NCBI GenBank assembly: GCA_028714235.1
Contig: JAQTMQ010000002.1
Coordinates: 8,154 to 72,153 of the forward strand
DNA length: 64,000 bases
Reading direction: 5' to 3'
From: Candidatus Iainarchaeum sp.
GTDB lineage: Archaea > Micrarchaeota > Micrarchaeia > Burarchaeales > Fermentimicrarchaeaceae
In this document: one piece after another, positions 1 to 64,000 of the stretch
How positions within the stretch are numbered: position 1 is the first letter of the stretch
How the letters are laid out: each line of letters starts with the position of its first letter
Made by a program: the position numbers and the translations under genes
Notes under the pieces: generated by a model
Told to the model about the DNA's origin: nothing
What the model saw: only the letters and a program-made list of their open reading frames with translations
Databases searched by the model: none

Positions 1-275
1 TAATCGTGAGCGTGAAGCCCGGGCAGGAAAACCTTGAAGGCGCGAGGCGGCTCAAGAAAAAGCTCGCTTCCGCGGGAAAGCGGGCGGAGATTCTCGTCAC
101 GGACTTCGTTTCCCCCGAAGCCCTTGGGAACTTCCGGTGCTTCGGCGCGTTCGTCTGCACGGCGTGCCCGAGAATCGCGTTTGACGACGCGGAGAGGTTC
201 GGCAAGCCCATGCTCACTTTTGAGGAAGGATGCGAGCTAGCGAGGCAGCTTAACGCGCTAAAGCGGGACAGCTGA
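1..275 (+). CDS. C-terminal fragment of a diphthamide-synthase (Dph2-like) protein; 5' end lies outside the window
   Basis: The frame is open from base 3. The motif FVCTACPRIAFDD resembles the conserved Cys/ACPR region of the Dph1/Dph2 family. Confidence 0.4.
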   Translation, partial: IVSVKPGQENLEGARRLKKKLASAGKRAEILVTDFVSPEALGNFRCFGAFVCTACPRIAFDDAERFGKPMLTFEEGCELARQLNALKRDS

Positions 276-737
276 AGACTCCTTGTGCGTGATGTACGCG
301 ATGTAGCTTTCCATCCGCTCTATTCCCCCGAGGGGAAGAATCATTTCAGAGCCGATGCGCGCGTAGTCGTCGCTGTCCTTCACCTTGAGCTTGATGAGGT
401 AGTCCCAGTCCCCGGAGCACGAGTGCAGCTCGAGCACTTCCGGAATCCTGGACAGCTCTTCCCCGAACTTGCGGATGCTTTCCCCGCTCTTGTAGCGGAC
501 CGCGTAGTTCACCTTGAGCACCGTGAAAATCGTGAGCCCCGCGCCAACCTTTTTCCCGTCAACCGCGGCCGGATACCCTTTTATCACGCCGAGCTTCTCG
601 AGCCTTTTCAGCTTGCTGTGCACCGTCGTGATTGGCGCCTTCAGCCGGTGTGCGAGCTTGGTCGAGCCCGGCTTGCACATGTCGCCTTTCTGCAGCAGCT
701 TCAGCAATTCGCGGTCCGTCGCATCAAGCTTCTCCAT
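258..737 (-). CDS. Lrp/AsnC-family transcriptional regulator
   Basis: 159 aa with an N-terminal HTH (DRELLKLLQKG...TKLAHRLKAPITTVHSKLKRLEKLGVIKGY) and a C-terminal RAM domain. Confidence 0.8.
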   Translation of the reverse strand: MEKLDATDRELLKLLQKGDMCKPGSTKLAHRLKAPITTVHSKLKRLEKLGVIKGYPAAVDGKKVGAGLTIFTVLKVNYAVRYKSGESIRKFGEELSRIPEVLELHSCSGDWDYLIKLKVKDSDDYARIGSEMILPLGGIERMESYIAYITHKESSAVPL

Positions 738-839
738 AAAACCACTTTTCGTAAAACATGCGAAAAACAGCTATAAAACAGTATCTTTTCGGAAAATTTT
801 GCGACAAGTGTTATTAACCCGGCTTTCGCGTGCCCTGCG

Positions 840-1427
840 GTGTTCTCGGTGGCTGAATCCGTTTCGGTGAAAAAACCCGGCAATCCCGGGCGCGTCGCGG
901 AAGGGAAAGCGGGCGCGGTCTCGGTTTTCTCGAATTTCTTCAGGGGAAAGGAGGCCGAAAAGCCGGCCGCCTGGGCGGATTCGCCGAAGCTCGCATTCGA
1001 CCTCGAAAAAATCAGGAACCTGCGCGACAGGGCGTTTTTCGCGGAAACCGGGGAAAAAAAGGCGGCAATCCGCGAAAGCATGCTCAATCTCGCATGGGAC
1101 CTTGAAAAGAAGGTCAACGCGGAACTCCGCTCGAGCTACGGCGAGCTGGAAACGTGCAGGCGCAACGCCCGCATAGCGGGCACGGCCGGGGTTTTTTCGA
1201 CCACAACCGGCGGCTTCGCGCTCGGGAACATCGCCGTCGCGGCGGCAAAAGGCGTGCCCATCCCGCTCTTCTTCACCGCGCTGGCGGCGGCCTCTTTCGC
1301 CGCGATGCTGCTTTTTGACAGGCTCGCCGAGCGTTTCAAGCGCCGCAAGAAGGAGATAGAAGAGAGGCGCGAGAAGCTTTTTTCCGCAAACAACTCGTTA
1401 AACTCGTTATACCTCGAATACCTGTAG
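840..1427 (+). CDS. hypothetical protein with a C-terminal hydrophobic segment
   Basis: 195-aa ORF divergent from the Lrp gene, with a TM-like stretch (FALGNIAVAAAKGVPIPLFFTALAAASFAAMLLF). No family recognised. Confidence 0.35.
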   Translation: MFSVAESVSVKKPGNPGRVAEGKAGAVSVFSNFFRGKEAEKPAAWADSPKLAFDLEKIRNLRDRAFFAETGEKKAAIRESMLNLAWDLEKKVNAELRSSYGELETCRRNARIAGTAGVFSTTTGGFALGNIAVAAAKGVPIPLFFTALAAASFAAMLLFDRLAERFKRRKKEIEERREKLFSANNSLNSLYLEYL

Positions 1428-1432
1428 CGCGC

Positions 1433-1681
1433 TCATCCCCCGAGGAGCGGGGCGAGGAACCACACCATCGCGACCAGGGTTGCGTGGATGGTCGCCATCG
1501 CGAGCGCGACGTAGCCGAGCTTCCTGTGGACGGAGAACGGAATCCACTGCTTGCGGAGCTTCAGGTTTGAGAACGCGATGAATACCTGCAGGAAGACGAG
1601 CGAGTAAATGATTATTCCGAGGTAAAGGACGAGCGGCTTGCCCAAGATCGTGACGTCGTAACCAATCGTCAGCCAAGACAT
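1433..1681 (-). CDS. small membrane protein (82 aa, two TM segments)
   Basis: The distal part of ORF 1433..1891, from ATG at 1681 (MSWLTIGYDVTILGKPLVLYLGIIIYSLVF...), is hydrophobic and protein-like. The upstream extension is R/P/G-rich junk. Confidence 0.4.
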   Translation of the reverse strand: MSWLTIGYDVTILGKPLVLYLGIIIYSLVFLQVFIAFSNLKLRKQWIPFSVHRKLGYVALAMATIHATLVAMVWFLAPLLGG

Positions 1682-2064
1682 TTTTTTCACTCCGCGCGGG
1701 GGAATCCGGAAGAACTTCAAACTGGAGGGGGCGGCCAGCCCCCTGCGGTTCGGATGGCAGGAGGCCCCGTCTCGAAGCGGCTCTTCCGGCGCGGTGTCCG
1801 GGCCTGTGCTCCACCCAGTATCCCCGGAGCATGGGGCGCCGTAGCTTAGGGTTGCTCCTTCCGGCCTGGCCCGATTCGTACGGCAGACCATCCCCGGGGG
1901 CTGGGCTTCTACGCTTCAGCCCGGTCCTGGAACCGGAAAAGCCGCGCCTCAACAGGGCGTTCGGTCCCGCCTGGAGGGGATTTGCGGCGACAGGGGACCC
2001 CTGGCCCCCCGACCTATCCTGCCGCAACAGGTTGCGAAGCCGCTGTTTAAAAACCGCCCGCCTT
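1682..2064. ncRNA. candidate structured non-coding RNA (SRP RNA or RNase P RNA are possibilities; unverified)
   Basis: A 380-nt gap between two minus-strand genes with no credible ORF. It is very GC-rich and has many nested inverted repeats. CUGUGCUCC (1804-1812) pairs with GGAGCAUGG (1826-1834), GGCGC (1788-1792) with GCGCC (1836-1840), GGGCU (1904-1908) with AGCCC (1918-1922), and CAGGGG with CCCCUG at 1991-2003. A GUCCGGGC motif lies at 1796-1803 and GCCCGG at 1919-1924. Confidence 0.25.
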
Positions 2065-2604
2065 TCACTCGTAGTTTTGGGCGAAATCGCCGCTCACGGT
2101 GCGCGTCGCGCCGGTGTCGAGCTCCGTGTACCTTATCCAGAGCTTTCCGCTGAAGTGCTGCCCCACGCGCGCGTCCGGGAAGACGGTGACGTTGCCGAGC
2201 GCCGCCTGGTAGCAGGACGCGTTGGCCACTCCCCCGTCCCGGCTTTCCGTGCTCGCAATCCATTTCTCTTCGCCTATCCGCATCGTCCCGTTCGAGACGT
2301 CCGCCCAGCCGTCCGTCGGCACGGCCGTTTCCTGCGTGCACTTGAATTGCGTGACGTTAATCGGGCGGGGGAGGCTCTGCCTCAGCCGCAGGTCCATGTA
2401 TCCGGTGCCGCTTTCGAGCTTGTACGCGACGCACGCGATGCCCGGAGGCAGCGAGCACGCCGGGGTCACGCTCGCTCCCGCCGCGAGCACCCCGCTGTAG
2501 AAAACGATTGCGACGAGCACGATGGCGGCGAGAATCATCCACGAGTAGGAGATGAGGTACTCGAGCGCGTTTTGCGCCTTGAAGTTTTTCACCAGAGCCA
2601 CCAT
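2065..2604 (-). CDS. archaeal type IV pilin-like protein (class III signal peptide)
   Basis: The N-terminus KAQNALEYLISYSWMILAAIVLVAIV matches the prepilin/archaellin class-III signal plus hydrophobic helix. The mature part carries NxT/S sequons (NVT, NGT, NAS, NVT). Confidence 0.6.
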   Translation of the reverse strand: MVALVKNFKAQNALEYLISYSWMILAAIVLVAIVFYSGVLAAGASVTPACSLPPGIACVAYKLESGTGYMDLRLRQSLPRPINVTQFKCTQETAVPTDGWADVSNGTMRIGEEKWIASTESRDGGVANASCYQAALGNVTVFPDARVGQHFSGKLWIRYTELDTGATRTVSGDFAQNYE

Positions 2605-2614
2605 CGGGCGCGCT

Positions 2615-3301
2615 TCACTTCACCGTGGTCCCGTCGTGCTTACCGCCGCGGATTGCCGCCTCGACCTGCTTCAGGTCCTTCCCGTTGACGAAGTGCGTCT
2701 CCATTTTCGAGCGCGCGATTATCTTGCAGGCGATGTTGTCGAACACGAAGTGCGTGCCCGCCTTCCTCATGTCGTACTCGTTCGCGAGCTTGACGAGCTG
2801 GGAGTGCGTCATCCGCGAAAACTTCTTGGCTCCGGCGCGGCGCGGCGGCCTGTCGTAGATGGCGTCGATGTTCGAGAGGTTGACGAGGCGCCTCGCCCGG
2901 ATTTTTTCGGCGAGCAGGGCGGCGTCCGCGTCCGTGGTGAAACCGGGTATCGTGCCGCCCATGACGACCACGCGCCTTTCCGCGACCGCCACCGCTTCCG
3001 CGGCGCGGTTGAAGTCCTCCATGACTCCCGGATAGGCGCGCTCGCCCAGGGCGGAGGCGGCGATGAACGCGTTCGCGCGCGTCATGAGGATTGCGGCCTC
3101 GTCGGCGACGAACTCGTTTCCCCCGAGGGCGCGCACCGCGGACGCGTATTCGCGCGCCGGCGTTCCCCCGCCGCTTATCACCGCGAACTGGAACTCCTTT
3201 GAGAGCGCGTTCACGAGCTTTGCGAGCTTCTGCAGGAACAGGACGTCAACCTTGCCGGGGTTGATCAGGCTTCCGCCGACGGACAGGACTACTCGCGACA
3301 A
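2615..3301 (-). CDS. pyrH: uridylate (UMP) kinase, archaeal type
   Basis: 228-aa amino-acid-kinase fold (VLSVGGSLI...ISGGG...VVMGGTIPGFTTDADAALLAEKI). Confidence 0.8.
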   Translation of the reverse strand: MSRVVLSVGGSLINPGKVDVLFLQKLAKLVNALSKEFQFAVISGGGTPAREYASAVRALGGNEFVADEAAILMTRANAFIAASALGERAYPGVMEDFNRAAEAVAVAERRVVVMGGTIPGFTTDADAALLAEKIRARRLVNLSNIDAIYDRPPRRAGAKKFSRMTHSQLVKLANEYDMRKAGTHFVFDNIACKIIARSKMETHFVNGKDLKQVEAAIRGGKHDGTTVK

Positions 3302-3349
3302 AGAGCATCACCGAACCGTTTTTAAGTCGCGTCCCTTTTAATTATTGCC

Positions 3350-3919
3350 ATGGTGCGCTCCGCGAAATTGGCGAAATCGGTTGCCTCGGCGTACGCGGCC
3401 CTGAAGAGGAGCGAGGCCGCGCAGGACAGGCTCGTCGCGCTTTCCCGCGAAATAATCCGCGCCTGCGCTTTCGCCGTCAAGTCCATCCACGCGAAGGAAG
3501 CGCGCGGGGCGGAAGCCGAGATTTCCAGGGCGAGGAAGCTCGTTTCGGAGGCGCGCGGGGTGGACAGGGGCCTCGAGCACGTCGCGATGCAGGCGTACCA
3601 GGAGTTGTGCGAGGTCGAGGTGCTCGTCGCGGTCATCGGCGACAGGGAGATTCCCTCGCGGGCGGAGCTGGGCGTGCCTGTCGAGGCGTATTTCGCGGGC
3701 CTCATGGACGCGGTGGGCGAGCTTAGGCGCGAGATGCTCGAGGAATTGAAGCGCGGGGACAGGAAGGCGGCGGTCGCCCGGTTCGACGCCATGAACGCGA
3801 TTTACGAGGAGACGCTCCCGCTCAAGTTCTCCAACTCCATCCTTCCCGGGTTCAGGAAGAAGCAGGACGTCGCCCGCATCCAGCTCGACCACGCGAGGAG
3901 CGAGCTGTTGCGCAAATAA
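3350..3919 (+). CDS. translin-family protein (putative)
   Basis: 189 aa, all-helical. LSREIIRACAFAVKSIHAKEARGAEAEISRARKLVSEAR and the C-terminal ...ARSELLRK resemble archaeal translin. Confidence 0.5.
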   Translation: MVRSAKLAKSVASAYAALKRSEAAQDRLVALSREIIRACAFAVKSIHAKEARGAEAEISRARKLVSEARGVDRGLEHVAMQAYQELCEVEVLVAVIGDREIPSRAELGVPVEAYFAGLMDAVGELRREMLEELKRGDRKAAVARFDAMNAIYEETLPLKFSNSILPGFRKKQDVARIQLDHARSELLRK

Positions 3920-3925
3920 ATAGTT

Positions 3926-5041
3926 TTGCAGGCAAATAGCTTTGCGCGGGCAGCCGCCCGCGCAAGGTTCAGGGGTGGGTTGTTGCTGTTTACGCCAGGT
4001 CCCGTTGATTTGACGAAGGAAATCGGCGCGGCGCAGGAAAAAAGGATGATTTCCCACCGGGGAAGCGAGTACCACGAGCTCCACTCCCGGGTCGTGGAAA
4101 ACGCGCGCCGGCTGATGGACTGCGACGACGCCTTCATAATAACCGGCAGCGGCAGCGCGGGAATAGAGGCCTGCGTCGCGAGCAGCGTGAGGGAAGGCGA
4201 AAAGGCGCTCGTCTGCCACAACGGGGTTTTCGGGGAGCGCCTGCTTGCGACGTGCCTCCTCCACGGCGCCGCGGCGTCGGGGGAAAAGCTCGGCTACGGG
4301 CTCGGCTTCTCGCTTGAGCGGGCGAAGGCGGCAATCGACGCCGCGAAGCCGTCGTTTTTCGGAATCGTCCTCAACGAGACGAGCACGGCGGTGTGCAACG
4401 ACGTCAGGGACGCCTGCCTTTACGCGAAGAAAAGCGGCGCGCTCGTTTTCGTTGACGGCGTGAGCGGCGTGGGCGGGCACGAGTTCTCCATGCGGCTTTC
4501 CGGAGTGGACCTGTGCGCGGTCGGCTCGCAGAAATGCATCGGCGCGCCCCCCGGGCTCGCGCTCGTCGGGGCGAGCGGCGGCGCAATCGCGCACATGAAA
4601 ACGGTCAAGCCGCGGACGCGGTACCTGGACCTGAACCGGTTCGCGGAATTCAGCGCGAAGAGCGAGACGCCCTTCACCCCCGCGATATCCCTCATCTACG
4701 CGCTCGACGAGGCGCTGGCCGGGGTTTTCAGGGAGGGGCTTGCGGCGAGAATCGGGCGGCACAGGAAGGCGGGCGAGTTCGCGCGCGCCAGGCTTTCGCA
4801 GGCGGGCTTCGCGCTTCTCGCCGAAAAGGGCTTCGAGTCGAACACCCTGACCGCGTTCAGGGTCTCCTCGCCGGAGGAGGAGAAGGGAATCAGGGACGCG
4901 CTCAAGGCGAGGGGCTTCATTGTTTCCGGCGGCATGGGGGAATTGAAGGGGAAGGTGGTGCGCATCGGCCACATGGCCAACTTTTCGCAGGAAAAGCTCG
5001 CCGAGTGCGTCGAGGCCGCAGTCGCTTGGAAAAAGCGTTAG
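3926..5041 (+). CDS. class-V (AGXT-family) aminotransferase, serine-pyruvate/phosphoserine aminotransferase-like
   Basis: It has the LLLFTPGPVDL start motif and a PLP-fold core (FIITGSGSAGIEA...). A lysine-containing region lies near SQKCIGAPPG. The start codon is uncertain. Confidence 0.75.
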   Translation: MQANSFARAAARARFRGGLLLFTPGPVDLTKEIGAAQEKRMISHRGSEYHELHSRVVENARRLMDCDDAFIITGSGSAGIEACVASSVREGEKALVCHNGVFGERLLATCLLHGAAASGEKLGYGLGFSLERAKAAIDAAKPSFFGIVLNETSTAVCNDVRDACLYAKKSGALVFVDGVSGVGGHEFSMRLSGVDLCAVGSQKCIGAPPGLALVGASGGAIAHMKTVKPRTRYLDLNRFAEFSAKSETPFTPAISLIYALDEALAGVFREGLAARIGRHRKAGEFARARLSQAGFALLAEKGFESNTLTAFRVSSPEEEKGIRDALKARGFIVSGGMGELKGKVVRIGHMANFSQEKLAECVEAAVAWKKR

Positions 5042-5047
5042 GCGCAG

Positions 5048-5944
5048 GTGGTTTGGTTGGCTCGCGTTGTGGTTGCGGACGGCCTGGATGAAGGGGCCGT
5101 CGCGGAGTTGGGGAAGGCTTTCGGCCCGGTTTCGGTGAAGCCGGCCGACTTGGGCGCGGAGCTCGCCGACGCCGAAATACTGATAGTGCGAAGCAAGACG
5201 AGGGTCACCCCGGCGCTGCTCGCGCTCGCGCCCAAGCTGAAGGTCGTCGCGAGGGCCGGGGTCGGCCTCGACAACGTCGACGCGGACGCGTGCGCGGAAA
5301 GGGGCATCGCGGTCTTCAACACGCCGGACGCGAGCACGGTCGCGGTCGCGGAATTCGCGGTCGCCATGATTTTCTCGCTGCTCCGCCACCTGCCGCGCGC
5401 GGACGCGTGCATGAGGGCGTCCAGGTGGGAGAAGAGCGCGCTTGCCGGCCGCGAGCTTTCCGGGAAGACGGTCGGCATAATCGGCTTCGGGAGGATCGGG
5501 AGCTCGGTTGCGGACCGGCTTCGCCCGTTCGGCTGCAGGATACTCACGTTTTCGCTTGAATTCCTGAAGAACCCGGGGGACACGGAAGTGGTGCCGCTTG
5601 AGGAGCTGCTCGCGCGTTCGGACATAGTCACCCTCCACGTCCCGCTGACGCCGGAAACGAGGCACATGATGAACGCCGAAAGGATTGCGCTGATGAAGCC
5701 GGACGCCCTAATAGTGAACACGGCGCGCGGAGAGCTCGTTGACGAGGAGGCGCTTTACTGCGCGCTGAAGGCCGGAAAGCTGGGCGGCGCGGCGCTTGAC
5801 GTCTATCCCGTCGAGCCGTATTCCGGGAAGCTTTGCGGCCTCGAAAACGTGGTCCTCACGCCCCACATCGCGGGAAGCACCGCGGAGGGACAGGCGCGCA
5901 TAGGGCGGCAGCTCGTGGAAAAGCTGAAAGAAATTCGCTTGTGA
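5048..5944 (+). CDS. serA: D-3-phosphoglycerate dehydrogenase / D-2-hydroxyacid dehydrogenase
   Basis: It has the NAD-binding GxGxxG (GIIGFGRIGSSVA), the catalytic region (TLHVPLTPETRHMMNAE...NTARGELVDEEAL) and the HIAGST motif. Confidence 0.75.
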   Translation: MVWLARVVVADGLDEGAVAELGKAFGPVSVKPADLGAELADAEILIVRSKTRVTPALLALAPKLKVVARAGVGLDNVDADACAERGIAVFNTPDASTVAVAEFAVAMIFSLLRHLPRADACMRASRWEKSALAGRELSGKTVGIIGFGRIGSSVADRLRPFGCRILTFSLEFLKNPGDTEVVPLEELLARSDIVTLHVPLTPETRHMMNAERIALMKPDALIVNTARGELVDEEALYCALKAGKLGGAALDVYPVEPYSGKLCGLENVVLTPHIAGSTAEGQARIGRQLVEKLKEIRL

Positions 5945-5947
5945 ATC

Positions 5948-6391
5948 TCATCCTCGCCGCGTCCCGACCCGCCCGCAGCCGCGGAAGCCCTCCGAGAGCG
6001 CGCTTTTCGCTTCCGCGCCCGCCGCAGCCGCCCCGGCCGCAGGCGGCGCAACCGCCTCGCGCGCCGGCGCTGCGCGCGCAATCTCGTTTTTCCTGGCTTC
6101 CACGGCAATCGCGACTATCGCGGTGGCGCAGGGCGGGGCGCTCGAGGCCTCCCCCAGCTCCGCCGGCGTGGCGCCGAGCATCGCGAGCTTCTCCACCATC
6201 GCTTTCGCCTGCGGGTCAACGGACAGGCACCCGAGCCCGCATTCCCCGAACCTTTCGGCGAGGCCGTCGCAAAGCGCCCTGACCTCGGCCTCCCGCCTTA
6301 TGCCCGCGAGGCCGGCCCTAGCAAGCTCTGCCCGAGGCTCGGCGCGCCGCCCGAACCCCTTCCCGCTTTCGCCTGGAGAAACACAATCCAC
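5948..6391 (-). CDS. hypothetical protein
   Basis: 147-aa ORF filling the serA-serS gap, with a Cys-containing motif CDGLAERFGECGLGC. Composition is partly low-complexity. Confidence 0.3.
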   Translation of the reverse strand: MDCVSPGESGKGFGRRAEPRAELARAGLAGIRREAEVRALCDGLAERFGECGLGCLSVDPQAKAMVEKLAMLGATPAELGEASSAPPCATAIVAIAVEARKNEIARAAPAREAVAPPAAGAAAAGAEAKSALSEGFRGCGRVGTRRG

Positions 6392-6573
6392 CGAGATGCA
6401 CCCGCGCTGGAACGCCCGCTCCCGGTTTAATACGGTTGCCCGTAATTGTTATCGCGCCCGGAGCGCCCAAGGCGAATAAAATACCCGCGCCGCGGCGCGG
6501 GTGCGGATTCGGGCGGCATTTGCACAGGAGCGTTAAAAAATGCGCCTTGAGTAAGAGGTTGCGGTGCGGACTT

Positions 6574-7842
6574 ATGCTTGACATCCGAAGAATCAGGGAT
6601 AACCCGGACGAGCTGCGCGCGGCCCTGAAGAACAGGGGGCAGGACGCGGGCGCGGTCGAGGAAATCCTCAGGCTTGACGGGGAATGGCGGGAGCTGAAGG
6701 CGCTTGCGGACGGCCTGCGCGCCTCCAAGAACAAGGTTTCCCTCGAAATCAACGGGCTCAAGAAGGCGGGGAAGGGGATTGACGCGCAGGTCCACGAGTC
6801 GCACAGGATTAACGCGGAGCTCGCGGGCGTTGAGGGGAAGGCGGCTGAGATGGAGGGCAGGCTGGCCGCCATCATGCTCACCGTCCCCAACATCCCGCAC
6901 CCGAGCGTCGCGGTCGGGAAATGCGAGGACGACAACCCGGTGATTCGCTCGTCAGGAACCCCGCGGAAATTCGACTTCAAGCCGAAAGAGCATTGGGAGC
7001 TTGCCACGGAGCTGGACATAATGGATTTCGAGCGCGGGGCGAAGATTGCGGGCCACCGCTTCACCCTCCTGAAAGGCGACGGGGCGAAGCTTGAGCGCGC
7101 GGCCATAAACTTTTTCCTCGACGTGCACGAGAAGAACGGGTGGTTCGAGGTGTTCCCGCCCCTGCTCGTCAACGAGAAGACCGCGACCGGCACCGGAAAC
7201 CTGCCCAAGTTCGCCGACCAGCTTTACTACTGCGGCGAGGACAAGCTCTACCTGATTCCGACCGCGGAAGTCCCGGTTACGAACATCTACATGGACGAGA
7301 TAATCCCGAAGGAGGACCTCCCCATGCGCTTCTGCGCGTACACGCCCTGCTTCCGCAGGGAAGCCGGCGAATACGGGCGCGACATCAAGGGCTACCTGCG
7401 CCAGCACCAGTTCAACAAGGTGGAGCTCGTAACAATATGCGAGCCGGAGAAGTCTTACGAGGAGCACGAGCTGATGGCGAAGGAAGCCGAGCGCGTCCTG
7501 GAGCTGCTGGGCCTTCCTTACAACCGCATGCTGCTCTGCACGGGCGACATGGGCTTCGCGGCCGCAAAGACCTACGACCTGAACGTCTGGCTTCCCGGGC
7601 AGGGCAAATACCGCGAAATCTCATCCATCTCCAACTGCGAGGACTTCCAGGCGCGCAGGGGAAACACGCGCTACCGCGACGCGAAAAACAAGCCGAGGCT
7701 CGTGCACACGCTGAACGGCTCCGGGATAGCGGTGGGGCGCACCGTAATCGCAATCATGGAAAACTACCAGAACGCGGACGGCTCAATCACGGTTCCCGAG
7801 GCGCTGCGGCCGTACATGAAGGGAAAGGAAAAAATCGCGTGA
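6574..7842 (+). CDS. serS: seryl-tRNA synthetase
   Basis: It has the N-terminal coiled-coil (MLDIRRIRDNPDEL...) and class-II motifs (FRREAG, GSGIAVGRTVIAIMENYQ). ATG at 6574, with TTAAAAAA at 6533-6540 upstream. Confidence 0.9.
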   Translation: MLDIRRIRDNPDELRAALKNRGQDAGAVEEILRLDGEWRELKALADGLRASKNKVSLEINGLKKAGKGIDAQVHESHRINAELAGVEGKAAEMEGRLAAIMLTVPNIPHPSVAVGKCEDDNPVIRSSGTPRKFDFKPKEHWELATELDIMDFERGAKIAGHRFTLLKGDGAKLERAAINFFLDVHEKNGWFEVFPPLLVNEKTATGTGNLPKFADQLYYCGEDKLYLIPTAEVPVTNIYMDEIIPKEDLPMRFCAYTPCFRREAGEYGRDIKGYLRQHQFNKVELVTICEPEKSYEEHELMAKEAERVLELLGLPYNRMLLCTGDMGFAAAKTYDLNVWLPGQGKYREISSISNCEDFQARRGNTRYRDAKNKPRLVHTLNGSGIAVGRTVIAIMENYQNADGSITVPEALRPYMKGKEKIA

Positions 7843-7845
7843 GCC

Positions 7846-8217
7846 TCACGCGACCTGGTCCTTCGCCATCCTCCCAACCACGGGAAGCATGGGCGCCTTC
7901 CCCTCGTACGCGCTCGCCGCAAGGTAAACCCTCAGGCAAATCATGGAAACGACGAACGCGACCCAGGCGGCCCAAACAAAGCAGATTCCTATCACGGTCA
8001 ATATGAGCAGCACCGTTGCCGCGTACAAAACCATCGTCACCGGAATCATTGCGGCGTCGAACAGCATCACCTGCATCGCGTGGAAGCGCGCGAAGGCGTC
8101 CTTCTTGTCCGCGAGCAGGTAGACGAGGAGCGCGACTATCATCCCCCCGAAAACGTACGGGATTGCCGCAAGAATCCTGCTGTCGTTCCGAGTTGCCCCT
8201 ATTCCCGCGTCCTCCAT
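7846..8217 (-). CDS. small membrane protein, DUF4870-like
   Basis: The pattern ILAAIPYVFGG...FARFHAMQ plus 3 TM helices. Confidence 0.55.
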   Translation of the reverse strand: MEDAGIGATRNDSRILAAIPYVFGGMIVALLVYLLADKKDAFARFHAMQVMLFDAAMIPVTMVLYAATVLLILTVIGICFVWAAWVAFVVSMICLRVYLAASAYEGKAPMLPVVGRMAKDQVA

Positions 8218-8291
8218 CCCTTATCGCCGGACGGTTATGCGCTTGGCGGGTTTAAAAGCGTGAGTCCCCCAAACTATAACGGTGAGAACGG

Positions 8292-8834
8292 ATGGCTTCT
8301 GCTGAAACGGTCTTGTCCGGCCTGCTCAAGGGCGCGGAGGATTTCAGGGCGCGCGAGCCCCAGGAAGCGCGCGCAACGCTCGCGAAGGGGCAGTCTCCCG
8401 GCGCGGCAATCCTTTACTGCAGCGACTCGCGCGAAACCGCGGAAAAGCTTTTCGGCTGCGACCGCCGGGGCGAGGTTTTCGGAATCCGGCTCGCGGGAAA
8501 CGTGGCGTCCAGGGAGGCAATACAGTCCGCAGTCTACGCGGTGGAGCACCTGCACGTCCCGCTCCTCATGGTCCTCGGGCACACTGGCTGCGGCGCGGTC
8601 GGCGCGAAAAGGAAGGGCGGGGAAGCGAAGCTCGCGGAGCTGCTGTCCCTCGTGGAGCCCGACGAAAGGCTGAACGTGCGCGCGCAGGTGAAGCGGCTGA
8701 TTGCGGAAGAAGCCGTCGCGGAGCGCGTCGAGGCGGGAAAGCTGGTGGTCGTGGGCGCGCTGCACGACCTCGAGAGCGGCGCAATCACGGAGCTCGTCCG
8801 CGTTTCCAAGGGCAGGACCGAGCTCGCGCGCTAG
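8292..8834 (+). CDS. beta-class carbonic anhydrase
   Basis: It carries the zinc-ligand motifs CSDSR and GHTGCGAV. Confidence 0.7.
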   Translation: MASAETVLSGLLKGAEDFRAREPQEARATLAKGQSPGAAILYCSDSRETAEKLFGCDRRGEVFGIRLAGNVASREAIQSAVYAVEHLHVPLLMVLGHTGCGAVGAKRKGGEAKLAELLSLVEPDERLNVRAQVKRLIAEEAVAERVEAGKLVVVGALHDLESGAITELVRVSKGRTELAR

Positions 8835-8875
8835 GAGCCGCCCCGGCCCGGAGTTCATTTAGTCTTGGTGAAGCA

Positions 8876-10072
8876 TTGGCTGAGAAGTCGAAGCTGCAAT
8901 ACGAGCTCAAGAAGCAGCTCAAGGCGTTGAAGGGGCTGAAGGGCAGCGGAACAGAGCTCATCTCGCTTTACATCACGCCCGGATACCAGATAGCGGACGC
9001 CTCGAACAAGCTCAAGGAGGAATACGGCCAGGCGGCGAACATCAAGTCCAAGTCCACGAGGAAAAACGTGCAGGCGGCTCTCGAGCGCATAATCAACTAC
9101 CTGAAGGCGTACAGGTCTCCGCCCCCGAACGGCATGGCGATTTTCGCGGGCAACGTCTCCAAGGACGCGGGCAGGCCGGACATACAGCTTTTCTCGCTTG
9201 AGCCTCCTGAACCGCTGCGCACGCAGTTTTACAGGTGCGACTCCGCCTTCGTCCTCGAGCCCCTCGAGGACATAGTTTCAATCAAGGACACTTACGGCCT
9301 CCTCGTGATGGACGGGAGGGAGGCGACGATTGCGACCCTGCGCGGCAAGTCCACGAGCATCGTCAGGAAGCTGAATTCCACGGCGCACAGCAAGGTGAGG
9401 AAGGGCGGCCAGTCCGCGCGGAGGTACGAGCGCCTCATAGAGGAAAGCATTGAATACTACTACAAGCGCATCGGCGAGGCGCTGGACGCGGTTTTCGTGG
9501 GGATGCCCCACTTCAGGGGCATCATCGTGGGCGGCCCGGGCCCGGCGAAGGACGACTTCATGAAAATGAAGCCCTTCAACTACCAGCTCAAGGTCCTCGG
9601 CGTGCTCGACACGGGCTACACGGACGAGTACGGCGTGAAGGAGCTCGTGGACAAGTCGGGCTCCATCCTCGCGGAGCAGGAGTCCATAAAGGAAAAGCAG
9701 CTCGTGGACTCGTTCATCAAGGCGGTCGTGACGGGCGGGCCCGTGGCTTACGGCGAAAAGGAGGTGCGCGAGGCGCTCCTCGCAAACCGCGTGAAAACCC
9801 TTCTCGTCTCCGAAGGGCTTGACCTGAAGAAAGTGCTCTTCAGGTGCTCGCAATGCGGCAGGGAAAAGGAGGTAATCTCCCGCAGCGAAGCCGACTTCAT
9901 GGACGAATGCGGCGGAAAAATGCGGGCGGAAAAGTCGGAGGACGTCGCGGGCGAGCTTCTCCGCATCGCCGAGGAAAAGAACACGGAGCTCCAGGTAATT
10001 TCGACCGAGACCTCGGAGGGCGCGCAGTTCCTCAACTCGTTTTTCGGGATTGGCGCCTTCCTGAAGTACTAG
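8876..10072 (+). CDS. prf1: peptide chain release factor aRF1
   Basis: eRF1 family (GTELISLYITPG..., NIKS-like region NIKSKSTR, GGQSARRYERL). It has an apparent TTG start. Confidence 0.9.
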   Translation: MAEKSKLQYELKKQLKALKGLKGSGTELISLYITPGYQIADASNKLKEEYGQAANIKSKSTRKNVQAALERIINYLKAYRSPPPNGMAIFAGNVSKDAGRPDIQLFSLEPPEPLRTQFYRCDSAFVLEPLEDIVSIKDTYGLLVMDGREATIATLRGKSTSIVRKLNSTAHSKVRKGGQSARRYERLIEESIEYYYKRIGEALDAVFVGMPHFRGIIVGGPGPAKDDFMKMKPFNYQLKVLGVLDTGYTDEYGVKELVDKSGSILAEQESIKEKQLVDSFIKAVVTGGPVAYGEKEVREALLANRVKTLLVSEGLDLKKVLFRCSQCGREKEVISRSEADFMDECGGKMRAEKSEDVAGELLRIAEEKNTELQVISTETSEGAQFLNSFFGIGAFLKY

Positions 10073-10600
10073 CTACCTCACGAGCCCGGTTATCGCGCAG
10101 TCGCCGAGGAACTGCGCGTCGCCGTAAAAGTATGCCGCGCCGGCCGTGAACCTCGTGCCGTTCGATGTCGCGTTGAAGCCGACGAAGAAAGGCAGCCGCG
10201 ACTCCGCCCCCATTTCGGAAACGCAGTCGGCAATCGGGCGCGCGTAAGAGGCCGCCCCGCCGAAGCATTGGTCGCCCTCGAAAGCGTAGTTCGTCACGTT
10301 CTTGCCCAGGGTTGAAAGCGTGAAGCTCAGCTGTATGCCGCAGTTCTGCTCGTTGAACCTCGCGTCGCCTTCCCCCATCCCCCTCAAGTCCTGCACCACG
10401 GCGGCCTTGCCGGTCGCGTTGAGCACCGCCTTGAACTGGTCGCGCCCAATCTCCTTCTCCCCGGCCTGCTGCGCGAGGAAAAGCGCGGCCGCAACCGCCA
10501 AGACCAGGACCGCGGCGATCAGGAGCGCGTTCGCGCGTATGGCGCCGCCTTGCGCCTGCTTCGGCACCACGGTTTCCGGGTTCGCCACGTCCGCAGCCAA
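10073..10600 (-). CDS. secreted/membrane-anchored small protein, paralogous at its C-terminus to the downstream 712-aa protein
   Basis: N-terminal TM anchor (ALLIAAVLVLAVAAALFLA) and NxT/S sequons. Its C-terminus ...FYGDAQFLGDCAITGLVR parallels ...GPASFHSDCLVARALAGS of the neighbouring gene. Confidence 0.5.
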   Translation of the reverse strand: MAADVANPETVVPKQAQGGAIRANALLIAAVLVLAVAAALFLAQQAGEKEIGRDQFKAVLNATGKAAVVQDLRGMGEGDARFNEQNCGIQLSFTLSTLGKNVTNYAFEGDQCFGGAASYARPIADCVSEMGAESRLPFFVGFNATSNGTRFTAGAAYFYGDAQFLGDCAITGLVR

Positions 10601-10610
10601 ATGGACACCT

Positions 10611-12749
10611 TCAGCTCCCGGCCAGCGCGCGCGCGACGAGGCAGTCAGAGTGGAACGACGCCGGCCCGCTCACGAATCCCCGCGTGGAATAATACACGCT
10701 GAAGCTCGAGGTCGTCTGGTTCGCGTAGCCGAGGACGAGCGCGGGCGCCCCGGCGACGTCCCTCGTGCACGCGTCCCCGGCAGCCGCGCCCGACGGCTCG
10801 GTGCACGCGCCTCCCGCCAAGGCGTAAACGCGGACCGTTTTACCGGAAGCGGAAAGGCTCGCCGAAACCGCGTTCGCGCACGACGACATCAGGGGAAGCG
10901 CGCCCGCGGGAGCGCCGTCCGACGCGACGATGACCGCGGTGCTGTTGGCGGCCGCCAGCCGGGACGAGAACAGGTCGAAGGTAGAGCGCGTCATCTCCTG
11001 CTGCACGACAGAGTTCGCGGTCGCGACCGCCACGCCCATGAGCACGAACAGGAACGCGAAAATGATTGCCCACAGCACCACGGAAAGGCGGTTGAGCCTT
11101 ATCACGCCCCGCGCCTTCAGGAGCGCGAAGACGGCGAGGCACGCGAAGTAGGCGAACGCTCCGGAAGCGATTATCGCGACGGTCGGGAGCGTGCGGGCGT
11201 ACGTCTCCCTCGCGTCGCCGCTCAGGGAGAGGGCGCCAGCGACGAGGTCTATCGCGAAGATGCTGACCCGCCTCGCGGCTCCCGCGACCCACGTCCCGGC
11301 CTGCAGCGTGCGCTGGCCCAGCTTCTCGCTCGCGACATCGTCCGCCTCCTGCCCGATGAACCGCAAGTCGTTGCTGAACTGGGCCACCGCGTCCCGGCTC
11401 ATCGGCAGCCCGGAGCCGACCACGCGGTCAATCTCCTCCTTTTCCTCGGAATACGCGTTCAGCCTGGCGATGAGCGAGCGGTCCTGCGGGTCAAGGTAAA
11501 GGCGCGCGCGGAAGAGCGCGAGCGCGGTGTCATTGTTCAGCCCCATGAATGCGCCGAAATCCGCGGTCAGGTTCCTCGTTTCCGCGTCAACCTTCTCCGA
11601 CAGGACGAACAGCTGGACCGCGCTCGCGTTTGCCGCCGAAAAGTTGCGGTCAATCCCGTACTGCGAAACGCGGAGCAGCAGCTCGGAGAGGGCGGCGAGG
11701 TCCGCCGAAAGCTCGTCGTCGGAAACCCGGGCGAGGATGATGCTTGCGGCCCTGGAGGCGTTGGAGGCGCGCCCCTCCACCTGCGAGTAAAGCGCCCTGA
11801 ACGACTCGTTTTCCTCGCTCATGCGCACGAAGTTGAACCTCGCGTTCATGCTGTTGTAAAGCGCCTGCGCGCGCGACAGCGCGCTCGCGTTGGACACTAT
11901 GCGGCCCGAAATCGCGTTCGAGTCCGTCATCGCCTCCGTGAGCTGCGAGAAGTTCGCGGGCACGTCGCGGCACCACTGCGAGTTCATCCTCGCGCTCGAC
12001 CTGTAGGCGCACCATTCAAGGCCGGCGGGCGCGAGTTGCGAGCCCGTAATCTCGAAGCACCCGAACAGGTGGTTCGTCTGCACCGCCTGCGCGCCGGCCT
12101 GGGCCGCGGTGAGGTTCCCGGTGAGGTAGGACGAGTACACGGCCGCGTCCACGGCGCCGCCCTTCATCGCGGTTGCGGCGGCAACCGCGTTTTTCAGGCC
12201 CTGCTGCTCCGCCCCGGTGTCCACCTCGAACTGGTGGATTGACGCGGCGAAGTCGCTGCCGAAGTAAGCCATCTTGTCGGCGCAGAACGGCACGTTCATG
12301 CACGATTCGCAGCGGGTGACGCCGCAGGTCGCGCCCGGCCGGTCCAATCCAATCGAGGTCTTGCACTCGAATTCGGCCGGGTACCTAGACGCGTTGAAGG
12401 CGCTGATGTGCCCAATCAGGTGGTCGAGCTCCGTCGCGTTGTGGTAATTCGCCGAGGCGTAATACTCGCGAATCGCGGAATTAATCCGGCTTGAGTCGTT
12501 CACGAACGCGTACCTGGTCTCGCCGCCCGACTCGCTTCTGGAAAGGAAGAAGGATTCGACGCCTTTCACTTTCACGAGCACGAACTGGCTTCCGCCTGCG
12601 GAAATCTGGGTTGCGCCCGCGTCGGACGAGAAATTCTCGCCCGGGTAAAGGTAGGGAGTTACAAAATCCTCCAAGGTTTCCGCGTAAAGCACGGGCGCGG
12701 AAAGGGCCACGACTAACAGTAATGCTAACAGCCTGGTTTCGGTCGCCAT
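10611..12749 (-). CDS. secreted Cys-rich, N-glycosylation-sequon-rich surface protein
   Basis: Signal peptide MATETRLLALLLVVALSAPVLYA, many N-x-S/T sites and internal TM segments near residue 520-600. TTTAAATA (minus strand, 12775-12782) lies ~29 nt upstream of the ATG, so the transcript is leaderless. Confidence 0.6.
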   Translation of the reverse strand: MATETRLLALLLVVALSAPVLYAETLEDFVTPYLYPGENFSSDAGATQISAGGSQFVLVKVKGVESFFLSRSESGGETRYAFVNDSSRINSAIREYYASANYHNATELDHLIGHISAFNASRYPAEFECKTSIGLDRPGATCGVTRCESCMNVPFCADKMAYFGSDFAASIHQFEVDTGAEQQGLKNAVAAATAMKGGAVDAAVYSSYLTGNLTAAQAGAQAVQTNHLFGCFEITGSQLAPAGLEWCAYRSSARMNSQWCRDVPANFSQLTEAMTDSNAISGRIVSNASALSRAQALYNSMNARFNFVRMSEENESFRALYSQVEGRASNASRAASIILARVSDDELSADLAALSELLLRVSQYGIDRNFSAANASAVQLFVLSEKVDAETRNLTADFGAFMGLNNDTALALFRARLYLDPQDRSLIARLNAYSEEKEEIDRVVGSGLPMSRDAVAQFSNDLRFIGQEADDVASEKLGQRTLQAGTWVAGAARRVSIFAIDLVAGALSLSGDARETYARTLPTVAIIASGAFAYFACLAVFALLKARGVIRLNRLSVVLWAIIFAFLFVLMGVAVATANSVVQQEMTRSTFDLFSSRLAAANSTAVIVASDGAPAGALPLMSSCANAVSASLSASGKTVRVYALAGGACTEPSGAAAGDACTRDVAGAPALVLGYANQTTSSFSVYYSTRGFVSGPASFHSDCLVARALAGS

Positions 12750-12920
12750 TCAGCTCATAATTGGTTGGGCTGCTATTTAAATCTTTACGGATTGGTGCGG
12801 TTTACCATAGGTAAGCTTTCAACCTTGGGTTGCCGTCGAATACACGATCAGGAAGAAAGCACCAATAAACGAGGGGGGGGTGTAGCTCAAAAATTCGTTT
12901 CCACTAACTATCGTTTAAAG

Positions 12921-12970
12921 CAGAAAAAAAGAGAAAAATAAAATGGGGAGGGGGTTTTTGCAAACCCCCG
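12921..12970 (-). terminator. hairpin plus oligo-T terminator downstream of the S-layer-like gene
   Basis: Minus-strand GGGGGUUU-GCAA-AAACCCCC (GNRA loop) at 12950-12969. It is followed on the minus strand by UUUUAUUUUUCUCUUUUUUUCUGC. Confidence 0.55.
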
Positions 12971-12996
12971 GAGTCTTGGCTTCCCGGTCCGGGACC

Positions 12997-15900
12997 TTAC
13001 TGGGCCCTTGCTGCGATGAGGGCCTGGATGAACTGGTCTCCAGCGGTCACCGTGTCCTGCGGCGTGTAGCCCGCGACGAGAATCCTGTTCGTGCCAATCG
13101 CCCTCACGACCACGGGTGTCGAGGTCAGGTCGATTGCCGAGCTGCGGATTATCTCGCTTGCCACCGTGTTCACCGTGTTTCCGCCGACCACAATCAGGGT
13201 TGCGGTCTGGTCCGCGTTGGTGTCGAGCACCACGAGCTTGTTGGTTGCGGTGTCGAGGTTGGTCGGGATTACGGTGTCGGTTACGCTTGGCGTCGCGGTG
13301 AGGGCGTCGAGTCCGGTTACCTGGCAGGTTGCAGAGCCGGCTCCTGCGGTGCAGGTTCCGACGTCTTCGGTAATCTGGGTGACCTTTATTGAGATTCCGC
13401 CTGCGAGGCCAACCGTGCTCTCGCCTTCTCCGAGCGGGCCGATCTGGACGGGTGCGTTGGGCGCAGTGCCTGAGGTCTTCATGTAGTATTGCGCTTCGCA
13501 AACCTTCTTCGCCACCTTCATTGCAGCGTTCGAGCTCGAAATCGAGGTGAACTTGCTGCCCCTGTCGGTGATGAAGCCTACCGTCTGCGGTCCGTCGTAC
13601 GGTGCCGGTCCCTTGCCTACGCCCGTGTAGTTCATCTTGTCAGGCGACGTGTCGAGCGCGTTGCCCGAAATCGGGTCAACGAACTGGTACGTCGTGCTGC
13701 TCTGGTTCTGCTGCTGGATGACGAACCTCACGTAGTCGTAGTCAGCCGGGCTGTTTCCAGCGTCTTCGCGGAAGGCGATGTACCTCTCCGCCGGGATTGT
13801 CGCGCCAGGCTCGATTGTGAGCTGGCAGGTTCCGACGCCTGTCGGGACGCCAACTTCACACCACTGCGGTTCTCCGCTGGTCACGAACGCTCCAGGGCCG
13901 AAGCCGAAGCTCTGCCTCGTGCCGTCGCCCGCGTCGTAGGTCACCGCGTCTTCCGCTCCTCCGTCGGGTGCTCCGCGGAAGTCGCATGCGGTTTCGCCTG
14001 GCTGGGTCCAGATGATCTCACCGGCATCGTTGTAGAGGCCGACTCTCATGTCTTCGCCAACCTGCGTGCTGTTGACCTCGAGGTGGAACGCGTTCCCGAA
14101 GGTGCCTCCGGTTGCGGTTATTGCGAGGACCTTCGTCATGTTCTTGCTGCCCGACACGGTCAACTCGACGTCGTCCGCTCCGATTCCGCTCGTTGACGGC
14201 TGGGTGTAAACAAGGGCCTGGTCCGACGCCTCACCGACGATGGTGAAGGTGGTCTGCGAGCTGAAGTCGCCGACGATGTTCAGCGTGTGGGTAGAGTTGA
14301 TGAGGTTCAACGGATACAGTTTGGTGCCGTAGGACGCGTTCAGGAGGTTGGAGCCGAGGTTCACGTAGAACGACGAAACCTGTCCGGTCAGTCCCTGCGC
14401 GCTCACCGTGAACGGCTGGTTCAAGCCCGAGGTTACGCGGAGCACGTTTGCGTCCGGCAGCCTGGTCTTGTACGTGCAGCTGCTGTCGCCTCCGTAGTTG
14501 TTCAGGGTGAAGGTCCTCTGGAGGATGGACATTCCGAGCGAGTCGTAGTCGCCGGGGTCCGCGCAGCTGAGTCCGTTGTACTGGAGCTGCCAGACAACAG
14601 GGCTGCAGATGATGTTCTGCGTGTCTCCCTCAACCATCTTCACGTTCGCGTTGTTGCCCTCGTCCTTCACGATGATTTCCCTGAGCGAGTCCACGTACTT
14701 GCTGTCCTTGGACGGGTCCTTGTTCTTCCAGTACAGGGAAACCATCCAGTCCTCGCACTCGTCGGAAATCTTCTCGCCATCCCTGAGCTCGAACTCCTTC
14801 GAGTAGATGGCCATTTCCGCCCATTTCGCGTACGCGTAGTAACCGGGGTTGTTCTTGTAGACGCGGATGCGAATCTTGCTTCCGTCGGGCGCGGTCCAGG
14901 TGTACGTCGCTCCATCCGCGATCTTGTCCTCCTTCAGGAGGTTGTTGTTCATGTCGTATATCTGGATGGACGCGTAGGTCTGGAACAGCTCTCCCGCGGG
15001 AACAGTGATATCGGCGAGCTTCACGTAGTAGGAGCCCGTTGAAAGGTTCTCTCCCACGTGCACTATGCCGTATGCCGATTCCTTCGCAAGGCGGATTGAG
15101 CCTCCTTCGCGGATACCTCCGGTGAGGGTGCCGTCGCAGTCTCCGGATGCCTCCGTGTCTGACGAGTCGGCGACGCAGGTGGATGGCGGGCTCATGTCGG
15201 AGATGATGTAGTCCTCCCCGAGGAACTTTATGAGGACGCGGTGCCTGTCGGTCCTGTCAGTGTCAGAGCACGTCCTGTTCGTTTCCTCGGTCTGCCTGGG
15301 GTTTCCGTATCCCGGGAAGATTGCGCCGTCGTTCGGGTTGCAGGTCGCCACTGGCACGCCGTACTGGTCGTGGGTGAACTTTATCTTGTACGCCATGTCC
15401 GGCTCGAAGCCGATGATCTTCTTGAGTGCGTCGTCGTACTTCGTTACCGCCCTGACCCACAGTGTCTGCTCTTCCGTGTATCCCACGTTTGCATAGGTGT
15501 CCGTAATGGAGCCGGTCTGCAGCGCCGGGAAGTCGCTTGCGGTGAACTTCTTCACCGCGTTCGAGAACTCAAGGGGCGACGGGTCGTTTGTCTGGTCGTA
15601 CTTGTCGTCTGACGAGGACTGGTTCCTGTTCTCCAGTTTCCTGTCAACCCAGTCGTTGATCAAGGTGTTGAATTGCACAGCACCCGATACGACTCCCGGC
15701 AAGGTTACGTTCAGCCAAACCTTTTCGTTGCTGATTGCGCAAGTCCCGGCTCCACCGGTTGCACCCGAAACGGTGCAGCCTACACCGCTCTTTCCGCTTA
15801 CTGTCGCGGTGACCGCCTGCGTTCTCCAGGCGAGGTTGCCGATCATTGCGGCAATGTTCGCTGCGACTACTCCGTCAGAAGCCGCCGCGGTTTGTCCGAC

Positions 15901-16044
15901 CACGACCTTGACCTGGGGCACTCCGCTTTCCGATATGATGGGGGTGTTGCTGTAGGTAATGGCTCCCGCCGTTGCGAAAGCCGCCCCTACGAGCGCGGTA
16001 CCCGCAGCCAATGCCGCGATCTTCTTCACGTTCAAACTCTTCAC
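12997..16044 (-). CDS. S-layer-like large cell-surface glycoprotein
   Basis: 1015 aa with signal peptide (KKIAALAAGTALVGAAFATAGA), Thr/Ser/Asn/Gly-rich and many sequons. GTG start at 16044 is preceded 5 nt upstream by GAGGTGGT, a strong SD. A long AT-rich upstream region lies at 16045-16320. Confidence 0.7.
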   Translation of the reverse strand: MKSLNVKKIAALAAGTALVGAAFATAGAITYSNTPIISESGVPQVKVVVGQTAAASDGVVAANIAAMIGNLAWRTQAVTATVSGKSGVGCTVSGATGGAGTCAISNEKVWLNVTLPGVVSGAVQFNTLINDWVDRKLENRNQSSSDDKYDQTNDPSPLEFSNAVKKFTASDFPALQTGSITDTYANVGYTEEQTLWVRAVTKYDDALKKIIGFEPDMAYKIKFTHDQYGVPVATCNPNDGAIFPGYGNPRQTEETNRTCSDTDRTDRHRVLIKFLGEDYIISDMSPPSTCVADSSDTEASGDCDGTLTGGIREGGSIRLAKESAYGIVHVGENLSTGSYYVKLADITVPAGELFQTYASIQIYDMNNNLLKEDKIADGATYTWTAPDGSKIRIRVYKNNPGYYAYAKWAEMAIYSKEFELRDGEKISDECEDWMVSLYWKNKDPSKDSKYVDSLREIIVKDEGNNANVKMVEGDTQNIICSPVVWQLQYNGLSCADPGDYDSLGMSILQRTFTLNNYGGDSSCTYKTRLPDANVLRVTSGLNQPFTVSAQGLTGQVSSFYVNLGSNLLNASYGTKLYPLNLINSTHTLNIVGDFSSQTTFTIVGEASDQALVYTQPSTSGIGADDVELTVSGSKNMTKVLAITATGGTFGNAFHLEVNSTQVGEDMRVGLYNDAGEIIWTQPGETACDFRGAPDGGAEDAVTYDAGDGTRQSFGFGPGAFVTSGEPQWCEVGVPTGVGTCQLTIEPGATIPAERYIAFREDAGNSPADYDYVRFVIQQQNQSSTTYQFVDPISGNALDTSPDKMNYTGVGKGPAPYDGPQTVGFITDRGSKFTSISSSNAAMKVAKKVCEAQYYMKTSGTAPNAPVQIGPLGEGESTVGLAGGISIKVTQITEDVGTCTAGAGSATCQVTGLDALTATPSVTDTVIPTNLDTATNKLVVLDTNADQTATLIVVGGNTVNTVASEIIRSSAIDLTSTPVVVRAIGTNRILVAGYTPQDTVTAGDQFIQALIAARAQ

Positions 16045-16403
16045 GATACCACCTCGGTATTCTGTGCCGTTTCTTTGTATGGGCGCCCGGCGAACTTCTC
16101 GCGTGAAGTGCCGGGTCGACAGATGCTCCCTGCCGACATAATACCAATATTAACAACGGCACACGTTTGCCCATACACAAACCCCACGTCATCCGACGGC
16201 GCACCCGGTAGGGCGCGCAGCCATCAATAGGGCTATTCCACAGGGTTTATTTTCTATGCCTTTTTAAATATTACTGAAACCTACTAACTCCAGTTAATAT
16301 TTGACAATCGGCGGAACGCCAATTGACGAACCTATTGTTCGTCTCGCCGCGGCACCCGGAGGTGCCGCTTTTGCCCGGCAAACCCTGCAGTAAGTGCTTT
16401 GCT

Positions 16404-16437
16404 CCTTCCAATGTTATATACCTTCCAATGTTATATA
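16404..16437 (+). promoter_or_regulatory. tandem 17-nt direct repeat (2 x CCTTCCAATGTTATATA) carrying two TATA-like boxes, positioned for the leaderless ATG at 16464
   Basis: Perfect duplication seen directly in the sequence. The second TTATATA (16431-16437) is centred ~27-30 nt upstream of ATG 16464. Confidence 0.5.
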
Positions 16438-16463
16438 TAGTGCGCTTCCCCAAACCGTTTGCG

Positions 16464-17660
16464 ATGGAGCCAGCCAATTTCCTGCTCGCGGTCGTCACGA
16501 GGCGCCCGGAGGAGCTTCAAAAGAACCTTCCCGCGTACCTGGAAGCCCTCGCCGGGAGGCCGGACTGGGAGGTCGCCGTCCTTGACGACGCCAAGTCGTC
16601 CGTGGGGAACGCGGCCTTCCTTTTGCGCGCCTTCAACGAGACCGGCATCCGCATGAGGCACCTTTCCCCCCGGCACGGGGTCGGGCTCGCCCGCATCGTC
16701 TCGTCCGCGCTTTCGCGCGACGTCACGCGGCTTTTCTCCGGGAGCTTCGGCTCGATCCGGAACACCGCCCTCGCCTTCGCAATCGCCGGGAGGCAAAACG
16801 CCGTGTTCGTGGACGACGACACCTTCCCCCTTTACGACTTCGCGGCGAGGTACGAGGCGCGTTTCTCCGAGGGCTGGAAGCTCGTTCCCGGCGGCTTCGA
16901 GGGCCACGTGCACGGCTCCGCGCACGGCCTCCTGTACTCGGTTTGCGAGGCCCTGAACGAGCTCGGGGCGGGAATCCTTCCGGAGAAGGACGCGGGCGCG
17001 CAAATCCTTTCCGCGGTCCGCGGCGTCCCGCCCAGGCAGTCCAGCCATTCCAGGCATTTCTTCAGCGGCGGCAACCTCGGCGTCTCGCTTTCCCTCGCGT
17101 CAAGGCTCCCGTTCCTGCCTTCCCCGTTCCGGATAGAGGACGCCATCTTCTCCATGGCCGCGTCCGACTACCTTTCAGGCGACGGGCGGGGCGTTTTCCG
17201 CGCGTACAACGACCGCCTCGCGCTGCTTGAGACCCCCCTCGTGCGCCACGCGCGCGCCCCGACGGCGGCGCCGTCGCTTCATTCCCGGCTCGTGAGGGGG
17301 CTGAAGGGCGCCGCAGTCGCGCGGCTCGTTTCGGAAATCGGCATCCAGTCGTTCGTCAAGGAGTCCTCAATCCCGGAGGATGGGCTTTCGGCCCGCCTGC
17401 GCGGCGCGGAGGAAGCCGCGTGGTCGGATTTCAACATGGAGAACCACAAGCAGAACATTTCCGGGTCGCTTGACCTCATCCCCGGTGAGGCGAAGGAGGA
17501 ACTCGCGCGCATCGCGAAGCTTGAGATGAAGGACGTGGTGCTGTCCTTGGGCGAGGTGAAGCAGGTCCTCGACGACCTGTCATTCTCCCTGAAGGCGTGG
17601 CCTTACGTCGCGGGCGCGCTTGAGGGCGGTAATGCGGGCAAGGAAGTGCTCGCGCTGTAG
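16464..17660 (+). CDS. hypothetical protein, possible GT-A-like glycosyltransferase
   Basis: 399 aa. A DxD-like VFVDDDTFP motif sits after a Rossmann-like N-half. It is divergent from the S-layer-like gene. Confidence 0.5.
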   Translation: MEPANFLLAVVTRRPEELQKNLPAYLEALAGRPDWEVAVLDDAKSSVGNAAFLLRAFNETGIRMRHLSPRHGVGLARIVSSALSRDVTRLFSGSFGSIRNTALAFAIAGRQNAVFVDDDTFPLYDFAARYEARFSEGWKLVPGGFEGHVHGSAHGLLYSVCEALNELGAGILPEKDAGAQILSAVRGVPPRQSSHSRHFFSGGNLGVSLSLASRLPFLPSPFRIEDAIFSMAASDYLSGDGRGVFRAYNDRLALLETPLVRHARAPTAAPSLHSRLVRGLKGAAVARLVSEIGIQSFVKESSIPEDGLSARLRGAEEAAWSDFNMENHKQNISGSLDLIPGEAKEELARIAKLEMKDVVLSLGEVKQVLDDLSFSLKAWPYVAGALEGGNAGKEVLAL

Positions 17661-17693
17661 CCTTTTTCAGGGCGTTGCCGACCGCGGGCCCTC

Positions 17694-17975
17694 TCAATAG
17701 GGATGGATTCCCTTGTAGAGCACGATTCCCACGACCGCGCCGGTGAGGATTCCGACGAGGATGCTCGTGAATATGTTTCCGGATACGGCGAGGCCGTAGT
17801 CGCCGACGAGGCCGACGGATTCGGGGAGAATGAGCATGCGGTTGTATACGAGGTAGGCGAAAGCCGCCCCGAAGAGTATCCCGATTACCGCGGAGACAAT
17901 CCCCCAGACCTGTTTCCCGGTTTCCGCCATCGCTTTCTGCTTTTTCCGTTCGGGCTTAAATATCCCGCCGCCCAA
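17694..17975 (-). CDS. small membrane protein (2-3 TM)
   Basis: 93 aa, hydrophobic (GIVSAVIGILFGAAFAYLV...ILVGILTGAVVGIVLY). Confidence 0.45.
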   Translation of the reverse strand: MGGGIFKPERKKQKAMAETGKQVWGIVSAVIGILFGAAFAYLVYNRMLILPESVGLVGDYGLAVSGNIFTSILVGILTGAVVGIVLYKGIHPY

Positions 17976-18000
17976 TCACTGCCCGGGGCCGAATCCGGTT

Positions 18001-18537
18001 ATGGACGAGCGATTCAAGCACGCCGCAGCCATCGTCGCCTCGCTGGTGCTGACCGCGGGAATCCTTTTTTATAACCCGGTCGAGAGGCTGGAGCCGCAGC
18101 TCGGGGAGTACGGCTACGCAGGCGTTTTCCTCGTGATGCTCGTTTCGAGCGCGACCGTCATCCTTCCGGTTCCCGGCCTTCTCTCCGCGTTCGCGATGGG
18201 CCACGCCTACAACTTCGCCCTCGTCGGAATCGCCGGGGGCATCGGGAGCGCGCTCGGCGAGTTGAGCGGCTACCTGCTCGGCTTCGGCGGGGCGGGGCTC
18301 GTGGAGGACCGCAGGATTGCGGCGTACGAGGAAACGAAGAAGTGGATGCGGTCGAACGGCTTCCTCACGATATTCGTGCTTTCGGCGCTGCCCAACCCGG
18401 TTTTCGACCTGGCGGGGATTGCGGCGGGCTCGCTCGGCTATCCTTGGTGGAAGTTCCTTGCCGCGTGCGCGCTCGGAAAAATCCTGAAGGTGACCGCGTT
18501 CGCCTATGCCGGGCTGCGGGTTTTCGGGTTTTTTTGA
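18001..18537 (+). CDS. DedA/VTT-domain membrane protein
   Basis: Pattern GYAGVFLVMLVSSATVILPVPG...ALPNPVFDLAGIAAG, typical of DedA/SNARE-associated proteins. Confidence 0.75.
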   Translation: MDERFKHAAAIVASLVLTAGILFYNPVERLEPQLGEYGYAGVFLVMLVSSATVILPVPGLLSAFAMGHAYNFALVGIAGGIGSALGELSGYLLGFGGAGLVEDRRIAAYEETKKWMRSNGFLTIFVLSALPNPVFDLAGIAAGSLGYPWWKFLAACALGKILKVTAFAYAGLRVFGFF

Positions 18538-18586
18538 GCGCCCGGAGCCACACGCATTAATTTAATAGGATTCACAATTACTTTTC

Positions 18587-21397
18587 GTGCCAGAAAACAA
18601 GATGTTCGTGTCAGGCATGCGAATGGCGCCGAGCGGTTCCGCCGGAGGCGCCGCCCCCGCGCCGGCCCCGGCAGCGCCGCAAGGCGGTGGCGGCTCGCTT
18701 TCCGAGCCGCAAGGCGGGGCGAGGTTCCGCTCGATGCGGCAGGAGCGCGTGCGGGCGATGCTCAAGTCCCTCCAGGAGGACACGCGCTTCATTGACGCGG
18801 CGATCGTGGTCCTCGGCTGCCTGTTCCTGCTGCTGAGGTTCTCGTTTTACCCGTGGTGGTTCATCCCGTTCATCCTCGCCGCGGTTGGCGTCGTGTCCTT
18901 CCGCTCGGCGGCCTTCGGCACGATTTTCGCGTGCGTCATCGCGCTTCCCGCGGTCTCCTACCAGTCCCCGCTTTTCGCCTGGCTTTACCTGCTCGTCGTT
19001 TCGCTCGTGCTCTTCAAGGCGTTCGAGACCTGGAAGCTGATATCGCTCCTGTTCGCGCTCATCTGCTGCCCGTTCACCGCCTTCGGGTTCCTGATAATCC
19101 CGCTTCACGTCGTGTCCGGCCTGCTGCTGGGCTCCAAGCGCGGGGCCTTCGTTACCGGCGTGACCGTGTTCTCGGTTCTCCTGCTTTCCGTCATGTGGGG
19201 CGAGCCGAACAGCGGCTTCATGAACTACAACGCCGAGATTTACAAGGCCATCAACACCATGCCCCTCTCCGTGCCCGCGCCGCGCGCCTTCGACTTCATT
19301 TCCGGGAGCGCGTTCGCGCAGGCCGGGGCGAACTTCATCGACTGGGGCGAGGTGAAGAACCTCAACGACCGCATCACCGAGTGCGTGAACATCTCGTACT
19401 ACCTCGTAGTCCGCGACTCGGCGCTCATCCAGATAATCCTGTGGACGATTTCGGTTTTCGCGATAGGCTTCGTTCCCGGCCACGTGAGGTGGAAGAACAA
19501 GGAGACGGTCGCGAGCCTCGCCTCAATCCTCATCCTCGTCGCGATAGCGCTTTCGTCGCTCCTGTCCGGGGTCCGGTTCAGCCCGCTCGCCCCGTTTTCG
19601 GTCGCCCTGTCAATCGCCTTCGTCTGGGTGCTTGAAACGAACGGCATCCAGCTTTCCCGCGAGGTCACGGTGACCAAGATAGACAAGATGCAGAAGTTCT
19701 CCAAGTTCGGCCTGCAGGACCTCAGCCTCTCCGACGGCGCGGAGTCGCTCGGCGACGTCGGCGGCTACGCGAACACGAAAAAGGAGCTTTACGATTCCAT
19801 CGTGATGCCGCTCCAGCGAAAGGAGCTGCAGACCGCCTACGGGCTCAAGCCGCCGAAAGGCCTCCTGCTCTTCGGCCCGCCCGGCACGGGCAAGACCATG
19901 CTCATGCGCGCGCTCGCGAAGGAGATGGACATCGGCTTCTATTACGTGAAATGCTCGGACCTGCTCTCGCAGTGGTACGGGGAAACCGAGCACAACATCG
20001 CCGAGCTGTTCAAGATTGCGCGCGCGAACGCGCCCTGCGTCCTGTTCTTCGACGAGGTGGACTCGGTCGGGAAGCGCCGCGACAAGTACACCGCCGACGA
20101 CGTCGCGCCGCGCCTGCTTTCCGTCATGCTCGCCGAAATGGACGGCTTCAAGTCCAACAAGCCGGTCATCATCGTCGGCGCGACCAACATCCCGCAGGAG
20201 CTCGACCCCGCGCTCCTCCGCCCCGGCCGCTTCGACAAGATAATATACATGCCGCTGCCCGACCTCGCGAGCAGGAAGCAGATTTTCATGGTCCACACCC
20301 GCGGGCTCCCGCTCTCAGAGGACGTGGACTTCGCGGTCCTCGCGAAGAAGACGGAGCGCTTCTCCGGTGCGGACATCGCGAACATCGTGCACGAGGCGGC
20401 GACGCGCGCGTCCAAGCTCGGCATCGCCGCGGACAAGGTCGTCCCCATCACCATGGCCGACTTCCTCGCGGTGATTGAGATGCTGAAGCCGACCGTCTCG
20501 ATTTCCCAGCTTGAGGAGTACGACCGCTTCGGAGTGGATTACGCGCGCAGGACGGAGCCGGAGAAAAAGGAGAAGGACGAGAGGGCGGTGAGCTGGAAGG
20601 ACGTAATCGGGATGGACGACGTGCGCAAGGCGTTCATAGAGGCAATCGAGCTCCCCCTGCTCCACGAGGGGCTGCTCAAGGAGTACGGCGTGGAGCCAAT
20701 CAAGGGCATACTCCTGTTCGGGCCGCCGGGATGCGGGAAAACAATGATAGTGAAGGCGGCGTCGAACGAGCTCGACGTGCTCTTCGTCTCCCTGAGCGGC
20801 GCGGACCTGCTCAAGATGGGCTACGACGGCGCGGTCCGGGAGATAAAGAGCACGTTCGACCGCGCGAAGGAGAACGCGCCGGCCGTGGTTTTCATGGACG
20901 AGGTCGACGCCATGGCGCCGGCGCGCGGCGCGTCGTCGGGCCCGCTCAGCGAAAAGCTGGTCGCGCAGCTCCTGAACGAGATGGACGGCGTGAAGGAGCT
21001 GAGGAACGTCCTGTTCGTCGGGGCCACCAACCGCCCGGAAATGCTGGACCCCGCGCTACTCCGGCCCGGCCGCCTGGACAAGATAATGTTCGTCCACCCG
21101 CCGCTTGCCGAGGACCGCGCCCGCATCTTCGCGCTGAACCTGAAGTCGGTCCCCAAGTCCGGGGACATAGACTTCATGAAGCTCGCGAAGCTGACGGACG
21201 GCTTCACGGGCGCGGACATCGCCTCCGTCTGCCAGGAGTCCAAGATGCGCGCGGTCCGCAAGAAGATTGCGGGCAAGAAGGCGGAAGTCCAGACGTCCGA
21301 CATCCTCGAAGTCCTCGCCGAGCGCAAGCCGAGCGTCACCCCGCAGATGCTTTCAGGCTACATGGCGTTCATGGAGGAGTACGGCGAGAGGAGGTAA
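18587..21397 (+). CDS. membrane-embedded tandem AAA+ ATPase (Cdc48/VCP-like D1-D2 fused to an ~400-aa polytopic N-terminal domain)
   Basis: At least 8 hydrophobic helices lie in residues ~70-380. D1 has GPPGTGKTM, VLFFDEVD and ATNIPQELDPALLRPGRFD. D2 has GPPGCGKTM, VVFMDEVD and ATNRPEMLDPALLRPGRLD. Confidence 0.8.
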   Translation: MPENKMFVSGMRMAPSGSAGGAAPAPAPAAPQGGGGSLSEPQGGARFRSMRQERVRAMLKSLQEDTRFIDAAIVVLGCLFLLLRFSFYPWWFIPFILAAVGVVSFRSAAFGTIFACVIALPAVSYQSPLFAWLYLLVVSLVLFKAFETWKLISLLFALICCPFTAFGFLIIPLHVVSGLLLGSKRGAFVTGVTVFSVLLLSVMWGEPNSGFMNYNAEIYKAINTMPLSVPAPRAFDFISGSAFAQAGANFIDWGEVKNLNDRITECVNISYYLVVRDSALIQIILWTISVFAIGFVPGHVRWKNKETVASLASILILVAIALSSLLSGVRFSPLAPFSVALSIAFVWVLETNGIQLSREVTVTKIDKMQKFSKFGLQDLSLSDGAESLGDVGGYANTKKELYDSIVMPLQRKELQTAYGLKPPKGLLLFGPPGTGKTMLMRALAKEMDIGFYYVKCSDLLSQWYGETEHNIAELFKIARANAPCVLFFDEVDSVGKRRDKYTADDVAPRLLSVMLAEMDGFKSNKPVIIVGATNIPQELDPALLRPGRFDKIIYMPLPDLASRKQIFMVHTRGLPLSEDVDFAVLAKKTERFSGADIANIVHEAATRASKLGIAADKVVPITMADFLAVIEMLKPTVSISQLEEYDRFGVDYARRTEPEKKEKDERAVSWKDVIGMDDVRKAFIEAIELPLLHEGLLKEYGVEPIKGILLFGPPGCGKTMIVKAASNELDVLFVSLSGADLLKMGYDGAVREIKSTFDRAKENAPAVVFMDEVDAMAPARGASSGPLSEKLVAQLLNEMDGVKELRNVLFVGATNRPEMLDPALLRPGRLDKIMFVHPPLAEDRARIFALNLKSVPKSGDIDFMKLAKLTDGFTGADIASVCQESKMRAVRKKIAGKKAEVQTSDILEVLAERKPSVTPQMLSGYMAFMEEYGERR

Positions 21398-21517
21398 GGG
21401 GGAGCGGGGGGAGGGAAGCGGGAAGCCCCGCGTCCGCAAGGGCAGCACGACTTACGCTAACCGCCGCCGCGCCGCGCGCCCCCCTCCTGCCCCGCGCGTT
21501 TCCCTTTCCCGTTTGCC

Positions 21518-21820
21518 TTATTGCGCGAGCAGCGCGATGAGCGTCTTCCTCACGTTCTCGTTCGCCCCCTTCACCGCGCGCACCCTGTCCGCGAGCTGCC
21601 TTTTCCCCATGAAGCCGAGCCAGGGCGCGAAGTGGCCGCCGTTCGCGTGGTAGAGCACGCTGTCCAGCGGCACGGTTTTCAGGAGGGCGGCGAATTCGTT
21701 CACGTTTTTCGCCTTCCCCACCTCCTTGCCGTCGTGCGTGCGGAACACGAACTCCTTTCCCGGCGGGCAGTTCGGTTCCGGCGGCCTGCCCTCAAATTTT
21801 TTCGTTGCCATCGCTTTCAC
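21518..21820 (-). CDS. hypothetical protein, probably co-transcribed with GH57
   Basis: 100-aa ORF starting 10 nt after the GH57 stop. No family recognised. Confidence 0.45.
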   Translation of the reverse strand: MKAMATKKFEGRPPEPNCPPGKEFVFRTHDGKEVGKAKNVNEFAALLKTVPLDSVLYHANGGHFAPWLGFMGKRQLADRVRAVKGANENVRKTLIALLAQ

Positions 21821-21829
21821 CTCTCCGTC

Positions 21830-23023
21830 TCACGCTTCCTCGACTTCCTTCCTGAAGTCCTGGAGGATGTTCATGTAGTTGATGAAGCCCTCGTAGGGCG
21901 ACTGGAACGGCGAGAAATACTTGTGCACGTCGCCGTCCGCCCACGATTTTGTGCAAAGGTAATACAGGTGGTCGCTGTTCTGGAGGAGCCTCCACACGTG
22001 CAGAATCTCCGGGTCGCGCGTCTCGCGCACCTTCAGCTCGAGGCCCTGCAAGGCGTGGAAGCACTCCCTCTGCATGCTGTTCCCCAGCCACGCGCTCACG
22101 TCGCGCTCCATGTCCGCCCAGGAAATCGGGTTCGGCACGTCAATCTCCCCCATCACCGGGTTGTCCTGCACGACTTCGGTGGGCGTCATGAAGCCGAGGT
22201 GCTGGTATTTGAGCACCTCGCGCGGAAGCGCGGCAAGGAAGCTGAATATGCCGGTCTCCTCCCACTGGTGCTCGCCGAAAGTCTCGTAGTCCATGAAGAG
22301 GTTGATGCACTGGCCCGGCGCGCCGGCAAGCCACTTCGCGTATTTTTCGGCGGTGAGCGGCCACTCCGGCCACCAGCGCGCCGAAAACCTGTACGAAACG
22401 TCGTCTGAAAGCTTGTAGTTGCGCAGGAGCGCCTTTATGCGCGCGCATCCCTTGACGCCGTACAGGTAGTCCGGGGAGCGCCACCCGAGCACGCTCTCGT
22501 GCCCCTCGCCCACGATTCCGTCGAAGCCCAGGTCTTCCGCGAGGCGCGCCATGTCGTTTGAGAAGAGCGCCTCCGTGTTCCTGAACACCTTCCCGGACGC
22601 CTTGAAGAGCGAGTGCAGCTCCTGCGAGTGCATGCGGACCTGCTCCACGAACTCGGTCTTGTCCTCAAAGAGGGACGAAAGCGAGTGGTAGTATGTCTCG
22701 TTCAGGAATTCCACGCACCCGGTTTCCGCGAGGGCGTGGAACGAGTCGATGACTTCCGGCCTGAACCTTTTCGCCTGCTCGAGGAACGAGCCGGTGAGCG
22801 AATACGAAATCCTGAACCTGCCCTCGTTCTCCCCGATGAGCTTCAGGAGAAGGGAGTTCGCGGGCAGGTAGCACTTGTCCGTGACCTTCCCGAAAATCGC
22901 CTTGTTCGTCGCGTCGTCGAAATACCGCTCGTAAAGGCTGTCCGGGATGCTGTCCGCGAAAAGCGAGAAGCGCTTCAGCCGCACGGGCTGGTGGACCTGG
23001 AAGTAAAAGCAAACCGCGGTCAT
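21830..23023 (-). CDS. glycoside hydrolase family 57 (alpha-glucan-active enzyme)
   Basis: N-terminal FYFQVHQPVRL (GH57 HQP motif), ~400 aa with Trp/Tyr-rich core. Confidence 0.7.
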   Translation of the reverse strand: MTAVCFYFQVHQPVRLKRFSLFADSIPDSLYERYFDDATNKAIFGKVTDKCYLPANSLLLKLIGENEGRFRISYSLTGSFLEQAKRFRPEVIDSFHALAETGCVEFLNETYYHSLSSLFEDKTEFVEQVRMHSQELHSLFKASGKVFRNTEALFSNDMARLAEDLGFDGIVGEGHESVLGWRSPDYLYGVKGCARIKALLRNYKLSDDVSYRFSARWWPEWPLTAEKYAKWLAGAPGQCINLFMDYETFGEHQWEETGIFSFLAALPREVLKYQHLGFMTPTEVVQDNPVMGEIDVPNPISWADMERDVSAWLGNSMQRECFHALQGLELKVRETRDPEILHVWRLLQNSDHLYYLCTKSWADGDVHKYFSPFQSPYEGFINYMNILQDFRKEVEEA

Positions 23024-23029
23024 AGGGAA

Positions 23030-24172
23030 TCACTTTCTTATCTCGTTGTACACCCCTATCGTCTGGTCCGCGACCTTGTCCCACGTCATGCCCTTCGCGT
23101 CCTCGTACTCGTTGTGCGCGAGCGTGTCCCGCAGGACCTTGTATCGGAGGAGCGCGACGATTCTTTCGGCGAGGCCGTTCACGTCCCAGAAGTCCACCAC
23201 GAGCCGGTGGGGCGAAACCTCGGAGGCGCCGCTTGTCTTCGAAACGATTACGGGCGTGCCGCTCGCCATCGCCTCGAGCGCCGTTATCCCGAACGGCTCG
23301 CTCACCGAGCCCATCACGTACACGTCGCTCTTCGCGTAAACCGACTCCTTCTGCTCGTCTGGAAGGTACCCGATGAACGTCACGTGCGGGCTTATGCCGA
23401 GCGAAACAGAGAGGCTTATGAGGTAGCCCATCATGTCCCCGGTTCCCGCGACGACGAACCGCACGTGCCTCTCCTTCTCCAGCACGCGCTTCGCCGCGTA
23501 AAGGAACTGGGCGGGCGCCTTCTGCTCGGCGAGCCGCCCGAGGAACAGGACGATTTTTTCCTTGCCGTGCTTCACGTCCCAGCTCTGCTTGAATTCGTCG
23601 GTCCTGACCGCGTTGTAGATGACGCGGATTTTTCCCTCGTCAACCCCGAACTTCTCCTTGAGCTGGCCCTTCATGTAGTTCGAGACGGTGATAACGCGGT
23701 CCGCGTTCACCATCGCCTTCTGCTCTATGTCGCGGATGTAGCCGTTCGGGAACATGCCCGACCTGTCGTACTCCGTGGAATGGAACGTCGAGACCATCGG
23801 GAGCCCGAGCGAATACTTCCCCTTCATCGCGGCGAAGGCGGTCATCCAGTCGTGGTGGTGGACGACGCAGTAATCGTTCCCGCGGCCCCGCTTGGCGAGC
23901 TCCTCCGCGCACGCGTTGTTGAACGCGTGGACGCTCGCGAAAAAATCGAGGCCGTACGCGTTCTTCGTCACGTACGCGCCGTACCGCGCGTAGCCCACCG
24001 GGATGATTTTCACCCCGTCGCCTTTGGGCGCCACGTTGGACTCGGTCCGCGGCATGTAGAAGTCCACTTCCACGCCCCTCCTCGCGAGCGCGTGGGTGAG
24101 CTCGTAGCAGTGGACGGCAAGGCCTCCGGTCTTGAAAGGAGGATACTCCCAGCCTACCATCGCGACTTTCAT
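23030..24172 (-). CDS. GT4-family glycosyltransferase (glycogen-synthase-like)
   Basis: MKVAMVGWEYPPFKTGGLAVHCYEL... and a C-terminal EPFGITALEAMASGTPVI motif. Confidence 0.8.
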   Translation of the reverse strand: MKVAMVGWEYPPFKTGGLAVHCYELTHALARRGVEVDFYMPRTESNVAPKGDGVKIIPVGYARYGAYVTKNAYGLDFFASVHAFNNACAEELAKRGRGNDYCVVHHHDWMTAFAAMKGKYSLGLPMVSTFHSTEYDRSGMFPNGYIRDIEQKAMVNADRVITVSNYMKGQLKEKFGVDEGKIRVIYNAVRTDEFKQSWDVKHGKEKIVLFLGRLAEQKAPAQFLYAAKRVLEKERHVRFVVAGTGDMMGYLISLSVSLGISPHVTFIGYLPDEQKESVYAKSDVYVMGSVSEPFGITALEAMASGTPVIVSKTSGASEVSPHRLVVDFWDVNGLAERIVALLRYKVLRDTLAHNEYEDAKGMTWDKVADQTIGVYNEIRK

Positions 24173-24387
24173 CCCACCTACCTACAATTATTAAATTAAT
24201 TAGCACTAGCATTGCCGCAATAAGCATTGCGCCCAGCGCGCGTCCGCGCGCGGGGCAAGAAGCGCTATCATTAACATGCTTTTGCCTTGCGAGCGCTTTT
24301 AAAGCTTCCGTCGCCTTTTCACCGTGCGCGCACTCCCTCAATTAAGCTTTAATCTGGCCGCGGCCGAAACTCTTGCGAGTGGTCCAC

Positions 24388-25332
24388 ATGAAACTTGAAA
24401 ACGAGCGAATCCTTGTGACTGGCGGGGCGGGCTTCATCGGCTCCGAGCTGTGCGCGCGCCTGCTCGCGCGCGGCAACGAGGTCGTCTGCTTCGACAACTT
24501 CTCTTCCGGGAAGGAGGAGTTCATCGCCCCCATGATGAAAAACAAGAAGTTCAAGCTCATCCGCGGCGACATGCTGAAGCCCGCTGAAGTCGCGCGGGCC
24601 CTCGGGGGCTGCCGGGCCGTCATCCACCTCGCCGCGAACCCGGACGTGCGGCTCGGGCAGTCGGACACGCGCGTGCACTTCGAGCAGAACGTGGTCGCGA
24701 CGTTCAACCTCCTCGAGGCGATGAAGGCCGGAGGGCAGGAGCACATCGTCTTCGCGTCCTCCTCGGTCGTCTACGGCGCCGCGAAAGTCATGCCCACGCC
24801 CGAGGGCTACGGCCCGCTGCTCCCGGTTTCGCTTTACGGGGCGAGCAAGCTCGCGTGCGAGGCGATGGTTTCGGCTTACTCCGACAACTTCGGCTTCTCC
24901 GCAACCCTCCTGAGGTACGCGAACGTCATCGGCAGGCACGCGCACGGCGTCACGCGCGATTTCCGCATGAAGCTCGAGAAAGACCCGTCGCGGCTCGAAA
25001 TCCTGGGGGACGGCACGCAGACGAAAAGCTACCTGCACGTCTCGGACTGCGTGGAGGCGACGATTCTCGCCGCGGAGAACACGGAGAAAGTCGAGGCGTT
25101 CAACGTGGGAAGCGAGGACAAGCTGAACGTGAAGGACATCGCGGACATCGTTTCCGGCGAAATGGGCCTCAGGGGCGTGAAATACGAGTTCACGGGCGGG
25201 CAGGCGTGGAAGGGCGACATACGGCTCATGCTGCTCTCAATCGAGAAGATGGGAAAGCTCGGCTGGAAGCCCAGGATGGGCTCGCGCGAGGCAGTGCAGA
25301 AGGCGGTCCGCGAAATGCTTGGAAAAGAGTGA
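24388..25332 (+). CDS. NAD-dependent epimerase/dehydratase (UDP-sugar 4-epimerase-like)
   Basis: It has GGAGFIGSEL and YGASKLACE (YxxxK). An AT-rich divergent promoter region lies at 24173-24230. Confidence 0.85.
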   Translation: MKLENERILVTGGAGFIGSELCARLLARGNEVVCFDNFSSGKEEFIAPMMKNKKFKLIRGDMLKPAEVARALGGCRAVIHLAANPDVRLGQSDTRVHFEQNVVATFNLLEAMKAGGQEHIVFASSSVVYGAAKVMPTPEGYGPLLPVSLYGASKLACEAMVSAYSDNFGFSATLLRYANVIGRHAHGVTRDFRMKLEKDPSRLEILGDGTQTKSYLHVSDCVEATILAAENTEKVEAFNVGSEDKLNVKDIADIVSGEMGLRGVKYEFTGGQAWKGDIRLMLLSIEKMGKLGWKPRMGSREAVQKAVREMLGKE

Positions 25333-25370
25333 GGAATCGCGCGCCCGCCGCGCGGCATCCGGCCGCGAGC

Positions 25371-25817
25371 TCAGCTTGTTTTCGGGAACGGGAGCCTGTC
25401 CACGCCTTTCGGGCTCGCAACCCTCCCAAGGTACCCCTTCAGGTACTCTTTCCTGCGCTCCTCGTCCCCCTTCACCGCGTAGGCCTCGCTCAGGCCGAAA
25501 TAGTTGTGGGGATTGCTCGGGTCAAGCGCGATGGCCTTTTCATACTCCGCGATTGCCTTGCCGACCGCGACTTTCTCGCCTTCCGGGTTCGAGTTCCGGT
25601 TGAGCAGGTGCAAGTCCGCAAGAAAACGGTGCGCGTCCGGGTTTTTCTCGTCCGCCCGAATCGCCTTGAGCAGGTACACCTCCATCTCCTTCAAATCGCC
25701 CTGCATCCCGTGCTTTACCGCTTCCACGACCCGCTCCCGCGCCCTCTCCGGGGACGGGTCCATGACCTGCAAGTAGCCCAAATTGTTCGGCCCCGCCCGC
25801 TTCGTCTTCTCAGCCAC
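25371..25817 (-). CDS. TPR-repeat protein
   Basis: It has three or more TPR-like units (AIAEYEKAIALDPSNPHNYFGLSEAY...). Apparent GTG start. Confidence 0.6.
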   Translation of the reverse strand: MAEKTKRAGPNNLGYLQVMDPSPERARERVVEAVKHGMQGDLKEMEVYLLKAIRADEKNPDAHRFLADLHLLNRNSNPEGEKVAVGKAIAEYEKAIALDPSNPHNYFGLSEAYAVKGDEERRKEYLKGYLGRVASPKGVDRLPFPKTS

Positions 25818-25982
25818 GGTTTCACCCCCGCTTTAACAAGCGGGGTTTCGGAATAAAAAGCCATCTGCGCGGCGCGACCGCAAACGTTATTAACAATTCT
25901 TTCCCAACTCATTCCGCGCCTGAGATGTAGCGGCAACGCAACGCTTTTTTGCGCGTGCTGAATCGGCGCAGGTGAAGATTCG

Positions 25983-26555
25983 ATGGGGGCACATGACAGG
26001 ATACTGGGCACGTTCCGTTCCGAGTACAAGGAGCGCTCGCCGATTTACCGCGCGCGCCTCGCCGAATGGCGCAAGCAGCCCGTGGTCGCGAGGGCCGGGA
26101 GGCCGACGAACATCGCGAGGGCGCGCGAGCTCGGCTACAAGGCAAAGCAGGGCGTAATCGTCGTGCGCGCCCGCGTGGGCAGGGGCAGGAGGAAGCGCCC
26201 AAAGCCCGACTTGGGCAGGAAGCCGACGAAGTCGGGAAGGTTTTTCTCGCCCGCGAAATCGCTTCAGAGGCAGGCGGAAGAGAAGGCGTCCTCCAAGTTC
26301 GTGAACATGGAGGCGATAGGCTCCTACTGGGTGGGCCAGGACGGCGAAAACAAGTTCTTCGAAATCATCCTGATTGACCGCTCCCACCCCGCGATAATGG
26401 GCGACAGGCAGCTGTCCGGGATGGCCGCGCAGCGCGGCAGGGCCTTCCGCGGCCTCACCGCCGCGGGCAAGAAGGGCAGGGGCCTGACGGTCAAGGGAAT
26501 CGGCGCGGAAAAGCTGAGGCCAAGCCTCCGCGCATGGAACAAGAGGGGGAAATAA
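25983..26555 (+). CDS. rpl15e: ribosomal protein eL15
   Basis: It has GYKAKQGVIVVRARVGRGRRKRPKP, SYWVGQDG..FEIILIDRSHPAI and GRAFRGLTAAGKKGRGL. Confidence 0.85.
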   Translation: MGAHDRILGTFRSEYKERSPIYRARLAEWRKQPVVARAGRPTNIARARELGYKAKQGVIVVRARVGRGRRKRPKPDLGRKPTKSGRFFSPAKSLQRQAEEKASSKFVNMEAIGSYWVGQDGENKFFEIILIDRSHPAIMGDRQLSGMAAQRGRAFRGLTAAGKKGRGLTVKGIGAEKLRPSLRAWNKRGK

Positions 26556-27089
26556 TTGCCATTCGCCGACCTCGACGTCCGCTTTCCGGTCAGGCAGGAG
26601 AGGATGCGCGAGCTCGGCTTCCAGAAGTTTTCCGTGCCCTTCGTCGCCGAGCTCGCGAAGCCCGGCGACGCGCGCAGGATTCCGCCCGATGCCGGGCTCG
26701 CGGTCGCCTGCTCGCCCGACGTGGAGCTTTTGCGCGAAGCCGCGAGGTCAAGCCGCGCGCGCCTCCTCTTCAGTCCCGCCTTCCAGCCCGACGTAGGCCT
26801 GATTCGCGAGGCAGCGGAAAAGGGCAAGGCGTTCGAGCTCCCGGTTTCCCCCCTCCTTCAAAGCGCCGGGATACAGCGCGCGATGCTCATGGGAAAAATG
26901 CGTTTCTTCGCCAGGCTGTGCCTGAAGCTTGGCGCGCCAATCGTCATGGTTTCCCAGGCGGGGGACGGCTTCGGGCTCAAGTCGCCGCGCGAAATGGTTG
27001 CCGTGGGCCAGTCGCTCGGCCTTTCTCGCGACCAGGCCGAGTGGTCCATGACCGAGGCGGCGGAGCTGGTGCTGGATGCCTCCCGTTAA
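26556..27089 (+). CDS. rnp3: RNase P protein subunit Rpp30 (Rnp3)-like
   Basis: It starts with TTG right after the eL15 stop. FADLDVRF resembles the Rpp30 start. The conserved rnp3-rnp2 pairing with Pop5 supports the call. Confidence 0.55.
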   Translation: MPFADLDVRFPVRQERMRELGFQKFSVPFVAELAKPGDARRIPPDAGLAVACSPDVELLREAARSSRARLLFSPAFQPDVGLIREAAEKGKAFELPVSPLLQSAGIQRAMLMGKMRFFARLCLKLGAPIVMVSQAGDGFGLKSPREMVAVGQSLGLSRDQAEWSMTEAAELVLDASR

Positions 27090-27399
27090 GCCCACGATGC
27101 GCAGCAAGCGCCGCTACGTGCTGTTCAGCGTGGAATGCGAGTCCCAGGCCGGCGAGCAGCAGGTGAAGCGCGCGGCCTACGACGCAATCCTCTCCTTCCT
27201 CGGCGAATACGGCTCGTCGCTCGCGGGCCCCAGGTTCATCGGCTTCGACCAGAAGCGCGGGCTCGCGGTGATGAGGTGCTCGCACTCGGAACTCGATAAA
27301 GTCGAGGCCGCGCTCGCCCTCCGCGCGGCGATTGGCGGGAAAAAGGCGGCCTTCCGCCTGAAAAAAGTGTCTGGAACGATTGCGGGACTGTCGCGATAG
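27076..27399 (+). CDS. rnp2: RNase P protein subunit Pop5 (Rnp2)
   Basis: KRRYVLFSVECE and the overall ~107-aa architecture match archaeal Pop5. It overlaps the rnp3 end by 14 nt. Confidence 0.7.
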   Translation: MPPVKPTMRSKRRYVLFSVECESQAGEQQVKRAAYDAILSFLGEYGSSLAGPRFIGFDQKRGLAVMRCSHSELDKVEAALALRAAIGGKKAAFRLKKVSGTIAGLSR

Positions 27400-27401
27400 C
27401 G

Positions 27402-27743
27402 CTACCTTAAAATCCCACCCAGTTGCCTATTCTTTTTCTTTAGTTCTTTGGTAGTCCTTTCCAAGTCCTTCAGATCATCCAGCGTACGCCTCTCCCACCA
27501 AGGTATTGGTTCTTCCCTACTTTCCTTAAACTCCTTCCATTTCCTCGCGAGCTTCTCCCCAAGCGGCTCTTCGTAATACCCACTTTTTATCTGATCCTCG
27601 ATGGAAAACCCATGCTTCTCGAGTTGCTCCGCGACACGCCTTTTCTCCGCGTTAGTGTATCTGGGGCGGTCCAGGAACTCGTCCACGCGATCCTCGAGGC
27701 CTTCTTTCACTCCTCTCATTTTTTCCACGATTTTGGTTGCCAT
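27402..27743 (-). CDS. small highly charged helical protein encoded by a markedly lower-GC gene
   Basis: 113 aa with a Lys/Glu-rich C-terminus. The gene is roughly 50% GC versus ~65% for the window, with AT-rich codons. Confidence 0.5.
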   Translation of the reverse strand: MATKIVEKMRGVKEGLEDRVDEFLDRPRYTNAEKRRVAEQLEKHGFSIEDQIKSGYYEEPLGEKLARKWKEFKESREEPIPWWERRTLDDLKDLERTTKELKKKNRQLGGILR

Positions 27744-27782
27744 CGCAATCCACCCCGTGCACGCCGCACATCCGCGTTCCCT

Positions 27783-28478
27783 TCACGACCTTCCCAGCGA
27801 TTCGGCGCGCCTCGCCCGCACGTAATCGCCGATTTCCCCGCCGGCGCGCTCAACCTCGTTGAGCGCCCGCTCGTTCCCGAATTCCACGAGGCGGTCCGCG
27901 CCATGCACCTGCACGCCCCGGTTCCGGCTTGATTTCACGATGTTGACCGCCGAAAGCAGGAATCCCCTGTCGTCCGTTTTCCTGTATTCCGAAAGCGCGT
28001 AATCGAATGCCGCTTTTCCCGCCTCCTCGCTCCCGTAAACGCCCGCCGCCTCCACGGACGCCTGCACCGCCTTCGGGAAAACCGGGGAACCCCCGCAATA
28101 CTCCATGTTCTTCCCCCAGATTCCCTCGACGTCCTCCTTTCCCATGCGCGCGAGCCTCTTGGCTGCCGCATCCGCGGCAAGCGGCGCCGAGTCCCCCATC
28201 CGGATTATTTCGCCCAGGACGTCAAACCGCCCCATAGACGCGATTTGCGAAATCGCGCGCGCGACGACAGAATGGGGCGACGTACTGAGCACGTCCTTGA
28301 TTGCATCGAACTCGCGTGCCCTCACGAGGCATAATATCGCGCTCCACCTTTCCTGGACGGCGTTGGGAATGCACGTATTCCTTTCCCCCTTGAGCGCGTC
28401 CTCCCTGTTCGCCCTCTCATCCGCGAAACTGAGGAACGCGCTCAAGCGCGAAGCCTGCTTCGTTTTCTCTGCCACCAA
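27783..28478 (-). CDS. alpha-helical repeat (HEAT-like) protein, paralog A
   Basis: It shares the C-terminal block ...ESLGRS and internal blocks with paralog B (RGRLDILGELVRGG vs MGRFDVLGEIIRMG). The true start is probably internal (MGRFDV...). Confidence 0.5.
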   Translation of the reverse strand: MVAEKTKQASRLSAFLSFADERANREDALKGERNTCIPNAVQERWSAILCLVRAREFDAIKDVLSTSPHSVVARAISQIASMGRFDVLGEIIRMGDSAPLAADAAAKRLARMGKEDVEGIWGKNMEYCGGSPVFPKAVQASVEAAGVYGSEEAGKAAFDYALSEYRKTDDRGFLLSAVNIVKSSRNRGVQVHGADRLVEFGNERALNEVERAGGEIGDYVRARRAESLGRS

Positions 28479-28493
28479 ACCACCCCAAAACCA

Positions 28494-29225
28494 TCAGGAC
28501 CTGCCCAGGCTGGTTTCCTTTTCATGCCTTAGTTGCTCCAACATCCGGCCGGCGTGTCCCTTAATCCGGTCGTTCCCGTTGCTTGAAACCCACGCAAGCG
28601 CGTCCTCGCGCCTAGACTCGTACAGCTTTTTCACGCCGTAGCGCTGCACGACGGCGCTCTCGCCGTAGCAGGCGATGTTCGCCGCGTTGCGGATGAAACC
28701 GCCTTCGACAAGCGTGTCGAACGCCTTTTTCGCCGTTTTCGGGCCGCAGTAGCGCCCGGCCTCCTCAAAGCCCTTCGCTACGTCCAGGGGGCTGGCCTTG
28801 CCGTCCTTTGCGGCAACGCTTGCCGCCTCCTCGAGCGCTTCTGGGCCGATGTATTGAAGCTTGTCCTTGGCGAAGTTCGCCGCATGCGTTTCGCCGCCCC
28901 GCACGAGCTCGCCGAGAATGTCCAGCCTGCCGCGGGCGAAAATCTCTTGCACGGTTTTCCGGGCGAGCGCGTAGCCCTCCTTGCCTTCAGCCGCCCTCAT
29001 GAGCGCGCCTTTCACGCTGCCCCAGTCGTTGCCGCGCATGTATTCCCCGATGAGGGCCGGCTTGGGCTCCTTCATCGCGTACGCCGGCCGCTCGGCCATC
29101 CTCGCAGCGAAATCGCTTTGCGCCGCGAACACGCTGCATTCCTCCGGCGGCTTCATTCCCGCGAACGGGCCCGCAGCCCTCCGCTTTCCCGCAACCGTTA
29201 CAGCCATCCCAATCCACCTCGTCAA
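28494..29225 (-). CDS. alpha-helical repeat (HEAT-like) protein, paralog B
   Basis: See paralog A. Its C-terminus is ...EKETSLGRS. Confidence 0.5.
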   Translation of the reverse strand: MTRWIGMAVTVAGKRRAAGPFAGMKPPEECSVFAAQSDFAARMAERPAYAMKEPKPALIGEYMRGNDWGSVKGALMRAAEGKEGYALARKTVQEIFARGRLDILGELVRGGETHAANFAKDKLQYIGPEALEEAASVAAKDGKASPLDVAKGFEEAGRYCGPKTAKKAFDTLVEGGFIRNAANIACYGESAVVQRYGVKKLYESRREDALAWVSSNGNDRIKGHAGRMLEQLRHEKETSLGRS

Positions 29226-29228
29226 GCC

Positions 29229-30032
29229 TCATGCCACTGAATCGAACATCCCGACCATCCTCGGCTTGAGGACGGCGCGCTCGGACGCCATTCTCTCGAT
29301 GTCTTCAGCCGCTTTTTCCGGCGACCCGCGCGCGAGCCGGAGCAAGGCGGCAACGTCCCCGGAGGATATTGCAAGCCTTGCGGCGTGCTCGGCGACGTCC
29401 GCCTTCGCGTCGCGCGCCTGCTTTTCGAGCGCCACGCTGACCGCGAGGGCCCTGTCGCTTTCCCACGCCTTGTCAACGCAATGCTTGGCGACTTCGCAGT
29501 CGGCGTTCCTGGCTGCGATGCGCGACGCGGATTCGTTCCAGCCCTTCGCGAGCGCCACGTCGATTGCGAGGCTTGCGGTTTCGGCCGGAGCGAAAGCCCC
29601 GATTGCCTCAAGCGCGTCCTCCGGCGCCTTTTCAACGTCCCCTTTCCCAACAAGCGAAAATTTTCCCTTCGCGTGCGCGGCGAATTCGCGCGAAAGGCGC
29701 GAACTGAGCTCAACCGCGCGCCCGAGCTCCGCCCAGCGCCCGTTTTCCGCGAGCGCGTCAATCGCGCGCGTTTTCGCGGCAGGGCGGTCCACGACCGCGG
29801 AGCCGGCCAAGCGCGCCCAGTCCTGCTTCTTGACCGCGTCGCCAATCCGCGCGAGCGCGCGCCCGTCAAGCGAGGCAGAAACGTCGCTCGCAAGGCGCGA
29901 GAAAACGCCGCCCGCGTTGCCTTCCTTCCCCGCTTTCGGGAGGGTTATTCCCAAGCCGATGGTGTCGCTGCCCAGCGCCGCCATGCCGGCATCCGGGGCG
30001 CCGGCCTCCCTCTTTTTCGCCGAGGTTCGCAT
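29229..30032 (-). CDS. alpha-helical repeat protein, paralog C
   Basis: The plausible protein runs from ATG at 30032 (MRTSAKKREAG...), Ala-rich and helical. The longer ORF extension up to 30518 is R/G/P junk. Confidence 0.45.
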   Translation of the reverse strand: MRTSAKKREAGAPDAGMAALGSDTIGLGITLPKAGKEGNAGGVFSRLASDVSASLDGRALARIGDAVKKQDWARLAGSAVVDRPAAKTRAIDALAENGRWAELGRAVELSSRLSREFAAHAKGKFSLVGKGDVEKAPEDALEAIGAFAPAETASLAIDVALAKGWNESASRIAARNADCEVAKHCVDKAWESDRALAVSVALEKQARDAKADVAEHAARLAISSGDVAALLRLARGSPEKAAEDIERMASERAVLKPRMVGMFDSVA

Positions 30033-30100
30033 GGCTACACCCGCGAAGGGGAGGAATAATAACTTAACTCCGGGCGCGCGTTCGCTCGACGGCCCGCCTT

Positions 30101-30755
30101 TCAGTCCATCCGCTTTCCTTTGAGCTGCGAGTTTCTCAGCATCAATCCGAACTCCGCGTCGTTCATCCAGTTCGTGCGCGCAATCAGCGCGCTCGCAACC
30201 TCTGGCGGAACGGACTCGTTGCCGGAAAGCATTGAGTTTACGCCCTCTTTTGCGGTGTCGTAATCGCTTTCCAGCGCGAGGCGGCGCAAGCCGTCGCGCG
30301 CCCCACGGCTTGAAAGGAATTCGACCGCCAGCTTCCATGCCCCGGGCGAATTCGTGTTCGCGCCGATGCATTTTATCCCTTCGGCCGCAGCCTTGGCGAC
30401 ATCCAGCTGCAGGGGGTGGGCTGCGGGTCGCCCGGCGATGCTTGAAAAAAGCTTCACCGCCTCTCCGGCTTCCGGGGCGCGCGGAACGCTTCTTGCCACG
30501 TGCCGGATTGCGTCGCACGCGAAGCGACCGCAGCAGTCGGCTTCAAGGCCGGGAAGCGGGCGCCCGCTCGGCCGCACTCTCCTCAAAAACGCGCGCTCCT
30601 TCCCGCTGAGGCAGGACGCCTGCCCTGGGTCGGCGAGGCGGCCCATGAGCGTGAACGCAAAATCGATTTCGCCGAGCAGCTCCGGAACGCTTTTCAGGGA
30701 GCGTGGCTTCGCTTGCCCGGCCCTGCCTTCAGGGCCAACCGTTTTCTCCTTCATC
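30101..30755 (-). CDS. alpha-helical repeat protein, paralog D
   Basis: Start chosen at ATG 30755 (MKEKTV...) so that it does not run through the divergent promoter. Confidence 0.4.
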
Positions 30756-30787
30756 AGCACCACGGGAAACCCTTGGGCGGCAATGGG

Positions 30788-30803
30788 ATATATAGATATA
30801 ATA
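30788..30803. promoter_or_regulatory. AT-rich bidirectional TATA region (ATATATAGATATAATA)
   Basis: Centred ~30 nt upstream of the plus ATG at 30825 and ~35-40 nt upstream of the minus ATG at 30755. Confidence 0.45.
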
Positions 30804-30824
30804 CGGTCGCCCAAAAGCATTGCC

Positions 30825-31661
30825 ATGGACCAGCTCGTCGTTTTCACGTTCGCATTCGTTTCAGTGCTCGAAATCGCGTTGCCGTTCGCGGCCGCCTTCT
30901 GGCTCGCAAAAAAGCTCGGGCCTTCGTGGAAGGCTTTCGCGGCGGGCGCGCTCTTCTTCGTCGTCATCCAACTGGTGCACGCGCCGGTTGCGGTGGCCGT
31001 GCAGTCGGGTTTCGGGGCGGGCGTGGCAAGCCAGCCGCTCATGCTTGCCGCCCTCGCGGCGGTCCTCGGCCTCCTTGCCGGGCTGTTCGAGGAAGTGGGC
31101 AGGTTCCTCGCGTTCAGGCACGTATTCGGGCGCGCCGGCATCCGGCTGGACGGCAGGAACGCGGCAATGTTCGGCGTGGGGTGGGGCGGAATCGAGAGCG
31201 CAATCGTCGGGGCTCTTCTCATATTCACGATGTTCATCTACGCTTCCCTGCAGCCGGCCACTCCCGCATACATCGCACAGGTCAACGCAAGCATGAACGG
31301 CACGCTCACGGGCGAGCAGGCCATGCTCCTGTCCGCGCAAACGCAGCAGCTTCTCTCGCTTTCGCCGCTTGACCTTCTCCCGAGCCTGGCCGAGAGGATA
31401 ATGGCAATGGTGCTCCACGTCGCCTGGACGATGCTCGTTTTCCTCGCGGCAATCCAGAACAGGAAAAAGCTGCTCGCCGTCGCGATAGCATGGCACGCGG
31501 CGGTCGACTTCTCGACCGTCCTAATCGCGCAGCTCGCCGGAGTCTACGCCGCGGAGGCGTCGCTTCTCGTTTTCGCCGTCATCGCCGCATACTACATCAA
31601 AAACAGCTGGCCCGAATTCATGCAGGCGGCCGAGAGCGCGCCGCAGCAAACCGGCGCCTAA
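30825..31661 (+). CDS. polytopic membrane protein, CPBP/YhfC-like putative intramembrane metalloprotease
   Basis: ~7 TM helices. EEVGRF (EExxR-like) and AWHAAVDF (HxxxD/N-like) motifs lie in membrane helices. Confidence 0.5.
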   Translation: MDQLVVFTFAFVSVLEIALPFAAAFWLAKKLGPSWKAFAAGALFFVVIQLVHAPVAVAVQSGFGAGVASQPLMLAALAAVLGLLAGLFEEVGRFLAFRHVFGRAGIRLDGRNAAMFGVGWGGIESAIVGALLIFTMFIYASLQPATPAYIAQVNASMNGTLTGEQAMLLSAQTQQLLSLSPLDLLPSLAERIMAMVLHVAWTMLVFLAAIQNRKKLLAVAIAWHAAVDFSTVLIAQLAGVYAAEASLLVFAVIAAYYIKNSWPEFMQAAESAPQQTGA

Positions 31662-31715
31662 GCCTCGCGCGCCCCGGCCGCAACCGCGCCCGCTCCCTTG
31701 CTCCCTTATTTGCCG

Positions 31716-33182
31716 CTAGACCCTGAAGCGGGAGAACGCCTTGCCGTCGATGACGTCGCGGAAGGCGCCCCTGGAGACATCCGGGTTGTGCGCGAACAGC
31801 CAGAAAAGCGTTTCAACGTTCCCGTTTGCTACCGCCACGTCCTTTACATGGCGCGCGACTTCCGGGTGTTTCGTGTGGCAGGCGACCTTGTTCACGCCAT
31901 CCCATCCGGCTTGGCCTCCCTCCCCCGCAAGCTCGTCTACGGCAAGGTTCGCGACATCGGGCCGGCACATCATCCCGAACTCCGCGACCATGTCCCAATC
32001 GCTTTTCGCCGCGGCGGCAAGCACGTCCTCCTTTTCCGCCCTCCCAATCACCGCATTCCCGTATCTCACCACTTCATCATGCTTAGTGGAATGCTGCATC
32101 CTCCCAACAAGGTCAAACCGGTGGTTCTCCGCCCCCCATTCCATGACGCGCTTCTCCAGCTCGGGTGAGTGCCTGCTCGCGAACGTAACCGCCACCCAAT
32201 CCTCGCCTTCGTCAAGCGCTTTCAGCACGGCCTTCTCCGCCAGTCCCCTATATAGCCTCGGCGCCTCAAAGCCGGCGCCGTCCGCAAACACGCCCCAACG
32301 CTTGTTCTTGAGCGCGTAATCGACCGCATCCGCCTGTGCTTTGAGCGAAGCGTGCCGCATGGCCGACCAGAAAACCTCCCGCTTCCCCGCATCCCTCGCA
32401 AGGTCAAAGCACAGCTCCTTCGGCTGGTTCCGCCACCCGTACAGGACGGTTTCCGTGACCACTTCCCACATTCCCGCCTTCGCCGCTGCGGCAAGCCCGT
32501 AGCGCGCCACCTCCTCGGGCCCGCTGAACACGAGCGCGGTCAACCCCTTGGCGTCGCGCTTGGACACGAGCGCGTCCACGTCCTCCCTGGTCGCGCCCTT
32601 CATCATTTCCTGCGCGTCGTCGGAGTTTCCGACAGTGGCCCACAGTCTTGCCTTAACCGCCTCCTCAAGCGCGGCATGCTTCGCCTCCCGCGACTTCGCC
32701 TTGAAGGCAATGACGCCAATAGTCTTCGCTTTCCCCTTTTCCCCCGCAAGCCTTGCCCCGAAAACCCCGACTTCCGGGATTTCGCTGTTAACCGCAATCC
32801 TGTTGAACGCCGGCCAGCTGCCGTTTTCAGCCGCGAGGACGAGGCCGAATTTCTGCACTTCCGCGAGTTTCGAGCGCGATGCGATGTACCCCAATGCCTT
32901 GAGCTGTTTTTTTCCGGCCGCGATTCCAAGCGCCTTCTCGCCTACGTAAGCGCTCATGCTCTCCGCCCCGATTTCCTGGAAGCTGTCCCACTTACCCGCC
33001 TTGGCGGCCCTCTCCAGCCGCCAGACCTGCAAACGCTCGACCGGCGTTCCCACCCTAAGGGCGACTCCAGGCCCCGGGCCGTCGCCCGCGAGCATTCCGG
33101 AGCGCAACAGCTCGCGCAGCGGCCTTTCAGCGGTACCAGCGGAAACCTTGTCCCTGTGTTTCATGCCACACGCCTCCATCAA
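31716..33182 (-). CDS. alpha-helical repeat protein, paralog E
   Basis: 488 aa, Ala/Glu/Lys-rich helical with recurring ...AAKAG.W..V... units. It overlaps paralog F stop/start by 4 nt. Confidence 0.5.
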   Translation of the reverse strand: MMEACGMKHRDKVSAGTAERPLRELLRSGMLAGDGPGPGVALRVGTPVERLQVWRLERAAKAGKWDSFQEIGAESMSAYVGEKALGIAAGKKQLKALGYIASRSKLAEVQKFGLVLAAENGSWPAFNRIAVNSEIPEVGVFGARLAGEKGKAKTIGVIAFKAKSREAKHAALEEAVKARLWATVGNSDDAQEMMKGATREDVDALVSKRDAKGLTALVFSGPEEVARYGLAAAAKAGMWEVVTETVLYGWRNQPKELCFDLARDAGKREVFWSAMRHASLKAQADAVDYALKNKRWGVFADGAGFEAPRLYRGLAEKAVLKALDEGEDWVAVTFASRHSPELEKRVMEWGAENHRFDLVGRMQHSTKHDEVVRYGNAVIGRAEKEDVLAAAAKSDWDMVAEFGMMCRPDVANLAVDELAGEGGQAGWDGVNKVACHTKHPEVARHVKDVAVANGNVETLFWLFAHNPDVSRGAFRDVIDGKAFSRFRV

Positions 33183-35320
33183 ACCGTTTCGCGCGCTTCT
33201 CGTTTCCGGGAAACGGTTCCAAGAATGCTTTCAAGCTCCGGGCCGTTCCCGTGCTCAAGCGCGAGAAGGATGCAGTACTTCCCAATCCTGTCCGAACCAT
33301 CCGCCTTGGCCGCATCCCGGACTTTTTCCCACCTGCCCGCTTCCGCGTCGGCCGAAAGCCGGGCGCAAACGGGTTTCCCGTCTTTTGGCACGGCGTAGCG
33401 CACCCAGTCCGAAACCGGGTGCGGCCGCCCTCTTCCCCTCTCTATATTCAGGCCGGCAAGCCAGGACTTGAGGCACGCGCGCGAAATCCCTTCAAATTCA
33501 CCCGCCGAAGGCGGTTGCCCGCTTTTCTCCAGCTCCCCCAGGATTCCGGCCGCGGCAGCGTAATCGCATGAAGCGGCGGCCCTTGCCAAGCCCTCAACCC
33601 CTGAAGCATGCGCTCCCGCGTTTTCGGGGGCGGGCGGCTTCCGCCCGGCCGTCTCGTCGCCACTTGTTTCGGCCCGCGCGGGAACCGGCGCCGCCGCGTT
33701 TTCGGCTTGAGTGCCGGGTTCCACCCGCTTCTTTCCCGAAACGATTGAAGCAATCCTTTTGAGCGCGCCGTACTCCCCGTTGTTGAGCGCGAGAAGCGCG
33801 GCCGTCTTCTCGGCGAAGCCCGACCTCGCGCCCCGCACCGCCTCCTCGATTCCCTCCGCGTCCCGCTTGTCGGAAAGCGCAAGCAGCCTGTCGCGCGCAG
33901 CCGTTTCGCCTGCCGGGCAGCCGGCAAGCCAGAGCGAAACCGGGTTTGAGCGGGCGGGAACCTCCCGGCCTGCTTTGCCCATCCACGCGGACGCCGCATC
34001 CTGCGCGCATTTCTCGCGCAGCGAGGAAAGCCTGTTTCCTGCCGCCCTGGAATCCGCGTCAAGCACTCCCGCGAGCGCGGAAACCGCGGCCCACTCCTCC
34101 CCGCCAAGCGCATCCGCAAGCGAGTCAAACGCCTGCTTCCTGAGCGCGCCTGCCTCCACCGGCCCGAGCGCGCGCGAAACGTTTGCGCCGGGCCCCGCGG
34201 GGTCGCCGCCTAGTTTTCCGTGCCCGACTCTCCTGTCGTGGTAGCGCCCGGCGCCGGCCCCATTCTTTGGGGACGCGGTAATGCTCGCGTCATTCAGCTC
34301 GATTGGCCAGGCGCCGGCAGCCGGCTTCTTCTCGGGCGGCTTGGTTTCAGGCGGCAGCCTTGCGAGCGCGGCTTTCGCGGGCCCGGAGACTTGCGGGTTT
34401 TTGGATTCCGCCAGCTTCGCAATCGTTTCCCTTGCCTCTTTCTCTTCAAGCAGAAGAAAAAGCCTTTCGCTCGCTTCAGGCGTTATCGCCCCGCTTTCAA
34501 CAAGGCCGCCCACGAAACCCGTTTTTCCTGAAATGTCAGTCGAGCGCAGGACTTCCACAAGGAACGTCGCGCTCTCGTCATTCCTCGTAATCACGGCTTC
34601 AGCAAGCTGGTGAAGGGTGTTCTCGACTTCCACGGCCGAAGCCCCTTTTATCTGCCCAGGCGCGGGCAAACCCGTTCCGGTTGCAGCCGCGCCTTCCGCG
34701 CCAGCGGTTGCAACGGCCGGCTTCGTTGCGGCACCGGCTTCGCCCAAGCTTCCCTTTTGCGCCGGAGCGGATACAACGGCGGTTGCGGGCTGTTGCACTT
34801 GCCGCGCGGGCTGCGCGGGCGCCGGGGCATGCACGGTTGTTGCAGGCGTTTCCCCCTGCGCGCCCGCTTGGGGGGCGGCTGCCTTGAGCGCTTCGGCCGC
34901 AAGCTCCTTGACTTTCGGGTTCCTCGCGTTGCTCGCCAGGAATCCCATCCTTTCAAGGTCGCCGTTCCGCCTGAACAGCGCGATGGCCTGTGCGCCGAAG
35001 CTTTCCGGCGTCTTCGGCTTGAGCGCCACGGCCAGAAGGAGCGGGGAGACGCGTTTCGCCTCCTCGCCTGCCGGAATCTTCGCGACTTTTTCGGTGGCGC
35101 CGGGCCATCTGTCGCTGGAAATCAGCTGGATGAGGTATTCGGTTTCATCGATTCTGGGGTGGCTTTTCCGGCCGTAGCCCGGAGTCGTCATTTTTTGCCT
35201 TCGGTAAGCCTCGCTGAACTCGTCCTTCGGCCCTTTGGGGTTGTCCCGCCTCACCTTTTCATGCCTGGCCTTTTCCGCACCCTTCCTGCCACGCACCCTT
35301 TCCGCGTTCTTCCAGCCCAT
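33179..35320 (-). CDS. alpha-helical repeat protein with central Ala/Pro-rich linker, paralog F
   Basis: Start placed at ATG 35320 (MGWKNAERV...), which puts TTATATTATT (35342-35351, minus strand) at about -27. A low-complexity linker AAPQAGAQGETPATTVHAPAPAQPARQVQQPATAVVSAPAQ separates the halves. Confidence 0.5.
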   Translation of the reverse strand: MGWKNAERVRGRKGAEKARHEKVRRDNPKGPKDEFSEAYRRQKMTTPGYGRKSHPRIDETEYLIQLISSDRWPGATEKVAKIPAGEEAKRVSPLLLAVALKPKTPESFGAQAIALFRRNGDLERMGFLASNARNPKVKELAAEALKAAAPQAGAQGETPATTVHAPAPAQPARQVQQPATAVVSAPAQKGSLGEAGAATKPAVATAGAEGAAATGTGLPAPGQIKGASAVEVENTLHQLAEAVITRNDESATFLVEVLRSTDISGKTGFVGGLVESGAITPEASERLFLLLEEKEARETIAKLAESKNPQVSGPAKAALARLPPETKPPEKKPAAGAWPIELNDASITASPKNGAGAGRYHDRRVGHGKLGGDPAGPGANVSRALGPVEAGALRKQAFDSLADALGGEEWAAVSALAGVLDADSRAAGNRLSSLREKCAQDAASAWMGKAGREVPARSNPVSLWLAGCPAGETAARDRLLALSDKRDAEGIEEAVRGARSGFAEKTAALLALNNGEYGALKRIASIVSGKKRVEPGTQAENAAAPVPARAETSGDETAGRKPPAPENAGAHASGVEGLARAAASCDYAAAAGILGELEKSGQPPSAGEFEGISRACLKSWLAGLNIERGRGRPHPVSDWVRYAVPKDGKPVCARLSADAEAGRWEKVRDAAKADGSDRIGKYCILLALEHGNGPELESILGTVSRKREARETV

Positions 35321-35404
35321 CGGGGTTTCCCTGCGAAACACAATAATATAACATGCTGCCCCCGGACTGGCGTTTTCGGGCGCGTTCTCGCCCCCGAAGC
35401 CGGC

Positions 35405-35414
35405 AAATTATATT
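35405..35414 (+). promoter_or_regulatory. TATA-like box (AAATTATATT) for the metallopeptidase pair; a GGTGGG Shine-Dalgarno-like element lies 5 nt before the ATG
   Basis: Seen directly in the sequence: TATA at 35405-35414, GGTGGG at 35451-35456, ATG at 35462. Confidence 0.4.
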
Positions 35415-35461
35415 CTTATCCCTCTTTACTTAGTGCCGTTCCAGTCCAAGGGTGGGTTTTC

Positions 35462-37453
35462 ATGGCGGTAACCGCGGTAAAGCAGCAGAAAGCCGGTTCC
35501 GGCGCGCGCAAGGACGTCCTGGCCGACGGCGAAACCGTGAGGTTCGCGGGCAAGGATTACCGCATCCTGAGGATAGCGAACCCGCTTTTCGGCGATTTCG
35601 CGGAAGGCGGGCTGCTTTCGGGCGGGGAGAGGCGCGCCTACCTCGAAGTAATCCGCGCGCTCCTCCCGGTGGTCGGGCTCACGAACGAAATCTGCGCGAG
35701 CCAGACCGCGGACGGGCATTACGGCGCGATTAAATGGCTTGGAACCATCGCCGAAAACGTTGGCGAGGGCGCCGTCAACGCGGGATTCCTGCGCAAGCTG
35801 CGCGTGTTCCACGCCTTCACGGAAAGGGCGCTCTCGCTTTACGACGACAATTCCGGCATGAAGGCCATTCCGCCCTTCACGCGGAAGGAGCTCAAGGATG
35901 CGGTGCAGTCTGTCCGGGACGCGGGCAGCCGCGCGCAACTCCTTTCGCAATTCGACCGGCATGCCGAAACCATTTTTTCGGTGGAGCCGGTTCCTCCGGG
36001 CATGAACCTTTACCGCTTCCGCACCCCGGCCGACAAGCGCGCTTTCCTGGAAAGCTTGGGCCCGGAATACGCGTCGCTTGAGGAGGAGCTGAAGTGCGCC
36101 GCGAGGGAGCTCATGGCCTCGCCGGAATCCGGCACCGAAAAGTATGCGGCGGCGGGCAGGAAGATGGGCAGGATGCAGGCCGAGGCGCTCCGCGGCGCGC
36201 TCAAGGCCTCAGGAGCCCGCGGCTACGACGCGCCGGACACAATCGTCTTCATGTCCTGCGGGGCGGACGGCAGGCTTGCCGTGAAGGCGGAGAAATACGA
36301 GGACGTTTTCGCAAGCGAGCTACGCGGAATCGCGGCGTGCTTCATGCGGGCGAGCGTTCTCTCCGAAAAGGTTTCGCCCAAGCTCTCCTCGCAGCTCGCC
36401 CTGCTTTCCAGGGCGGCGGTTTCCGGCGGCTACGCGGACGCGGACGAGGCGAGCTACAGGATAACGTCCGGGGACTCGAAGCTTGACGTTGGCTTCGAGT
36501 GGAAGGAAACGTACATTGACGGGCTTCTCGGGCGGAAGGGCGAAATCTCGTTCCGCCTTACCACCGCGGCCCTGCAGGAAAGCGGGGTGAACGCGGGGAT
36601 TCGCGCGGACCCCCGGTTCCGCGCGCTCAACATCGTGACCGGAGACAACCTTCTCCTCGGCGGGTTTGGCTGGAAAATCCCGTTCAGCGGGCAGAAGCTG
36701 CCCAACGGCGACAGCCCGGTTTACAAGGTCGTCATCATGAGGAACGCGGCGGAGCGCATACAAGGGGAGCGGCTCAAGCCCCTGCGTGAAATAATCGCCA
36801 TGTCGCCGGAAAACGAGGAGAAAACGCTTTCCGCCTTAATTCCCGACGTCACCATGCACGAGGCGAGCCACATGCTCGGCGGAAGCGACGCCCCCCACCT
36901 TTCGTCCTTCGCTAACGCGGTCGAGGAATGCAGCGCGGAATCGAACGCGCTCGTCCTCGCGGAAAAGATGGCGCCCGGGCACGTGCGCGGAATGGTTTTC
37001 AAGCGCGCGGCGTACGGCCCCATCTGGGCGGCGATAGGGCTTTCGGGCGCGCACCAGAAGGCGTACGTCTACATAGCCGGCAGGATGATGGACGGGGGAG
37101 CGGCAAGGACGGACCCGGAAACCGGCAGGCTTTGCGTTGACGCGGAGCGCGCCGTGCCGATAATCCGGCAGGTCGCGGCGGAATGCCTGCTTCTTGAAAA
37201 GCCTTGGCAGGATGCGGATGCCGCGGAAGCGCTTCTCGCGCCAGAGCTCGGGAAGCTGGTTCCCGCGGGAAGGAAGCCGGGCAAAAGCGAGCTTGAGGCC
37301 GCGGCCCTCGCGCGCGCAGAAAAAATGTTCGGGGACGAGAACATCGGGCGGATTGCCGGGAACCTCGCGCCCGCATTGCGGAAGCTCGCAGGCAAGCCGG
37401 TAGCGCTCGGGTGGTACGGCTTCTCGGACGACCCGCTCAACAAGAGGGTTTAG
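35462..37453 (+). CDS. putative gluzincin-type zinc metallopeptidase (HEASH-X18-EE), tandem paralog 1
   Basis: 663 aa with motif MHEASHMLGGSDAPHLSSFANAVEECSAESN (HEXXH followed 18 residues later by EE). It is ~45% identical to paralog 2 along its length. Confidence 0.65.
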   Translation: MAVTAVKQQKAGSGARKDVLADGETVRFAGKDYRILRIANPLFGDFAEGGLLSGGERRAYLEVIRALLPVVGLTNEICASQTADGHYGAIKWLGTIAENVGEGAVNAGFLRKLRVFHAFTERALSLYDDNSGMKAIPPFTRKELKDAVQSVRDAGSRAQLLSQFDRHAETIFSVEPVPPGMNLYRFRTPADKRAFLESLGPEYASLEEELKCAARELMASPESGTEKYAAAGRKMGRMQAEALRGALKASGARGYDAPDTIVFMSCGADGRLAVKAEKYEDVFASELRGIAACFMRASVLSEKVSPKLSSQLALLSRAAVSGGYADADEASYRITSGDSKLDVGFEWKETYIDGLLGRKGEISFRLTTAALQESGVNAGIRADPRFRALNIVTGDNLLLGGFGWKIPFSGQKLPNGDSPVYKVVIMRNAAERIQGERLKPLREIIAMSPENEEKTLSALIPDVTMHEASHMLGGSDAPHLSSFANAVEECSAESNALVLAEKMAPGHVRGMVFKRAAYGPIWAAIGLSGAHQKAYVYIAGRMMDGGAARTDPETGRLCVDAERAVPIIRQVAAECLLLEKPWQDADAAEALLAPELGKLVPAGRKPGKSELEAAALARAEKMFGDENIGRIAGNLAPALRKLAGKPVALGWYGFSDDPLNKRV

Positions 37454-37459
37454 GGGGCG

Positions 37460-39451
37460 ATGGGGGTGTGCGCTTTGGCTGGCGTTCGGTTCAAGGAAAA
37501 CGCGGCTGCCTCCGCTTTCGCGGACGGCGAAAAATTCATGTTCAGCGGGAAGCAGTACGAACTCCTGCGGATTCCGAACCCCCTCCTCAAATGGCTTGAG
37601 GGCGACGCGCTCACGCCCGGGCAAAAGGAAGCGTACCGCAACGTGCTTGAGGCGCTGCTTCCGGTGCGCGAGCTGACGGACCGGATAGGCTCGAGGCAGC
37701 TCTCGGGGAACGCGGGCGAGGCGATTGGCTGGCTCGGCGAAGCCCTGGAAGCGATTCCGAAAACGTCCGCGAACGCGGAGCTCGTCAGGAACCTCCGAAT
37801 CTACGTCATGTTCGCCTCGCACGGCATATCGCTCTCCAATCCGAGGGACGACGTGAAATACGTTCCATCGTTCACGCGCAAGTCCCTCAGGAAGGCGATT
37901 GAATCCATCGGCGACGGTCCGGTCCGCTCCGGGCTTTTGAAGCGTTTCGACGCGAACGCGAGGGAAATCTTCTCGGCAGAGCCCGTTTTCCCGGGCGCGA
38001 ACGTTTACCGCTTCCGGACGCAGAAGGACAAGAAGAGGTTTTTGCGGGGCCTCGGGCCCGAATACCGGCGCCTGCAGGAGGAGCTGGACTCCAAGGTCAG
38101 GGAATCCATCGCCTTCCCGGAGGCCGGCACCAAGGAGATTGCGAGGCTGAGCTTGGAGATGATGGGAATCCAGGCCAAGGCGCTGAAAAAGCAGCTGGCG
38201 GGCGCGAGCTGCGAACGCCGGGACGACAAGAACACGATAGTCTTCATGTCTTACGACAGGAATGGACGGATGACCGCGGAAACGAAGACGTACGAAGAGG
38301 AGTTCGGGCCCGAATTGAAGGAGATTTCCCGCTGCTTCCGGGAAGCGGGCGAAAAGGCGAAACCCGTTTCCGGGAAGCTTTCGAGGCAGCTTGCCCTGCT
38401 CTCCGAAGCGGTGCTCAGCGGCGACTACTCGCAAGCGGAGGAGACGTGGCTCCGCATGAGCCCTGCCGATTCGCTCGTGGACGTCTACTTCGGCTACCCG
38501 GAAACCTACTTCACCTTCAACAACCGCAAGGGCGAATACGAGTTCAGGCTGGGAATCGCGAACCCGGCCCCCGACCCCCTGCTGGAGGCGGTCAAGGGCG
38601 ACGAGCGCTTCGGTTCGCTCGCAATCGTGAAGCTTGACGACTTCGCCACGGGCGGCCGCGCCCACCGCATGGGCAGCATCGGGAAAAAGCTTCCCAGCGG
38701 CCCAAGCCCGTTCTACAAGGACATCATAATCGCCAACGTAATCCACGAAACGACCATGAGGAGGCATGCCCTCATGCCGGAGTTCGTGCGCCTGCCCGGA
38801 GGCGACCTTACCGGGGAGGACATGAAACAGGTCTTCGCCGCCACCGTCCCGTCCGTGGAGTCGCACGAGATAGCCCACATCTTCGGAGGCGCGGGTGCCG
38901 AGCACCTGCTGGGCCGCTTCAACGTGATTGAGGAATGCAGCGCGGAAAGCAACGGCGCCGCACTTGCCGAAACCATCGGGCGCGAGCACAGGAAGGGCCT
39001 CATGCTCTGCATGGCCGCGCGCGGCCCGTTCCGGATGCTCGTCGGCCTTTCCGGCGCGCACGAAAGGACGAACATCTACATCACGGGCAGGATGCTGGAG
39101 GAAGGCGCGATCGCCATGGACGCCGGCTCGGGCAAGCTCGTCGTGGACGTGGACAAGTCGGTGCCCGTCCTGAAAAAGATTGGCGAGGAATGCCTGCTCC
39201 TTGAAAACCCGGAAGCGTCTCCGGAAAATGCCAAGGCGCTTCTGGCCCCGGAGCTGAAGGAGCTTGAAGCGAAAGGCGGGCCTCCAGACCTGAAAGCCGC
39301 GGCCTACATGCGCGCGGAAGCCATGTTCGGGGACGAGAACATCGGGCGGATTGCCGAAATCCTCGAGCCCGCCGCGGACAAGATTCGCGGCAAGCCCCTC
39401 CTGTTCGACGTCGCCGACTACCTTGACGACCCGTTCAACAAGAGGGTTTAG
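37460..39451 (+). CDS. putative gluzincin-type zinc metallopeptidase (HEIAH-X18-EE), tandem paralog 2
   Basis: Also exactly 663 aa, with motif SHEIAHIFGGAGAEHLLGRFNVIEECSAESN and the same C-terminal DDPFNKRV tail as paralog 1 (DDPLNKRV). Confidence 0.65.
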   Translation: MGVCALAGVRFKENAAASAFADGEKFMFSGKQYELLRIPNPLLKWLEGDALTPGQKEAYRNVLEALLPVRELTDRIGSRQLSGNAGEAIGWLGEALEAIPKTSANAELVRNLRIYVMFASHGISLSNPRDDVKYVPSFTRKSLRKAIESIGDGPVRSGLLKRFDANAREIFSAEPVFPGANVYRFRTQKDKKRFLRGLGPEYRRLQEELDSKVRESIAFPEAGTKEIARLSLEMMGIQAKALKKQLAGASCERRDDKNTIVFMSYDRNGRMTAETKTYEEEFGPELKEISRCFREAGEKAKPVSGKLSRQLALLSEAVLSGDYSQAEETWLRMSPADSLVDVYFGYPETYFTFNNRKGEYEFRLGIANPAPDPLLEAVKGDERFGSLAIVKLDDFATGGRAHRMGSIGKKLPSGPSPFYKDIIIANVIHETTMRRHALMPEFVRLPGGDLTGEDMKQVFAATVPSVESHEIAHIFGGAGAEHLLGRFNVIEECSAESNGAALAETIGREHRKGLMLCMAARGPFRMLVGLSGAHERTNIYITGRMLEEGAIAMDAGSGKLVVDVDKSVPVLKKIGEECLLLENPEASPENAKALLAPELKELEAKGGPPDLKAAAYMRAEAMFGDENIGRIAEILEPAADKIRGKPLLFDVADYLDDPFNKRV

Positions 39452-39468
39452 CCCGCCGATTGGCGCGC

Positions 39469-40425
39469 TCAAAGCGATTTCAGGAATTCCTTGTCCGGGC
39501 CGCCTTCAGCCGCGCGTGCGCGCTTCGAAAGCTCGTCCGCAACGCCTTTCGGGAGCTCGATTCCCGCCTGCTTCGCGTAAGCCGCGCCCAGCTTCGCGGT
39601 CTCGTAGTTGCAGTTTCTTCCCGCGTAGCCGAGCCATTCCTCGGCTCCGGCCGCCTCGAGCTCCTTGACCGCGGAAACCCATGCCTTGTGGTCTTTAGGC
39701 TTGAACTCGTTCGCCACGTACAGCAGGCATGAAACGGAAGTGTCGCGCACCCGCGAAAAGCTTTCGTAGAAAACCATCCCTATGCGGTTCGGGTTTATTT
39801 CCCGCCTTATCCGGGCAAACGCCTCAACCGCCTTTTCGGCCCCGCTGCCCGCGCGCGTCGCAAGGAAGGCGCCGTTCGCAAGCCCGTAGGAAACCTCGTG
39901 GGACGCCTCGCCAAAAAGCCCGGCCAGCAAGTCCTGCCCCCTGAAGAGAAAACGCGGATATTCCTTCCCGTTTATGAGGCACTCCATCACTTCCGCGTCG
40001 TGGCCCGAGAATCTTTCCCTCAGGAATTCGGCCTCCTTTTTCGTGAACTTCGTATTCTTCATCGCGGCCCGCGACTTCTCCAAAGCCGAAGAAAACTTCT
40101 TCCGTTCCTCATTTCCCGTCTTCCTCTCTTCCATCGCGCGCTCAAGGTTCCAGCCGTCCGAAAATGCGTCGTACCTCTTGTGCGCCTTGTTCATCAGGTT
40201 CGCGAGGAACAGGGCGTTGCCGATTGCCTGCCTGCCGCTTTTCTGGAAGAAGTCGATTTCGTGCTGCCGCTCCCGGGTCACGCCGGCCAAGTAGAGCATG
40301 TTGAATTCCGTCGTGGGGAAACGCTCGGCCTTTTCCTTCCTCTCCGCGAAAAGCGCTCCCGGCTCCCTGTCAAACCGCTTCTTTTCCGGTCCGCTCCTGA
40401 ACTCATACGACGGCATCCAATCCAC
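39469..40425 (-). CDS. hypothetical protein
   Basis: 318-aa charged helical protein. No family recognised. Confidence 0.45.
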   Translation of the reverse strand: MDWMPSYEFRSGPEKKRFDREPGALFAERKEKAERFPTTEFNMLYLAGVTRERQHEIDFFQKSGRQAIGNALFLANLMNKAHKRYDAFSDGWNLERAMEERKTGNEERKKFSSALEKSRAAMKNTKFTKKEAEFLRERFSGHDAEVMECLINGKEYPRFLFRGQDLLAGLFGEASHEVSYGLANGAFLATRAGSGAEKAVEAFARIRREINPNRIGMVFYESFSRVRDTSVSCLLYVANEFKPKDHKAWVSAVKELEAAGAEEWLGYAGRNCNYETAKLGAAYAKQAGIELPKGVADELSKRARAAEGGPDKEFLKSL

Positions 40426-40478
40426 CCCAATCGCTTCTCAGCATTTTTCGACTTCAAGAGTCAACTTCCGCTCTCTTT

Positions 40479-40865
40479 TCAGCCTATCCTGAACGTCGGG
40501 CCCCGGGGCAGTTCCTCCCCGTAAATGCGGCGGATTTCGTTCTCCCGCTTCTCACGGAGTTCTCTCGCCCTTTTTGCCGCGCCGGGCGCCAAATCGCGCG
40601 CGAACCCGCTTATTTCCGGGTCTGTAACATCCTGGAGCTTTTTAATCTCGGCGACCTGCCCGTTCTCCGCGAGCAGGTGGACCGCGTTCTTCCGGACGTA
40701 GCCGTCCTGCCCGGCATCCTTCGCCACCTTAACGAGCCAGTCCCACGTGCTATTGGCCGCAAAAATCCGGTTGTTGTCAAGCGCATCCCAAACGTCCACT
40801 TTTTTCCCGGTCACGCTTTTCTCCGCCAACGAAACCACCAAGTACCCTTCATGCTTTCCCTTCAC
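40479..40865 (-). CDS. small HEAT/PBS-lyase-like repeat protein
   Basis: VRKNAVHLLAENG matches the PBS-HEAT signature. Confidence 0.45.
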   Translation of the reverse strand: MKGKHEGYLVVSLAEKSVTGKKVDVWDALDNNRIFAANSTWDWLVKVAKDAGQDGYVRKNAVHLLAENGQVAEIKKLQDVTDPEISGFARDLAPGAAKRARELREKRENEIRRIYGEELPRGPTFRIG

Positions 40866-41126
40866 TCCGCGCAGGACAGGTTATTAAAACTGACGACAGC
40901 CGCCGTCCAAACTGATTAGCCTTTTAAATCCTAACGCGCCTAATTACCGCGTTGTTGTTTGATTGGGGTCTTTTCGGGCGCTTCCGGCGGCAGGGCTTGC
41001 CCTGCCAGCAATGAAAAACCGGCGCGCCCAGGTTGGAGTTGTTTGAGCCGCCTGGCGCGAGCCGTGGCAGCTGACGAAAGGGCTTGCAATTAATTAGGTT
41101 TCGCAAGGCAAATGCTTGAGTGAGGT

Positions 41127-41849
41127 GTGTTTTGGATGTACCCTGTTTCTCCGCAGGCATACGATAGGGCCATAACCGTCTTCAGCCCTGACGGGAGGCT
41201 TTTCCAGGTGGAATACGCGAAGGAGGCGGTGAAGAGGGGCGCGACCGCAATCGGCGTGGTCTGCGGCGAGGGAGTGGTGCTCGTCGCCCACAAGTCCATG
41301 GCCTCCACGCTCCTCGAGCCCGAGTACATGAGGAAGATTTTCATGATTGACGGCCACATCGCCGCCACGGCGAGCGGCCTCGTCGGCGACGCGCGCCGGC
41401 TCGTCGACCTGTCGAGGCTCGAGTCGCAGAAGCACAAGATGACTTACGGCGAGGACGTGACGGTGGAAGCGGTCGCGAAAAACATCAGCGACCTCGCGCA
41501 GGCGTACACGCAGTACGGCGGGGCGAGGCCGTTCGGCGTCTCTCTTTTGCTCGGGGGGATTGACTCGGAGCCAAAGCTTTTCGAGGTTGACCCGTCGGGC
41601 GCGCTTTCGGGCTACAAGGCGGCCGCCATCGGGGCGGGCAAGAAGGAGGCCGAGGACTTCCTTGAGAAGGAGTACAAGGAGGGCGCGGGCATTGACGACA
41701 CCGTCGCGCTCGCCTTGCGCGCGCTGAAGAGGACGGTTGACGCGAAGCTCGGCCCGGAAAACGTTGACGTCGCCATCATCTCCAGGAAGGGCATGAAGTT
41801 CGAGTTCCTGGGCGCGGCCGAGATTTCCAAGTACTTGTCCAAGGCTTGA
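41127..41849 (+). CDS. psmA: proteasome alpha subunit
   Basis: YDRAITVFSPDGRLFQVEYAKEAVKRGATAIGV... Confidence 0.9.
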   Translation: MFWMYPVSPQAYDRAITVFSPDGRLFQVEYAKEAVKRGATAIGVVCGEGVVLVAHKSMASTLLEPEYMRKIFMIDGHIAATASGLVGDARRLVDLSRLESQKHKMTYGEDVTVEAVAKNISDLAQAYTQYGGARPFGVSLLLGGIDSEPKLFEVDPSGALSGYKAAAIGAGKKEAEDFLEKEYKEGAGIDDTVALALRALKRTVDAKLGPENVDVAIISRKGMKFEFLGAAEISKYLSKA

Positions 41850-41853
41850 GCGG

Positions 41854-42546
41854 ATGGTTTCCCTAGACGACGCGGTAATCGCCAGGATTTCGGTCAACGG
41901 CAAGCATTTCGAGCTTTTCGTGGACCCTGACGCGGCTTTCAAGTACAAGACGGGCGCGAAGACGGACCTCTCGAACATCCTCGTGGTCGAGGAAGTCTTC
42001 GAGGACGCGAGGAAGGGCGAGCGGCACACCGAGGCCGAAATAAAGAAGGCCTTCCAGACGACGGACATCAACAAGATTGCCGAGATAATGCTCAAGAGGG
42101 GCGAGGTGCCCGTCACGACGGAGCAGAAGAAGCGGCTCCTCGAGGAGAAGCAGAAGAAGATTGTCGCGATTATAGCGAGGGAGGCGATTGACCCGAGGAC
42201 TGGCGCGCCGCACCCGCCGCAGAGGATTGAGAGGGCGATGGAGGAGGCGCGCGTCAGGATTGACGAGTTCAAGGACGCGGAGGCGCAGATTGAGGAGGTG
42301 CTCAAGGAGCTTCGCCCCATCCTCCCCTTGAAGTTTGAGAAGGTCAAGGTCGCGGCGCGGATTCCCGCGGAATACGCGAACAGGATTTACGGGGCCGTGA
42401 AGCAGTACGGAATCAGGCAGGAGGAATGGCAGAAGGACGGCTCGCTCATAGTGGTCGTGGAGATGCCCGCGGGAATGCAGGGCGAGTTTTACGGGCAGCT
42501 CAACAAGCTGACCGCGGGAAGCGTTGAAACCAAGGTCGTGAAGTAG
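41854..42546 (+). CDS. SBDS/Sdo1-family ribosome maturation protein
   Basis: FELFVDPDAAFKYKTG...NILVVEEVFEDARKGERHTEAEIKKAF and its position after psmA, as in the archaeal exosome superoperon. Confidence 0.85.
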   Translation: MVSLDDAVIARISVNGKHFELFVDPDAAFKYKTGAKTDLSNILVVEEVFEDARKGERHTEAEIKKAFQTTDINKIAEIMLKRGEVPVTTEQKKRLLEEKQKKIVAIIAREAIDPRTGAPHPPQRIERAMEEARVRIDEFKDAEAQIEEVLKELRPILPLKFEKVKVAARIPAEYANRIYGAVKQYGIRQEEWQKDGSLIVVVEMPAGMQGEFYGQLNKLTAGSVETKVVK

Positions 42547-42672
42547 CTTTTGTGTTTGCGAAGTTTTGTTTGCGAAGGTGAGTGCTTGTTTGGAGCGAAG
42601 AGGTTTGGGAAGGAAAAGTTCGAGAGGGCGGGGTTCCGCGGCGGGAGGCGGGGAGGCCAGCAGTTCGCCCCC

Positions 42673-43359
42673 ATGCCGCAGGCGCCTGCCGCGGGCGCGG
42701 AGCAGGAGCGCCACGGCCCGGAAAGCCACGGCGAGCCGGCGCGGAAGTCGCGCCTCGTGGTTCCCGGGGAGCTTCTGGGCGCGGCGGGGAGGCCGATTCC
42801 CCACACGTTCACCGAGAAAGGCAGCGCCTATTCCAGCGTTGTCGGGCTTTTTGACGACGCTTCCGGGAAGCTCATCCCGCTCGAGGGAGTCTACACGCCG
42901 GCCCTTGACGACGTGGTCGTCGGCGTGGTGGTCGCGGTGAGGTTTGCCGGCTTCACGCTTGACCTGAAGTCGCCTTACGAGGGCTTCATTTCCGGGAAGG
43001 ACACGCGCGACGTGTTCAAGCTCGGCGAAGTGCTCGTTTCGCGCGTGAAGGAGGTGGACGAGGTCAGGAACGTGGACCTCACCGAGGCGTCGAAGCTCGA
43101 GGGCGGCGAGATAATCGAGATTCCCTCCGTGAAGGTGCCGCGCGTCATCGGCAAGAACTCCTCCATGATCCGCATGCTGCAGGACGCGACTAAAAGCGAG
43201 ATTGTCGTGGGCAAGAACGGGAGGATTTGGGTGAAGGGCGGGAATTCCGCGCTCGCGATTGAGGCGATTCTGAAGATTGAGAGGGAAGCCCACACGCAGG
43301 GGCTGACCGACCGGATCAGCGCGCTTTTGGGGTCCGGCGGCCAGTCCAGGGGCGTTTAG
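42673..43359 (+). CDS. rrp4: exosome RNA-binding subunit Rrp4 (S1 + KH domains)
   Basis: It has VVPGELLG, S1-like GDVVVGVV and KH-like IPSVKVPRVIGKNSSMIRML. The start is uncertain: the long ORF opens at 42550, and ATG 42673 was chosen. Confidence 0.8.
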   Translation: MPQAPAAGAEQERHGPESHGEPARKSRLVVPGELLGAAGRPIPHTFTEKGSAYSSVVGLFDDASGKLIPLEGVYTPALDDVVVGVVVAVRFAGFTLDLKSPYEGFISGKDTRDVFKLGEVLVSRVKEVDEVRNVDLTEASKLEGGEIIEIPSVKVPRVIGKNSSMIRMLQDATKSEIVVGKNGRIWVKGGNSALAIEAILKIEREAHTQGLTDRISALLGSGGQSRGV

Positions 43360-43367
43360 CGCTGAAG

Positions 43368-44216
43368 GTGTTTTTGATGGACAAGCCGAAACTCATTGTT
43401 GACGGGAAAAGGATGGACGGCCGCGCGATGGACGAGCTGCGCCCGATCCTGATAAAGGCGGGCGTGCTCAACAAGGCGGACGGCTCCGCCTACATCGAGT
43501 GGGGCAAGAACAAGGTTCTTGCCGCGGTGTACGGGCCGAGGGAGTGCATTCCCAAGCACGACGAGAACCCCTACAAGGCGCTCGTCAGGTGCACTTACAG
43601 GATGTCGCCCTTCTGCTCGCTTGAGGAGCACGGGCGGCGCGGCCCCTCGCGCAGGGGAACCGAAATCTCGAAGCTCATCTCCAACGTTTTCGACACGGTC
43701 GTGATGGCGGAGCATTTCCCGAAGACCGCGATAGACATTTTCGTAGAGGTGCTGCAGGCGGACGGCGGGACGCGGGTCGCGGGCCTCACGGCCGCGGCGG
43801 TCGCACTCGCGGACGCGGGCATCCCGATGAAGGACGTCGTGTGCGGAGTCGCGGCCGGAAAGATTGACGGCGAGATTGCAGTGGACTTCGGCAAGTACGA
43901 GGACAATTTCGGCGAGTCCGACATCCCGGTCGCGGTTTCGCCGCGGACGGGCGAGCTCCTGCTTTTGCAGATGGACGGGATGCTCACGAAGGATGAGGTC
44001 ATGAGGTCCGTTGACATGGCGATTTCCGCGAGCATGAAGGTGCACGAGCTCCAGGTCGCCGCGCTGAAGGAGCGCTACGCGGAGAAGGAGAAAAGCGGCG
44101 CGCTCGGCGGGGAGGGCGACAACGGGGGCGGGAGCCTTCCTTCGGACGCGGGGGGCGGGAGGCAGGGAATGGCGCTGCAGCCGGTTCCCGGCGATGCGGG
44201 GGAGAGCGCCCGATAA
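43368..44216 (+). CDS. rrp41: exosome RNase PH subunit Rrp41
   Basis: RNase PH fold (DGRAMDELRPI...DGSAYIEWGKNKVLAAVYGPRE). Confidence 0.9.
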   Translation: MFLMDKPKLIVDGKRMDGRAMDELRPILIKAGVLNKADGSAYIEWGKNKVLAAVYGPRECIPKHDENPYKALVRCTYRMSPFCSLEEHGRRGPSRRGTEISKLISNVFDTVVMAEHFPKTAIDIFVEVLQADGGTRVAGLTAAAVALADAGIPMKDVVCGVAAGKIDGEIAVDFGKYEDNFGESDIPVAVSPRTGELLLLQMDGMLTKDEVMRSVDMAISASMKVHELQVAALKERYAEKEKSGALGGEGDNGGGSLPSDAGGGRQGMALQPVPGDAGESAR

Positions 44217-44219
44217 CTG

Positions 44220-45002
44220 GTGGTTTTGATGGTCGAAATTCTTGACGAGGTTAGGAAGGAGTTCGTGAAGGACCTGATTGCTAACGGCAAGAGGCCGAGC
44301 GGCAGGGCTTTCGACGAGTTCAGGCCGGCGACGGTAGAGCAGAACGTGATTCCGAACGCGGAGGGAAGCGCGAGGGTGCACCTCGGGAAGACACAGGTGC
44401 TCGCGGGCGTGAAGCTCGGCATCGGGGAGCCGTTCGCGGACAAGCCGGACGAGGGCATGCTTTCCACGAACGCCGAGCTTCTGCAGCTCGCGCACCCGAC
44501 TTTCGAGTCCGGGCCCCCGGACGCGCGCTCCGTGGAGCTTGCGCGCGTGGTTGACCGGGGAATCAGGAGCAGCAGCGCGGTCGACCTGAAGGCGCTCTTC
44601 ATAGAGGAGGGGAAGGCGTGGAATTTCTTCCTGGACCTCTACATCCTCGACCACGACGGCAACCTGATTGACGCGGCAGCGCTTGCGGCGATGTCCGCAA
44701 TCCTCTGCGCGAAGCAGCCCCGGCTCGAGGACGGGAAGGTTGTCCGCGAGGGCTCGCTCGGGCTCGTCAAGTCCGGCGCGACCTGCGTGGCGACGACCTT
44801 CGGGAAAATCGGCTCGACGATAGTCGCGGACCCGGACCTTGACGAGGAGAAGGCGATGGACGCGCGGCTCACGATTACGACTACGCCGGACCGCGTGTGC
44901 TCCATCCAGAAGGGGTGCGCCGGCGGGTTCACCCGCGACGAAGTCGCGTCGCTCATAGACCTCGCCTTCGAGAAGGGGAAGGGGCTGAGGGCGCTTTTAT
45001 AA
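44220..45002 (+). CDS. rrp42: exosome subunit Rrp42
   Basis: Inactive RNase PH fold (GKRPSGRAFDEFRP...EGSARVHLGKTQVLAGV). Confidence 0.85.
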   Translation: MVLMVEILDEVRKEFVKDLIANGKRPSGRAFDEFRPATVEQNVIPNAEGSARVHLGKTQVLAGVKLGIGEPFADKPDEGMLSTNAELLQLAHPTFESGPPDARSVELARVVDRGIRSSSAVDLKALFIEEGKAWNFFLDLYILDHDGNLIDAAALAAMSAILCAKQPRLEDGKVVREGSLGLVKSGATCVATTFGKIGSTIVADPDLDEEKAMDARLTITTTPDRVCSIQKGCAGGFTRDEVASLIDLAFEKGKGLRALL

Positions 45003-45036
45003 TCAGCTTGTATAAAAGGCTTGAAATTGTCCGAGA

Positions 45037-45315
45037 GTGATTGCGATGGTTAAGCTTGGAGTGAGAAGCGGTGCGGAGCTCAGGAAGAGGTCGGCAGCCG
45101 CAAGGAAGCAGAAGCAGTCCAGGTACGAATGCCCGAAATGCGGGAAGGCGGCCGTCAAGCGCGCCGGAAACTCGCGGTGGGAATGCCGCTCCTGCGGCGG
45201 CAAGTTCGCCGGGGGCGCGTACTCGCTGACGACGCCGGTCGGCCAGGCCGCGCGCAGGGTGATGGAGAACATCAGGAAGGGCGGCAGCGTTGCCGCGAAG
45301 AAGTCGCCGGGGTGA
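45037..45315 (+). CDS. rpl37ae: ribosomal protein L37Ae (eL43)
   Basis: C4 zinc ribbon CPKCGKAAVKRAGNSRWECRSCG. Confidence 0.9.
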   Translation: MIAMVKLGVRSGAELRKRSAAARKQKQSRYECPKCGKAAVKRAGNSRWECRSCGGKFAGGAYSLTTPVGQAARRVMENIRKGGSVAAKKSPG

Positions 45316-45322
45316 AGATGCC

Positions 45323-45454
45323 ATGTACCGCTGCTCTAAGTGCAAGCAGTCAATAAAGGAGCTTGACGATATTTTCGTGCGCTGCCCGTACTGCGGCAAC
45401 CGCGTGCTCTTCAAGGAGCGCCCGCCGGTGGCAAAAGAGGTTCCCACAAGCTGA
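45323..45454 (+). CDS. rpoP: DNA-directed RNA polymerase subunit P (RpoP/Rpc10)
   Basis: A 43-aa ORF not present in the supplied ORF track (MYRCSKCKQSIKELDDIFVRCPYCGNRVLFKERPPVAKEVPTS). It has a CxxC...CxxC zinc ribbon, in the canonical position after L37ae. Confidence 0.8.
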   Translation: MYRCSKCKQSIKELDDIFVRCPYCGNRVLFKERPPVAKEVPTS

Positions 45455-45460
45455 TTCGGG

Positions 45461-45940
45461 ATGGGCGTGCTCGTGACGACCGGCAGGAACCCGTGCGGCG
45501 AGGCGCGCGAACTCTGCCGCTCCCTCGCGTCCGTCCTCCCGCTCGCGGCATGCGAGAACCGGGGGAACAAGACGATTGAGGGCGTCGTTTCGCGGGCAAG
45601 GCTTTACGGGAAAAAGCGCGTCGCGGTAATAAGCTGCGGGAACGGGAAGGTTTCCGGGATGAGCTTTGCGAAAGTCACCGGCTCCTCGTGGGAGTGGCTG
45701 GGCGCGCCGGCCGGAATCCGCGGCGTGCGCTTCAACGGCGCGCCGAAGGCCGCCGCGTGCTGCGCGGAATTCACGGGCGCGCGCGCGGGCGAGTGGCGCG
45801 CGCTACTGGAATCCGGGGACCGCCTCGCGGAATGCGGCTGCCCGGGGGATGGGGCCTGCCTCGCGGTCGTCTGCGGGGAGAAGTCGGTTTCGTTCGTCCT
45901 CTCGGGGAAAAAGGTGGGGCCCGAACTCGCGCTCGAATGA
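45461..45940 (+). CDS. Brix-domain (Imp4-like) protein
   Basis: VLVTTGRNPCGEARELCRSLASVLPLAACENRGNKTI matches the archaeal Brix N-terminus (LLTTSRKPS..R.FA.EL..VLPNS.Y.NRGK). Confidence 0.75.
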   Translation: MGVLVTTGRNPCGEARELCRSLASVLPLAACENRGNKTIEGVVSRARLYGKKRVAVISCGNGKVSGMSFAKVTGSSWEWLGAPAGIRGVRFNGAPKAAACCAEFTGARAGEWRALLESGDRLAECGCPGDGACLAVVCGEKSVSFVLSGKKVGPELALE

Positions 45941-45967
45941 GCCGCGGCGCGGCCGCGTGGTGTCTTC

Positions 45968-46204
45968 ATGGTTGAGGGAACTGTCAGGGTCGGGTTCGAT
46001 TCCGTTGCCGACGCGAAGGCCGCGCTTTGCGCGCTCAAGTCGGAGTGCGGCGACTTCGGCCGCTCGAAATCGGCGGCGAAGCGTTCCGGCAAGGAGGTCG
46101 TCGTGAGCGTGAAGGCGGGCGACGTCGTGGCCTTGCGCGCGTCGCTCAACACGTGCCTTAGGCTTCTTTCCGTCGTGAAGAATGGTTTGGGGGAAGGTGT
46201 TTGA
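45968..46204 (+). CDS. pcc1: KEOPS subunit Pcc1-like
   Basis: 78 aa. ...VKAGDVVALRASLNTCLRLLSVV parallels the archaeal Pcc1 block ...ATDSSALRGTVNSYLRWIKAA. Confidence 0.6.
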   Translation: MVEGTVRVGFDSVADAKAALCALKSECGDFGRSKSAAKRSGKEVVVSVKAGDVVALRASLNTCLRLLSVVKNGLGEGV

Positions 46205-46559
46205 ATTGGCCGAATTGCCTCCGGAGATTGAGAGCAAGCTCGCCGAATTCCAGGGCTCGCAGGAGCAGCTGCAGCTCGTTTCGGCGCAGAAGATGCAGGT
46301 GAAAATGCAGCTTGACGAGGTGGATGCGGCGGCCGAGGCGCTTAAGGGCGCAACCGGGAAGGTGTTCAAGTCGGTCGGCATGCTCGTCCTGGAGTCCGAC
46401 AGGGAAACCGTTTCAAGGGAGCTCGCAGAGAGGAAGGAGGCGCTTTCCGTGCGCGCGCAGGTCCTCGGCAAGCAGGAGGAACGGCTCCGCAAGCGGCTCC
46501 TTGAGCTTAGGAGCGAGATAGAGTCCGCGACGAAGGGAATGAAGCCTTCGGGCGGCTGA
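46182..46559 (+). CDS. pfdB: prefoldin beta subunit
   Basis: 125-aa coiled-coil/beta-hairpin/coiled-coil (LPPEIESKLAEFQGSQEQLQLVSAQKMQVKMQLDEVDAA...). It overlaps the Pcc1 end by 23 nt. Confidence 0.75.
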   Translation: MVWGKVFELAELPPEIESKLAEFQGSQEQLQLVSAQKMQVKMQLDEVDAAAEALKGATGKVFKSVGMLVLESDRETVSRELAERKEALSVRAQVLGKQEERLRKRLLELRSEIESATKGMKPSGG

Positions 46560-46576
46560 GCGGGAGGTGGGCGGAA

Positions 46577-47572
46577 TTGAGCGCGGTTTCCGGTTTCCTC
46601 GCGGAGAACAGGGGCAGGCGCGTCCTGGTAGTCACGCACTCGCAGGCGGACATGGACGCCGCCGCGTCCGCGCTCGCCCTCGCAAGCTTCTTTCCCTCCG
46701 GCGCCGCCTGCGTGCCGGACAGCCTGAGCTCTCCGGGCAGGCGCGTCGCGGCGCGCTTCGGCGGCGAGGTGGGGAAGTGGAAGGACGTCAAGGCGCGCGT
46801 TTCCCCTGAAGCCGTAATAATCGTTGACACGAACTCGCTTGCGATGCTTCCGGGAATGGAAGACTTCGTCTCGGGCTTCGGGGGCGGGGTTTGCGTCATA
46901 GACCACCACACCCTGCGCTCCGATTCGGTGAAGCCGGCCGCCTCCCTCATAGACGAAAGCGCTTCCTCGGCCTGCGAAATCGTTTACGAGCTCTTCAGGG
47001 AGCTGAACTACCCTATTTCAAGCAGGGTTTCCGAGCTCCTGCTTTCCGGAATCGTTTCCGATTCGTCCGACCTGAGGGGCGCGACCACGCGCACGATAGA
47101 AATCGTCGCATACCTGCTCAAGCGCACGCGCACGCCAATCGCCGAAATCTACGACCTCGCGGAAGGCGTGCCGTCCCGAGCAGAGCGCGCGTCGGTCCTG
47201 GAATCCCTCGCGCAGGCGAGAATCGTGGAAGCGGGCGGCTTCATCATCGCGACCTCGCAGGCCCGGTCTTTCGAGGGCGTTGCCGCGGACAAGCTCGTTT
47301 CCGTGGGCGCGGACTACGCTTTCGTGGCCCAGAAAACCCGGAACGAGGCGAGGATTTCCGCGCGCTGCCGGGCTTCCCTTTGCGCCGGCGCGGGAGCGGA
47401 CGTTTCCTCAATCATGGCCGAGGTCGGCAGGCTCATCGGCGGGAGCGGCGGAGGCCACCCGGCCGCCGCTGGGGCGGACGGCCCGGAGGTCGGCAAGCTC
47501 GAGGAGGCGCTCGGCCTTGCGGCCGCGCTCGCGCAAAAGCAGGTTTCGCGCGCGAAGGGTGGAAGGGGATGA
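46577..47572 (+). CDS. DHH-family phosphoesterase (nanoRNase/RecJ-like core)
   Basis: Motif I HSQADMDAAASALA, motif II IIVDTN and motif III VCVIDHHT, plus a DHHA1-like C-terminus with GGGH. Confidence 0.7.
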   Translation: MSAVSGFLAENRGRRVLVVTHSQADMDAAASALALASFFPSGAACVPDSLSSPGRRVAARFGGEVGKWKDVKARVSPEAVIIVDTNSLAMLPGMEDFVSGFGGGVCVIDHHTLRSDSVKPAASLIDESASSACEIVYELFRELNYPISSRVSELLLSGIVSDSSDLRGATTRTIEIVAYLLKRTRTPIAEIYDLAEGVPSRAERASVLESLAQARIVEAGGFIIATSQARSFEGVAADKLVSVGADYAFVAQKTRNEARISARCRASLCAGAGADVSSIMAEVGRLIGGSGGGHPAAAGADGPEVGKLEEALGLAAALAQKQVSRAKGGRG

Positions 47573-47879
47573 GGAGGGGGAGGTTTTCGCGAGGATTTCG
47601 CGCCTGACCCCGTTCCAAATCAAGGTTCTCCAGGCGGCAGAAAAAATCCCGGCGGGCGAAACGAGGACCTACAGGCAGGTGGCGGCGGAAGCCGGCCACC
47701 CGCGCGCGTTCCGCGCCGTCGGAACCGCGTTGGGGAAAAACCCCGTCCCCGGATTCATCCCCTGCCACCGCGTCGTGAGAAGCGACGGGAGCGCCGGCGG
47801 CTATTCGGGCAAGGGCGGGAAAAAGGGGAAGATGAGGCTTCTTCTTTCGGAAGGCGCGAAAATCGGGCGGGAAAAATGA
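47559..47879 (+). CDS. ogt: short methylated-DNA-protein-cysteine methyltransferase (MGMT C-terminal domain only)
   Basis: RLTPFQIKVLQAAEKIPAGETRTYRQVA...IPCHRVVRSDGSAGGYSG includes the PCHRV active site. The GTG start overlaps the DHH stop. Confidence 0.6.
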   Translation: MEGDEEGEVFARISRLTPFQIKVLQAAEKIPAGETRTYRQVAAEAGHPRAFRAVGTALGKNPVPGFIPCHRVVRSDGSAGGYSGKGGKKGKMRLLLSEGAKIGREK

Positions 47880-47891
47880 GCCGCTTTTCCT

Positions 47892-48353
47892 TCACTTCGC
47901 GGAAAGCATGATTACGGCCAGCACCGCGAGTATTATTCCGGCCCACGTCCTGACAGTAACCGTTTCCTTGAGGAAAACGATGGCGAGGAAGGCGGTCACC
48001 AGGGTCGCAAGGCTCATCAGCGGCACGGCGATGCTTATCACCGTGTCCTGATTCGCGTACACGAGGAGGGACGCGAGCACCGACGCCCCGATTGAAACCA
48101 GGACTATCGCCGCGAGCATCAAAGTGTCGCCCGTGTACTTCACGTCCCTGTACGTGAACGCGAAATAAACCAGCGAGGCGATTCCGACCACGCCGACGAC
48201 CGGGAGGAGCACGCGCCAGTCCCCGCCGTCCGCGAAAAACTTCTTGAACGCCACGCTGTACACGCCGATTGCAAGCATCACGACGAGCGACAGCGCGCGC
48301 CAATCCATGAGCGCCTTCAAGTCCATGGGAACGACCCCTGCCCCGGGCATCAC
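47892..48353 (-). CDS. small 4-TM membrane protein, EamA/DMT-like half-transporter
   Basis: 153 aa with four hydrophobic helices. Confidence 0.45.
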   Translation of the reverse strand: MMPGAGVVPMDLKALMDWRALSLVVMLAIGVYSVAFKKFFADGGDWRVLLPVVGVVGIASLVYFAFTYRDVKYTGDTLMLAAIVLVSIGASVLASLLVYANQDTVISIAVPLMSLATLVTAFLAIVFLKETVTVRTWAGIILAVLAVIMLSAK

Positions 48354-48488
48354 TTGGTTACGTAGTATATGAATACGATTACCAGCACCACTAGCACGGT
48401 CACCGTCGCAATCGCGGAAACCACTTCCGGGGTCATCGAGCAGTTATCTGCGCGTCCATATTTAACCCTACCCTCGAAAACTATCCTG

Positions 48489-49403
48489 ATGCTCGTACTC
48501 AAATACTCGGAGCCCACGCTCAAGGCGAGGCACGCGCGCGCGCGGATGGAAGGGGTGCTCGTCTCCAACGTCAAATCCGCCCTCGCAAGCGCCGGGGCGG
48601 AGGGCGCGCGCGTCTCCAAGGAGTCGGGCGTCCTCTTCGCGGAGGCGGAAGGCGGGGAAAGGCTGCTTCCCGTCCTCCGCAGGGTTTTCGGCGTGGACAA
48701 GGCTTTTTCCGCGCGCGAGGTCCCGCTTCGCGAGGAAGAGATTTTTTCCGAGTGCGTGAAGTCGGCCGCAGGCTTCCCGGAAGGCGCATCGTTCGCTGTG
48801 AGGGTGAGGCGCGCGTGGAAGCACCTGCGCCCGTCCCAGGAGCTCGCCGCCGCCTGCGGGAGCGCGATTTTTCTAGGCCACCCTGAAAAAAAGCTGCGCG
48901 TGGACCTCTCCTCGCCCGAGCGCGAGGTCTTCGTCGAGTTGCGGAAAGATGTCGCGCTCGTTTCCAGCGGCTCGCTCGACGGCCCGGGCGGCCTCCCTGC
49001 GGGAAGCGAGGGGAAGGCGGTCTGCGTAATCGATTCAAAAAGAAACCCCGTTCTTGCGGCGTGGATGATGGCGAAGCGGGGAATGCTGCCCGTCCTGCTT
49101 CTCCCAACCCGGTTCAAGGGCGCAAAAAGCGAAGCGGAAAAGCTCGCCGAATGGTTTCCGGGCATGAGGCTGGAAACGCATGAAACTGGCGCGTCGGGGC
49201 GCAGGGAGCTTCTTCTCGCGGCCTGCTCACTTGCAGGCGTTACCGGCGCCGCCGCAATCGTCACGGGCGACCTTTTCGGCGACGTCTCAAAAAATGGGGA
49301 GCTGCGCGCGCTTGACGAGGGCCTCCCGCTCCCCGTCTTCAGGCCGCTCGTCGGATTTGGCCGGGAGATGCTTGGAGCGTACCTGGAGCGGGCGGGGTTT
49401 TGA
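48489..49403 (+). CDS. ThiI-like THUMP-domain protein lacking the PP-loop
   Basis: It aligns to ThiI through ...EGKAVCVIDSKRNPVLAAWMMAKRG versus ThiI AVLLLSGGFDSPVAGYMMMRRG. The SGGxDS adenylation loop is replaced. Confidence 0.55.
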   Translation: MLVLKYSEPTLKARHARARMEGVLVSNVKSALASAGAEGARVSKESGVLFAEAEGGERLLPVLRRVFGVDKAFSAREVPLREEEIFSECVKSAAGFPEGASFAVRVRRAWKHLRPSQELAAACGSAIFLGHPEKKLRVDLSSPEREVFVELRKDVALVSSGSLDGPGGLPAGSEGKAVCVIDSKRNPVLAAWMMAKRGMLPVLLLPTRFKGAKSEAEKLAEWFPGMRLETHETGASGRRELLLAACSLAGVTGAAAIVTGDLFGDVSKNGELRALDEGLPLPVFRPLVGFGREMLGAYLERAGF

Positions 49404-49468
49404 TTCCGGCCGCAGGATGGCTACCGTCCCATTTATGAGTTTCAGCCCGCAAAAATTTTGCGGTCCCA

Positions 49469-50671
49469 ATGAAACTCGCAATCCTTTCCGACTTCCATCT
49501 CGGCTACGAGCGCTTCGAGGATGACGCCTTCAGCCAGGCCATGAAGGCGATGACCCTCGCGACCGCGGAAGCCGACGCGCTGCTGCTTCCCGGCGACCTC
49601 TTCGACTCGAAGACGCCGAGGCCGGAATCCGTCGCGCAGGCGCTTGAAATATTCCGGATCCCCTTCGGGAAGAAATGGGGGGCGCGCGTCTCCTCCTTTT
49701 CGGCGCGGGACGGAAGGCAGAACTACTGCCCGCTTCCGGTCGTCGCAATCCCGGGCACGCACGAGGCGCGCCACAAGTCGCTCGTCAACCCGGTCCAGGT
49801 CCTCGAGAAAAGCGGGTTCCTCGTGAACGCGCAGTCGGCTTGCGTCTCAATCGAGTGCGGCTCCGAGAAGCTCGCGGTTTGCGGGATGGGCGGCGTGCCC
49901 GAAAGCCATGCGCGCGCCGCGGTCGAGGCGCTTTCGCCCCAGCCGGTTGCCGGCGCGTTCAACGTCTTCATGTTCCACCAGAGCCTGCAGGAGCTCCTCC
50001 CGGTCAAGGACGACCACCTGTCCGTGGACGACCTGCCCCGTGGCTTCGACCTCTACGTTTGCGGCCACATGCACAGGCGCGTCGCGGAACGCTTCGGGGA
50101 AAAGATGCTCGTAATCCCGGGCTCGACAGTCATAACCCAGCTCCGCAGGGATGACGGCGAAGGGAAGGGCTTCTACATTTTCGGCACCGGAAGCGGGAAG
50201 CTCGAGTTCCGCGAAATCGGGAGCAGGCCGTTCTTTTTCGAGGAGGTGGAGCTGAACGAGGCAGGGGCAAGCGAGGCGGTGGAGGCGGTCAGGTCCGCCG
50301 TTTCCAGGGCGATAGGCTCCTCTCCGGGCAGCCCGGTAATCCGGGTCAAGGTTTCAGGGACGGTTAAGAAGGGGCTGATGCCTTCCTCAATCCAGTTCCA
50401 GCCCGTAATCCGCGAGTTCTCCGGCCGCGCTTTCGTCGCGATAGACAAGTCCCTGAATTCGGCCGGGCTTGAGGAGAAAGTCGCGGAGCTGCGCGCGCTC
50501 AGGGAGAAAGGCGCGTCGGTGAGGGAGCTCGGCCTCGACCTCCTGAGGGCGAAGCTCGCCGAAAAAAACCTTTCGCGCGAGGTGGACGTGGGCCACCTTT
50601 TCGAAATCCTGTCGAGCACGAAAAAGGACGCCCCGGAAAAGGCGGTTGACGCGCTCCTCGGCCGCGCGTAG
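49469..50671 (+). CDS. Mre11/SbcD-like calcineurin-fold phosphoesterase
   Basis: Motifs DFHLG, GDLFD, GTHEA and GHMH in the Mre11 order. No Rad50/HerA/NurA partner is in the window. Confidence 0.6.
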   Translation: MKLAILSDFHLGYERFEDDAFSQAMKAMTLATAEADALLLPGDLFDSKTPRPESVAQALEIFRIPFGKKWGARVSSFSARDGRQNYCPLPVVAIPGTHEARHKSLVNPVQVLEKSGFLVNAQSACVSIECGSEKLAVCGMGGVPESHARAAVEALSPQPVAGAFNVFMFHQSLQELLPVKDDHLSVDDLPRGFDLYVCGHMHRRVAERFGEKMLVIPGSTVITQLRRDDGEGKGFYIFGTGSGKLEFREIGSRPFFFEEVELNEAGASEAVEAVRSAVSRAIGSSPGSPVIRVKVSGTVKKGLMPSSIQFQPVIREFSGRAFVAIDKSLNSAGLEEKVAELRALREKGASVRELGLDLLRAKLAEKNLSREVDVGHLFEILSSTKKDAPEKAVDALLGRA

Positions 50672-50686
50672 CCCGCGTTCCGGCTT

Positions 50687-52060
50687 CTAGGCTTTCTTGG
50701 TGAAGCGCGAATATTCCACGAGCTTTGCAAGCGAGCGGGCGGCCGAAGTCGGGGAGGAGAATGAGGGGACGCCCGAGCTTTCGAGCGCGCGCCTCTGCAT
50801 TTCCGAGTACTCGCCTCCAAGCGTTATGTTGATGACCGGCTTCCTCTTCCGCGCGGAGGCGTTGATGATTACGTCCACCACGCGCGAGTCGAGGCTCGCG
50901 GTCTGGAAGAGCGTGATGACGGCGAGGGCGTCCACGCCGGGGTCGGAGCTCGCGATGCGGATGGCGTCAGAAAACCTGCTTGCGTCCGCGTCGCCGACCA
51001 GGTCAAGCGGGTTCTCGTCCTTCACGAGCTCGGGCATGCACGCGCGCAGCGCCTTCCGCGTCTCGCGCGAGAATTCGGCGAGCTTGAGCCCCTCGCCTTC
51101 AAGCGCGTCGGCGGCGAGCACGCCCATTCCCCCTCCGTTGGTGACTACCGCTACGCGGTCGCCCGCGCATTTCGGCTGCGTGGTGAAAATTTTCGCGTAA
51201 TCGAACATGTCGTCAAGCGACTTCGCCTCAATCAAATGGTTTTGCCTGAAGACCGCGCGGTACGCGGCGTCGCTTCCGGCAAGGGAAGCCGTGTGCGAGA
51301 GCGCGGCGGCAATCCCTTTTTCGGTGACTCCGGCCTTCAGGACGACGAGCGGCTTTTTTTTCGCGAGGCGCTTGGTCAAATCGTAGAACTCCCTTCCCCG
51401 CTTCACCCCCTCGATGTAGAGAACGATGATGTTCGTTTCCCTGTCGTTCATGAGGTAGCGGAGGAGGTCGGTTTCGTCAATCGCCGCGGCATTCCCGTAT
51501 GAAACGAACTTGCTTATCCCGAACCCCTCCCGGGCGACCACGTCGAGCACCATGCTTCCGACCGCGCCGCTTTGCGTGACGAACGCGATTCCGCCCTGCG
51601 TCGGCCGCCCCATCTTGTACGTGGGAAGGAAAATGGAGTCCATCTTGGCCGCGGGGTTGACGACTCCGAGGCAGTTCGGGCCTATGAGCGCAATCCCGTG
51701 CCTCCGCGAAATCCGGACGAGCCCGTTCTCCAGCGCCTCCTCGCCCGCCTCGCTGAACCCCCCGCTAATCACTATCGCGCCCTTCACGCCCTTCCGCCCG
51801 CATTCGGCGAGCGCCTTGGGCACGAGCCCGGCGCGGATGGCAATCACCGCGCATTCCACCTTCCCCGGGATGGCGAGCACGCTCTTGAAGCACTTGAGGC
51901 CGTGCACCTCGTCGGCCGAGGGGTTCACCGGGTAAACCGGGCCGGGAAAGTTCGAGTCCACGAGGTTTTTCACGAGCACGTTCCCGATTTTGCCCGGCTC
52001 GCGGGACGCGCCGATGACGGCAATGCTCTTGGGCTCGAACACGGGCTTCAGGCTTTGCAT
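50687..52060 (-). CDS. acetyl-CoA synthetase (ADP-forming) alpha subunit
   Basis: CoA-binding SIAVIGASREPGKIGN, ligase-CoA GIAFVTQSGAVGS and a flavodoxin-like domain. Start taken at MQSLKPVFEP (ATG ~52060). Confidence 0.8.
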   Translation of the reverse strand: MQSLKPVFEPKSIAVIGASREPGKIGNVLVKNLVDSNFPGPVYPVNPSADEVHGLKCFKSVLAIPGKVECAVIAIRAGLVPKALAECGRKGVKGAIVISGGFSEAGEEALENGLVRISRRHGIALIGPNCLGVVNPAAKMDSIFLPTYKMGRPTQGGIAFVTQSGAVGSMVLDVVAREGFGISKFVSYGNAAAIDETDLLRYLMNDRETNIIVLYIEGVKRGREFYDLTKRLAKKKPLVVLKAGVTEKGIAAALSHTASLAGSDAAYRAVFRQNHLIEAKSLDDMFDYAKIFTTQPKCAGDRVAVVTNGGGMGVLAADALEGEGLKLAEFSRETRKALRACMPELVKDENPLDLVGDADASRFSDAIRIASSDPGVDALAVITLFQTASLDSRVVDVIINASARKRKPVINITLGGEYSEMQRRALESSGVPSFSSPTSAARSLAKLVEYSRFTKKA

Positions 52061-52710
52061 GCCACCACCCTCACGTCCACCGCGAGGTAGCCCGAGCTGT
52101 CCGCAATCACCGGGTTCAAGTCGAACTCGCAAATCTCCGGGTGCTCGTAAAGCATGCGCGAAACGCTTGCGAGGAGCATTGCGAGCTTGCCCGTGTCAAC
52201 CGGCACCGTTCCCCGCGCGCCGTGCAGCAGGGGCGAGCCCCTGATTTCGTCAATCATTTCGTGCGCTTCCGCCTTCGTCACCGGGCACACGCGGATGCTG
52301 ACGTCCTTCAGGATTTCAACGAATATCCCGCCGAGCCCGAACATTACCAGGGGGCCGAACTGCGGGTCCTTCCTTCCGCCCACGATGAGCTCGATTCCCT
52401 GCTTCACCATCTTCTGGACGAGCATGCCCTGCACGCGCGCTCTCCCCGCGTTGCGCATTATCTGCCCGTACGCGGTGCGCAGCTCGCGCTCGTCCATCAG
52501 GTTGATTTTCACGCAGCCGCGGTCCGTCTTGTGCGATATCTCGCCCGACACGATTTTGAGGACCACGGGGTACCCGATTCTTTTCGCGGCCGCGGCGGCC
52601 TCGTTCTCGCTTTTCGCGACGGCCTCCTCGACGACCGAGACGCCGTACCTCTCCAGTAGCCGCGAGATGCCCGGGCGCGACAAGTCGGTTGCCAAGGCAT
52701 CACTTCCCAA
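52048..52710 (-). CDS. acetyl-CoA synthetase (ADP-forming) beta subunit (ATP-grasp)
   Basis: ATP-grasp pattern (GYPVVLKIVSGEISHKTDRGCVKINL...). It lies upstream of the alpha gene and overlaps it by ~13 nt. Confidence 0.75.
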   Translation of the reverse strand: MGSDALATDLSRPGISRLLERYGVSVVEEAVAKSENEAAAAAKRIGYPVVLKIVSGEISHKTDRGCVKINLMDERELRTAYGQIMRNAGRARVQGMLVQKMVKQGIELIVGGRKDPQFGPLVMFGLGGIFVEILKDVSIRVCPVTKAEAHEMIDEIRGSPLLHGARGTVPVDTGKLAMLLASVSRMLYEHPEICEFDLNPVIADSSGYLAVDVRVVACKA

Positions 52711-53401
52711 AGAAGAACAAGAAGTATGCCACGCCGGCGATTATGAGGACGCCGGCCCCGATCGCGGCGTACTTGAGCGCGCGCCAAAAGTAATACTCGC
52801 CTTTCGCCTTCATCATCGCCTGCCTGTCGAGCCTGAATGGCTTGGCGGGGGCGGCCGCGGCGGTGGCGGGCGGGGCGTCGGCAGCGGGCTTGTCCCCGAC
52901 GAGCTCCTCGGCCTCCTTGCCCGCTTCCTCGACCTGCTCCTCGGTGCCGAGGGGGTCCAGGTTCCCCTTCTTGTACCCCTCTTCGGTGAGGGAAAGCTCA
53001 ATCCTCCCGTTCCGGATGACCGCGCTCGCGTAATCCTGCATGACCACCCGGTGGATGTGGAACGCGACGTCGCTTCCCCGGACGTTCAGCTTGTCCTCGA
53101 GGTGCCTCGGGTCCTTGTACCCGTTGGCTATGCTCCTCAGGATGGCCTCGTCAAGGGCGTCGAGGTCCTGCGCGCCCTTCTCGTTCGCGAGCTTCAGGAC
53201 GGACTTCCCCTTCTCGGTGATGGTCACGGCCGTCGCGCTCAGGCTGGGCGCAAGCTCGACGTAGCCCTTAAGCTTGAGCGTGCCCGCGATGTTTGCGGCG
53301 TCAAAAAACGAGGAGTTGATTTTCGGCCCCAGGTTGTCAACGGTCGTGTTCTCGTCTATCTGGCCGAGCACCGCGAGGTCGGCGTACGTAAGTTCGTCCA
53401 C
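52700..53401 (-). CDS. hypothetical protein with Ala/Pro linker and C-terminal TM anchor
   Basis: 233 aa. C-terminal YAAIGAGVLIIAGVAYFLFFF. Confidence 0.45.
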   Translation of the reverse strand: MDELTYADLAVLGQIDENTTVDNLGPKINSSFFDAANIAGTLKLKGYVELAPSLSATAVTITEKGKSVLKLANEKGAQDLDALDEAILRSIANGYKDPRHLEDKLNVRGSDVAFHIHRVVMQDYASAVIRNGRIELSLTEEGYKKGNLDPLGTEEQVEEAGKEAEELVGDKPAADAPPATAAAAPAKPFRLDRQAMMKAKGEYYFWRALKYAAIGAGVLIIAGVAYFLFFFGK

Positions 53402-53423
53402 TACAAAACTTTTTATTCTGTCA

Positions 53424-53431
53424 TTTAAAAA
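53424..53431 (+). promoter_or_regulatory. TATA box (TTTAAAAA) for the leaderless beta-CASP gene
   Basis: Centred ~18 nt upstream of ATG 53445. Confidence 0.5.
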
Positions 53432-53444
53432 CCTTTACGATTCT

Positions 53445-54686
53445 ATGAAACTGCGATTTTTGGGCGCCGCACGCGAAGTGGGGCGCTCGGGCGTCCTGCT
53501 GGACGCCGGCAAGAGGATATTGTTCGATTACGGGATGAAGGTCGGCGAGAAAAACGAGTTCCCGCTCCAGGCGCCGTCCGGCATCGACGCCGTCGTGCTA
53601 TCGCACGCGCACCTGGACCACACGGGCTCGTCGCCCGCGCTCTACGAGAAGGCGAACCCGCCGTGCTTCCTCACCCCCCCGACCGCGGACCTCGCGTCCC
53701 TGCTCCTGAAGGACTCGCTCAAGGTCTGCCGCCTGAAAGGCGAGCGCGCCCCCTTCTCGCAGTTCCACCTCAAGAAGATGGAGCGCGCCGTCATCCCGCT
53801 CGGGTACGGCAGGCAGTTCCCGCTTTCCAGGGACTCCTCGCTCACGTTCTTCGACGCGGGCCACGTGCCCGGCTCGGCAATCGCGCAGGTTTACTCGCAG
53901 CACAAGCGCATCGTTTACACCGGCGACTTCAAGATGGAGGCGACGAGGATGCACAGGGGCGCGGAGCCGGTGGAGAACTGCGACGTCCTCGTCATAGAGT
54001 CCACTTACGAGGACCACGACCACCCCGACCGCCCGAAGCTCGAGAAGAGGATTGCGGAGGAGGCGAGGGAAACCATGGACGGGGGCGGCTCGGTGCTTTT
54101 CCCCGCTTTCGCGGTGGGGCGCAGCCAGGAGCTCCTCATGCTGGTTGACGACCTGCTTCCCGGCGCGCAGGCGTACATTGACGGCATGTCCAAGACCGCG
54201 ACCGAAATCGCGGCGGCCCACCCGCAGTACCTCCGCAACGCGAAGGCCCTGCGCAAGGCGATGAGGGACGCGGAATGGGTGGAGACCGACGGCCAGAGGA
54301 GGAAGGCCGCGGAGGAGCCGAGCGTAATCATCTCGAGCGCGGGCATGCTCGAGGGCGGCCCCGCGCTCACGTACCTCCTTAAGCTGAACGAGCGCTCCAA
54401 AATCATCCTGACCGGCTACCAGGTGGAGGGCACGAACGCGCGCAGCCTCCTCGAGAAGAAGCGCGTGGTCATAGACAACTCCCAGTACGAGGTGACGATT
54501 CCCACCGAATACCTGGACATGAGCGCGCACGCGGGAAGGAGCGACCTCCTCGCTTTCGTGAAGCGCGCGAACCCGGAAAAGGTCTTCTGCATCCACGGCG
54601 ACAAGTGCGAGGAGTTCGCGGAAGCCCTGCGCGGGATGGGCTTTGACGCGAAGGCGCCCAGGCTCGGCGACTCGTTCGAGCTGTGA
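53445..54686 (+). CDS. beta-CASP metallo-beta-lactamase ribonuclease (aCPSF2/RNase J-like)
   Basis: It has the HAHLDHTG motif, the TGDF region, then beta-CASP motifs through ...HAGRSDLLAFVKRANPEKVFCIHGD. Confidence 0.8.
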   Translation: MKLRFLGAAREVGRSGVLLDAGKRILFDYGMKVGEKNEFPLQAPSGIDAVVLSHAHLDHTGSSPALYEKANPPCFLTPPTADLASLLLKDSLKVCRLKGERAPFSQFHLKKMERAVIPLGYGRQFPLSRDSSLTFFDAGHVPGSAIAQVYSQHKRIVYTGDFKMEATRMHRGAEPVENCDVLVIESTYEDHDHPDRPKLEKRIAEEARETMDGGGSVLFPAFAVGRSQELLMLVDDLLPGAQAYIDGMSKTATEIAAAHPQYLRNAKALRKAMRDAEWVETDGQRRKAAEEPSVIISSAGMLEGGPALTYLLKLNERSKIILTGYQVEGTNARSLLEKKRVVIDNSQYEVTIPTEYLDMSAHAGRSDLLAFVKRANPEKVFCIHGDKCEEFAEALRGMGFDAKAPRLGDSFEL

Positions 54687-54713
54687 GGCGGAAGGCGCGG
54701 GCGGGCACGGTGT

Positions 54714-55895
54714 TTGGCTTTGAAAATCTGCATGCTTGACCCGCTTTTCTTCCCCTACTTCGGCGGAACGGAGAAGGTGGTCCTCGAAGTCGGCAGCCGG
54801 CTCGCCAAAAACCACGGCCACGAGGTCGAAGTCCTGACCTCCATGATTCCGCAGGCGAAAGGCGTCGCGCGCGAGGAAATCAAGGGCATGCGGGTGCACC
54901 GCACCCCCTCCCTCTACTTCGGCAAGCTCCCGCTCCCGTTCCTGCCGCCCCCGTTCACCGTCTCCCCCCTCCTCAACCTCGACCTCCTCTCCGCCCACAA
55001 CGGCGCGGACGTCTACCACCTGCACAACCGCTTCTGGTATTACTGGGGCACGCTCGCCTCGGTGAAGCTCCTCCTCCGCAAGAAGCTGATGCTCACCATC
55101 CACAACGCGCGCCCCAAGGGAATCGCGCCGGACGTGGACTTCTGGGGCGGGCTCTGGGACGACACGCTCGGCCTCGCCACGTTTTCGGCGTGCGACCGCA
55201 TCAACTGCGTGAGCAGGGCGACGCTTGACGCGACCATCCCCGCGCGCATGCACGGCAAATGCGCGGTCGTCTACAACGGCGTGGACACGAAGGCCTTCTC
55301 GCCCGAAAGGGGCGCGGGAAACGTGAGAAAAAAATTCGGCATCCCGGAAAACGCGCCCCTCATCCTCTCGAACGCGCGCCTCGTCACCCAGAAGGGCTTC
55401 GGCTACCTGCTCGAGGCCTTCGCGGAATTGAGGAAGGAGAAGGCGGCGAGGGACGCGCGCCTCCTCGTAATCGGGAAGGGCCCGCTGAAGGAAGAGCTTC
55501 TCGCGAAGGCGCGCGCCCTCGGCGTGGCGGACTCCTTCCAAATCACGACCGGGATTCCGGAGGAAGAGCTTTCCCTCTACTACAACGCAGCCGACGTCTT
55601 CGCCCTCGCGTCGCTTTACGAGCCGAGCGCGGTCGTCCTGTACGAGGCGCTCGCGTGCGGCAAGCCAATCGTCGCCACGGACGCCGGGGGCAACCCGGAA
55701 ATCGTTTCCGCGGACTGCGGCTTCATCGTCCCGGCCCGCGACCCCGCGGCGCTTAAGGAAAAGCTTTTCCTCGTCCTCTCCGAGGACGCGCTAAGGAGGA
55801 AACTGTCTTCCGCGTCAAGGAGGCGCGCGCAGGAAAAATTCGACTGGGACATAATAGCGAGGGAGTGGGACAAGTCGTACAAGGCGCTCTTCTGA
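54714..55895 (+). CDS. GT4-family glycosyltransferase
   Basis: LKICMLDPLFFPYFGGTEKVV... and a C-terminal EPSAVVLYEALACGKPIVATDAGGNPE motif. Confidence 0.8.
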   Translation: MALKICMLDPLFFPYFGGTEKVVLEVGSRLAKNHGHEVEVLTSMIPQAKGVAREEIKGMRVHRTPSLYFGKLPLPFLPPPFTVSPLLNLDLLSAHNGADVYHLHNRFWYYWGTLASVKLLLRKKLMLTIHNARPKGIAPDVDFWGGLWDDTLGLATFSACDRINCVSRATLDATIPARMHGKCAVVYNGVDTKAFSPERGAGNVRKKFGIPENAPLILSNARLVTQKGFGYLLEAFAELRKEKAARDARLLVIGKGPLKEELLAKARALGVADSFQITTGIPEEELSLYYNAADVFALASLYEPSAVVLYEALACGKPIVATDAGGNPEIVSADCGFIVPARDPAALKEKLFLVLSEDALRRKLSSASRRRAQEKFDWDIIAREWDKSYKALF

Positions 55896-55900
55896 CGCGT

Positions 55901-56416
55901 TCAGATGAAGTCGCCGGGGTATCCGGCGGACTCAACTCTCGCGCGCCCGAGCTCGTAAAGCCCGGCCAGGAGCTCGAAATGCGTTTTCTCGAACGCGGCC
56001 ATCGCCTTGAAGAATTTTTTTGCTTCCCTGTCCTGCTCGCGGGCCGCGAGCCTTTCGTAGAACTCCATGCTCTCGGTTTCGGCGGCTTGCGCGGCCGCAG
56101 TCACGCTGTCCGGCATCGCGACCTCGGCGCCGGCGCGCGTTTCCAGGAAGCCCTTGAATACCCCGGGTTGGGCGCTCGCACGCGCTTCGGCCCATCGCGC
56201 CGCGCCTTTCCCGGCCTGCGCGGCGAGGGCCTGCACCGCCGCCAAATGCTTTTTTTCCTCGCGCGCGAGGAACTCGAACAGCCGCCTGCCGTAGCCCTGT
56301 CCGGCTCGCGCCGCGTTCGCCTCGTAGTAGCGGATGCTCCTCCTTTCCAGGTCCGCGGCTATCGCGAGCCCTTTCCCGACGTCAACGCTTTCCGAGCCGA
56401 AGAATTCCTCAAACAC
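55901..56416 (-). CDS. rubrerythrin/ferritin-like diiron protein, paralog 2
   Basis: GTG start (VFEEFFGSESVDVGK...) embedded in the upstream gene's stop (GTGTTTGA). E/H-rich helical pairs (ERRSIRYYEANA...EEKKHL... and ETESMEFYERLA...FEKTH). Confidence 0.5.
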   Translation of the reverse strand: MFEEFFGSESVDVGKGLAIAADLERRSIRYYEANAARAGQGYGRRLFEFLAREEKKHLAAVQALAAQAGKGAARWAEARASAQPGVFKGFLETRAGAEVAMPDSVTAAAQAAETESMEFYERLAAREQDREAKKFFKAMAAFEKTHFELLAGLYELGRARVESAGYPGDFI

Positions 56417-56891
56417 GCGCTTCGCCCCCGTGCGGTTTTTCCATGAGCGCGGAAAGCAGGGCCAGGTGGGTTTCCTCGAAGCCCGCGAGCGCCCTGAAAA
56501 AGCGCTTGCCTTCCGGCGCCTCAATCCTTTCCGCAAATTTTGAGTAGAATTCGATGCTCGCCTTCTCGGTCTCCATCGCGGCGCCAAGGATGTCCGCGCG
56601 GGCTCCGCCGCCCCGGCCCCGCTCCAGCCTGAACAGCCCTGGGGCGGAGGCGGCAAGCGCGTCAGCCCAGCCGGCCGACTCGCCTCCGCGCGCCAAGGCG
56701 AGCTCCTGCAGGGACTTGAGGTGCTTTCTTTCCTCGCCTTCGAGAAACCTGAAGAGCGTTGCGCCTTCCGTGGAGCCGGCGTTGCGCGCGTTGGACGCGT
56801 AGTACTCCATGCCCCGCTTCTCCAGCGAGATTGCGATGTTTATGCCTTTCCCGACGTCAACGGCCCCGGAGCCGAAAAATTCCTCGAACAC
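56409..56891 (-). CDS. rubrerythrin/ferritin-like diiron protein, paralog 1
   Basis: MFEEFFGSGAVDVGKGINIAISLEKRGMEYYASNA...EERKHLKSL...METEKASIEFYSKFA...FEETHLALL. Confidence 0.55.
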   Translation of the reverse strand: MFEEFFGSGAVDVGKGINIAISLEKRGMEYYASNARNAGSTEGATLFRFLEGEERKHLKSLQELALARGGESAGWADALAASAPGLFRLERGRGGGARADILGAAMETEKASIEFYSKFAERIEAPEGKRFFRALAGFEETHLALLSALMEKPHGGEARV

Positions 56892-56905
56892 GGCTTCACC
56901 GCCCC

Positions 56906-57616
56906 CTACTTTTCGTGGTACAGCGGATAGTTTTCTGCCGCCGCCTGCTTTTTAACGTAAATCTTCCAGTAGGCCGAAAGGAAGCGCCAGGTGGCCGCGG
57001 CATACCCCTCTTGTTCGAACCTTCGCGCGGAAACGAACGCGTAAAGCGCGGGGTCGAACACGACTTTTCCCTCCCGCTTGATCCTGTTCGGGAGCTCGTT
57101 GTCCTCAAGCATGCGGAGCCTTTCGTCGTAGCCGCCCGCCTTCTCGAACGCGCCCCTCCTGAACGCCTCGTTGGGCGCCTGCGCGACGTAAAAGCGCAGG
57201 GCCGCGGCAAGCCTCGGAATCCAGTTCGTCGTGAGCTTGAACATCGCCTTGTGGACGAGCTTCTGCTCCACGGGCTTCACCGGCCCGATTACCGCCACCA
57301 CCTCGGGGTCGGAGAAATGCTTCGCGATTCTCTCGAGCCAGAAGGGCGGATGCGTCGCGTCGCCGTCCGTGAAAACGAGTATTTCCGACTTGGACGCCTT
57401 CGCGCCCGTGTTCTTCGCGACGGCGAAGCCGAGGCGCGGCTCGAACACCACCCGCGCCCCCAGCTCCTTCGCGATCTCCACGGTGCCGTCCCTGCTTCCC
57501 GAGTCCACGATGACCGCCTCGTAGTCCCCGAAGCTTTGCGCTTTCAGCGAGGCAAGGCATTTCGGCAGCCTCTTCGCCTCGTTGAGCGTGGGGATTATCA
57601 CCGACATTTTCGGCAT
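56906..57616 (-). CDS. GT2-family glycosyltransferase (dolichyl-phosphate sugar transferase-like)
   Basis: It has MSVIIPTLNE, AVIVDSGSRDGT and the FTDGD DxD motif. Confidence 0.8.
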   Translation of the reverse strand: MPKMSVIIPTLNEAKRLPKCLASLKAQSFGDYEAVIVDSGSRDGTVEIAKELGARVVFEPRLGFAVAKNTGAKASKSEILVFTDGDATHPPFWLERIAKHFSDPEVVAVIGPVKPVEQKLVHKAMFKLTTNWIPRLAAALRFYVAQAPNEAFRRGAFEKAGGYDERLRMLEDNELPNRIKREGKVVFDPALYAFVSARRFEQEGYAAATWRFLSAYWKIYVKKQAAAENYPLYHEK

Positions 57617-58755
57617 TCAAGCAACTCCTCGTAAAGCGCTTCCAGCTTCTTCGTGCACGCTTCAAGCGAATACTTTTCCGCGGTCTTCCTCGCGTTGCCG
57701 CGCACCTTGCCCCCGTTCCGTATCGCCTCGACGAGCTTTTCCGCGCAGTCCGCGGGGTCGTCCGGGTCGAAAAGGTAGCCGTTGACCCCGTGCCTGATTA
57801 TCTCCTTCGTGGCGAGGTAATCCGCCCCGGCGACGACTCCGCCGCTCGCCATCGCCTCGAGGGTCACGAGCCCCTGCGTCTCGAACTTGGAGGGGACTGC
57901 GACCACGTCCGCCGCGGCAAAGCAGTTCGGGACGAGCGCGTTGTCAATCAGGCCCTTGAAGACGAAGTATTTCTCGACGCCGCACTTCTTCGCGTACTCC
58001 TTGTAATGGTTGGCCGCGGGCCCCACTCCCGCGATGACGAAGCGCGCCTCGGGCTCCTCCTCGAGCACCATGAGCGCGGACTTGACGAGGAGCTCGAGGT
58101 TCTTCTCGAGCACCACCCTCCCGAGCGAGAGCACGATTTTCTTTCCCTCCATCTTCCACTCGTCGCGCACCACGTCGCCGCGCGCGTCGGGCGTGAACCT
58201 CTTCGTGTCAATCCCGTTGGGGATGGCGCGCGCGTTCCCGATTCCGTGCTCGGCCATCATGTCCGCAATCACTTTCGTTGGCGCGGTCGCCACGTCGCAC
58301 TGGTTGTAGTACCACTTCAGGTACCTCCACGCTACCTGCTCGGCCGCGTCGCCAACGGGCTTCACGCCCCCTGAAATGTAGTGCGTCGCCCTCGGAATCA
58401 GCGTGTGGAAGGTCCCGACCACGGGCACGTTGAGGCTCCTCGCCGCCCTCAGCGCGGCGAGGCCCATCGTCGCCATGCCGTGCGAGTGCACGATGTCTAT
58501 CCCGAGGCTCTTCACCTTTCGCTCGGAAAGGAAGGGGAAGAGCGCGATGTTGTACTGGGGGTAGGGCCTGAAGGCGGTGGACATGTAGAGGAACGCGTGG
58601 TCGTCCGCGTTCTCCTTCCTCGCCTTCCCGCTCGCGGAAGCGAAGACGTAGACCTCGTGCCCCTCCCGCTCAAGGCCCTTCCTGAAGGAAAGGATGGAGG
58701 TCACGACGCCGTCCCGGTTGGGCAGGTACGTGTCCGAATAAAAAGCTATTTTCAT
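57598..58755 (-). CDS. GT4-family glycosyltransferase
   Basis: MKIAFYSDTYLPNRDGV... and a C-terminal PSKFETQGLVTLEAMASGGVVAGAD. Confidence 0.8.
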   Translation of the reverse strand: MKIAFYSDTYLPNRDGVVTSILSFRKGLEREGHEVYVFASASGKARKENADDHAFLYMSTAFRPYPQYNIALFPFLSERKVKSLGIDIVHSHGMATMGLAALRAARSLNVPVVGTFHTLIPRATHYISGGVKPVGDAAEQVAWRYLKWYYNQCDVATAPTKVIADMMAEHGIGNARAIPNGIDTKRFTPDARGDVVRDEWKMEGKKIVLSLGRVVLEKNLELLVKSALMVLEEEPEARFVIAGVGPAANHYKEYAKKCGVEKYFVFKGLIDNALVPNCFAAADVVAVPSKFETQGLVTLEAMASGGVVAGADYLATKEIIRHGVNGYLFDPDDPADCAEKLVEAIRNGGKVRGNARKTAEKYSLEACTKKLEALYEELLECRKCR

Positions 58756-58784
58756 TGCGGACTATTTTCGCGCCCCGACCGAAT

Positions 58785-60596
58785 TTAAAGCTTCGTCATC
58801 GCCCAGAGGGCGGCGGCGGTCGCGCCCACGAGGACGAGGGGCGCGATGACGCGCACGACCGCGACGATGGAATTGACGGTGCCGAGGAGTTCGGAGGACT
58901 GCGCGACCCCGAAGACCTTCACGTCCTCCACGAGGAGGAGCGCGCCCCCGGCCTCGACCTCGCCCAGGTCGGAAAGCGCCTTTTTGGCGGCCTCGACCGC
59001 GCGCGACGTTATCTCCTTCTTGTCCGTGCCCTTCCCGCCGAGCGGGTTCAGGACGCCGCTCACCTTGTTCACGCTGTGCGTGTCCGTGGAAAGGATTTCG
59101 CATTCGTCAATCCCGAGCGCGCAGACGGCGTCGATGAGCTCGCGCCTGAACGCGGGCACCGCGCCGTTCGCGTCAAACAGGACGTAGGCGAATTTTTTCC
59201 CGTCGCAGGCGAAAACGGCGGCGCACATTCCCGCCCCGCCGACCGCGCCCTTTGACTTCAGGCCTTTCATGGCGTCGAACGCGAAGCCGGCCTTCAGGGG
59301 CTTTTCCGCCTTCCCCTGCGAGAGCGCGTCCGCGACCGCCTCCATGTATTCGAAGGCGATGGGGTTTCCGGACTCCACCTTGCTTATCTCGCCCGTTTCC
59401 GCGTTGTGCGCGTCAACCACCAGCGCCTCGCCCGCGCCTTTCGCGAGCGCGTAGTTGCGGATGGCGAGGCCGACCGAGAAATCCACGTCCTCGGTGGTCC
59501 TCGGCGCGCGCGTGAGGGGCGCGAACATGATTCCGTTGACCATCGCCGAAACGGTTTTCGCGGCCCCGTTCCTTCCTACCGCGAGCCATCCCCTCGCCTT
59601 GGCGTACCTCATCTCGCCCAGCTGCCTGAACAGCCGCGAATCGAATTTTTCGAGTTCGCCCGCGGAGGCGGGGTTGAAGTCGTGGGTCGCGCAGCCGTGG
59701 AAGACGAAGGCGTCCGCGCCCGTCCTCCTCTTCACCTCTTCCGAGATGAGGCGGGGGAACTCGCTTCCCCCGAGCGTGCCGAACGGCCCGTAGTGCACGT
59801 GGGGAATGACGAAGACCGCCTTCAGCCTGCCTTCGGACCTGAACGCGAGGACGCCGAGGTGGGTGCTCACGCTTTCGGCGACTTCCTCGAACATGGCCTC
59901 AAGCTTTGGCGACGCCTCGAACCATTGTGCGAGGAAAAGGCTTGCCGCGTCGGTCATGGAGACGCCGAAATTCCTTTTCATGGGCGCGTTGACGAGCCAG
60001 AACACCGCGTAGATTGCGGCGAGGAAGATGAACGACGCGAAGTAGAGCCGGGTGAGGACGCTGATTGACTCCGGGGAGCCGAGCGACTTGTCGGTCAGCA
60101 GGAACATGACGTTCAGGGTGGGCGTGATGAGGGCGAAGAGGTACGACGTGTACTTCAGGTTGAACACGATTCTCGCGACGATGAACCAGAGCGCGAACAC
60201 GAACGCGTTGCCGAGCAGGAGGAGGTTGAAGCTGTTCTGCGGGCTGACCCCGGCGAGCTGGAGCGCGCCGCTGTAATGCAGGAAGTAGAATGCGCCGTAG
60301 AGCGCGGCGGACATGAGGCCCAGGAACATCATCTGCTTGTACCGGATTTTCCGCTTGAGGCCGATGCATGCGACCGCGCCGAGCAGCGCGGGGACGGCGA
60401 TTAGGAACACGGCGCGGATGGCGTCGTAGGCCGCGTCCGCGAGGGGCGCGCCCCACGCCATCGCGGCCAGTCCCGTGATTATGCCGATGATGAAGGAGAA
60501 GGCGATTATCGCGAGGAATATTATTCTTGAGGGCGGAAGGCTTCTTCCGAGGAAGCGGGTGAGCCCCACCGCCTTTTCCGCCGAATCAGTGGACAA
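58785..60596 (-). CDS. DUF2070-like polytopic membrane protein with large C-terminal soluble domain
   Basis: ~7 N-terminal TM helices, then a soluble domain (VIPHVHYGPFGTLGGSEFP...) and a C-terminal TM helix. The start is uncertain (TTG 60596 chosen). The ORF as listed extends to 61109 through non-protein-like sequence. Confidence 0.5.
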   Translation of the reverse strand: MSTDSAEKAVGLTRFLGRSLPPSRIIFLAIIAFSFIIGIITGLAAMAWGAPLADAAYDAIRAVFLIAVPALLGAVACIGLKRKIRYKQMMFLGLMSAALYGAFYFLHYSGALQLAGVSPQNSFNLLLLGNAFVFALWFIVARIVFNLKYTSYLFALITPTLNVMFLLTDKSLGSPESISVLTRLYFASFIFLAAIYAVFWLVNAPMKRNFGVSMTDAASLFLAQWFEASPKLEAMFEEVAESVSTHLGVLAFRSEGRLKAVFVIPHVHYGPFGTLGGSEFPRLISEEVKRRTGADAFVFHGCATHDFNPASAGELEKFDSRLFRQLGEMRYAKARGWLAVGRNGAAKTVSAMVNGIMFAPLTRAPRTTEDVDFSVGLAIRNYALAKGAGEALVVDAHNAETGEISKVESGNPIAFEYMEAVADALSQGKAEKPLKAGFAFDAMKGLKSKGAVGGAGMCAAVFACDGKKFAYVLFDANGAVPAFRRELIDAVCALGIDECEILSTDTHSVNKVSGVLNPLGGKGTDKKEITSRAVEAAKKALSDLGEVEAGGALLLVEDVKVFGVAQSSELLGTVNSIVAVVRVIAPLVLVGATAAALWAMTKL

Positions 60597-60975
60597 GTTG
60601 CGACACCAGGTTACGGCCTGCCCGCGAAGCCTTTCCTTGCGGCCGGGTCCGTTTGCGCTTCCCTTTTCGCGTGCCTGCGCGCCCTGGAGAACGCGTTGTG
60701 CCGGATTGCGCGCTTGAGGGTGTACACGTTTTCCACGAACTCGTTCGCCACCTCCCTGAACGGGGCGCGCCTTTTCGAGGCTATCTTCATCAGCTCCAGC
60801 GTGATGAACCGCATCTCCGCATTGACCTGGGCCAGTTCGTCCTCGTCCACTTCCCGCACCGCGAAAACTTTTGCCGTGAAGCCATTTAAACCTAATCCGC
60901 TTCCGCCGCCCTGCGCGCGCTTTAAATATGGTTTCCCCAAAATCTTCCGTCAATTTTTTTCCGGGAGGCAGTCGC

Positions 60976-61197
60976 ATGGTTGAACTCAACCCCATCGAGC
61001 AGGCGGTTCTCAGGGCGCTCGGGGACCTCGGCGCGACCGCGGAAGACAAGCCGAAGACCGCGGACGACGTCACGCGGAAGGCGAACCGCCCCAAGGGGCA
61101 GGTGAACAACGCGCTCGTCGGCCTCGTCCAGAAGGGCGTCGTGGGCAGGCGCGTGAGGGAGAAGGCTTCCGGCTATTACGTCAAGGCCAGGCAGTGA
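60976..61197 (+). CDS. small winged-helix DNA-binding protein
   Basis: MVELNPIEQAVLRALGDLGATAEDKPKTADDVTRKANRPKGQVNNALVGLVQKGVVGRRV is wHTH-like. Confidence 0.45.
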   Translation: MVELNPIEQAVLRALGDLGATAEDKPKTADDVTRKANRPKGQVNNALVGLVQKGVVGRRVREKASGYYVKARQ

Positions 61198-62246
61198 AGG
61201 TTTTTTGGATGTACGGCAGGGTTGCGGTCGCTGGCACGTTTGACGCGCTCCATTGCGGGCACGCTGACCTCTTCGACGCGGCTTTCCGCCTGGGGAGGCG
61301 CGTGGTGGTCGGCGTCACGAGCGACGGCTTCGCGCGCAGGCTGCGCAGCGGCAAGGTCAAGCCGTACGCGGAACGCGTTTCCGCGGTCAGGCGGTTTCTC
61401 GGCAAGGCGCGGCTTGCCCGCGCGGAATTCCTGAGGCTTTGCGACCCCTACGGGCCGGCCTTGGGGAACGGCGCGGGGATAGAGGCGCTCGTGGTCTCCA
61501 CGGAAACGTTTCCGCGCGCGCGCGAAATCAACGAAATCCGGAGGAAGCGGGGCCTTGCGCCGCTCGCGGTCGAGGTCGTCCCCCTGGTCTACGCGGAAGA
61601 CCTCAAGAAGATAGCGAGCCGCCGAGTTTCGGCGGGCAAGACGGACGCGCGGGGCTCGCTTTTGAAGCCGGTCACGGTCGCGGTGGGGTCGCGGAACCCG
61701 TCAAAGCTCGAGGGCGTGAGGCTCGCGTGCAGGCGCATCTTCCCGGAGTCGAGGGTGGTCGGCGTCGCCGCGGACTCCAGGGTTTCAGTCCAGCCGTTTG
61801 GGAACGAGACGATTCACGGCGCCGTGAACCGGGCGATTGCGGCGCGCAGGAAGTCGGGCGCGGACTACGGGGCGGGCCTCGAGAGCGGGCTTTTCGAGCT
61901 TTACGGGCGGCATTTCGACTTCCAGTGGTGCGCGGTCTTCGACGGCGAGAACGTGACGCTCGGGTGCAGCATGGGCTTCGAGGTCCCGAGCGGCGCGGTG
62001 CGGCTCATAAGGCGCGGAAAGATGGACTTGGGCGAGGCGTTCGGGGAGCTGACCGGAATCCGGGAAATCGGGAGGTTCGGGGGCGCGCTCGGCTACCTTA
62101 GCCGCGGGATTGCGGAGCGCAGGGAGATGAGCGAGCAGGCGTTCGTTTGCGCGATGGTTCCGCGCCTGAACAGGCTCAATTACGGGAAAACCCGCGTCGG
62201 GCGGAAGGGTTTAAGGCGGCCGGTTCCGGGAAAGGCTTTTAAATGA
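61194..62246 (+). CDS. fusion of archaeal-type phosphopantetheine adenylyltransferase (cytidylyltransferase fold) with a DUF84/YjjX-like non-canonical NTPase domain
   Basis: The N-terminal half has VAGTFDALHCGH (HxGH nucleotidyltransferase). The C-terminal half has VTVAVGSRNPSKLEGVRLA, a start motif of inosine/xanthosine triphosphatase-like proteins. Confidence 0.6.
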   Translation: MKVFWMYGRVAVAGTFDALHCGHADLFDAAFRLGRRVVVGVTSDGFARRLRSGKVKPYAERVSAVRRFLGKARLARAEFLRLCDPYGPALGNGAGIEALVVSTETFPRAREINEIRRKRGLAPLAVEVVPLVYAEDLKKIASRRVSAGKTDARGSLLKPVTVAVGSRNPSKLEGVRLACRRIFPESRVVGVAADSRVSVQPFGNETIHGAVNRAIAARRKSGADYGAGLESGLFELYGRHFDFQWCAVFDGENVTLGCSMGFEVPSGAVRLIRRGKMDLGEAFGELTGIREIGRFGGALGYLSRGIAERREMSEQAFVCAMVPRLNRLNYGKTRVGRKGLRRPVPGKAFK

Positions 62247-62317
62247 GCTAAGGCAACTCAATCCCAGTAGCCGGTGGCTGTATTTTAGGACGATTTGATG
62301 CGGATAGGTGGTAATTC

Positions 62318-62992
62318 GTGGCAGACCCTCTCGAAGACCAGATTAACCTGATTATTGACGACATCGACGCGGGCATCGCGGGCAAGTACCCGTTCAAGCT
62401 GCGCGACATCCTCGAGCACCCGCTTGACTTCAAGGACCGCCAATACATCCTGGCGGAGGTGGACAAGATGAAGGCGGACGCCGACGCCTATTTCCAGCGC
62501 AGGAAGGCGGAGCTCGCGCCCGTCACGGCGTCGTACGCGAAGGACGCCTCCAAGGCGTCGAACGTTTCCCAGGCGCTTGCGGACGAGGTGAAGTCGGCGG
62601 CGAAGGACGCGAAGAAGGCGGTGGTCAAGCCGCTCACCTACGCGCACGACGACGACAGCGACGAAATCCTTTTCGTGGACAAGGTTGACGACGCGCTTCC
62701 CAAGGTGCTGGACGCGCTTGCCGAGGACGCGCTTTTCGTCATCGACCTCACGCTGGAGATTGACAACTTCAAGGCGGGGCGCTGGCTTTTCCCGGGCTCT
62801 TCCGGGAAGAACCGCGGCATCTTCGTCTCCTTCCCGATAAACCCGTCGGGCGCGCTTGACATCGCGCGCGAGCAGATGGGCCTCGCGCTTGACGCGGTGA
62901 AAAGCGAGATTGTCGCCCAGCTTTCAATCGAGGGGAAGACTCCGGTCAACCCTCCGGCGACGCCCGCGGGCAGGACGGCGTCAAGGAGGTAG
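62318..62992 (+). CDS. hypothetical acidic protein
   Basis: 224-aa Asp/Ala/Lys-rich protein. No family recognised. Confidence 0.45.
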   Translation: MADPLEDQINLIIDDIDAGIAGKYPFKLRDILEHPLDFKDRQYILAEVDKMKADADAYFQRRKAELAPVTASYAKDASKASNVSQALADEVKSAAKDAKKAVVKPLTYAHDDDSDEILFVDKVDDALPKVLDALAEDALFVIDLTLEIDNFKAGRWLFPGSSGKNRGIFVSFPINPSGALDIAREQMGLALDAVKSEIVAQLSIEGKTPVNPPATPAGRTASRR

Positions 62993-63002
62993 GGGGCAGC
63001 GC

Positions 63003-63050
63003 GGGCCGGCGGCCTCCCGCCCGGCCCCGCTTTTCCCCATTTTTTCTTTC
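63003..63050 (+). terminator. GC hairpin followed by T-tract
   Basis: GGGCCGGCGG...CCGCCCGGCCC (63003-63029) followed by CGCTTTTCCCCATTTTTTCTTTC. Confidence 0.5.
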
Positions 63051-63149
63051 GCCACCGCCGGGCGGCTTAGCGGAAACGGGGTGTTCCCGAAACGGTTTTA
63101 TTTGGCTTCCGGCCAATAGTAGGCGGTCGGGCTACTTCAAGCGGTCAGG

Positions 63150-63157
63150 CTATATGG
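63150..63157 (+). promoter_or_regulatory. TATA-like box (CTATATGG) for the leaderless mcm gene
   Basis: Centred ~24 nt upstream of ATG 63177. Confidence 0.45.
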
Positions 63158-63176
63158 TCTAGGGCAACGTGTCGGC

Positions 63177-64000
63177 ATGGCGGAAGACATCACTCCAATC
63201 GTGGACGAGTTGGGCGAGTTCTTCAATACGTATTACTCCGGGAAGGTGAAAGAGCTTTCCGACAACTATCCTTCCAGGCGGAGCCTTGAGGTCGCTTACG
63301 CGGACCTGGAGAAGTTTTCGCCAGAGCTTGCGGACGAGCTCGTGGAGTCGCCGGACTCCATCGTGGCCGCGGCCGAGCAGGCGCTCTGGAAGATGCCGCT
63401 CCAGATTGTCGCCGACATGGCTTTCGAGCCGCACGTCCGGTTTTTCGGGCTTCCCGCCTCCACGAGCGTGATGGTCGAGAGCATCGGCGCCGCGCACATC
63501 GGGAAGCTGATTTCGGTCGACTGCATGGTCACGAAGCGCTCCGAAATCAAGCCGAAGGTGAAGGTCGCGGTTTTGAGGTGCCGGCTTTGCGACGCGCGGT
63601 TCAAGATTCCGATTGACAAGAACACCACCGTCCTCCCGGAAACGTGCGATTCCTGCAAGAGGCGCGCCCTTTTCCAGGACGAGGAAACGTCGGTTTACGT
63701 TGACCTCCAGAGGGCGGAGGCGCAGGAGCCGCTGGAGCACTTGAGGGGGGGCGCGCCCGCGACGCACATCGAGATGTGGATTGAGGACGACCTCGTCAAC
63801 ACCTTTTATCCGGGGCAGAGGCTTCTCCTGACCGGGGTCCTCCGAATCCTGCCGTTCTCCCCGCCGAGGGGGAAGCCGGCGAACAAGCTCATCTATTCCA
63901 AGCACCTCGAAGTGATGCACATCCAGAAGGTGGAGAAGGAGTTCGAGGAAGTGGACATCCAGCCCGAGGACTTGAGGAAAATCAACGAGTTTTCAAGGGA
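63177..64000 (+). CDS. mcm: MCM replicative helicase, N-terminal domains (3' end lies outside the window)
   Basis: Not in the ORF track because no stop falls in the window. It has the MCM N-terminal zinc motif (CRLCDARFKIPIDKNTTVLPETCDSCKRR) and an OB-fold region. Confidence 0.8.
   Translation, partial: MAEDITPIVDELGEFFNTYYSGKVKELSDNYPSRRSLEVAYADLEKFSPELADELVESPDSIVAAAEQALWKMPLQIVADMAFEPHVRFFGLPASTSVMVESIGAAHIGKLISVDCMVTKRSEIKPKVKVAVLRCRLCDARFKIPIDKNTTVLPETCDSCKRRALFQDEETSVYVDLQRAEAQEPLEHLRGGAPATHIEMWIEDDLVNTFYPGQRLLLTGVLRILPFSPPRGKPANKLIYSKHLEVMHIQKVEKEFEEVDIQPEDLRKINEFSR

Follow-up and report, generated by a model that had tools for sequence, protein, structure and literature searches.

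Genomic context of the non-coding gap

The locus described here is a gap of 383 nt, at positions 1682-2064 of the window (by which we mean the whole 64-kb stretch of DNA that was analysed), that is non-coding and strongly structured. Both flanking genes, one for a small membrane protein with its ATG at 1681 and one for a pilin-like protein (2065-2604), are on the minus strand. The gap is divided among 40 nt of promoter, an SRP (7S) RNA gene of 270 nt, and 73 nt of trailer and upstream region of the next gene. The features that surround the RNA are as follows; throughout, RNA position n corresponds to window coordinate 2025-n.

1433..1681, minus strand: gene for a hydrophobic protein of 82 amino acids, the downstream neighbour, outside the RNA (ORF list and sequence)
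1755..2024, minus strand: SRP (7S) RNA gene, 270 nt (Rfam RF01857, MFE fold and covariation with 65 homologues)
2046..2053, minus strand: putative TATA box TTTTTAAA, at -29..-22 relative to the RNA 5' end (sequence)
1710..1752, minus strand: 3' trailer, with a GC-rich hairpin followed by a U-rich stretch (sequence and fold)
1744-1738 / 1732-1726, minus strand: core of the trailer hairpin, with the loop UGGCC (fold)
1721-1710, minus strand: U-rich stretch UUUGAAGUUCUU (sequence)

The 82-residue protein has no Pfam match. The gene content of the window, which includes proteasome alpha, SBDS, Rrp4, Rrp41, Rrp42, L37ae, L15e, eRF1, an archaeal-type UMP kinase, Rpp30 and Pop5, is archaeal, and the named relatives of Rrp41 are almost all from Candidatus Micrarchaeota, Micrarchaeia or Anstonellaceae (62-69% identity, with the best matches of this protein reaching 84%). 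Judging from these sequences, the window belongs to a GC-rich Candidatus Micrarchaeota (DPANN) archaeon. Its closest SRP RNA among the matches listed in our survey (see below) is only about 73% identical, which argues for a distinct GC-rich lineage within this phylum.

The GC content of the gap is 67.1% and that of the RNA core 70.0%, compared to 63.1% for the whole window. The clear non-coding gaps elsewhere in the window (12750-12996, 16045-16322, 24173-24372, 25818-25982 and 40866-41126) are at 46-55%. These values agree with the original prediction, which had given about 68% GC for a non-coding gap; its further statement that the other intergenic regions are short and AT-richer is borne out only in part, since several other apparent gaps are GC-rich and probably contain genes overlooked by the crude gene finder used. 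One such apparent gap, at 5945-6570 (72% GC), lies upstream of the seryl-tRNA synthetase gene, the start of which (6436) was probably placed too early, with the Pfam domain beginning at residue 47; a minus-strand ORF of 147 amino acids (5948-6391) in the same gap appears protein-like, and a permissive Rfam scan of 5850-6650 returned noise only. Elsewhere, the segment 10611-16044 contains two very large minus-strand ORFs (712 and 1015 amino acids) with hydrophobic, signal-peptide-like N termini, which probably encode surface or S-layer-type proteins. Proteins of this type have been reported for other Micrarchaeota.

Three ORFs overlap the gap, two on the minus strand (206 and 152 amino acids) and one on the plus strand (285 amino acids), and all are rich in R, P and G, as had been noticed initially for both strands. 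Because the 206-residue (1407-2027, minus) and 285-residue (1831-2688, plus) ORFs span the gap, either could be regarded as a real gene, but we assign practically no probability to a protein-coding gap. At 63-70% GC, long spurious ORFs are expected on both strands, and the products here are of low complexity; the plus-strand ORF crosses the pilin-like gene, a real one, on the opposite strand; and across 66 homologous sequences the substitutions are compensatory base-pair changes rather than codon-like ones. Read as RNA, the minus strand at 1755-2024 has an MFE of -150.4 kcal/mol, lower than that of each of 200 dinucleotide-preserving shuffles (z = -3.85), so that the nested stems of the gap, which had marked it as a candidate structured RNA, exceed chance.

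Identification of the SRP RNA gene

SRP RNA is a housekeeping RNA that aids the delivery of membrane and secreted proteins. The sole Rfam 15 match in the whole window at gathering thresholds is to the Archaea_SRP family (RF01857), which aligns end to end (model positions 1-317) with 2024..1755 on the minus strand at 99.5 bits (E 2.5e-21). The margin over the gathering score of 96.5 is only 3 bits because of the deletion of helix 6 that is discussed below. When both strands of 1400-2400 were scanned permissively (relaxed filters, E<=10), Archaea_SRP was recovered at E 3.8e-23, and everything else was noise at 16-19 bits. The match puts the RNA on the minus strand, settling the strand in the way that had been anticipated. 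The original prediction had also pointed to RNase P RNA and intron-containing tRNA as families to look for. RNase P families had no match in 1400-2400 (E<=10, both strands) or in the whole window at the gathering score, and ARAGORN detected no tRNAs across the 64 kb, with intron-containing tRNAs likewise absent.

The resemblance to RNase P RNA deserves comment. The region is a GC-rich, structured, non-coding segment of a size similar to that of archaeal RNase P RNA, also a housekeeping RNA, and genes for two RNase P protein subunits are indeed present in the window, Rpp30/rnp3 at 26556-27089 and Pop5/rnp2 at 27076-27399. Furthermore, the elements GUCCGGGC and GCCCGG, previously likened to the strands of RNase P P4, do look P4-like by eye, which raised the prospect of an RNase P RNA that works with these proteins. 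Both elements exist, but they pair with each other, with covariation, as part of SRP helix 5 (1918-1924 with 1798-1804), and a P4 pseudoknot is lacking. The second element singled out on sequence grounds, GGAGCA, was correctly compared to SRP helix 8: it occupies RNA positions 167-172 (window 1858..1853), inside the CAGGCCGGAAGGAGCA core, and the helix-8 SRP54 motif together with an Alu domain is diagnostic of SRP RNA. The permissive Rfam scan refutes the identity as RNase P RNA, the probability of which we put at next to nothing, and the proximity of rnp2 and rnp3, 25 kb off, is coincidental to the SRP RNA locus.

We thus hold, with high confidence, that the gap contains a single-copy SRP RNA gene without helix 6, the product of which most likely functions in a two-component SRP (RNA and SRP54). 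It is essentially an ordinary housekeeping RNA, a member of the SRP RNA clan that lacks one defining archaeal feature, namely helix 6. Annotating the gap as an SRP RNA gene is routine and within reach of any Rfam-based pipeline; with it, the presence of a GC-rich gap without coding sequence is explained, and the RNase P hypothesis falls away.

The transcription signals are consistent with this identity. In nearly all of the 66 homologous loci, the GC-rich ones included, an A/T-rich, TATA-like box precedes the RNA by approximately 22-32 nt. In the window, the TTTTTAAA box is a predicted archaeal promoter, the position of which is as expected for an archaeal RNA gene that is transcribed on its own, and places the RNA 5' end close to 2024. 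At the other end, the hairpin and U-rich stretch are likely to represent a transcription stop or a processed trailer; this trailer is not conserved, the sequences downstream of the RNA being different in the relatives.

Secondary structure and covariation

We searched for relatives with the helix-8 core pattern AAYNNGGNCAGGCCGGAAGGAGCANCC in one genome per GTDB species and obtained at least 120 loci. About 100 of those listed are Micrarchaeota, among them Ca. Micrarchaeum sp. A_DKE, the genome of which is complete; the remaining listed matches come from bacteria and are 4.5S RNAs of Planctomycetota, Trueperaceae and Holophagales. The window RNA and 65 distinct homologues from Micrarchaeota that fall into its length class (mean identity 63%) were aligned with MAFFT, and a consensus structure was computed with RNAalifold. 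The fold of the window RNA comprises the following elements.

2017..2023, minus strand: helix 1, 5' strand GGCAGGA, paired with 1756-1762 (MFE fold)
1756..1762, minus strand: helix 1, 3' strand UCCUGCC (MFE fold and covariation)
1965..2014, minus strand: Alu (small) domain with helices 2, 3 and 4 (Rfam alignment and covariation)
2010-2004 / 1998-1992, minus strand: helix 3 (99.1% paired in the alignment)
1992..1988, minus strand: UGUNR motif of the Alu domain, here UGUCG
1987-1984 / 1970-1967, minus strand: helix 4 (97.3% paired in the alignment)
2001-1998 with 1979-1976, minus strand: Alu loop-loop tertiary pairs, G24-27 with C46-49 (Rfam alignment)
1888..1958, minus strand: helix 5, 5' strand, with the GCCCGG element (MFE fold and covariation)
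1764..1834, minus strand: helix 5, 3' strand, with GUCCGGGC as read on the plus strand (MFE fold and covariation)
1886..1887, minus strand: site of the would-be helix 6 branch, where a 2x2 internal loop joins helix 5 to helix 8
1837..1885, minus strand: helix 8, the predicted SRP54-binding hairpin (Rfam alignment and fold)
1885-1879 / 1843-1837, minus strand: basal stem of helix 8, followed by an asymmetric loop and the stem GGG/CCC
1868..1853, minus strand: helix 8 core CAGGCCGGAAGGAGCA (Rfam alignment, high posterior)
1862-1859, minus strand: GGAA tetraloop of helix 8 (Rfam alignment and fold)

In the consensus, the ends are joined in a terminal helix, the Alu domain has two hairpins, and a single long rod without branches leads up to helix 8. 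Compensatory changes on both sides are found in 56 of the 66 base pairs, and 91.6% of the cells of the alignment are paired, compared to 39-47% when the 3' partners are slid by one to three columns; shuffled alignments are paired at 74.0%, and none of 500 shuffles attains the observed value. The covariation score is 0.60, against 0.10-0.16 with slid partners. Hence the covariation for which the original prediction had suggested looking does support the pairing.

The individual elements behave in the same manner. Helix 1 is a terminal helix of 7 bp, all three consensus pairs of which show compensatory changes (93.9% of cells paired). In the Alu domain, one of the loop-loop pairs (columns 25-50) is GC in 39 sequences, AU in 27 and unpaired in none, and the other three are G-C or G-U in every one of the 66 sequences. 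The consensus helices at columns 72-148 show compensatory changes in almost all pairs, and the invariant GA of the helix 5 internal loop is found at RNA positions 116-117. Helix 8 has both the symmetric and the asymmetric loop typical of SRP54 sites, which are universal, and its GGAA tetraloop is GNRA-like. The core of helix 8 is invariant in all homologues by construction, given that the same pattern was used to retrieve them; the stems flanking it covary (for example, GC in 34 and AU in 28 sequences at column 164-187).

The distal stem of helix 8 has 2 bp (CC/GG), compared to three in the archaeal consensus, with single-position deletions flanking the tetraloop stem. The exact 16-nt core CAGGCCGGAAGGAGCA, with the distal stem one pair short, is also present in 14 further loci (L005, L007, L014, L017, L020, L040, L077, L078, L098, L099, L103, L105, L109 and L116), all of them 4.5S RNAs, from some Planctomycetota (Gemmatales), Trueperaceae and Holophagales; a short tetraloop stem is therefore not confined to Micrarchaeota.

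Absence of helix 6

Helix 6 is the SRP19-binding hairpin of SRP RNA, which clamps onto helix 8. The cmscan alignment of the window RNA skips 40 consensus positions against a single nucleotide; these positions form a complete stem-loop between the 5' strand of helix 5 and helix 8, which is helix 6 in the SRP nomenclature. At this site, the window RNA has only the 2x2 internal loop, formed by UC at 1887-1886 opposite CC at 1836-1835, and across the 66 aligned sequences a continuous covarying helix (columns 136-158/191-214) spans the position. The same 40-position skip is displayed in the alignments of two homologues, L009 and L042, and helix 6 is absent from the window RNA and from all of the approximately 100 Micrarchaeota SRP RNAs examined, a count that covers carriers of the surveyed helix-8 core and that Micrarchaeota with another core, possibly with helix 6, would escape. 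All but 3 of 99 sequences have 139-150 nt between their 5' end and the helix-8 core, and the exceptions have insertions elsewhere. Two long SRP RNAs, of 305-319 nt, likewise carry their insertions away from the helix 6 position: L015:5152-5470(-) has two additional hairpins in the 5' strand of helix 5, and L087:3971-4275(+) has an expanded Alu domain.

In most other respects, the window RNA resembles archaeal SRP RNA (RF01857), with which it shares helix 1, Alu helices 2-4, the UGUNR motif, the loop-loop pairs, the long helix 5, the CAGG...GGAA...AGCA core of helix 8, the archaeal context and the TATA promoter, the last being predicted. Unlike archaeal SRP RNA, it lacks helix 6 and, as a consequence, the three-way junction of helices 5, 6 and 8, the GNAR tetraloop and the helix 6-helix 8 adenosine clamp; it is also shorter (270 nt compared to about 300-320), and its helix 8 distal stem is shorter by 1 bp.

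Among the openly accessible papers that were searched, we found none describing helix 6 loss in any archaeon, and those on SRP19 or SRP RNA that involve Micrarchaeota, DPANN or Nanoarchaeum do not discuss loss of helix 6 or SRP19 in their main texts. The window RNA is thus a member of a known RNA family, reduced to a Bacillus-like layout for which we could not find an earlier description.

Comparison with bacterial SRP RNAs

The layout of the window RNA, with an Alu domain and an unbranched rod of helices 5 and 8, no helix 6 and a length of about 260-270 nt, is that of Bacteria_large_SRP (RF01854, the Bacillus subtilis scRNA type), which likewise has no helix 6 and no SRP19 partner. The 11 Micrarchaeota homologues that were compared to Rfam (257-272 nt) are split between the two families: the best model is Archaea_SRP for five of them and Bacteria_large_SRP for six, and these six exceed the RF01854 gathering score over the full model (61.6-96.9 bits). 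Given also the identical helix-8 core in some bacterial 4.5S RNAs, one might suspect that the contig is bacterial or chimeric, or that horizontal transfer from a Bacillus-like bacterium replaced the archaeal RNA.

We consider such a bacterial provenance very unlikely. The genes that flank the RNA and those at a distance in the window are unambiguously archaeal, and such gene content refutes the idea of a bacterial contig; the putative TATA promoter, at about -26, points in the same direction. With the clan filter, Rfam gives Archaea_SRP as the best model for the window RNA, which, like five of its homologues, scores best with this model despite the deletion penalty. The RNA is present across the whole archaeal phylum, and loss of a single hairpin is more economical than transfer. 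Finally, the bacterial RNAs that share the helix-8 core are of the short 4.5S type, with 97 model positions, rather than of the large type. Thus, descent by loss from an archaeal ancestor is most likely, as opposed to shared ancestry with the Bacillus RNA. The Alu-domain partner protein of Bacillus SRP RNA is HBsu; partners of this type are not implied for the window RNA.

With 4.5S RNA (RF00169, Bacteria_small_SRP), the window RNA shares the 16-nt core CAGGCCGGAAGGAGCA, identical in some bacteria, and probably the two-component composition of the particle (RNA and Ffh); 4.5S RNA is about 100 nt long and has no Alu domain, whereas the window RNA keeps a complete one.

Additional hairpins in the relatives

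Approximately 30 Micrarchaeota SRP RNAs, found with nhmmer, contain an extra hairpin of about 12-30 nt directly 3' of helix 8, that is, on the side opposite to that of canonical helix 6 (L004:566-856(-), L013:690-980(+), L064:1062-1354(+), L108:2708-2997(-), L070, L050, L024 and about 20 more), with short versions at L060:933-1209 and L063:2989-3265. The stem covaries (for example, CG in 20, UA in 3, GC in 2 and UG in 3 sequences at column 52-78), and the hairpin, which is followed by a conserved GUACAA, has a loop that in most cases is not GNAR. The window RNA has no such hairpin.

These hairpins, as well as the GC-rich trailer hairpin (1744-1726) just downstream of the window RNA, invite the question of whether helix 6 has been displaced or is supplied separately, with SRP19 still in use; permuted or rearranged SRP RNAs are on record for Thermoproteus (PMC4731332). 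We regard this as highly improbable. The UGGCC loop of the trailer hairpin is not GNAR, the hairpin lies outside terminal helix 1, and it is not conserved in the relatives; the loops of the extra hairpins mostly do not conform to GNAR either, and the window RNA is without one. The records for SRP19 itself, considered next, also speak against it.

SRP19 and the composition of the particle

According to Supplementary Data 4 of Golyshina et al. 2017, arCOG01217 (SEC65/SRP19) is present in none of 15 DPANN genomes, including that of the complete Micrarchaeota Mia14 (PMC5498576), a count to be read with the proviso that arCOG assignment can overlook very divergent proteins. The reconstructed probability of presence of this arCOG is 0.9997 in the last archaeal common ancestor and 0 in both the DPANN ancestor and the Micrarchaea ancestor, and Ffh and FtsY are each found in 13 of the 15 genomes; the absence of SRP19 is not taken up in the main text of that paper (PMC5498576). 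Likewise, a paper on nanohaloarchaeal genomes names Ffh, FtsY and SRP RNA only (PMC10266531).

A six-frame HMM and phmmer search for SRP19 in the window and 120 loci (920 kb, at 8 kb per locus and thus over a small part of each genome) yielded nothing below E = 0.3, and neither an SRP54 gene nor an SRP19 gene was found within the 64-kb window. A word-indexed protein search with M. jannaschii SRP19 gave 25 matches, its reach being limited to Methanococcales relatives. Like the 15 DPANN genomes above, the source genome probably lacks SRP19.

These observations differ from the picture drawn in a 2010 review, in which every archaeal subgroup has SRP19 genes, together with helix 6, and the helix 6-helix 8 adenosine clamp is considered probable for all archaeal SRP RNAs; the survey behind that review included no DPANN lineage (PMC2905702). 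The same review reports that archaeal SRP54 can bind SRP RNA without SRP19 and that SRP19 is dispensable in Haloferax volcanii (PMC2905702), which makes a particle of RNA and SRP54 plausible. Assembly that does without SRP19 is not universal in archaea, however: when SRP19 is missing, the SRP54 of Thermoproteus shows only weak binding to the S domain (PMC4731332).

The function of the RNA can be sketched from its homology to SRPs of known structure. Transcription of the minus strand from the TATA-box promoter would yield an RNA of approximately 270 nt that is predicted to fold into an Alu domain (helices 2-4, locked by the loop-loop G-C pairs), the long helix 5, the terminal helix 1 and the apical helix 8. 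SRP54/Ffh would bind the loops of helix 8, capture signal sequences on translating ribosomes and then dock at the membrane with FtsY. The GTPase cycle of SRP54 and FtsY would involve the GGAA tetraloop together with helix 5, and contact with the ribosome would be made by the Alu domain (PMC2905702). Without helix 6, canonical SRP19 binding would be impossible, which argues that the particle most likely consists of RNA and SRP54 only, in the bacterial style.

On balance, we lean, by a modest preference, toward the view that Micrarchaeota, and perhaps DPANN generally, have a two-component SRP, with helix 6 and SRP19 lost jointly in a convergence on the Bacillus type and with the 3' hairpin gained in one subclade. 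A whole archaeal phylum with a helix 6-free SRP RNA stands against the universal presence of SRP19 and helix 6 given in the review (PMC2905702); if true, it would be a phylum-wide exception to that rule and a natural test of what the two components are for. If confirmed, it would also provide a natural SRP19-free archaeal SRP for the study of SRP54 assembly without SRP19, and would help to date the loss within the genome reduction of DPANN.

Annotation and genomic neighbourhoods of the relatives

Micrarchaeota SRP RNAs that score at or below the Archaea_SRP threshold, or that Rfam labels as bacterial, may mislead annotation and contamination checks of DPANN MAGs. Several full-length SRP RNAs of the Micrarchaeota type (nhmmer, 110-210 bits) are located on contigs filed under other taxa, namely Methanothrix sp. 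(L119), Candidatus Acidoferrum sp. (L081), Candidatus Omnitrophota (L053) and Candidatus Marsarchaeota (L012, L039, L046 and L113). Mis-binning of these contigs or mislabelling of the MAGs is the probable cause; L119 is near-identical to the A_DKE-like loci L029 and L039.

There is no conserved synteny around the SRP RNA gene when the window is compared to other Micrarchaeota, and genomic context therefore offers no functional clue. In many Micrarchaeota, a tRNA gene lies about 50-700 nt from the SRP RNA gene (L013:1026-1110, L012:2585-2668, L046:4926-5011, L084:2546-2667 and others); the tRNA of L084, at 122 nt, presumably contains an intron.

Follow-up and report, generated by a model that had tools for sequence, protein, structure and literature searches.

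What is an archaeal protein in which a polytopic membrane domain runs directly into two AAA modules, and what might it do? The gene lies in a 64,000-nucleotide stretch of DNA, the whole of which we call the window (Table 1). Membrane-anchored AAA+ motors such as FtsH, Msp1, Bcs1 and Pex1/6 play a central part in translocation and in the quality control of membrane proteins, and all characterised motors of this kind known to us are held by one or two anchoring helices or by a separate anchor protein. In contrast, the protein encoded here (the window protein) appears to have a confidently folded domain of 8-10 passes, without known relatives, fused straight to the motor.

Table 1. Features of the AAA gene and its neighbours, in positions of the window; amino acid (aa) numbers refer to the window protein
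Feature	Position	Strand	Remarks
P175	10073..10600	-	one N-terminal TM helix and a small ectodomain; third gene of the envelope triad
P712	10611..12749	-	signal peptide, ectodomain of about 490 aa, 2-3 TM helices
S-layer protein (S_layer_C)	12997..16044	-	signal peptide, 1015 aa
VTT/DedA-family membrane protein	18001..18537	+	upstream neighbour, 49 nt gap; recurs in the conserved cluster
AAA gene, complete CDS	18587..21397	+	936 aa, then a TAA stop; joins a membrane domain to two AAA modules
N-terminal tail, aa 1-65	18587..18781	+	predicted cytoplasmic; low-complexity A/P/G stretch, then basic helix RSMRQERVRAMLKSLQE
Polytopic membrane domain, aa 66-351	18782..19639	+	8-10 predicted passes; sequence-orphan family
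Long sequence-variable loop, aa 205-278	19199..19420	+	short helices
Linker, with helix at aa 359-381	19640..19750	+	consensus SRExxVxxxEKxxKFGKFGxQDLS; leads from last TM helix to D1
AAA module 1 (D1, membrane-proximal)	19751..20566	+	conserved core partner of the membrane domain
D1 motifs	Walker A 19874-19897; pore loop SQWYGETE 19967-19990; Walker B 20045-20062; RPGR 20219-20230	+	
AAA module 2 (D2, distal)	20567..21394	+	non-canonical loop; no HbYX
D2 motifs	Walker A 20720-20743; KMGYDGAV loop 20813-20836; Walker B 20888-20908; RPGR 21062-21073	+	
Conserved C-terminal YGERR	21380-21394	+	end of D2
Downstream conserved block	21518..24172	-	three genes
DUF5752-like, 100 aa	21518-21820	-	
GH57	21830-23023	-	
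GT4/starch-synthase-like glycosyltransferase	23030-24172	-	

The sequence-only reading had taken the locus to encode a single protein of uncommon architecture, and both parts of that claim stood. The product matches a deposited protein, 'AAA family ATPase [Candidatus ainarchaeum sp.]', at 100% identity from end to end. We retrieved 114 full-length homologs (860-1000 aa, 45-67% identity, with a query coverage of 94-100% in most of the matches listed), and the same fusion was found at 49 independent loci in species-representative genomes, including the complete chromosome CP058998. The membrane domain is rare, occurring in 72 clusters among 1.84 billion representatives, and an AAA module followed it in every match whose architecture was checked. 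All of these homologs and loci are labelled Micrarchaeota, and one homolog, ARM1_0067, belongs to the cultivated Micrarchaeon ARM-1. The fusion is conserved across a whole phylum of genome-reduced symbionts. Distant relatives were found in a few Thermoplasmatota (hhalign probability 98.7%). These proteins have in addition a signal peptide and an ectodomain with many N-glycosylation sequons, which links the family with the cell surface. The earlier argument from the absence of FtsH in Archaea does not explain this restriction to Micrarchaeota and a few Thermoplasmatota. Our literature search found no paper that describes the family or connects this AAA protein with Micrarchaeota.

Both AAA modules are complete, as had been claimed. 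Pfam finds two AAA modules (PF00004, E 1e-82) and two AAA_lid_3 domains (PF17862). D1 contains Walker A (GPPGTGKT, 430-437), Walker B (FFDEVD, 487-492), Sensor-1 (GATN, 531-534) and arginine fingers (RPGR, 545-548); the corresponding motifs of D2 are GPPGCGKT (712-719), FMDEVD (769-774), GATN (812-815) and RPGR (826-829). These ATPase motifs are intact in both rings across 113 homologs. The pore loops differ, as nearly all of the 113 homologs keep [W/Y][Y/F]GE[S/T]E in D1, whereas the D2 loop is variable or lost. Five homologs carry inteins, each inside the D1 pore-loop motif, and insertion at such a place typically marks a site that is critical for function. In one lineage an ortholog of 619 aa consists of the membrane domain and one AAA module, which shows that D2 can be dispensed with. 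The AAA module of this ortholog is 59% identical to D1 and that of the Thermoplasmatota relatives 50%, compared with 36-40% for the same modules against D2. As these modules group with D1, we take the membrane domain and D1 to be the functional core. The two-ring and single-ring orthologs, with a canonical pore loop in D1 only, offer a natural contrast for dissecting ring function. There are no other AAA genes within the window.

The window protein shares with Cdc48/p97/VAT a tandem pair of classic-clade AAA modules, complete with Walker A/B, sensor-1 and double arginine fingers, and these proteins are its best PDB and NCBIfam sequence matches. Nevertheless, it lies outside the CDC48 family. 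Its scores fall below the cutoffs of both TIGR01243 (CDC48; 506.8 bits, cutoff 802.65) and TIGR01241 (FtsH; 441.5 bits, cutoff 600). Where Cdc48/p97/VAT have a double-psi-barrel/beta-clam N-domain, it has the polytopic membrane domain, predicted to be an all-helical bundle, and Pfam gives no match in aa 1-385, to CDC48_N and CDC48_2 or to anything else. Module 1 scores 213 bits against the D2 of CDC48A and 183 against its D1; both modules match Cdc48 D2 better than D1, and in a small NJ tree module 1 does not pair with D1. The window protein differs from Cdc48/p97/VAT also in having its canonical pore loop in D1 and not in D2, and in the dispensability of D2 in one lineage. Thus, the description 'Cdc48-type' holds for the tandem modules with their lids and for the nearest relatives, but not for the family cutoff, the N-domain or the C-terminal HbYX motif.

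Other membrane-bound AAA proteins share parts of this design. FtsH, Yme1 and AFG3L2 have an N-terminal membrane anchor placed closely before the AAA ring, with pore loops that face the membrane in what is presumed to be an extraction geometry. However, FtsH spans the membrane with two TM helices and has a single AAA ring that is followed by a C-terminal M41 zinc protease, whereas the window protein has 8-10 predicted TM helices, two rings and no protease. Msp1/ATAD1 and Bcs1 are membrane-tethered AAA hexamers that move proteins out of or across the membrane, but each of their subunits has just one TM helix, they form a single ring, and both are eukaryotic organellar proteins. Archaeal LonB is an AAA+ protein with inserted TM helices and a C-terminal Lon (S16) domain; the window protein has no Lon_C. 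The MBA proteins of Sulfolobales have a single ring and few TM segments, and they are not known to be related to the membrane domain of the window protein. The MBA group, whose name stands for membrane-bound AAA, was defined in Sulfolobus (Serek-Heuberger et al., 2009, as cited in PMC3493965) and is the only named archaeal membrane-bound classic AAA group that our literature search found.

The window protein was also rightly said to lack a protease domain, as Pfam finds neither Peptidase_M41 nor Lon in it. An adjoining protease partner, for which a check had been suggested, did not appear, and neither the window nor the conserved neighbourhood holds a cytoplasmic one. Near some loci, outside the window, there is a gene with a Lon_C match whose product combines a signal peptide with a Lon domain (about aa 80-170) but lacks an AAA module. 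This product is probably not LonB but a secreted, extracytoplasmic S16 peptidase.

The membrane domain was expected to have at least eight TM helices, which is borne out with a count of either 8 or 10, and the hydrophobic region covers aa 65-351 in the window protein and in the family mean alike. An AlphaFold2 model gives an all-helical bundle (pLDDT 93.7, pTM 0.89). Searches against Pfam (E up to 5, 20 members), PDB profiles and NCBIfam, and a Foldseek search of the model against the PDB (best E 0.9), found no relative. Conserved motifs include FYPWW (87-91), PAVSYQSP (121-128), W132, W149, CPF (161-163), GSK (182-184), W204, D277 and W286. By our definition, members of the family have FYPxW, PA[VI]xYQSP, APF, GSK, W204 and D277 in the membrane part, then KFGKFGxQDLS in the linker, and after it WYGES as the pore loop of D1. 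All of these motifs are found in the window protein and are conserved in our alignments (A1-A3). The long loop at aa 205-278 is probably on the outer side of the membrane, because K+R make up 5.7% of its residues compared with 17-21% in the cytoplasmic tails.

The gene neighbourhood suggests where such a protein might act. In 28 of 38 informative loci, the next 3 kb downstream of the AAA gene hold an S-layer homolog on its strand, usually as the directly adjoining gene, and P712 follows the S-layer gene in 25 of these 28. P712 and P175 are membrane-anchored secreted proteins. In the window a local inversion has left the S-layer gene divergent and 2.5 kb upstream of the AAA gene. The gene for the 619-aa single-ring ortholog holds the same position upstream of an S-layer gene. 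We believe that this conserved linkage to the S-layer cluster points to an envelope-specific role rather than to general FtsH-like quality control. Against such a link, the adjacency is missing in 10 of the 38 loci. Additionally, as the conserved block also holds unrelated genes such as GH57, GT4 and eRF1, the synteny may in part reflect an order of genes that was simply inherited, and the S-layer gene probably has its own promoter, given the 140-560 bp that separate it from the gene before it. Mirror-tree and partial correlations of the membrane domain with the S-layer protein and P712 were high (r ~0.9, partial r 0.55-0.8), but controls fell within the same ranges, and so there was no specific signal of co-evolution. 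How the S-layer is anchored in Micrarchaeota has been stated to be unknown (PMC8975820).

Based on these results, we propose a model that we hold tentatively, though we think it the likeliest of those considered here: the window protein is a putative membrane-integral AAA+ unfoldase or dislocase whose clients are envelope-associated membrane proteins. By analogy with all classic AAA proteins, the subunits would form a hexamer. A ring of 8-10-pass domains would sit in the cytoplasmic membrane, directly over the D1 ring, to which it would be joined by the short conserved linker helix. D1 would grip a substrate polypeptide at the membrane side and draw it toward the cytoplasm, a direction that we infer because the ring with the conserved aromatic pore loop is the one predicted to face the membrane. 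The outcome would be the extraction or remodelling of membrane-embedded proteins. Thus, the earlier idea of a membrane extraction or dislocation ATPase remains a reasonable reading, given the conserved aromatic loop of the membrane-proximal ring. As D2 has no canonical pore loop, we propose that it is a hydrolysis-competent but auxiliary or stabilising ring. The clients are probably envelope-associated, because the linkage to the S-layer gene and to two membrane-anchored envelope proteins is persistent; they could be, for example, anchors of the S-layer, or precursors that have become stuck in the membrane. That the membrane domain is, by its model, a confidently folded unit with its own invariant residues also counts for an unfoldase. 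Against a dislocase, no substrate, adaptor or protease partner was identified, and the protein does not have the HbYX tail with which substrate could be passed on to the 20S proteasome.

The dislocase model also leaves the membrane domain partly unexplained. Judged by its invariant polar and aromatic residues, this domain of 290 aa is far more than an anchor, and these residues suggest a specific binding or catalytic role. It is conceivable, if unlikely, that the membrane domain and the AAA modules are the ATP-driven core of an unrecognised archaeal envelope machine, which would couple hydrolysis to the S-layer or to its putative anchors P712 and P175 through a new class of polytopic domain shared with some Thermoplasmatota, where it is fused to a glycosylated ectodomain. 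The task of such a machine could be the insertion, anchoring or turnover of the lattice, or its local opening, for instance at a site of host contact. For the question of how the envelope of DPANN archaea is built, anchored and remodelled, the AAA gene, with its genomic tie to the S-layer locus, is a concrete and testable candidate.

A narrower role in the envelope seems to us quite unlikely. The protein might be an ATPase dedicated to S-layer export or assembly, which keeps the highly abundant S-layer precursor or its anchors competent for secretion, drives them outward, or couples ATP to their insertion into the lattice. The gene order of AAA, S-layer, P712 and P175 on one strand speaks for such a role, as do the probably extracellular variable loop, the several invariant residues that our provisional topology model places at the outer ends of helices, and the ectodomain fused to the Thermoplasmatota relatives. 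The membrane domain also evolves as fast as the S-layer protein (mean pairwise distances of 0.58 and 0.57), while the AAA part has a mean of 0.36. Another point in favour is that Archaea, to our knowledge, have no SecA. In Clostridioides and Bacillus, the part that the protein would play here belongs to the accessory ATPase SecA2, which is encoded beside S-layer genes; SecA2 is a soluble protein of the SF2/DEAD-like class that works with SecYEG. The resemblance to SecA2 of Firmicutes, a dedicated ATPase gene next to an S-layer gene, is an analogy in genomic logic only, since SecA2 and the AAA window protein belong to wholly different ATPase classes. However, outward threading would run from D2 to D1, and D2 is the ring that has no canonical pore loop and is absent from one lineage. 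The signal peptide of the S-layer protein is of the ordinary Sec type, and the 10 loci without adjacency count here too. In a Rosetta-stone test, profiles of the S-layer protein, P712, P175, P445, P100 and P93 showed no homology to the Thermoplasmatota ectodomains.

The putative binding site could also belong to a protein that does not thread polypeptides at all, although we consider this improbable. A transporter-like or lipid-handling membrane domain might be energised or regulated by the AAA rings, or the protein might remodel membranes (vesicles, host contact). The invariant polar and aromatic residues are typical of a binding site, and a gene of the lipid-handling DedA/VTT type adjoins. 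A likeness of the membrane domain to the fold of ECF S-components (ThiT, RibU, BioY, FolT, PanT and CbiM), at 6-16% sequence identity, is a weak lead. It was recovered neither by Foldseek nor by a sub-model of the six N-terminal helices, and none of the 20 members matched an S-component family in Pfam at E up to 5. EcfT and EcfA genes were absent from the neighbourhoods that we read, and no Pfam or PDB family is related to the domain by sequence. In addition, the strict conservation of the D1 pore loop favours polypeptide threading.

That the protein is a membrane-tethered paralog of Cdc48/VAT that feeds the 20S proteasome, in generic proteostasis at the membrane, is in our view very improbable. 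Both AAA modules are nearest to Cdc48/p97/VAT, and in Archaea Cdc48 is among the ATPases that serve the proteasome (PMC3493965). However, docking to the 20S particle needs the HbYX motif, as defined for the archaeal proteasomal ATPases of the PAN, Cdc48 and AMA network (PMC3493965), and among the 114 C-termini only 2 show this motif, whereas the tail that is conserved reads YGER[KR]. The score under the CDC48 cutoff and the replaced N-domain argue against this role as well, and the conserved neighbourhood holds no proteasome genes.

Finally, the sequence-only reading had allowed that a separate upstream membrane-protein gene might have been joined to the AAA gene by a frameshift or a sequencing error, but this is virtually excluded, as the continuous architecture recurs in over 110 proteins encoded in independent assemblies, in the 49 species-representative genomes and in the distant Thermoplasmatota homologs, and we found no point in favour of an artefact. 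The sole uncertainty is the start codon, which falls somewhere within aa 1-50. The reading frame begins with GTG, and most homologs start near M50; the longer N-terminal tail is common to the closest relatives. Translation may in truth begin at the ATG at 18734 (M50). The Thermoplasmatota homologs have a basic cytoplasmic stretch at the same point as the N-terminal tail of the window protein.

The product of the membrane AAA gene (936 aa) carries a polytopic region followed by two complete AAA modules, D1 (membrane-proximal) and D2 (distal). Coordinates, Pfam, motifs and hydropathy agree on this architecture, as the sequence-only reading had described it. Pfam detected two AAA modules of the classic type (PF00004, E 1e-82) along with two AAA_lid_3 domains, matched no domain in the first ~385 residues, and found no protease domain anywhere in the protein, which bears out the earlier claim that it has none. 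The run of hydrophobic segments spans aa 65-351 without a break, in the averaged family profile as well as in the window protein. Placement of the start codon is uncertain: the equivalent of M50 (ATG at 18734) lies near the start of most family members; a longer A/P/G-rich N-tail is common to the window protein and its closest relatives in the alignment.

Features of the membrane AAA gene and its neighbours in the window
Feature	Position	Strand	Remarks
Membrane AAA ORF, 936 aa	18587..21397	+	GTG start, TAA stop; read from sequence
Walker A	aa 430-437 (D1), 712-719 (D2)		Read from sequence
Walker B	aa 487-492 (D1), 769-774 (D2)		Read from sequence
Sensor-1 GATN	D1 and D2		Read from sequence
Double Arg-finger motif RPGR	D1 and D2		Read from sequence
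S-layer gene	within 10073-16044	-	S_layer_C, 1015 aa, signal peptide; divergent from membrane AAA gene
P712	within 10073-16044, after S-layer gene	-	Signal peptide, large ectodomain, 2-3 TM helices
P175	within 10073-16044, after P712	-	One TM helix and ectodomain
445-aa ORF	16323-17660	+	No Pfam match, no TM segment
Small two-TM protein	in segment ~17694-21397		Upstream of membrane AAA gene
VTT/DedA-family membrane protein	18001-18537	+	49 nt upstream of membrane AAA gene
DUF5752-like 100-aa gene, GH57, GT4/starch-synthase-like glycosyltransferase	21518-24172	-	Downstream of membrane AAA gene

The membrane domain is modelled by AlphaFold2 (66-sequence alignment) as an all-helical bundle with a pLDDT of 93.7 and a pTM of 0.89, so it is a folded domain in its own right and not just a generic anchor. 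Alignments showed invariant or near-invariant positions throughout it: F85/Y88/P89, P121-A122-x-x-Y125-Q126-S-P, W132, W149, P162-F163, G182-S183, W204, D277 and W286. It matched no Pfam family at E values up to 5 in any of 20 members, and no PDB chain in a profile search. Against 1.84 billion representative proteins, its profile retrieved only 72 clusters. Most are ~900-aa proteins that share the architecture of the window protein; the others are truncated fragments or longer forms with inteins. An AAA module followed the domain in every divergent match whose architecture was scanned. As both the basic N-tail and the AAA modules have to lie in the cytoplasm, the number of passes should be even. 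Hydropathy and the positive-inside count favour 7+3 passes with aa 205-278 outside (K+R in short loops under this model, 5.15 inside versus 0.65 outside), whereas aa 128-163 form one unbroken 36-residue helix in the AlphaFold model, which would fit 8 passes instead.

Outside Micrarchaeota, three representative clusters, all of Thermoplasmatota (987-1295 aa), also match the membrane-domain profile (E ~1e-5, whole library), with an hhalign probability of 98.7%, and have the motifs PFYPxW, A[AV]SYQS and FGW in common with the Micrarchaeota domains. The Thermoplasmatota homologs of this form (P0181, P0185, P0186 and P0224, the last at locus L058, 3323-6391) carry extra N-terminal parts: a signal peptide, a ~320-aa ectodomain with abundant N-glycosylation sequons, and one TM helix, after which a strongly basic stretch leads directly into the membrane domain; one or two AAA modules come after it. 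This arrangement is separate evidence that the N-end of the membrane domain is cytoplasmic. Beyond the three clusters, only one relative of the ectodomain-bearing form was found, and its gene comes right after one with a VWA domain; at L058 the gap between these two genes is 5 nt. The ectodomain has no sequence homology to the S-layer protein, P712 or P175. Some Thermoplasmatota are hosts of Micrarchaeota, and gene transfer between the two is conceivable.

The Cdc48-type assignment of the sequence-only reading was only partly borne out. The D2 ring of Cdc48/p97/VAT is the best PDB match for each module separately, and D1 scores 213 bits to D2 of Arabidopsis CDC48A versus 183 bits to its D1; between themselves, the two modules share 41% identity. 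The whole protein scores below the NCBIfam cutoff for CDC48 (506.8 versus 802.65 bits), as it does for PAN (459.6 versus 500) and FtsH (441.5 versus 600). In 113 homologs, Walker B and the Arg fingers are kept in both rings. The D1 pore loop reads [W/Y][Y/F]GE[S/T]E in almost all of them, and its counterpart in D2 varies around K-x-G-Y-x-G-A and has been lost in some lineages. Five homologs (P0009, P0076, P0113, P0116 and P0109) carry inteins of 177-502 aa at one shared site in the D1 pore-loop motif, between WYGE and [ST]E (window equivalent 19982-19984, after E466); all begin with Ser and end in HN.

A 619-aa Anstonellaceae variant (P0195/P0167; locus L059, 8001-9860) couples the membrane domain to just one AAA module. 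Its gene lies directly upstream of an S-layer gene, the same position as that of the two-ring genes, and it is therefore an ortholog without D2. Its module and that of the Thermoplasmatota relatives group with D1. Thus, the conserved functional core is the membrane domain, linker helix and D1, and D1 is the predicted substrate-engaging ring, facing the membrane.

Comparison of 58 related loci showed a repeated block: GT4, GH57, P100 (the DUF5752-like gene), VTT, membrane AAA, S-layer, P712, P175 and eRF1. Where at least 3.5 kb of sequence was available downstream of the membrane AAA gene, an S-layer homolog lay within 3 kb on the same strand at 28 of 38 loci, and P712 then followed in 25 of these 28. 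Lineages without the GT4/GH57 part still keep this AAA, S-layer, P712 core, and so does the locus of the single-ring ortholog. The adjacency is missing at the other 10 of the 38 loci, and the conserved block also includes unrelated genes. With usually 140-560 bp of intergenic sequence ahead of it, the S-layer gene probably has its own promoter.

In the window, the segment with the small TM protein, VTT and AAA genes (~17694-21397) is inverted relative to the nearest relatives (L010). As a result, the AAA gene is divergent from the S-layer gene rather than directly upstream and co-directional. Across Micrarchaeota, the S-layer, P712 and P175 genes stay together as a conserved three-gene unit. 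Pfam matched no family for P712 or P175, which are candidate S-layer anchors; S-layer anchoring in Micrarchaeota has been stated to be unknown (PMC8975820). The 445-aa ORF is also kept at L010, L042 and L048, where it sits between the AAA gene and the S-layer gene, the VTT/DedA gene recurs in the conserved block, and the DUF5752-like, GH57 and GT4 genes form a conserved alpha-glucan-type trio beside the envelope genes. DedA proteins have been connected with the handling of polyprenyl-phosphate or lipids, a role that would fit an envelope or glycosylation cluster. The adjacent protease partner considered earlier did not appear: no cytoplasmic protease gene adjoins the membrane AAA gene at any locus compared. 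A gene for a ~595-aa Lon (S16, Lon_C) protein lies ~7 kb downstream in several lineages (L059, 16010-17797; also L005, L035, L039 and L053) and is absent from the window. Its product has a signal peptide, with the Lon domain near the N-terminus; the signal peptide and absence of an AAA module rule out LonB, and the product is probably a peptidase that belongs to the envelope cluster and acts outside the cytoplasm.

We tentatively propose that a membrane-integral unfoldase with envelope-associated clients best explains the anatomy and gene linkage, while giving this model somewhat less than an even chance. The unfoldase part is based on an AAA motor with pore-loop-bearing D1 at the membrane, a large membrane domain, and no protease or proteasome-docking tail. 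The client part is based on lasting linkage to S-layer and membrane-anchored companions, and on the ectodomain-bearing relatives. A classic AAA motor would form a ring, and the short conserved linker would set D1 against the membrane. A polypeptide, possibly an envelope-associated protein, would then be gripped on the membrane side and drawn toward the cytoplasm, as by FtsH and Msp1. Hexamer formation, threading direction, topology and clients are all inferred in this model.

An S-layer export or assembly motor, which could be likened to SecA2 in its genomic logic, is unlikely, as the D2 pore loop is degenerate and D2 is dispensable. A non-threading transporter or membrane-remodelling role is less likely still, given the strictly conserved D1 pore loop. 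Slightly less probable again is a membrane-tethered proteasomal Cdc48: archaeal Cdc48, PAN and AMA dock to the 20S proteasome through HbYX (PMC3493965), but the C-terminus here is a conserved YGER[KR], with HbYX in only 2 of 114 homologs.

Compared with known systems, the unfoldase that we propose would be closest to FtsH and Msp1-type membrane dislocases in mode of action, and both its ATPase modules are closest to Cdc48 D2. It is outside all these families; in each membership test run, at least one defining feature was lacking. In the literature we found a single named archaeal group of 'membrane-bound AAA' proteins, MBA of Sulfolobus, as cited in PMC3493965. Full-text searches on AAA, Cdc48 or S-layer in Micrarchaeota or DPANN, which took in papers on the Micrarchaeota S-layer and on cultivated strains, turned up no account of the membrane AAA protein. 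What is new here is the polytopic domain and the genomic association, on a membrane-anchored AAA+ protein with a predicted unfoldase function.

The homolog search returned 1624 matches. Among the 120 listed, 114 are full-length homologs (860-1000 aa, 45-67% identity, with a query coverage of 94-100% for most), and those with a name carry, in nearly all cases, the label Micrarchaeota, Micrarchaeia, Anstonellales or Burarchaeum. A motif scan of one genome per GTDB species gave 49 loci, all in Micrarchaeota, including the complete chromosome of Ca. Fermentimicrarchaeum limneticum. With the same architecture in these 114 homologs and 49 loci, the fusion by frameshift that had been raised earlier has a negligible chance of being correct. 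The scan used a single peptide pattern that misses the window protein itself, so the true distribution is wider than 49 loci. The cultivated Micrarchaeon ARM-1 has a homolog, ARM1_0067 (BCS90610.1). The window protein is identical over its full length to a protein deposited simply as 'AAA family ATPase [Candidatus ainarchaeum sp.]' (P0001), which comes from a metagenome-assembled genome; considering the Micrarchaeota labels of the homologs and loci, the taxonomic label on its source genome may be unreliable.

Follow-up and report, generated by a model that had tools for sequence, protein, structure and literature searches.

Two adjacent reading frames in a 64,000-nucleotide stretch of DNA (the window) from a small DPANN archaeon, both annotated as hypothetical proteins, encode a HExxH motif followed by a pair of glutamates, and the question raised by this locus is to which enzyme family, if any, the two products (p1 and p2) belong. 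In the original prediction they were putative zinc metallopeptidases with the gluzincin spacing of M1 and thermolysin-like enzymes and an EECxAE block reminiscent of M49, but unlike those families in that the catalytic motif lies near the C-terminus, behind an unrecognised N-terminal region of about 480 residues. The analysis presented here bore out the metallopeptidase-type likeness to M49, but neither the leaning towards M1 and thermolysin nor the unrecognised region. Both proteins are distant homologues of the M49 peptidases (dipeptidyl-peptidase III, DPP III), and their family extends a known enzyme family and constitutes no new zincin class, catalytic class or fold.

Two tandem genes

The coordinates of p1, p2 and their features are given in Table 1. 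The genes are co-oriented, equal in length as predicted, and separated by only 6 nt. BLASTP aligned the proteins over their full length with 42% identity (279/668, E=1e-169), against the figure of about 45% proposed earlier. The conserved tails DDPLNKRV and DDPFNKRV were found as described, one per paralog, and no hydrophobic segment or signal-like N-terminus was seen in either sequence. Both GenBank entries originate from a 'Candidatus ainarchaeum sp.' MAG, p1 being MDD5317249.1 (PHF51_00790) and p2 being PHF51_00795, for which the start is placed 5 codons downstream, giving 658 aa. p1 is identical to the cluster representative P0002.

Reading of the sequence by eye suggests a putative promoter and leader upstream of p1, with a TATA-like A/T-rich box, AAATTATATT, about 45-55 nt 5' of the p1 ATG and a Shine-Dalgarno-like element, GGTGGG, 8-13 nt 5' of the same ATG. 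Ahead of the p2 ATG, in the region of the 6-nt spacer, there is another candidate G-rich element, GGGGG.

Table 1. Positions of the genes and of their conserved regions in the window.
Feature	Position	Strand	Basis
p1 (paralog 1), predicted M49/DPP III-like zinc metallopeptidase	35462..37453	+	Open reading frame and translation; 663 codons plus stop
p2 (paralog 2), predicted M49/DPP III-like zinc metallopeptidase	37460..39451	+	Open reading frame and translation; 663 codons plus stop
Candidate promoter and leader sequence ahead of the two genes	35406..35461	+	By eye from sequence
p1 R1 core, ETY (E349, Y351), counterpart of BtDPP III TESY	36506..36514	+	R1 as defined in PMC5667867
p1 R2 core, KLPNG, corresponding to the NLPN strand of M49	36695..36709	+	5ZUM alignment, KLPNGD opposite NLPNDE
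p1 R3, HEASH (H466, E467, H470), two predicted Zn ligands and general-base Glu	36857..36871	+	Alignment to CaDPP III HEISH and Corallococcus HELMH; family-invariant
p1 R4, EECSAE (488-493; E488, E489), second Glu the predicted third Zn ligand	36923..36940	+	Alignment to CaDPP III EECKAD
p1 R5 core, GAH (H531), corresponding to the catalytic His of DPP III	37046..37054	+	Family-invariant
p2 R1 core, ETY (E348, Y350)	38501..38509	+	R1 as defined in PMC5667867
p2 R2 core, KLPSG	38687..38701	+	Alignment to M49 R2
p2 R3, HEIAH (469-473; H469, E470, H473)	38864..38878	+	Alignment to HEISH; family-invariant
p2 R4, EECSAE (491-496; E491, E492)	38930..38947	+	Alignment to EECKAD; family conservation
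p2 R5 core, GAH (H534)	39053..39061	+	Family-invariant

Homology to family M49

Scans against Pfam (PF03571) and NCBIfam gave no match for p1 or p2 at E<=10, both proteins stayed below the PF03571 gathering threshold, and none of the 15 family members was matched by PF03571 at E<=1 in the Pfam scan. A word-indexed homologue search returned the query alone and missed even its paralog, and with the family alignment as query it added one protein, a myxobacterial M49. PF03571 thus misses the family; nevertheless the homology to M49 is strong at the level of profiles. A profile of the two paralogs matched CaDPP III (6EOM) at E=1.8e-6, with HEIAH opposite HEISH and EECSAE opposite EECKAD, and the 15-sequence family profile matched 6EOM at 5.3e-13 and 5ZUM at 5.8e-12. 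When the family alignment that includes p1 (A2) was compared by hhalign with 21 short M49 proteins, presumably bacterial and 17 of them matching PF03571 at E<=0.001, the probability was 99.7% (E=5.7e-27, 435 columns) and the match covered columns 45-598 of the query profile. The HMM search that had been proposed as a check was accordingly negative with Pfam and NCBIfam and strongly positive when profile was set against M49 profile.

Conserved regions

Motif 1 of M49 is HEXXGH, for which the short bacterial enzymes have HEXXH, motif 2 is EEXR(K)AE(D), and the 'NLPN' strand binds the substrate backbone. For BtDPP III the regions R1 (..E-S-Y..K..), R2 (G-x-N-L-P-N...K...N) and R5 (E-A-H...) have been defined (PMC5667867); zinc in CaDPP III is bound by Glu412, the second Glu of EECKAD (PMC5805324), and His568 is a catalytic residue of human DPP III (PMC8587566).

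All five M49 conserved regions have counterparts in p1 and p2, the catalytic His included, and both paralogs retain every catalytic residue. In R1 the pattern is ETY...K...E, in R2 G-x-K-L-P-[NS]...K...N and in R5 G-A-H. As noted earlier, the HExxH and EECSAE motifs lie in the C-terminal part of the proteins; in both paralogs the gap between HExxH and the EE pair is exactly 17 residues long, and 18 residues separate the last His from the second Glu, which is the predicted metal ligand by homology to M49. These motifs are not due to chance, since a HExxH is expected from composition only about 0.01 times per protein, and since H469, E470, H473, E492, A495 and H534 (p2 numbering) are invariant in all 15 family members; E491 is kept in at least 90% of them.

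Relative to the short bacterial M49 enzymes, the first Asn of NLPN is replaced by Lys and the Lys/Arg of EEC(K/R)A by Ser, a position that clade 1 fills with Ser or Gln and clade 2 mostly with Asn, and as a result the register or specificity of exopeptidase cleavage may differ. A further deviation from the M49 pattern is Gly-Ala-His for Glu-Ala-His in R5.

Predicted structure and comparison with known enzymes

With a 40-sequence alignment AlphaFold2 gave a confident model (pLDDT 92.3, pTM 0.91), and with a 2-sequence alignment the pLDDT was 48. The best 17 Foldseek matches of the former, at E values from 1e-17 to 6e-12, were DPP III structures without exception. The model and the sequence-based homology are not entirely independent, because bona fide M49 sequences were included in the alignment. 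The check by structure prediction thus returned the fold of DPP III, in which the active site lies in the cleft between two lobes, and the N-terminal 480 or so residues are part of the normal two-lobe M49 body.

The nearest known enzymes are short bacterial M49 proteins with the pentapeptide HEXXH, namely the DPP III of Caldithrix abyssi (6EOM; PMC5805324) and of Corallococcus sp. EGB (5ZUM; PMC9820243), to which p1 and p2 are about 16-17% identical. In contrast to these bacterial proteins, p1 and p2 have archaeal hosts and fall below PF03571 detection, and they are about 100 aa longer, mostly by a helical insertion at about 187-260 that is without counterpart in the profile alignment. The spacer between the zinc motifs is 17 aa in p1 and p2 and 27 in CaDPP III. 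Identity to canonical DPP III (M49.001), as in human (3FVY, 3T6B, 5E2Q), yeast (3CSK) and Bacteroides thetaiotaomicron (5NA6-8), is 12-15%; these enzymes have the hexapeptide HExxGH in place of HExxH, and their inter-motif loops are longer, with 21 aa in Bt and about 52 aa in human, where the loop carries the ETGE Keap1-binding loop (PMC5667867).

Distribution, duplication and genome context

The family is rare, with about 20 clusters in a set of 1.84 billion representative proteins, and its named members are all Micrarchaeota, "Ca. ainarchaeum" or Ca. Burarchaeum. A few of the contigs bearing it look bacterial. A search with clade 1 as query recovered no more than 3 loci from GTDB representatives, all in Micrarchaeota, and 0 loci from JGI metagenome contigs.

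A conserved operon partner was rejected, because the neighbours shared by the window and one related locus (L006) are absent from L001, L004, L007 and L008; the shared neighbours look like residual synteny of related genomes. Downstream of the pair lies a convergent gene (39469-40425), to which nothing corresponds beside the relatives P0005 or P0003. The proteasome-exosome operon nearby was likewise rejected as a functional partner, as two opposite-strand genes lie in between and other members occur in unrelated contexts.

A second, independent tandem pair is found in Ca. Burarchaeum sp. (701 and 718 aa, 46% identical), and the duplication of p1 and p2 is old, given that p1 is closer to the single-copy P0003 (46%) than to p2 (42%). 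It is conceivable, at rather long odds, that the family is a PF03571-invisible, mainly DPANN subfamily with the M49 fold, whose sporadic bacterial members hint at inter-domain transfer, in which altered anchoring residues and a helical insertion of about 50-70 aa could give a different specificity or chemistry, and in which the recurrence of tandem pairs could point to a two-enzyme or heteromeric unit. The 6-nt gap, by which p1 and p2 are probably co-translated, the second tandem pair and the age of the duplication would all suit an obligate hetero-oligomer, or a pair in which one copy is regulatory or non-catalytic, a proposal that concerns the duplication and not the family assignment. It is unlikely, as both copies keep every catalytic residue and as the relatives in L001/L008, L006, L007 and L012 are single-copy, by which a partner is not required. 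To our knowledge the characterised DPP III enzymes are monomers.

Alternative chemistry and proposed mechanism

A DPP III-like fold could also serve a non-peptidase reaction, of the type of the Fe2+/pterin-dependent oxidase PolE (DUF6421; 9J2E) or of the DPP III relatives that are fungal aflatoxin oxidases, and this is improbable for p1 and p2. PolE, reported only from bacteria and mainly from actinobacteria, is about 370 aa long, has a spacing of 21-23 and lacks the DPP III catalytic His (PMC12614342), whereas p1 and p2 keep this His and all M49 regions. No sequence-level match between PolE and the family was found, and membership in PolE was rejected because the HE/DxxH-X(21-23)-E spacing, the missing His and the size are not those of p1 and p2. 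That the pair forms a new family of gluzincins, akin to M1 or thermolysin-like enzymes as HEXXH-X18-E had suggested, is scarcely credible and was rejected on both counts, since p1 and p2 have neither a GXMEN motif upstream of HEXXH-X18-E, the absence of GAMEN having been correctly observed, nor the M1 domain arrangement, nor the two-domain thermolysin fold of M4.

The preferred reading is that p1 and p2 are probably soluble, cytosolic, two-lobe Zn metallopeptidases and highly divergent members of M49, with a likely role as Zn-dependent oligopeptide exopeptidases of the cytosol. The predicted Zn2+ ligands of p2 are His469 and His473 of the HEIAH helix and Glu492, the second Glu of EECSAE, in the next helix; water would be activated by Glu470, and the tetrahedral intermediate would be stabilised by His534 of R5; the equivalents in p1 would be H466, H470 and E489 for zinc, E467 for water and H531 for the intermediate. 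If p1 and p2 behave like the DPP III enzymes whose structures with peptides have been solved, an oligopeptide would add a further beta-strand alongside the 'KLP' strand (R2) in the opposite lobe, with the N-terminus of the peptide anchored near Glu348/Tyr350 (R1) in p2, whereupon the lobes would close and the N-terminal dipeptide would be released, which presumes dipeptidyl-aminopeptidase specificity. The two genes, presumably born of an old tandem duplication, are probably co-transcribed in view of the 6-nt spacer, and their products most likely differ in substrate preference.

Implications

For the annotation of proteases, the locus is an example of a family invisible to Pfam and NCBIfam that can be recovered by comparing profiles with profiles and structures with structures. 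The M49/DPP III lineage now takes in archaeal genomes; among the papers that could be searched, none discussing archaeal M49 enzymes was found. A function is predicted for a handful of hypothetical proteins from DPANN archaea, which are believed to live on peptides and amino acids scavenged from elsewhere. In such a host, with reduced biosynthetic capacity, p1 and p2 may take part in the end-stage breakdown of oligopeptides that are imported or derived from the proteasome.

Sequence features of the p1/p2 gene pair

The tandem genes p1 and p2 are separated by 6 nt only and encode two equally long proteins of 663 aa, labelled PHF51_00790 and PHF51_00795 in GenBank, both hypothetical proteins of the MAG 'Candidatus ainarchaeum sp.'. 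Their full-length alignment (E=1e-169) bears out the relatedness in the original prediction and lowers its figure of approximately 45% identity to 42%. The remaining observations are confirmed with small numerical corrections: in both proteins HExxH is followed by EECSAE, with 17 residues up to the Glu-Glu pair and 18 separating its second Glu from the last His of HExxH, the C-terminal tail in both is DDP(L/F)NKRV, and the GxMEN motif was searched for and found in neither. All catalytic residues are retained in both, and no hydrophobic stretch long enough to cross a membrane or act as a signal peptide was found in either.

Coordinates of genes, motifs and conserved regions (nucleotides of the window or locus; residues where indicated)
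Feature	Location	Strand	Description
p1 ORF	35462-37453	+	663 aa
p2 ORF	37460-39451	+	663 aa; co-oriented with p1
p1 motifs	residues 466-470; 488-493		HEASH; EECSAE
p2 motifs	residues 469-473; 491-496		HEIAH; EECSAE
R1	p2 E348, Y350, K357		ETY...K..E
R2	p2 408-426		G-K-K-L-P-S/N ... K ... N
R3			HEIAH (p2)
R4			EECSAE
R5	p2 H534		G-A-H
Archaeal SRP RNA	1755-2024	-	Rfam RF01857; 99.5 bits, barely above the gathering score of 96.5
Pfam-less genes	10611-12749; 16323-17660		712 aa; 445 aa
Other large genes	12997-16044; 18587-21397; 21830-24172; 58785-61109	-; +; -; -
Large Pfam-less gene block	27783-35341	-	directly upstream of p1/p2, divergent
488-aa protein	31716-33182		L006 counterpart 31% identical
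Genes with further L006 counterparts	27783-28478; 30101-31237		56%; 29%
L006 counterparts of upstream block	L006 3771-8098 and 848-1618
Two Pfam-less genes	39469-40425; 40479-40865	opposite	between p2 and proteasome row
Proteasome-exosome row	41127-45002	+	proteasome alpha subunit, SBDS, Rrp4-like KH protein, Rrp41, Rrp42
Ca. Burarchaeum sp. tandem pair	L004 8001-10106 and 10180-12336		701 and 718 aa; 46% identical; GCA_030646255.1
L010 member, ~700-aa clade	5001-7073		RcpC pilus gene on contig; looks bacterial
L011 member, ~700-aa clade	5001-7037		ENA contig binned 'Polyangiaceae'; 3D-domain and IgGFc-binding genes nearby

Assignment to peptidase family M49

Pfam and NCBIfam scans of p1 and p2 detected nothing, whereas HMM searches with profiles of their own led to M49, the family of dipeptidyl-peptidase III (DPP III). 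With a single query sequence, the only match among PDB sequences was marginal, to the DPP III of Corallococcus sp. EGB (5ZUM, E=0.12). With a two-paralog profile Caldithrix abyssi DPP III (CaDPP III, 6EOM) was matched at E=1.8e-6, HEISH being paired with HEIAH and EECKAD with EECSAE. When 1.84 billion representative proteins were searched exhaustively with this profile (HMMER), only 41 came up at E<=1e-3, in three groups: a close clade of ~660-aa proteins (P0001-P0007), a ~700-aa clade with HE[YF]GHT...VEE[ST]NA[QE] (P0008-P0014, P0017, P0018 and others) and short proteins of 500-590 aa, 17 of the 21 aligned matching PF03571 (Peptidase_M49) in Pfam at E<=0.001. A 15-sequence family profile of members of the first two clades matched 6EOM (5.3e-13) and 5ZUM (5.8e-12) among PDB sequences, and profile-profile comparison with the 21 short M49 proteins gave a probability of 99.7% (E=5.7e-27, 435 aligned columns), the match spanning query columns 45-598 or p2 residues ~31-583.

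The predicted structure gave the same assignment. AlphaFold2 with the two paralogs only produced no usable model (pLDDT 48), and with a 40-sequence alignment the model was confident (pLDDT 92.3, pTM 0.91). Its best 17 Foldseek matches in the PDB are all DPP III structures (E 1e-17 to 6e-12), from Caldithrix, Corallococcus, human, Bacteroides, yeast and a fungal 'new DPP III family member', followed by PolE (DUF6421) at 2.8e-5 and then noise. Because model and top matches are DPP III, the N-terminal ~480 aa, formerly called unrecognised, are part of the ordinary two-lobe M49 body; the near-C-terminal position of the catalytic motif, earlier regarded as a departure from M49, is normal for it. 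The metal ligands of CaDPP III, a protein of ~560 residues, are His379, His383 and Glu412 (PMC5805324).

Homology of p1 and p2 to M49 is virtually certain, and they belong to it by fold, motifs and profile homology, the curated Pfam threshold being the sole M49 test that they fail. Their family is a new branch, divergent and unannotated, of one already known and does not make up a class of its own.

Conserved regions and differences from classical M49

Counterparts of all five conserved regions defining M49 (R1-R5), as listed for B. thetaiotaomicron DPP III (PMC5667867), were found in the p1/p2 family. Invariant in 15/15 members (p2 numbering) are G408, L411, P412, N426, H469, E470, H473, G476, E492, A495, G529, H534, G549, E582 and F623. 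Judged from sequence, H534 is the equivalent of human DPP III His568, which stabilises the oxyanion (PMC8587566).

Where classical NLPN has its first Asn the p1/p2 family has Lys; this position varies among short bacterial M49 proteins too, and in human DPP III it contacts substrate largely via the main chain (PMC8587566). The Arg/Lys of classical EEC(R/K)AE is replaced by Ser, Gln or Asn, and a helical insertion (residues ~187-260) is without match in the profile alignment to short M49 proteins. The inter-motif spacer, 17 aa in p1 and p2, is longer in B. thetaiotaomicron DPP III (21) and CaDPP III (27), and in human DPP III it is ~52 aa. Among characterised enzymes, those of Caldithrix (6EOM) and Corallococcus (5ZUM), which are short and carry the pentapeptide motif, are the nearest relatives. 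No paper linking M49 or DPP III with DPANN, Micrarchaeota or archaea generally was found in the searchable literature, a search which did not extend to MEROPS.

Distribution, duplication and gene neighbourhood

All named family members are DPANN ('Ca. ainarchaeum sp.', Ca. Micrarchaeota, Ca. Burarchaeum sp. and Ca. Burarchaeum australiense). In a scan of one genome per GTDB species the close clade turned up in no more than three Micrarchaeota MAGs, and it was found in none of the scanned JGI metagenome contigs. The ~700-aa clade is mixed: Burarchaeum loci have clearly archaeal neighbours, e.g. MCM, eIF-1A, eIF-2beta, RIO1 and fibrillarin, and the bacterial-looking contigs L010 and L011 suggest, with bin names taken as given, gene transfer between archaea and bacteria. 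Neighbour joining places both clades together, apart from the short M49 proteins.

Single-copy relatives occur at loci L001/L002/L003/L008, L006, L007 and L012. The p1/p2 duplication is old, since p1 shares slightly more identity with the single-copy P0003 (46%) than with p2 (42%). The Ca. Burarchaeum sp. pair, inserted between MCM and class-I tRNA synthetase genes at a site whose syntenic counterpart in Ca. Burarchaeum australiense (L012) has one copy, was duplicated independently, and tandem duplication has therefore occurred at least twice in the family.

The window is archaeal with ~63% G+C, and ARAGORN found no tRNA genes in the 64 kb. No neighbour gene conserved across the p1/p2 family was found. 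The proteasome-exosome row, a classic archaeal arrangement, starts 1.7 kb downstream of the pair. In the upstream block, a repeated 'A-G-K-W-D/E-x-V'-like motif suggests that the 488-aa protein is an alpha-helical repeat protein; it aligns full-length with the gene adjoining P0003 in L006 (E=2e-50). A PDB sequence search with the upstream block gave no match, and the genes common to the window and L006 look like residual synteny of an uncharacterised block in two related DPANN genomes. The other large genes include those for a 1015-aa S-layer-like protein (PF05124), a 936-aa double-AAA Cdc48-like ATPase, a DUF2070 membrane protein and a GH57 glycoside hydrolase beside a glycogen/starch-synthase-like GT4/GT5 glycosyltransferase, a pair possibly serving glycogen metabolism in this DPANN genome.

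Proposed function

p1 and p2 share homology, fold and conserved residues with DPP III, and in the best-supported reading we infer that they are cytosolic Zn-dependent oligopeptide exopeptidases of DPP III-like action. His/His/Glu would ligate the metal, the general base would be the Glu of HExxH, and the transition state would be stabilised by the His of R5; the substrate would line up in beta-strand form along the R2 strand, on the opposite lobe, and the active site would be completed when the hinge closes. Zn-peptidase activity is predicted with good confidence, and strict dipeptidyl-aminopeptidase specificity is slightly favoured.

That p1 and p2 form a heteromer instead of acting as independent enzymes is an unlikely conjecture, as single-copy relatives exist and a partner is thus not required. 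A non-peptidase reaction has its precedent in PolE, an oxidase that uses Fe/pterin, carries the motif HE/DxxH-X21-23-E and resembles DPP III in structure while lacking its catalytic His (PMC12614342); this His is however invariant in the p1/p2 family, the motif spacing is unlike that of PolE and no sequence-level tie was found between the family profile and PolE, which leaves such a reaction quite improbable. A new M1- or thermolysin-like gluzincin, towards which the original prediction leaned, is contradicted by fold and profiles, which point to M49, and retains hardly any probability.

As DPP III-like exopeptidases, p1 and p2 may serve an archaeon of reduced genome in the last steps of peptide breakdown or in salvaging amino acids. 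Their assignment to M49 is useful for annotation and, while of little surprise to a specialist, has a mild bearing on protease evolution and DPANN physiology.

Follow-up and report, generated by a model that had tools for sequence, protein, structure and literature searches.

Archaeal pantetheine-phosphate adenylyltransferase (PPAT) adenylylates 4'-phosphopantetheine. Known archaeal members of the family, such as PAB0944 of P. abyssi, TK2128 of T. kodakarensis and the A. fulgidus protein of PDB entry 3do8, are standalone proteins of about 150 amino acids. Genetics show that one of them, TK2128, is needed for CoA synthesis (PMC6650551). The archaeal dephospho-CoA kinase (DPCK) depends on GTP; in some archaea it occurs as a fusion with PPAT, which was used in its discovery (PMC6650551). 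These PPAT-DPCK fusions (arCOG04076/DUF359; in eukaryotes, CoA synthase) join PPAT to a second nucleotide-handling domain, and the partner performs the next step of the pathway.

A different kind of partner is the subject of this study. YjjX is described as an ITPase/XTPase belonging to the Maf/ITPase fold group, and hydrolysis of ITP and XTP is known only for the E. coli member of its family (PMC3899018, PMC4319933). Unlike DPCK, this family, DUF84, is not known to catalyse any reaction of the CoA pathway. The fusion of PPAT with DUF84 is nevertheless already known as an architecture, under the curated name NF002250/PRK01170, and the exact protein described below is already deposited (P0001). 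In the literature searched, we found no paper discussing either this fusion or a PPAT-DUF84 gene pair, and no enzyme assay of any member of the fused family.

The window, by which we mean the whole 64-kb stretch of DNA analysed here, contains such a fusion, and Table 1 gives the coordinates of the gene, its domains and its neighbours. The original prediction had described it as a single frame, and this is borne out: the ORF is uninterrupted over 350 codons and contains both of the peptides that had been quoted, GTFDALHCGH at residues 14-23 (HCGH at nt 61251-61262) and VTVAVGSRNPSKLEG at residues 160-174 (SRNPSK at nt 61689-61706). The frame stands, but its start should be moved, since ATG 61209 is probably the biological start codon rather than GTG 61194: the N-termini of relatives coincide with this ATG, the deposited protein is 345 amino acids long and 100% identical, and a Shine-Dalgarno-like GAAGGT lies at 61197-61202, 7-12 nt upstream. 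The GTG, for its part, overlaps with the stop of the preceding gene, in the sequence GTGA. The database label of the deposited protein is "inosine/xanthosine triphosphatase" only, which omits the PPAT half. The annotation of this gene and of its DPANN relatives should include PPAT, because the omission affects how the capacity for CoA salvage and synthesis is scored in reduced-genome archaea.

Table 1. The fusion gene, its domains and motifs, and its neighbours in the window
Feature	Position	Strand	Basis and remarks
Small TrmB-like winged-helix gene, upstream of the fusion	60928..61197	+	PF01978, E 1e-6
Longest ORF of the fusion gene	61194..62246	+	350 codons + stop, GTG start, internal stops 0 (ORF list)
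Probable true CDS	61209..62246	+	ATG start, 345 aa, MYGRVAVAG...
PPAT domain, archaeal/eukaryotic type, nucleotidyltransferase fold, residues ~9-158	61218..61667	+	NF001985, 3do8, Foldseek
HxGH nucleotide-binding signature, H20-C-G-H23	61251..61262	+	Column conservation
Second nucleotidyltransferase signature	61611..61628	+	IASRRV here, family consensus ISSTRI
DUF84/YjjX-type non-canonical purine NTP phosphatase domain, residues ~160-331	61671..62186	+	PF01931, TIGR00258, 1zno/1u5w, Foldseek
S-x-N-P-x-K motif (S166-K171), opening the NTPase domain	61689..61706	+	Aligns with SQNPAK of VC0702
Basic tail at the C-terminus (residues 333-350), predicted disorder	62190..62243	+	pLDDT <50 (AF2); alignment without conservation there
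Conserved downstream gene, 224 aa	62318..62992	+	Synteny

The C-termini of the fusion protein and of P0002, its closest relative, are strongly basic and not conserved (RVGRKGLRRPVPGKAFK and ...RRERGGRKRKKGL, respectively).

Taken as a whole, the protein aligns end-to-end with NF002250, the model named 'bifunctional pantetheine-phosphate adenylyltransferase/NTP phosphatase' (residues 10-327 against positions 3-317 of 322, E 3.7e-71), with a score of 240.2 bits, below the curated cut-off of 489. It shares with the Thermoplasmatales-type fusions of this model the PPAT domain at the N-terminal end, the DUF84 domain at the C-terminal end and the length class of about 320-350 amino acids; it differs from them in belonging to DPANN and in sharing only 31-35% identity with the Thermoplasmatales clusters. 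Other fusions also score below the cut-off: P0126 and P0137, both labelled Thermoplasmatales (240.6 and 363.8 bits), P0030, from a clade near the Methanomassiliicoccaceae cluster P0022 (273.1 bits), and the Ca. Fermentimicrarchaeum fusion of the micrarchaeote locus L010 (302.1 bits). Since even fusions labelled Thermoplasmatales fall below 489 bits, the model is a narrow one. Judged by its sequence, the window protein has the NF002250 architecture and lies outside the narrow curated subfamily.

An AlphaFold2 model computed from 30 fused relatives has a pLDDT of 89.8 and a pTM of 0.84, disorder being confined to the basic tail (residues 333-350); among its Foldseek matches, there is no solved structure that spans both domains. 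From the retention of HxGH, SxNPxK and the other family columns, we infer that both domains would be catalytically competent and both activities present.

It is thus likely that the protein is a bifunctional enzyme, combining dephospho-CoA synthesis with ITP/XTP hydrolysis, that was fused from a head-to-tail operon pair. The N-terminal domain would catalyse the CoaD-equivalent step, 4'-phosphopantetheine + ATP -> dephospho-CoA + PPi, and the C-terminal domain, of YjjX type, would take the terminal phosphate off the deaminated purine NTPs, ITP and XTP. The fusion itself would have required the loss of a stop codon and of a short spacer between head-to-tail operon genes, PPAT then DUF84, in an ancestral arrangement that would still be seen in Methanobacteriaceae. 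We infer that its main effect is to secure co-expression; more speculatively, the NTPase might shield PPAT, which uses ATP, or the archaeal DPCK, which uses GTP, from ITP and XTP. Several observations count against a bifunctional enzyme: the second nucleotidyltransferase signature reads IASRRV and not ISSTRI, the NF002250 score is 240 bits against 489, other CoA-pathway genes are absent from the flanks examined, a DPCK-like (DUF359) ORF is not found in the 64-kb window, and a DUF84 gene stands beside adenylosuccinate synthetase in locus L059.

How widely the two domains are linked bears directly on this proposal. Both precomputed Pfam domains are present in 33 of 40 database homologues obtained by a word-indexed search, and the named members of that set are mostly Micrarchaeota. 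An exhaustive search with HMMER through 1.84 billion cluster representatives (50% identity) gave 5233 matches; domain HMMs identify both domains in 86 of the best 149 of these. Besides Micrarchaeota, the fused clusters bear the names Thermoplasmatales/Thermoplasmataceae (A-plasma EQB71360.1 and others) and Methanomassiliicoccaceae. A scan of species-representative genomes, whose search patterns are biased to close relatives and whose list of taxa is not exhaustive, returned a single ORF at all nine Micrarchaeota loci. One of these nine is on the complete chromosome CP058998 of Ca. Fermentimicrarchaeum limneticum. The linker aligns without gaps among relatives. The fusion is thus conserved in its lineage, in 9/9 Micrarchaeota genomes and in dozens of independent assemblies; the architecture is curated and widespread, and the window gene is a further member.

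The same scan revealed the two domains as separate adjacent genes, PPAT then DUF84 on the same strand, in 33 of its 50 loci (among L015-L056). This split pair is a new detail: nearly all of the 33 loci carry the label Methanobacterium or Methanobacteriaceae. The distance between the domains is 0-170 nt, unless they overlap; in three further loci it is about 2 kb. In Methanobacterium sp. ACI-7 (L033), for example, PPAT occupies positions 3983-4441 and DUF84 positions 4479-5006, and each product passes its own NCBIfam cut-off, with 191 bits against NF001985 and 280 bits against NF003039. The Methanobacteriaceae coaD-DUF84 pair has the order and strand of the two halves of the window gene, with about 40% identity for PPAT and 41-44% for DUF84; it differs in producing two polypeptides, the stop codon and a spacer of 0-170 nt being retained. 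Since the gene order is the same and the genes are adjacent in Methanobacteriaceae, the fusion most likely arose by the joining of an old PPAT-DUF84 gene pair, for which one small indel could suffice.

The standalone DUF84 proteins nearest to the C-terminal domain of the window protein complete this picture. For three of the four (L057, L058 and L060), the gene directly follows one that is PPAT-like. The fourth (L059, 1969-3528) directly follows adenylosuccinate synthetase, so the PPAT-DUF84 linkage is not universal. This purine-metabolism context fits an ITP/XTP-cleaning role of DUF84. In L057, a micrarchaeote contig, PPAT (1558-1998) and DUF84 (1983-2510) are two ORFs that overlap by 16 nt, in the same surroundings as the fused locus L001: DUF357/TRM upstream, tRNA-synt_1b and MJ0538 downstream. 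Since this split form is nested among fused relatives, it may reflect either a split that occurred secondarily in the fused clade or a frameshift. Neighbour-joining trees computed for each domain (139 sequences for the N-terminal one) are star-like, with fused and unfused sequences interspersed and bootstrap support absent.

Genes that lie so close together, or that overlap, might also have been joined to no effect. It is possible, if somewhat unlikely, that the fusion is functionally neutral, unrelated housekeeping neighbours having been joined by chance while CoA synthesis and NTP cleaning share no biochemical link. The small indel that would be enough is consistent with this, as is L059, which ties DUF84 to purine synthesis instead. 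So is the genomic context: no other CoA-pathway gene was found within the examined flanks of the fusion, in the window or in relatives, and the 64-kb window yielded no DUF359/DPCK-like ORF, no second PPAT and no second DUF84. However, the pair or the fusion persists in Methanobacteriaceae, Thermoplasmatales, Methanomassiliicoccaceae and Micrarchaeota, which is more than would be expected of a random neighbour, and DPCK, the other known fusion partner of PPAT, does belong to the pathway.

The activity assigned to the C-terminal domain in the bifunctional enzyme is supported by several comparisons. The NTPase_I-T/DUF84 model PF01931 matches residues 165-325 over its entire length (positions 1-162 of 162) with E 1e-46 and 159 bits, for a cut-off of 25; the NCBIfam equivalog TIGR00258, 'inosine/xanthosine triphosphatase', scores 143.3 bits, for a cut-off of 117.1. 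The best solved relatives in a PDB sequence search with residues 162-332 are VC0702 and YjjX (1zno, 1u5w), and Foldseek superposes the modelled domain on the same two proteins, with TM scores of 0.78-0.87 overall and of 0.83-0.87 for 1u5w, 1u14 and 1zwy_A. Its SxNPxK, QP, GAxNR and GxE(S/A)G blocks align with VC0702. In the 30 fused relatives, the SxNPxK and G-x-E-x-G blocks are invariant or nearly so, and the invariant columns include G165, N168, K171, P201, G209, A210, R213, G228, E230, G232, D242 and D250. The resemblance to E. coli YjjX and V. cholerae VC0702 thus extends to the full-length Pfam match, the equivalog score, the SxNPxK and GxE(S/A)G motifs and a TM score of about 0.85; yet those proteins stand alone, while the window domain shares about 30% identity with them and is joined covalently to PPAT.

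This tie raises the question of whether the domain still acts as a general ITP/XTPase. It may have been recruited to a CoA-related or regulatory role, such as hydrolysing a mis-made inosine or xanthosine analogue of dephospho-CoA, sensing nucleotides or controlling the flux through PPAT, which we consider unlikely. The conservation of the PPAT linkage over archaeal phyla would agree with such a role; so would the pTM of 0.84, which suggests a defined arrangement of the two domains, and the scores of the Thermoplasmatales fusions, whose C-terminal domains reach 65-67 bits against the ITP/XTPase equivalog cut-off of 117. By contrast, the window protein and other DPANN and Methanomassiliicoccaceae fusions pass that cut-off, and the same proteins keep all family-invariant residues.

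A related and equally doubtful conjecture is that archaeal DUF84 is a dedicated partner of PPAT and not a free-standing house-cleaner, so that the pair or fusion would point to a step of quality control or regulation in CoA synthesis that has gone unrecognised. Such a partner could prevent or remove inosine and xanthosine analogues of dephospho-CoA, or could remove the ITP and XTP that compete at the GTP-dependent archaeal DPCK. The conjecture would cover the pair in Methanobacteriaceae and the fusion in Thermoplasmatales, Methanomassiliicoccaceae, Micrarchaeota and related DPANN. The linkage, as pair or as fusion, recurs over distant archaeal groups, and a clue of the same kind led to the archaeal DPCK; the recurrence therefore provides a cheap and testable hypothesis on the role of DUF84 in archaea. 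The original prediction had suggested that the fusion may couple CoA biosynthesis to nucleotide sanitation, and the gene pair conserved in Methanobacteriaceae lends this conjecture a little indirect support.

For the N-terminal half of the bifunctional enzyme, the Pfam model CTP_transf_like matches residues 13-142 (E 7e-13, 49 bits, cut-off 21); together with NTPase_I-T, both Pfam domains are found far beyond chance. More specific is NF001985 (PRK00777; COG1019-like), 'pantetheine-phosphate adenylyltransferase', which aligns residues 8-158 with positions 5-154 of 157 and scores 146.5 bits, above its cut-off of 104. The best solved relative is the PPAT of A. fulgidus, 3do8 (PDB sequence search, E 1.7e-22, residues 9-156), on which the modelled domain superposes with TM scores of 0.81-0.86 (Foldseek). 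The original prediction had named an archaeal-type PPAT followed by a DUF84/YjjX-like domain of ITPase/XTPase type, and both assignments agree with these comparisons: NF001985 and TIGR00258 are passed, and the nearest structures are 3do8 on one side and YjjX and VC0702 on the other.

The motifs of the PPAT domain are well preserved, with one deviation. H20 and H23 are invariant in the 30 fused relatives, and G22 nearly so; G40, R61, N113 and R116 are invariant as well. In a larger sample, both histidines are present in 97 of 100 fused N-terminal domains and in 39 of 39 unfused ones, and the motif columns are equally conserved in the two groups. The deviation lies in the C-terminal motif of ISxTxxR type, here IASRRV: S142 and R144 are kept, the first serine is replaced by alanine and the threonine by arginine. 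These variants belong to a minority of relatives, with alanine in 7 and arginine in 17 of the 100 fused sequences. With respect to PAB0944, TK2128 and 3do8, the domain is thus alike in HxGH, in fold and in its NF001985 score, and unlike in being fused and in reading IASRR for ISSTR.

The deviating motif leaves some room for another cytidylyltransferase-like enzyme, such as a FAD synthetase, an NMN adenylyltransferase or a sugar- or glycerol-phosphate nucleotidyltransferase. The Pfam match is to a generic superfamily model only, and the Thermococcales CoaD equivalog scores 75 bits, below its cut-off of 290. This identity is nonetheless quite improbable, given that the NF001985 cut-off is passed, that none of the rfaE, TagD, RibF and NadR-type models scores above 29 bits against the domain, and that the best solved relative is deposited as a PPAT.

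Finally, the refuting case foreseen by the original prediction, two genes joined artificially by a frameshift or a missed stop in sequencing or assembly, would find an echo in the overlapping ORFs of L057 and in the two genes of Methanobacteriaceae, but it is hardly credible and we reject it, since the single ORF recurs across independent assemblies: 33 of 40 homologues, which come from independent samples, have it, as do 9/9 species genomes of Micrarchaeota (the complete chromosome CP058998 among them) and 86 representative clusters, and the linker aligns gap-free.

The searches also brought up some other architectures. Two proteins of the homologue search, P0039 and P0040, are fusions of PPAT with DUF359, the archaeal dephospho-CoA kinase family, and two others, P0037 and P0038, carry after PPAT an extra C-terminal region of about 110 amino acids that has no Pfam match; PPAT thus has several alternative fusion partners. 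On the side of DUF84, a stop-to-stop ORF of L052 (3-1790) contains a segment of an E1-E2 ATPase (residues 243-424) followed by a DUF84 domain (residues 455-588) that lacks the first 29 or so profile positions. Rather than a genuine fusion, this ORF probably represents a chimera of the assembly or what remains of a gene.

We now turn to the surroundings of the fusion gene. In five related loci, which come from four assemblies (L001/L002, L007, L008 and L010), the 224-aa gene lies directly 3' of the fusion; its product has no match in Pfam, NCBIfam, PDB-sequence or fold searches. Housekeeping genes of archaeal type, for SerRS, aRF1, an S-layer protein and a Cdc48-like AAA ATPase, are found elsewhere in the window. 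Many of the large ORFs sampled in the window have no Pfam match, and these are probably wrong-strand ORFs in DNA of 63% GC.

On the upstream side, a winged-helix homologue with 64% identity is found directly before the fusion in L001/L002 only, the closest relative. Because the stop codon of the winged-helix gene overlaps GTG 61194, this gene is probably co-transcribed with the fusion, and it may be a local regulator. Further upstream, on the opposite strand and diverging, are genes for a DUF2070 membrane protein and for GT4 glycosyltransferases. The longest DUF2070 ORF (58785-61109, minus strand) starts about 180 codons ahead of its Pfam match; its true start is probably well downstream, which would leave a divergent intergenic region ahead of the winged-helix gene.
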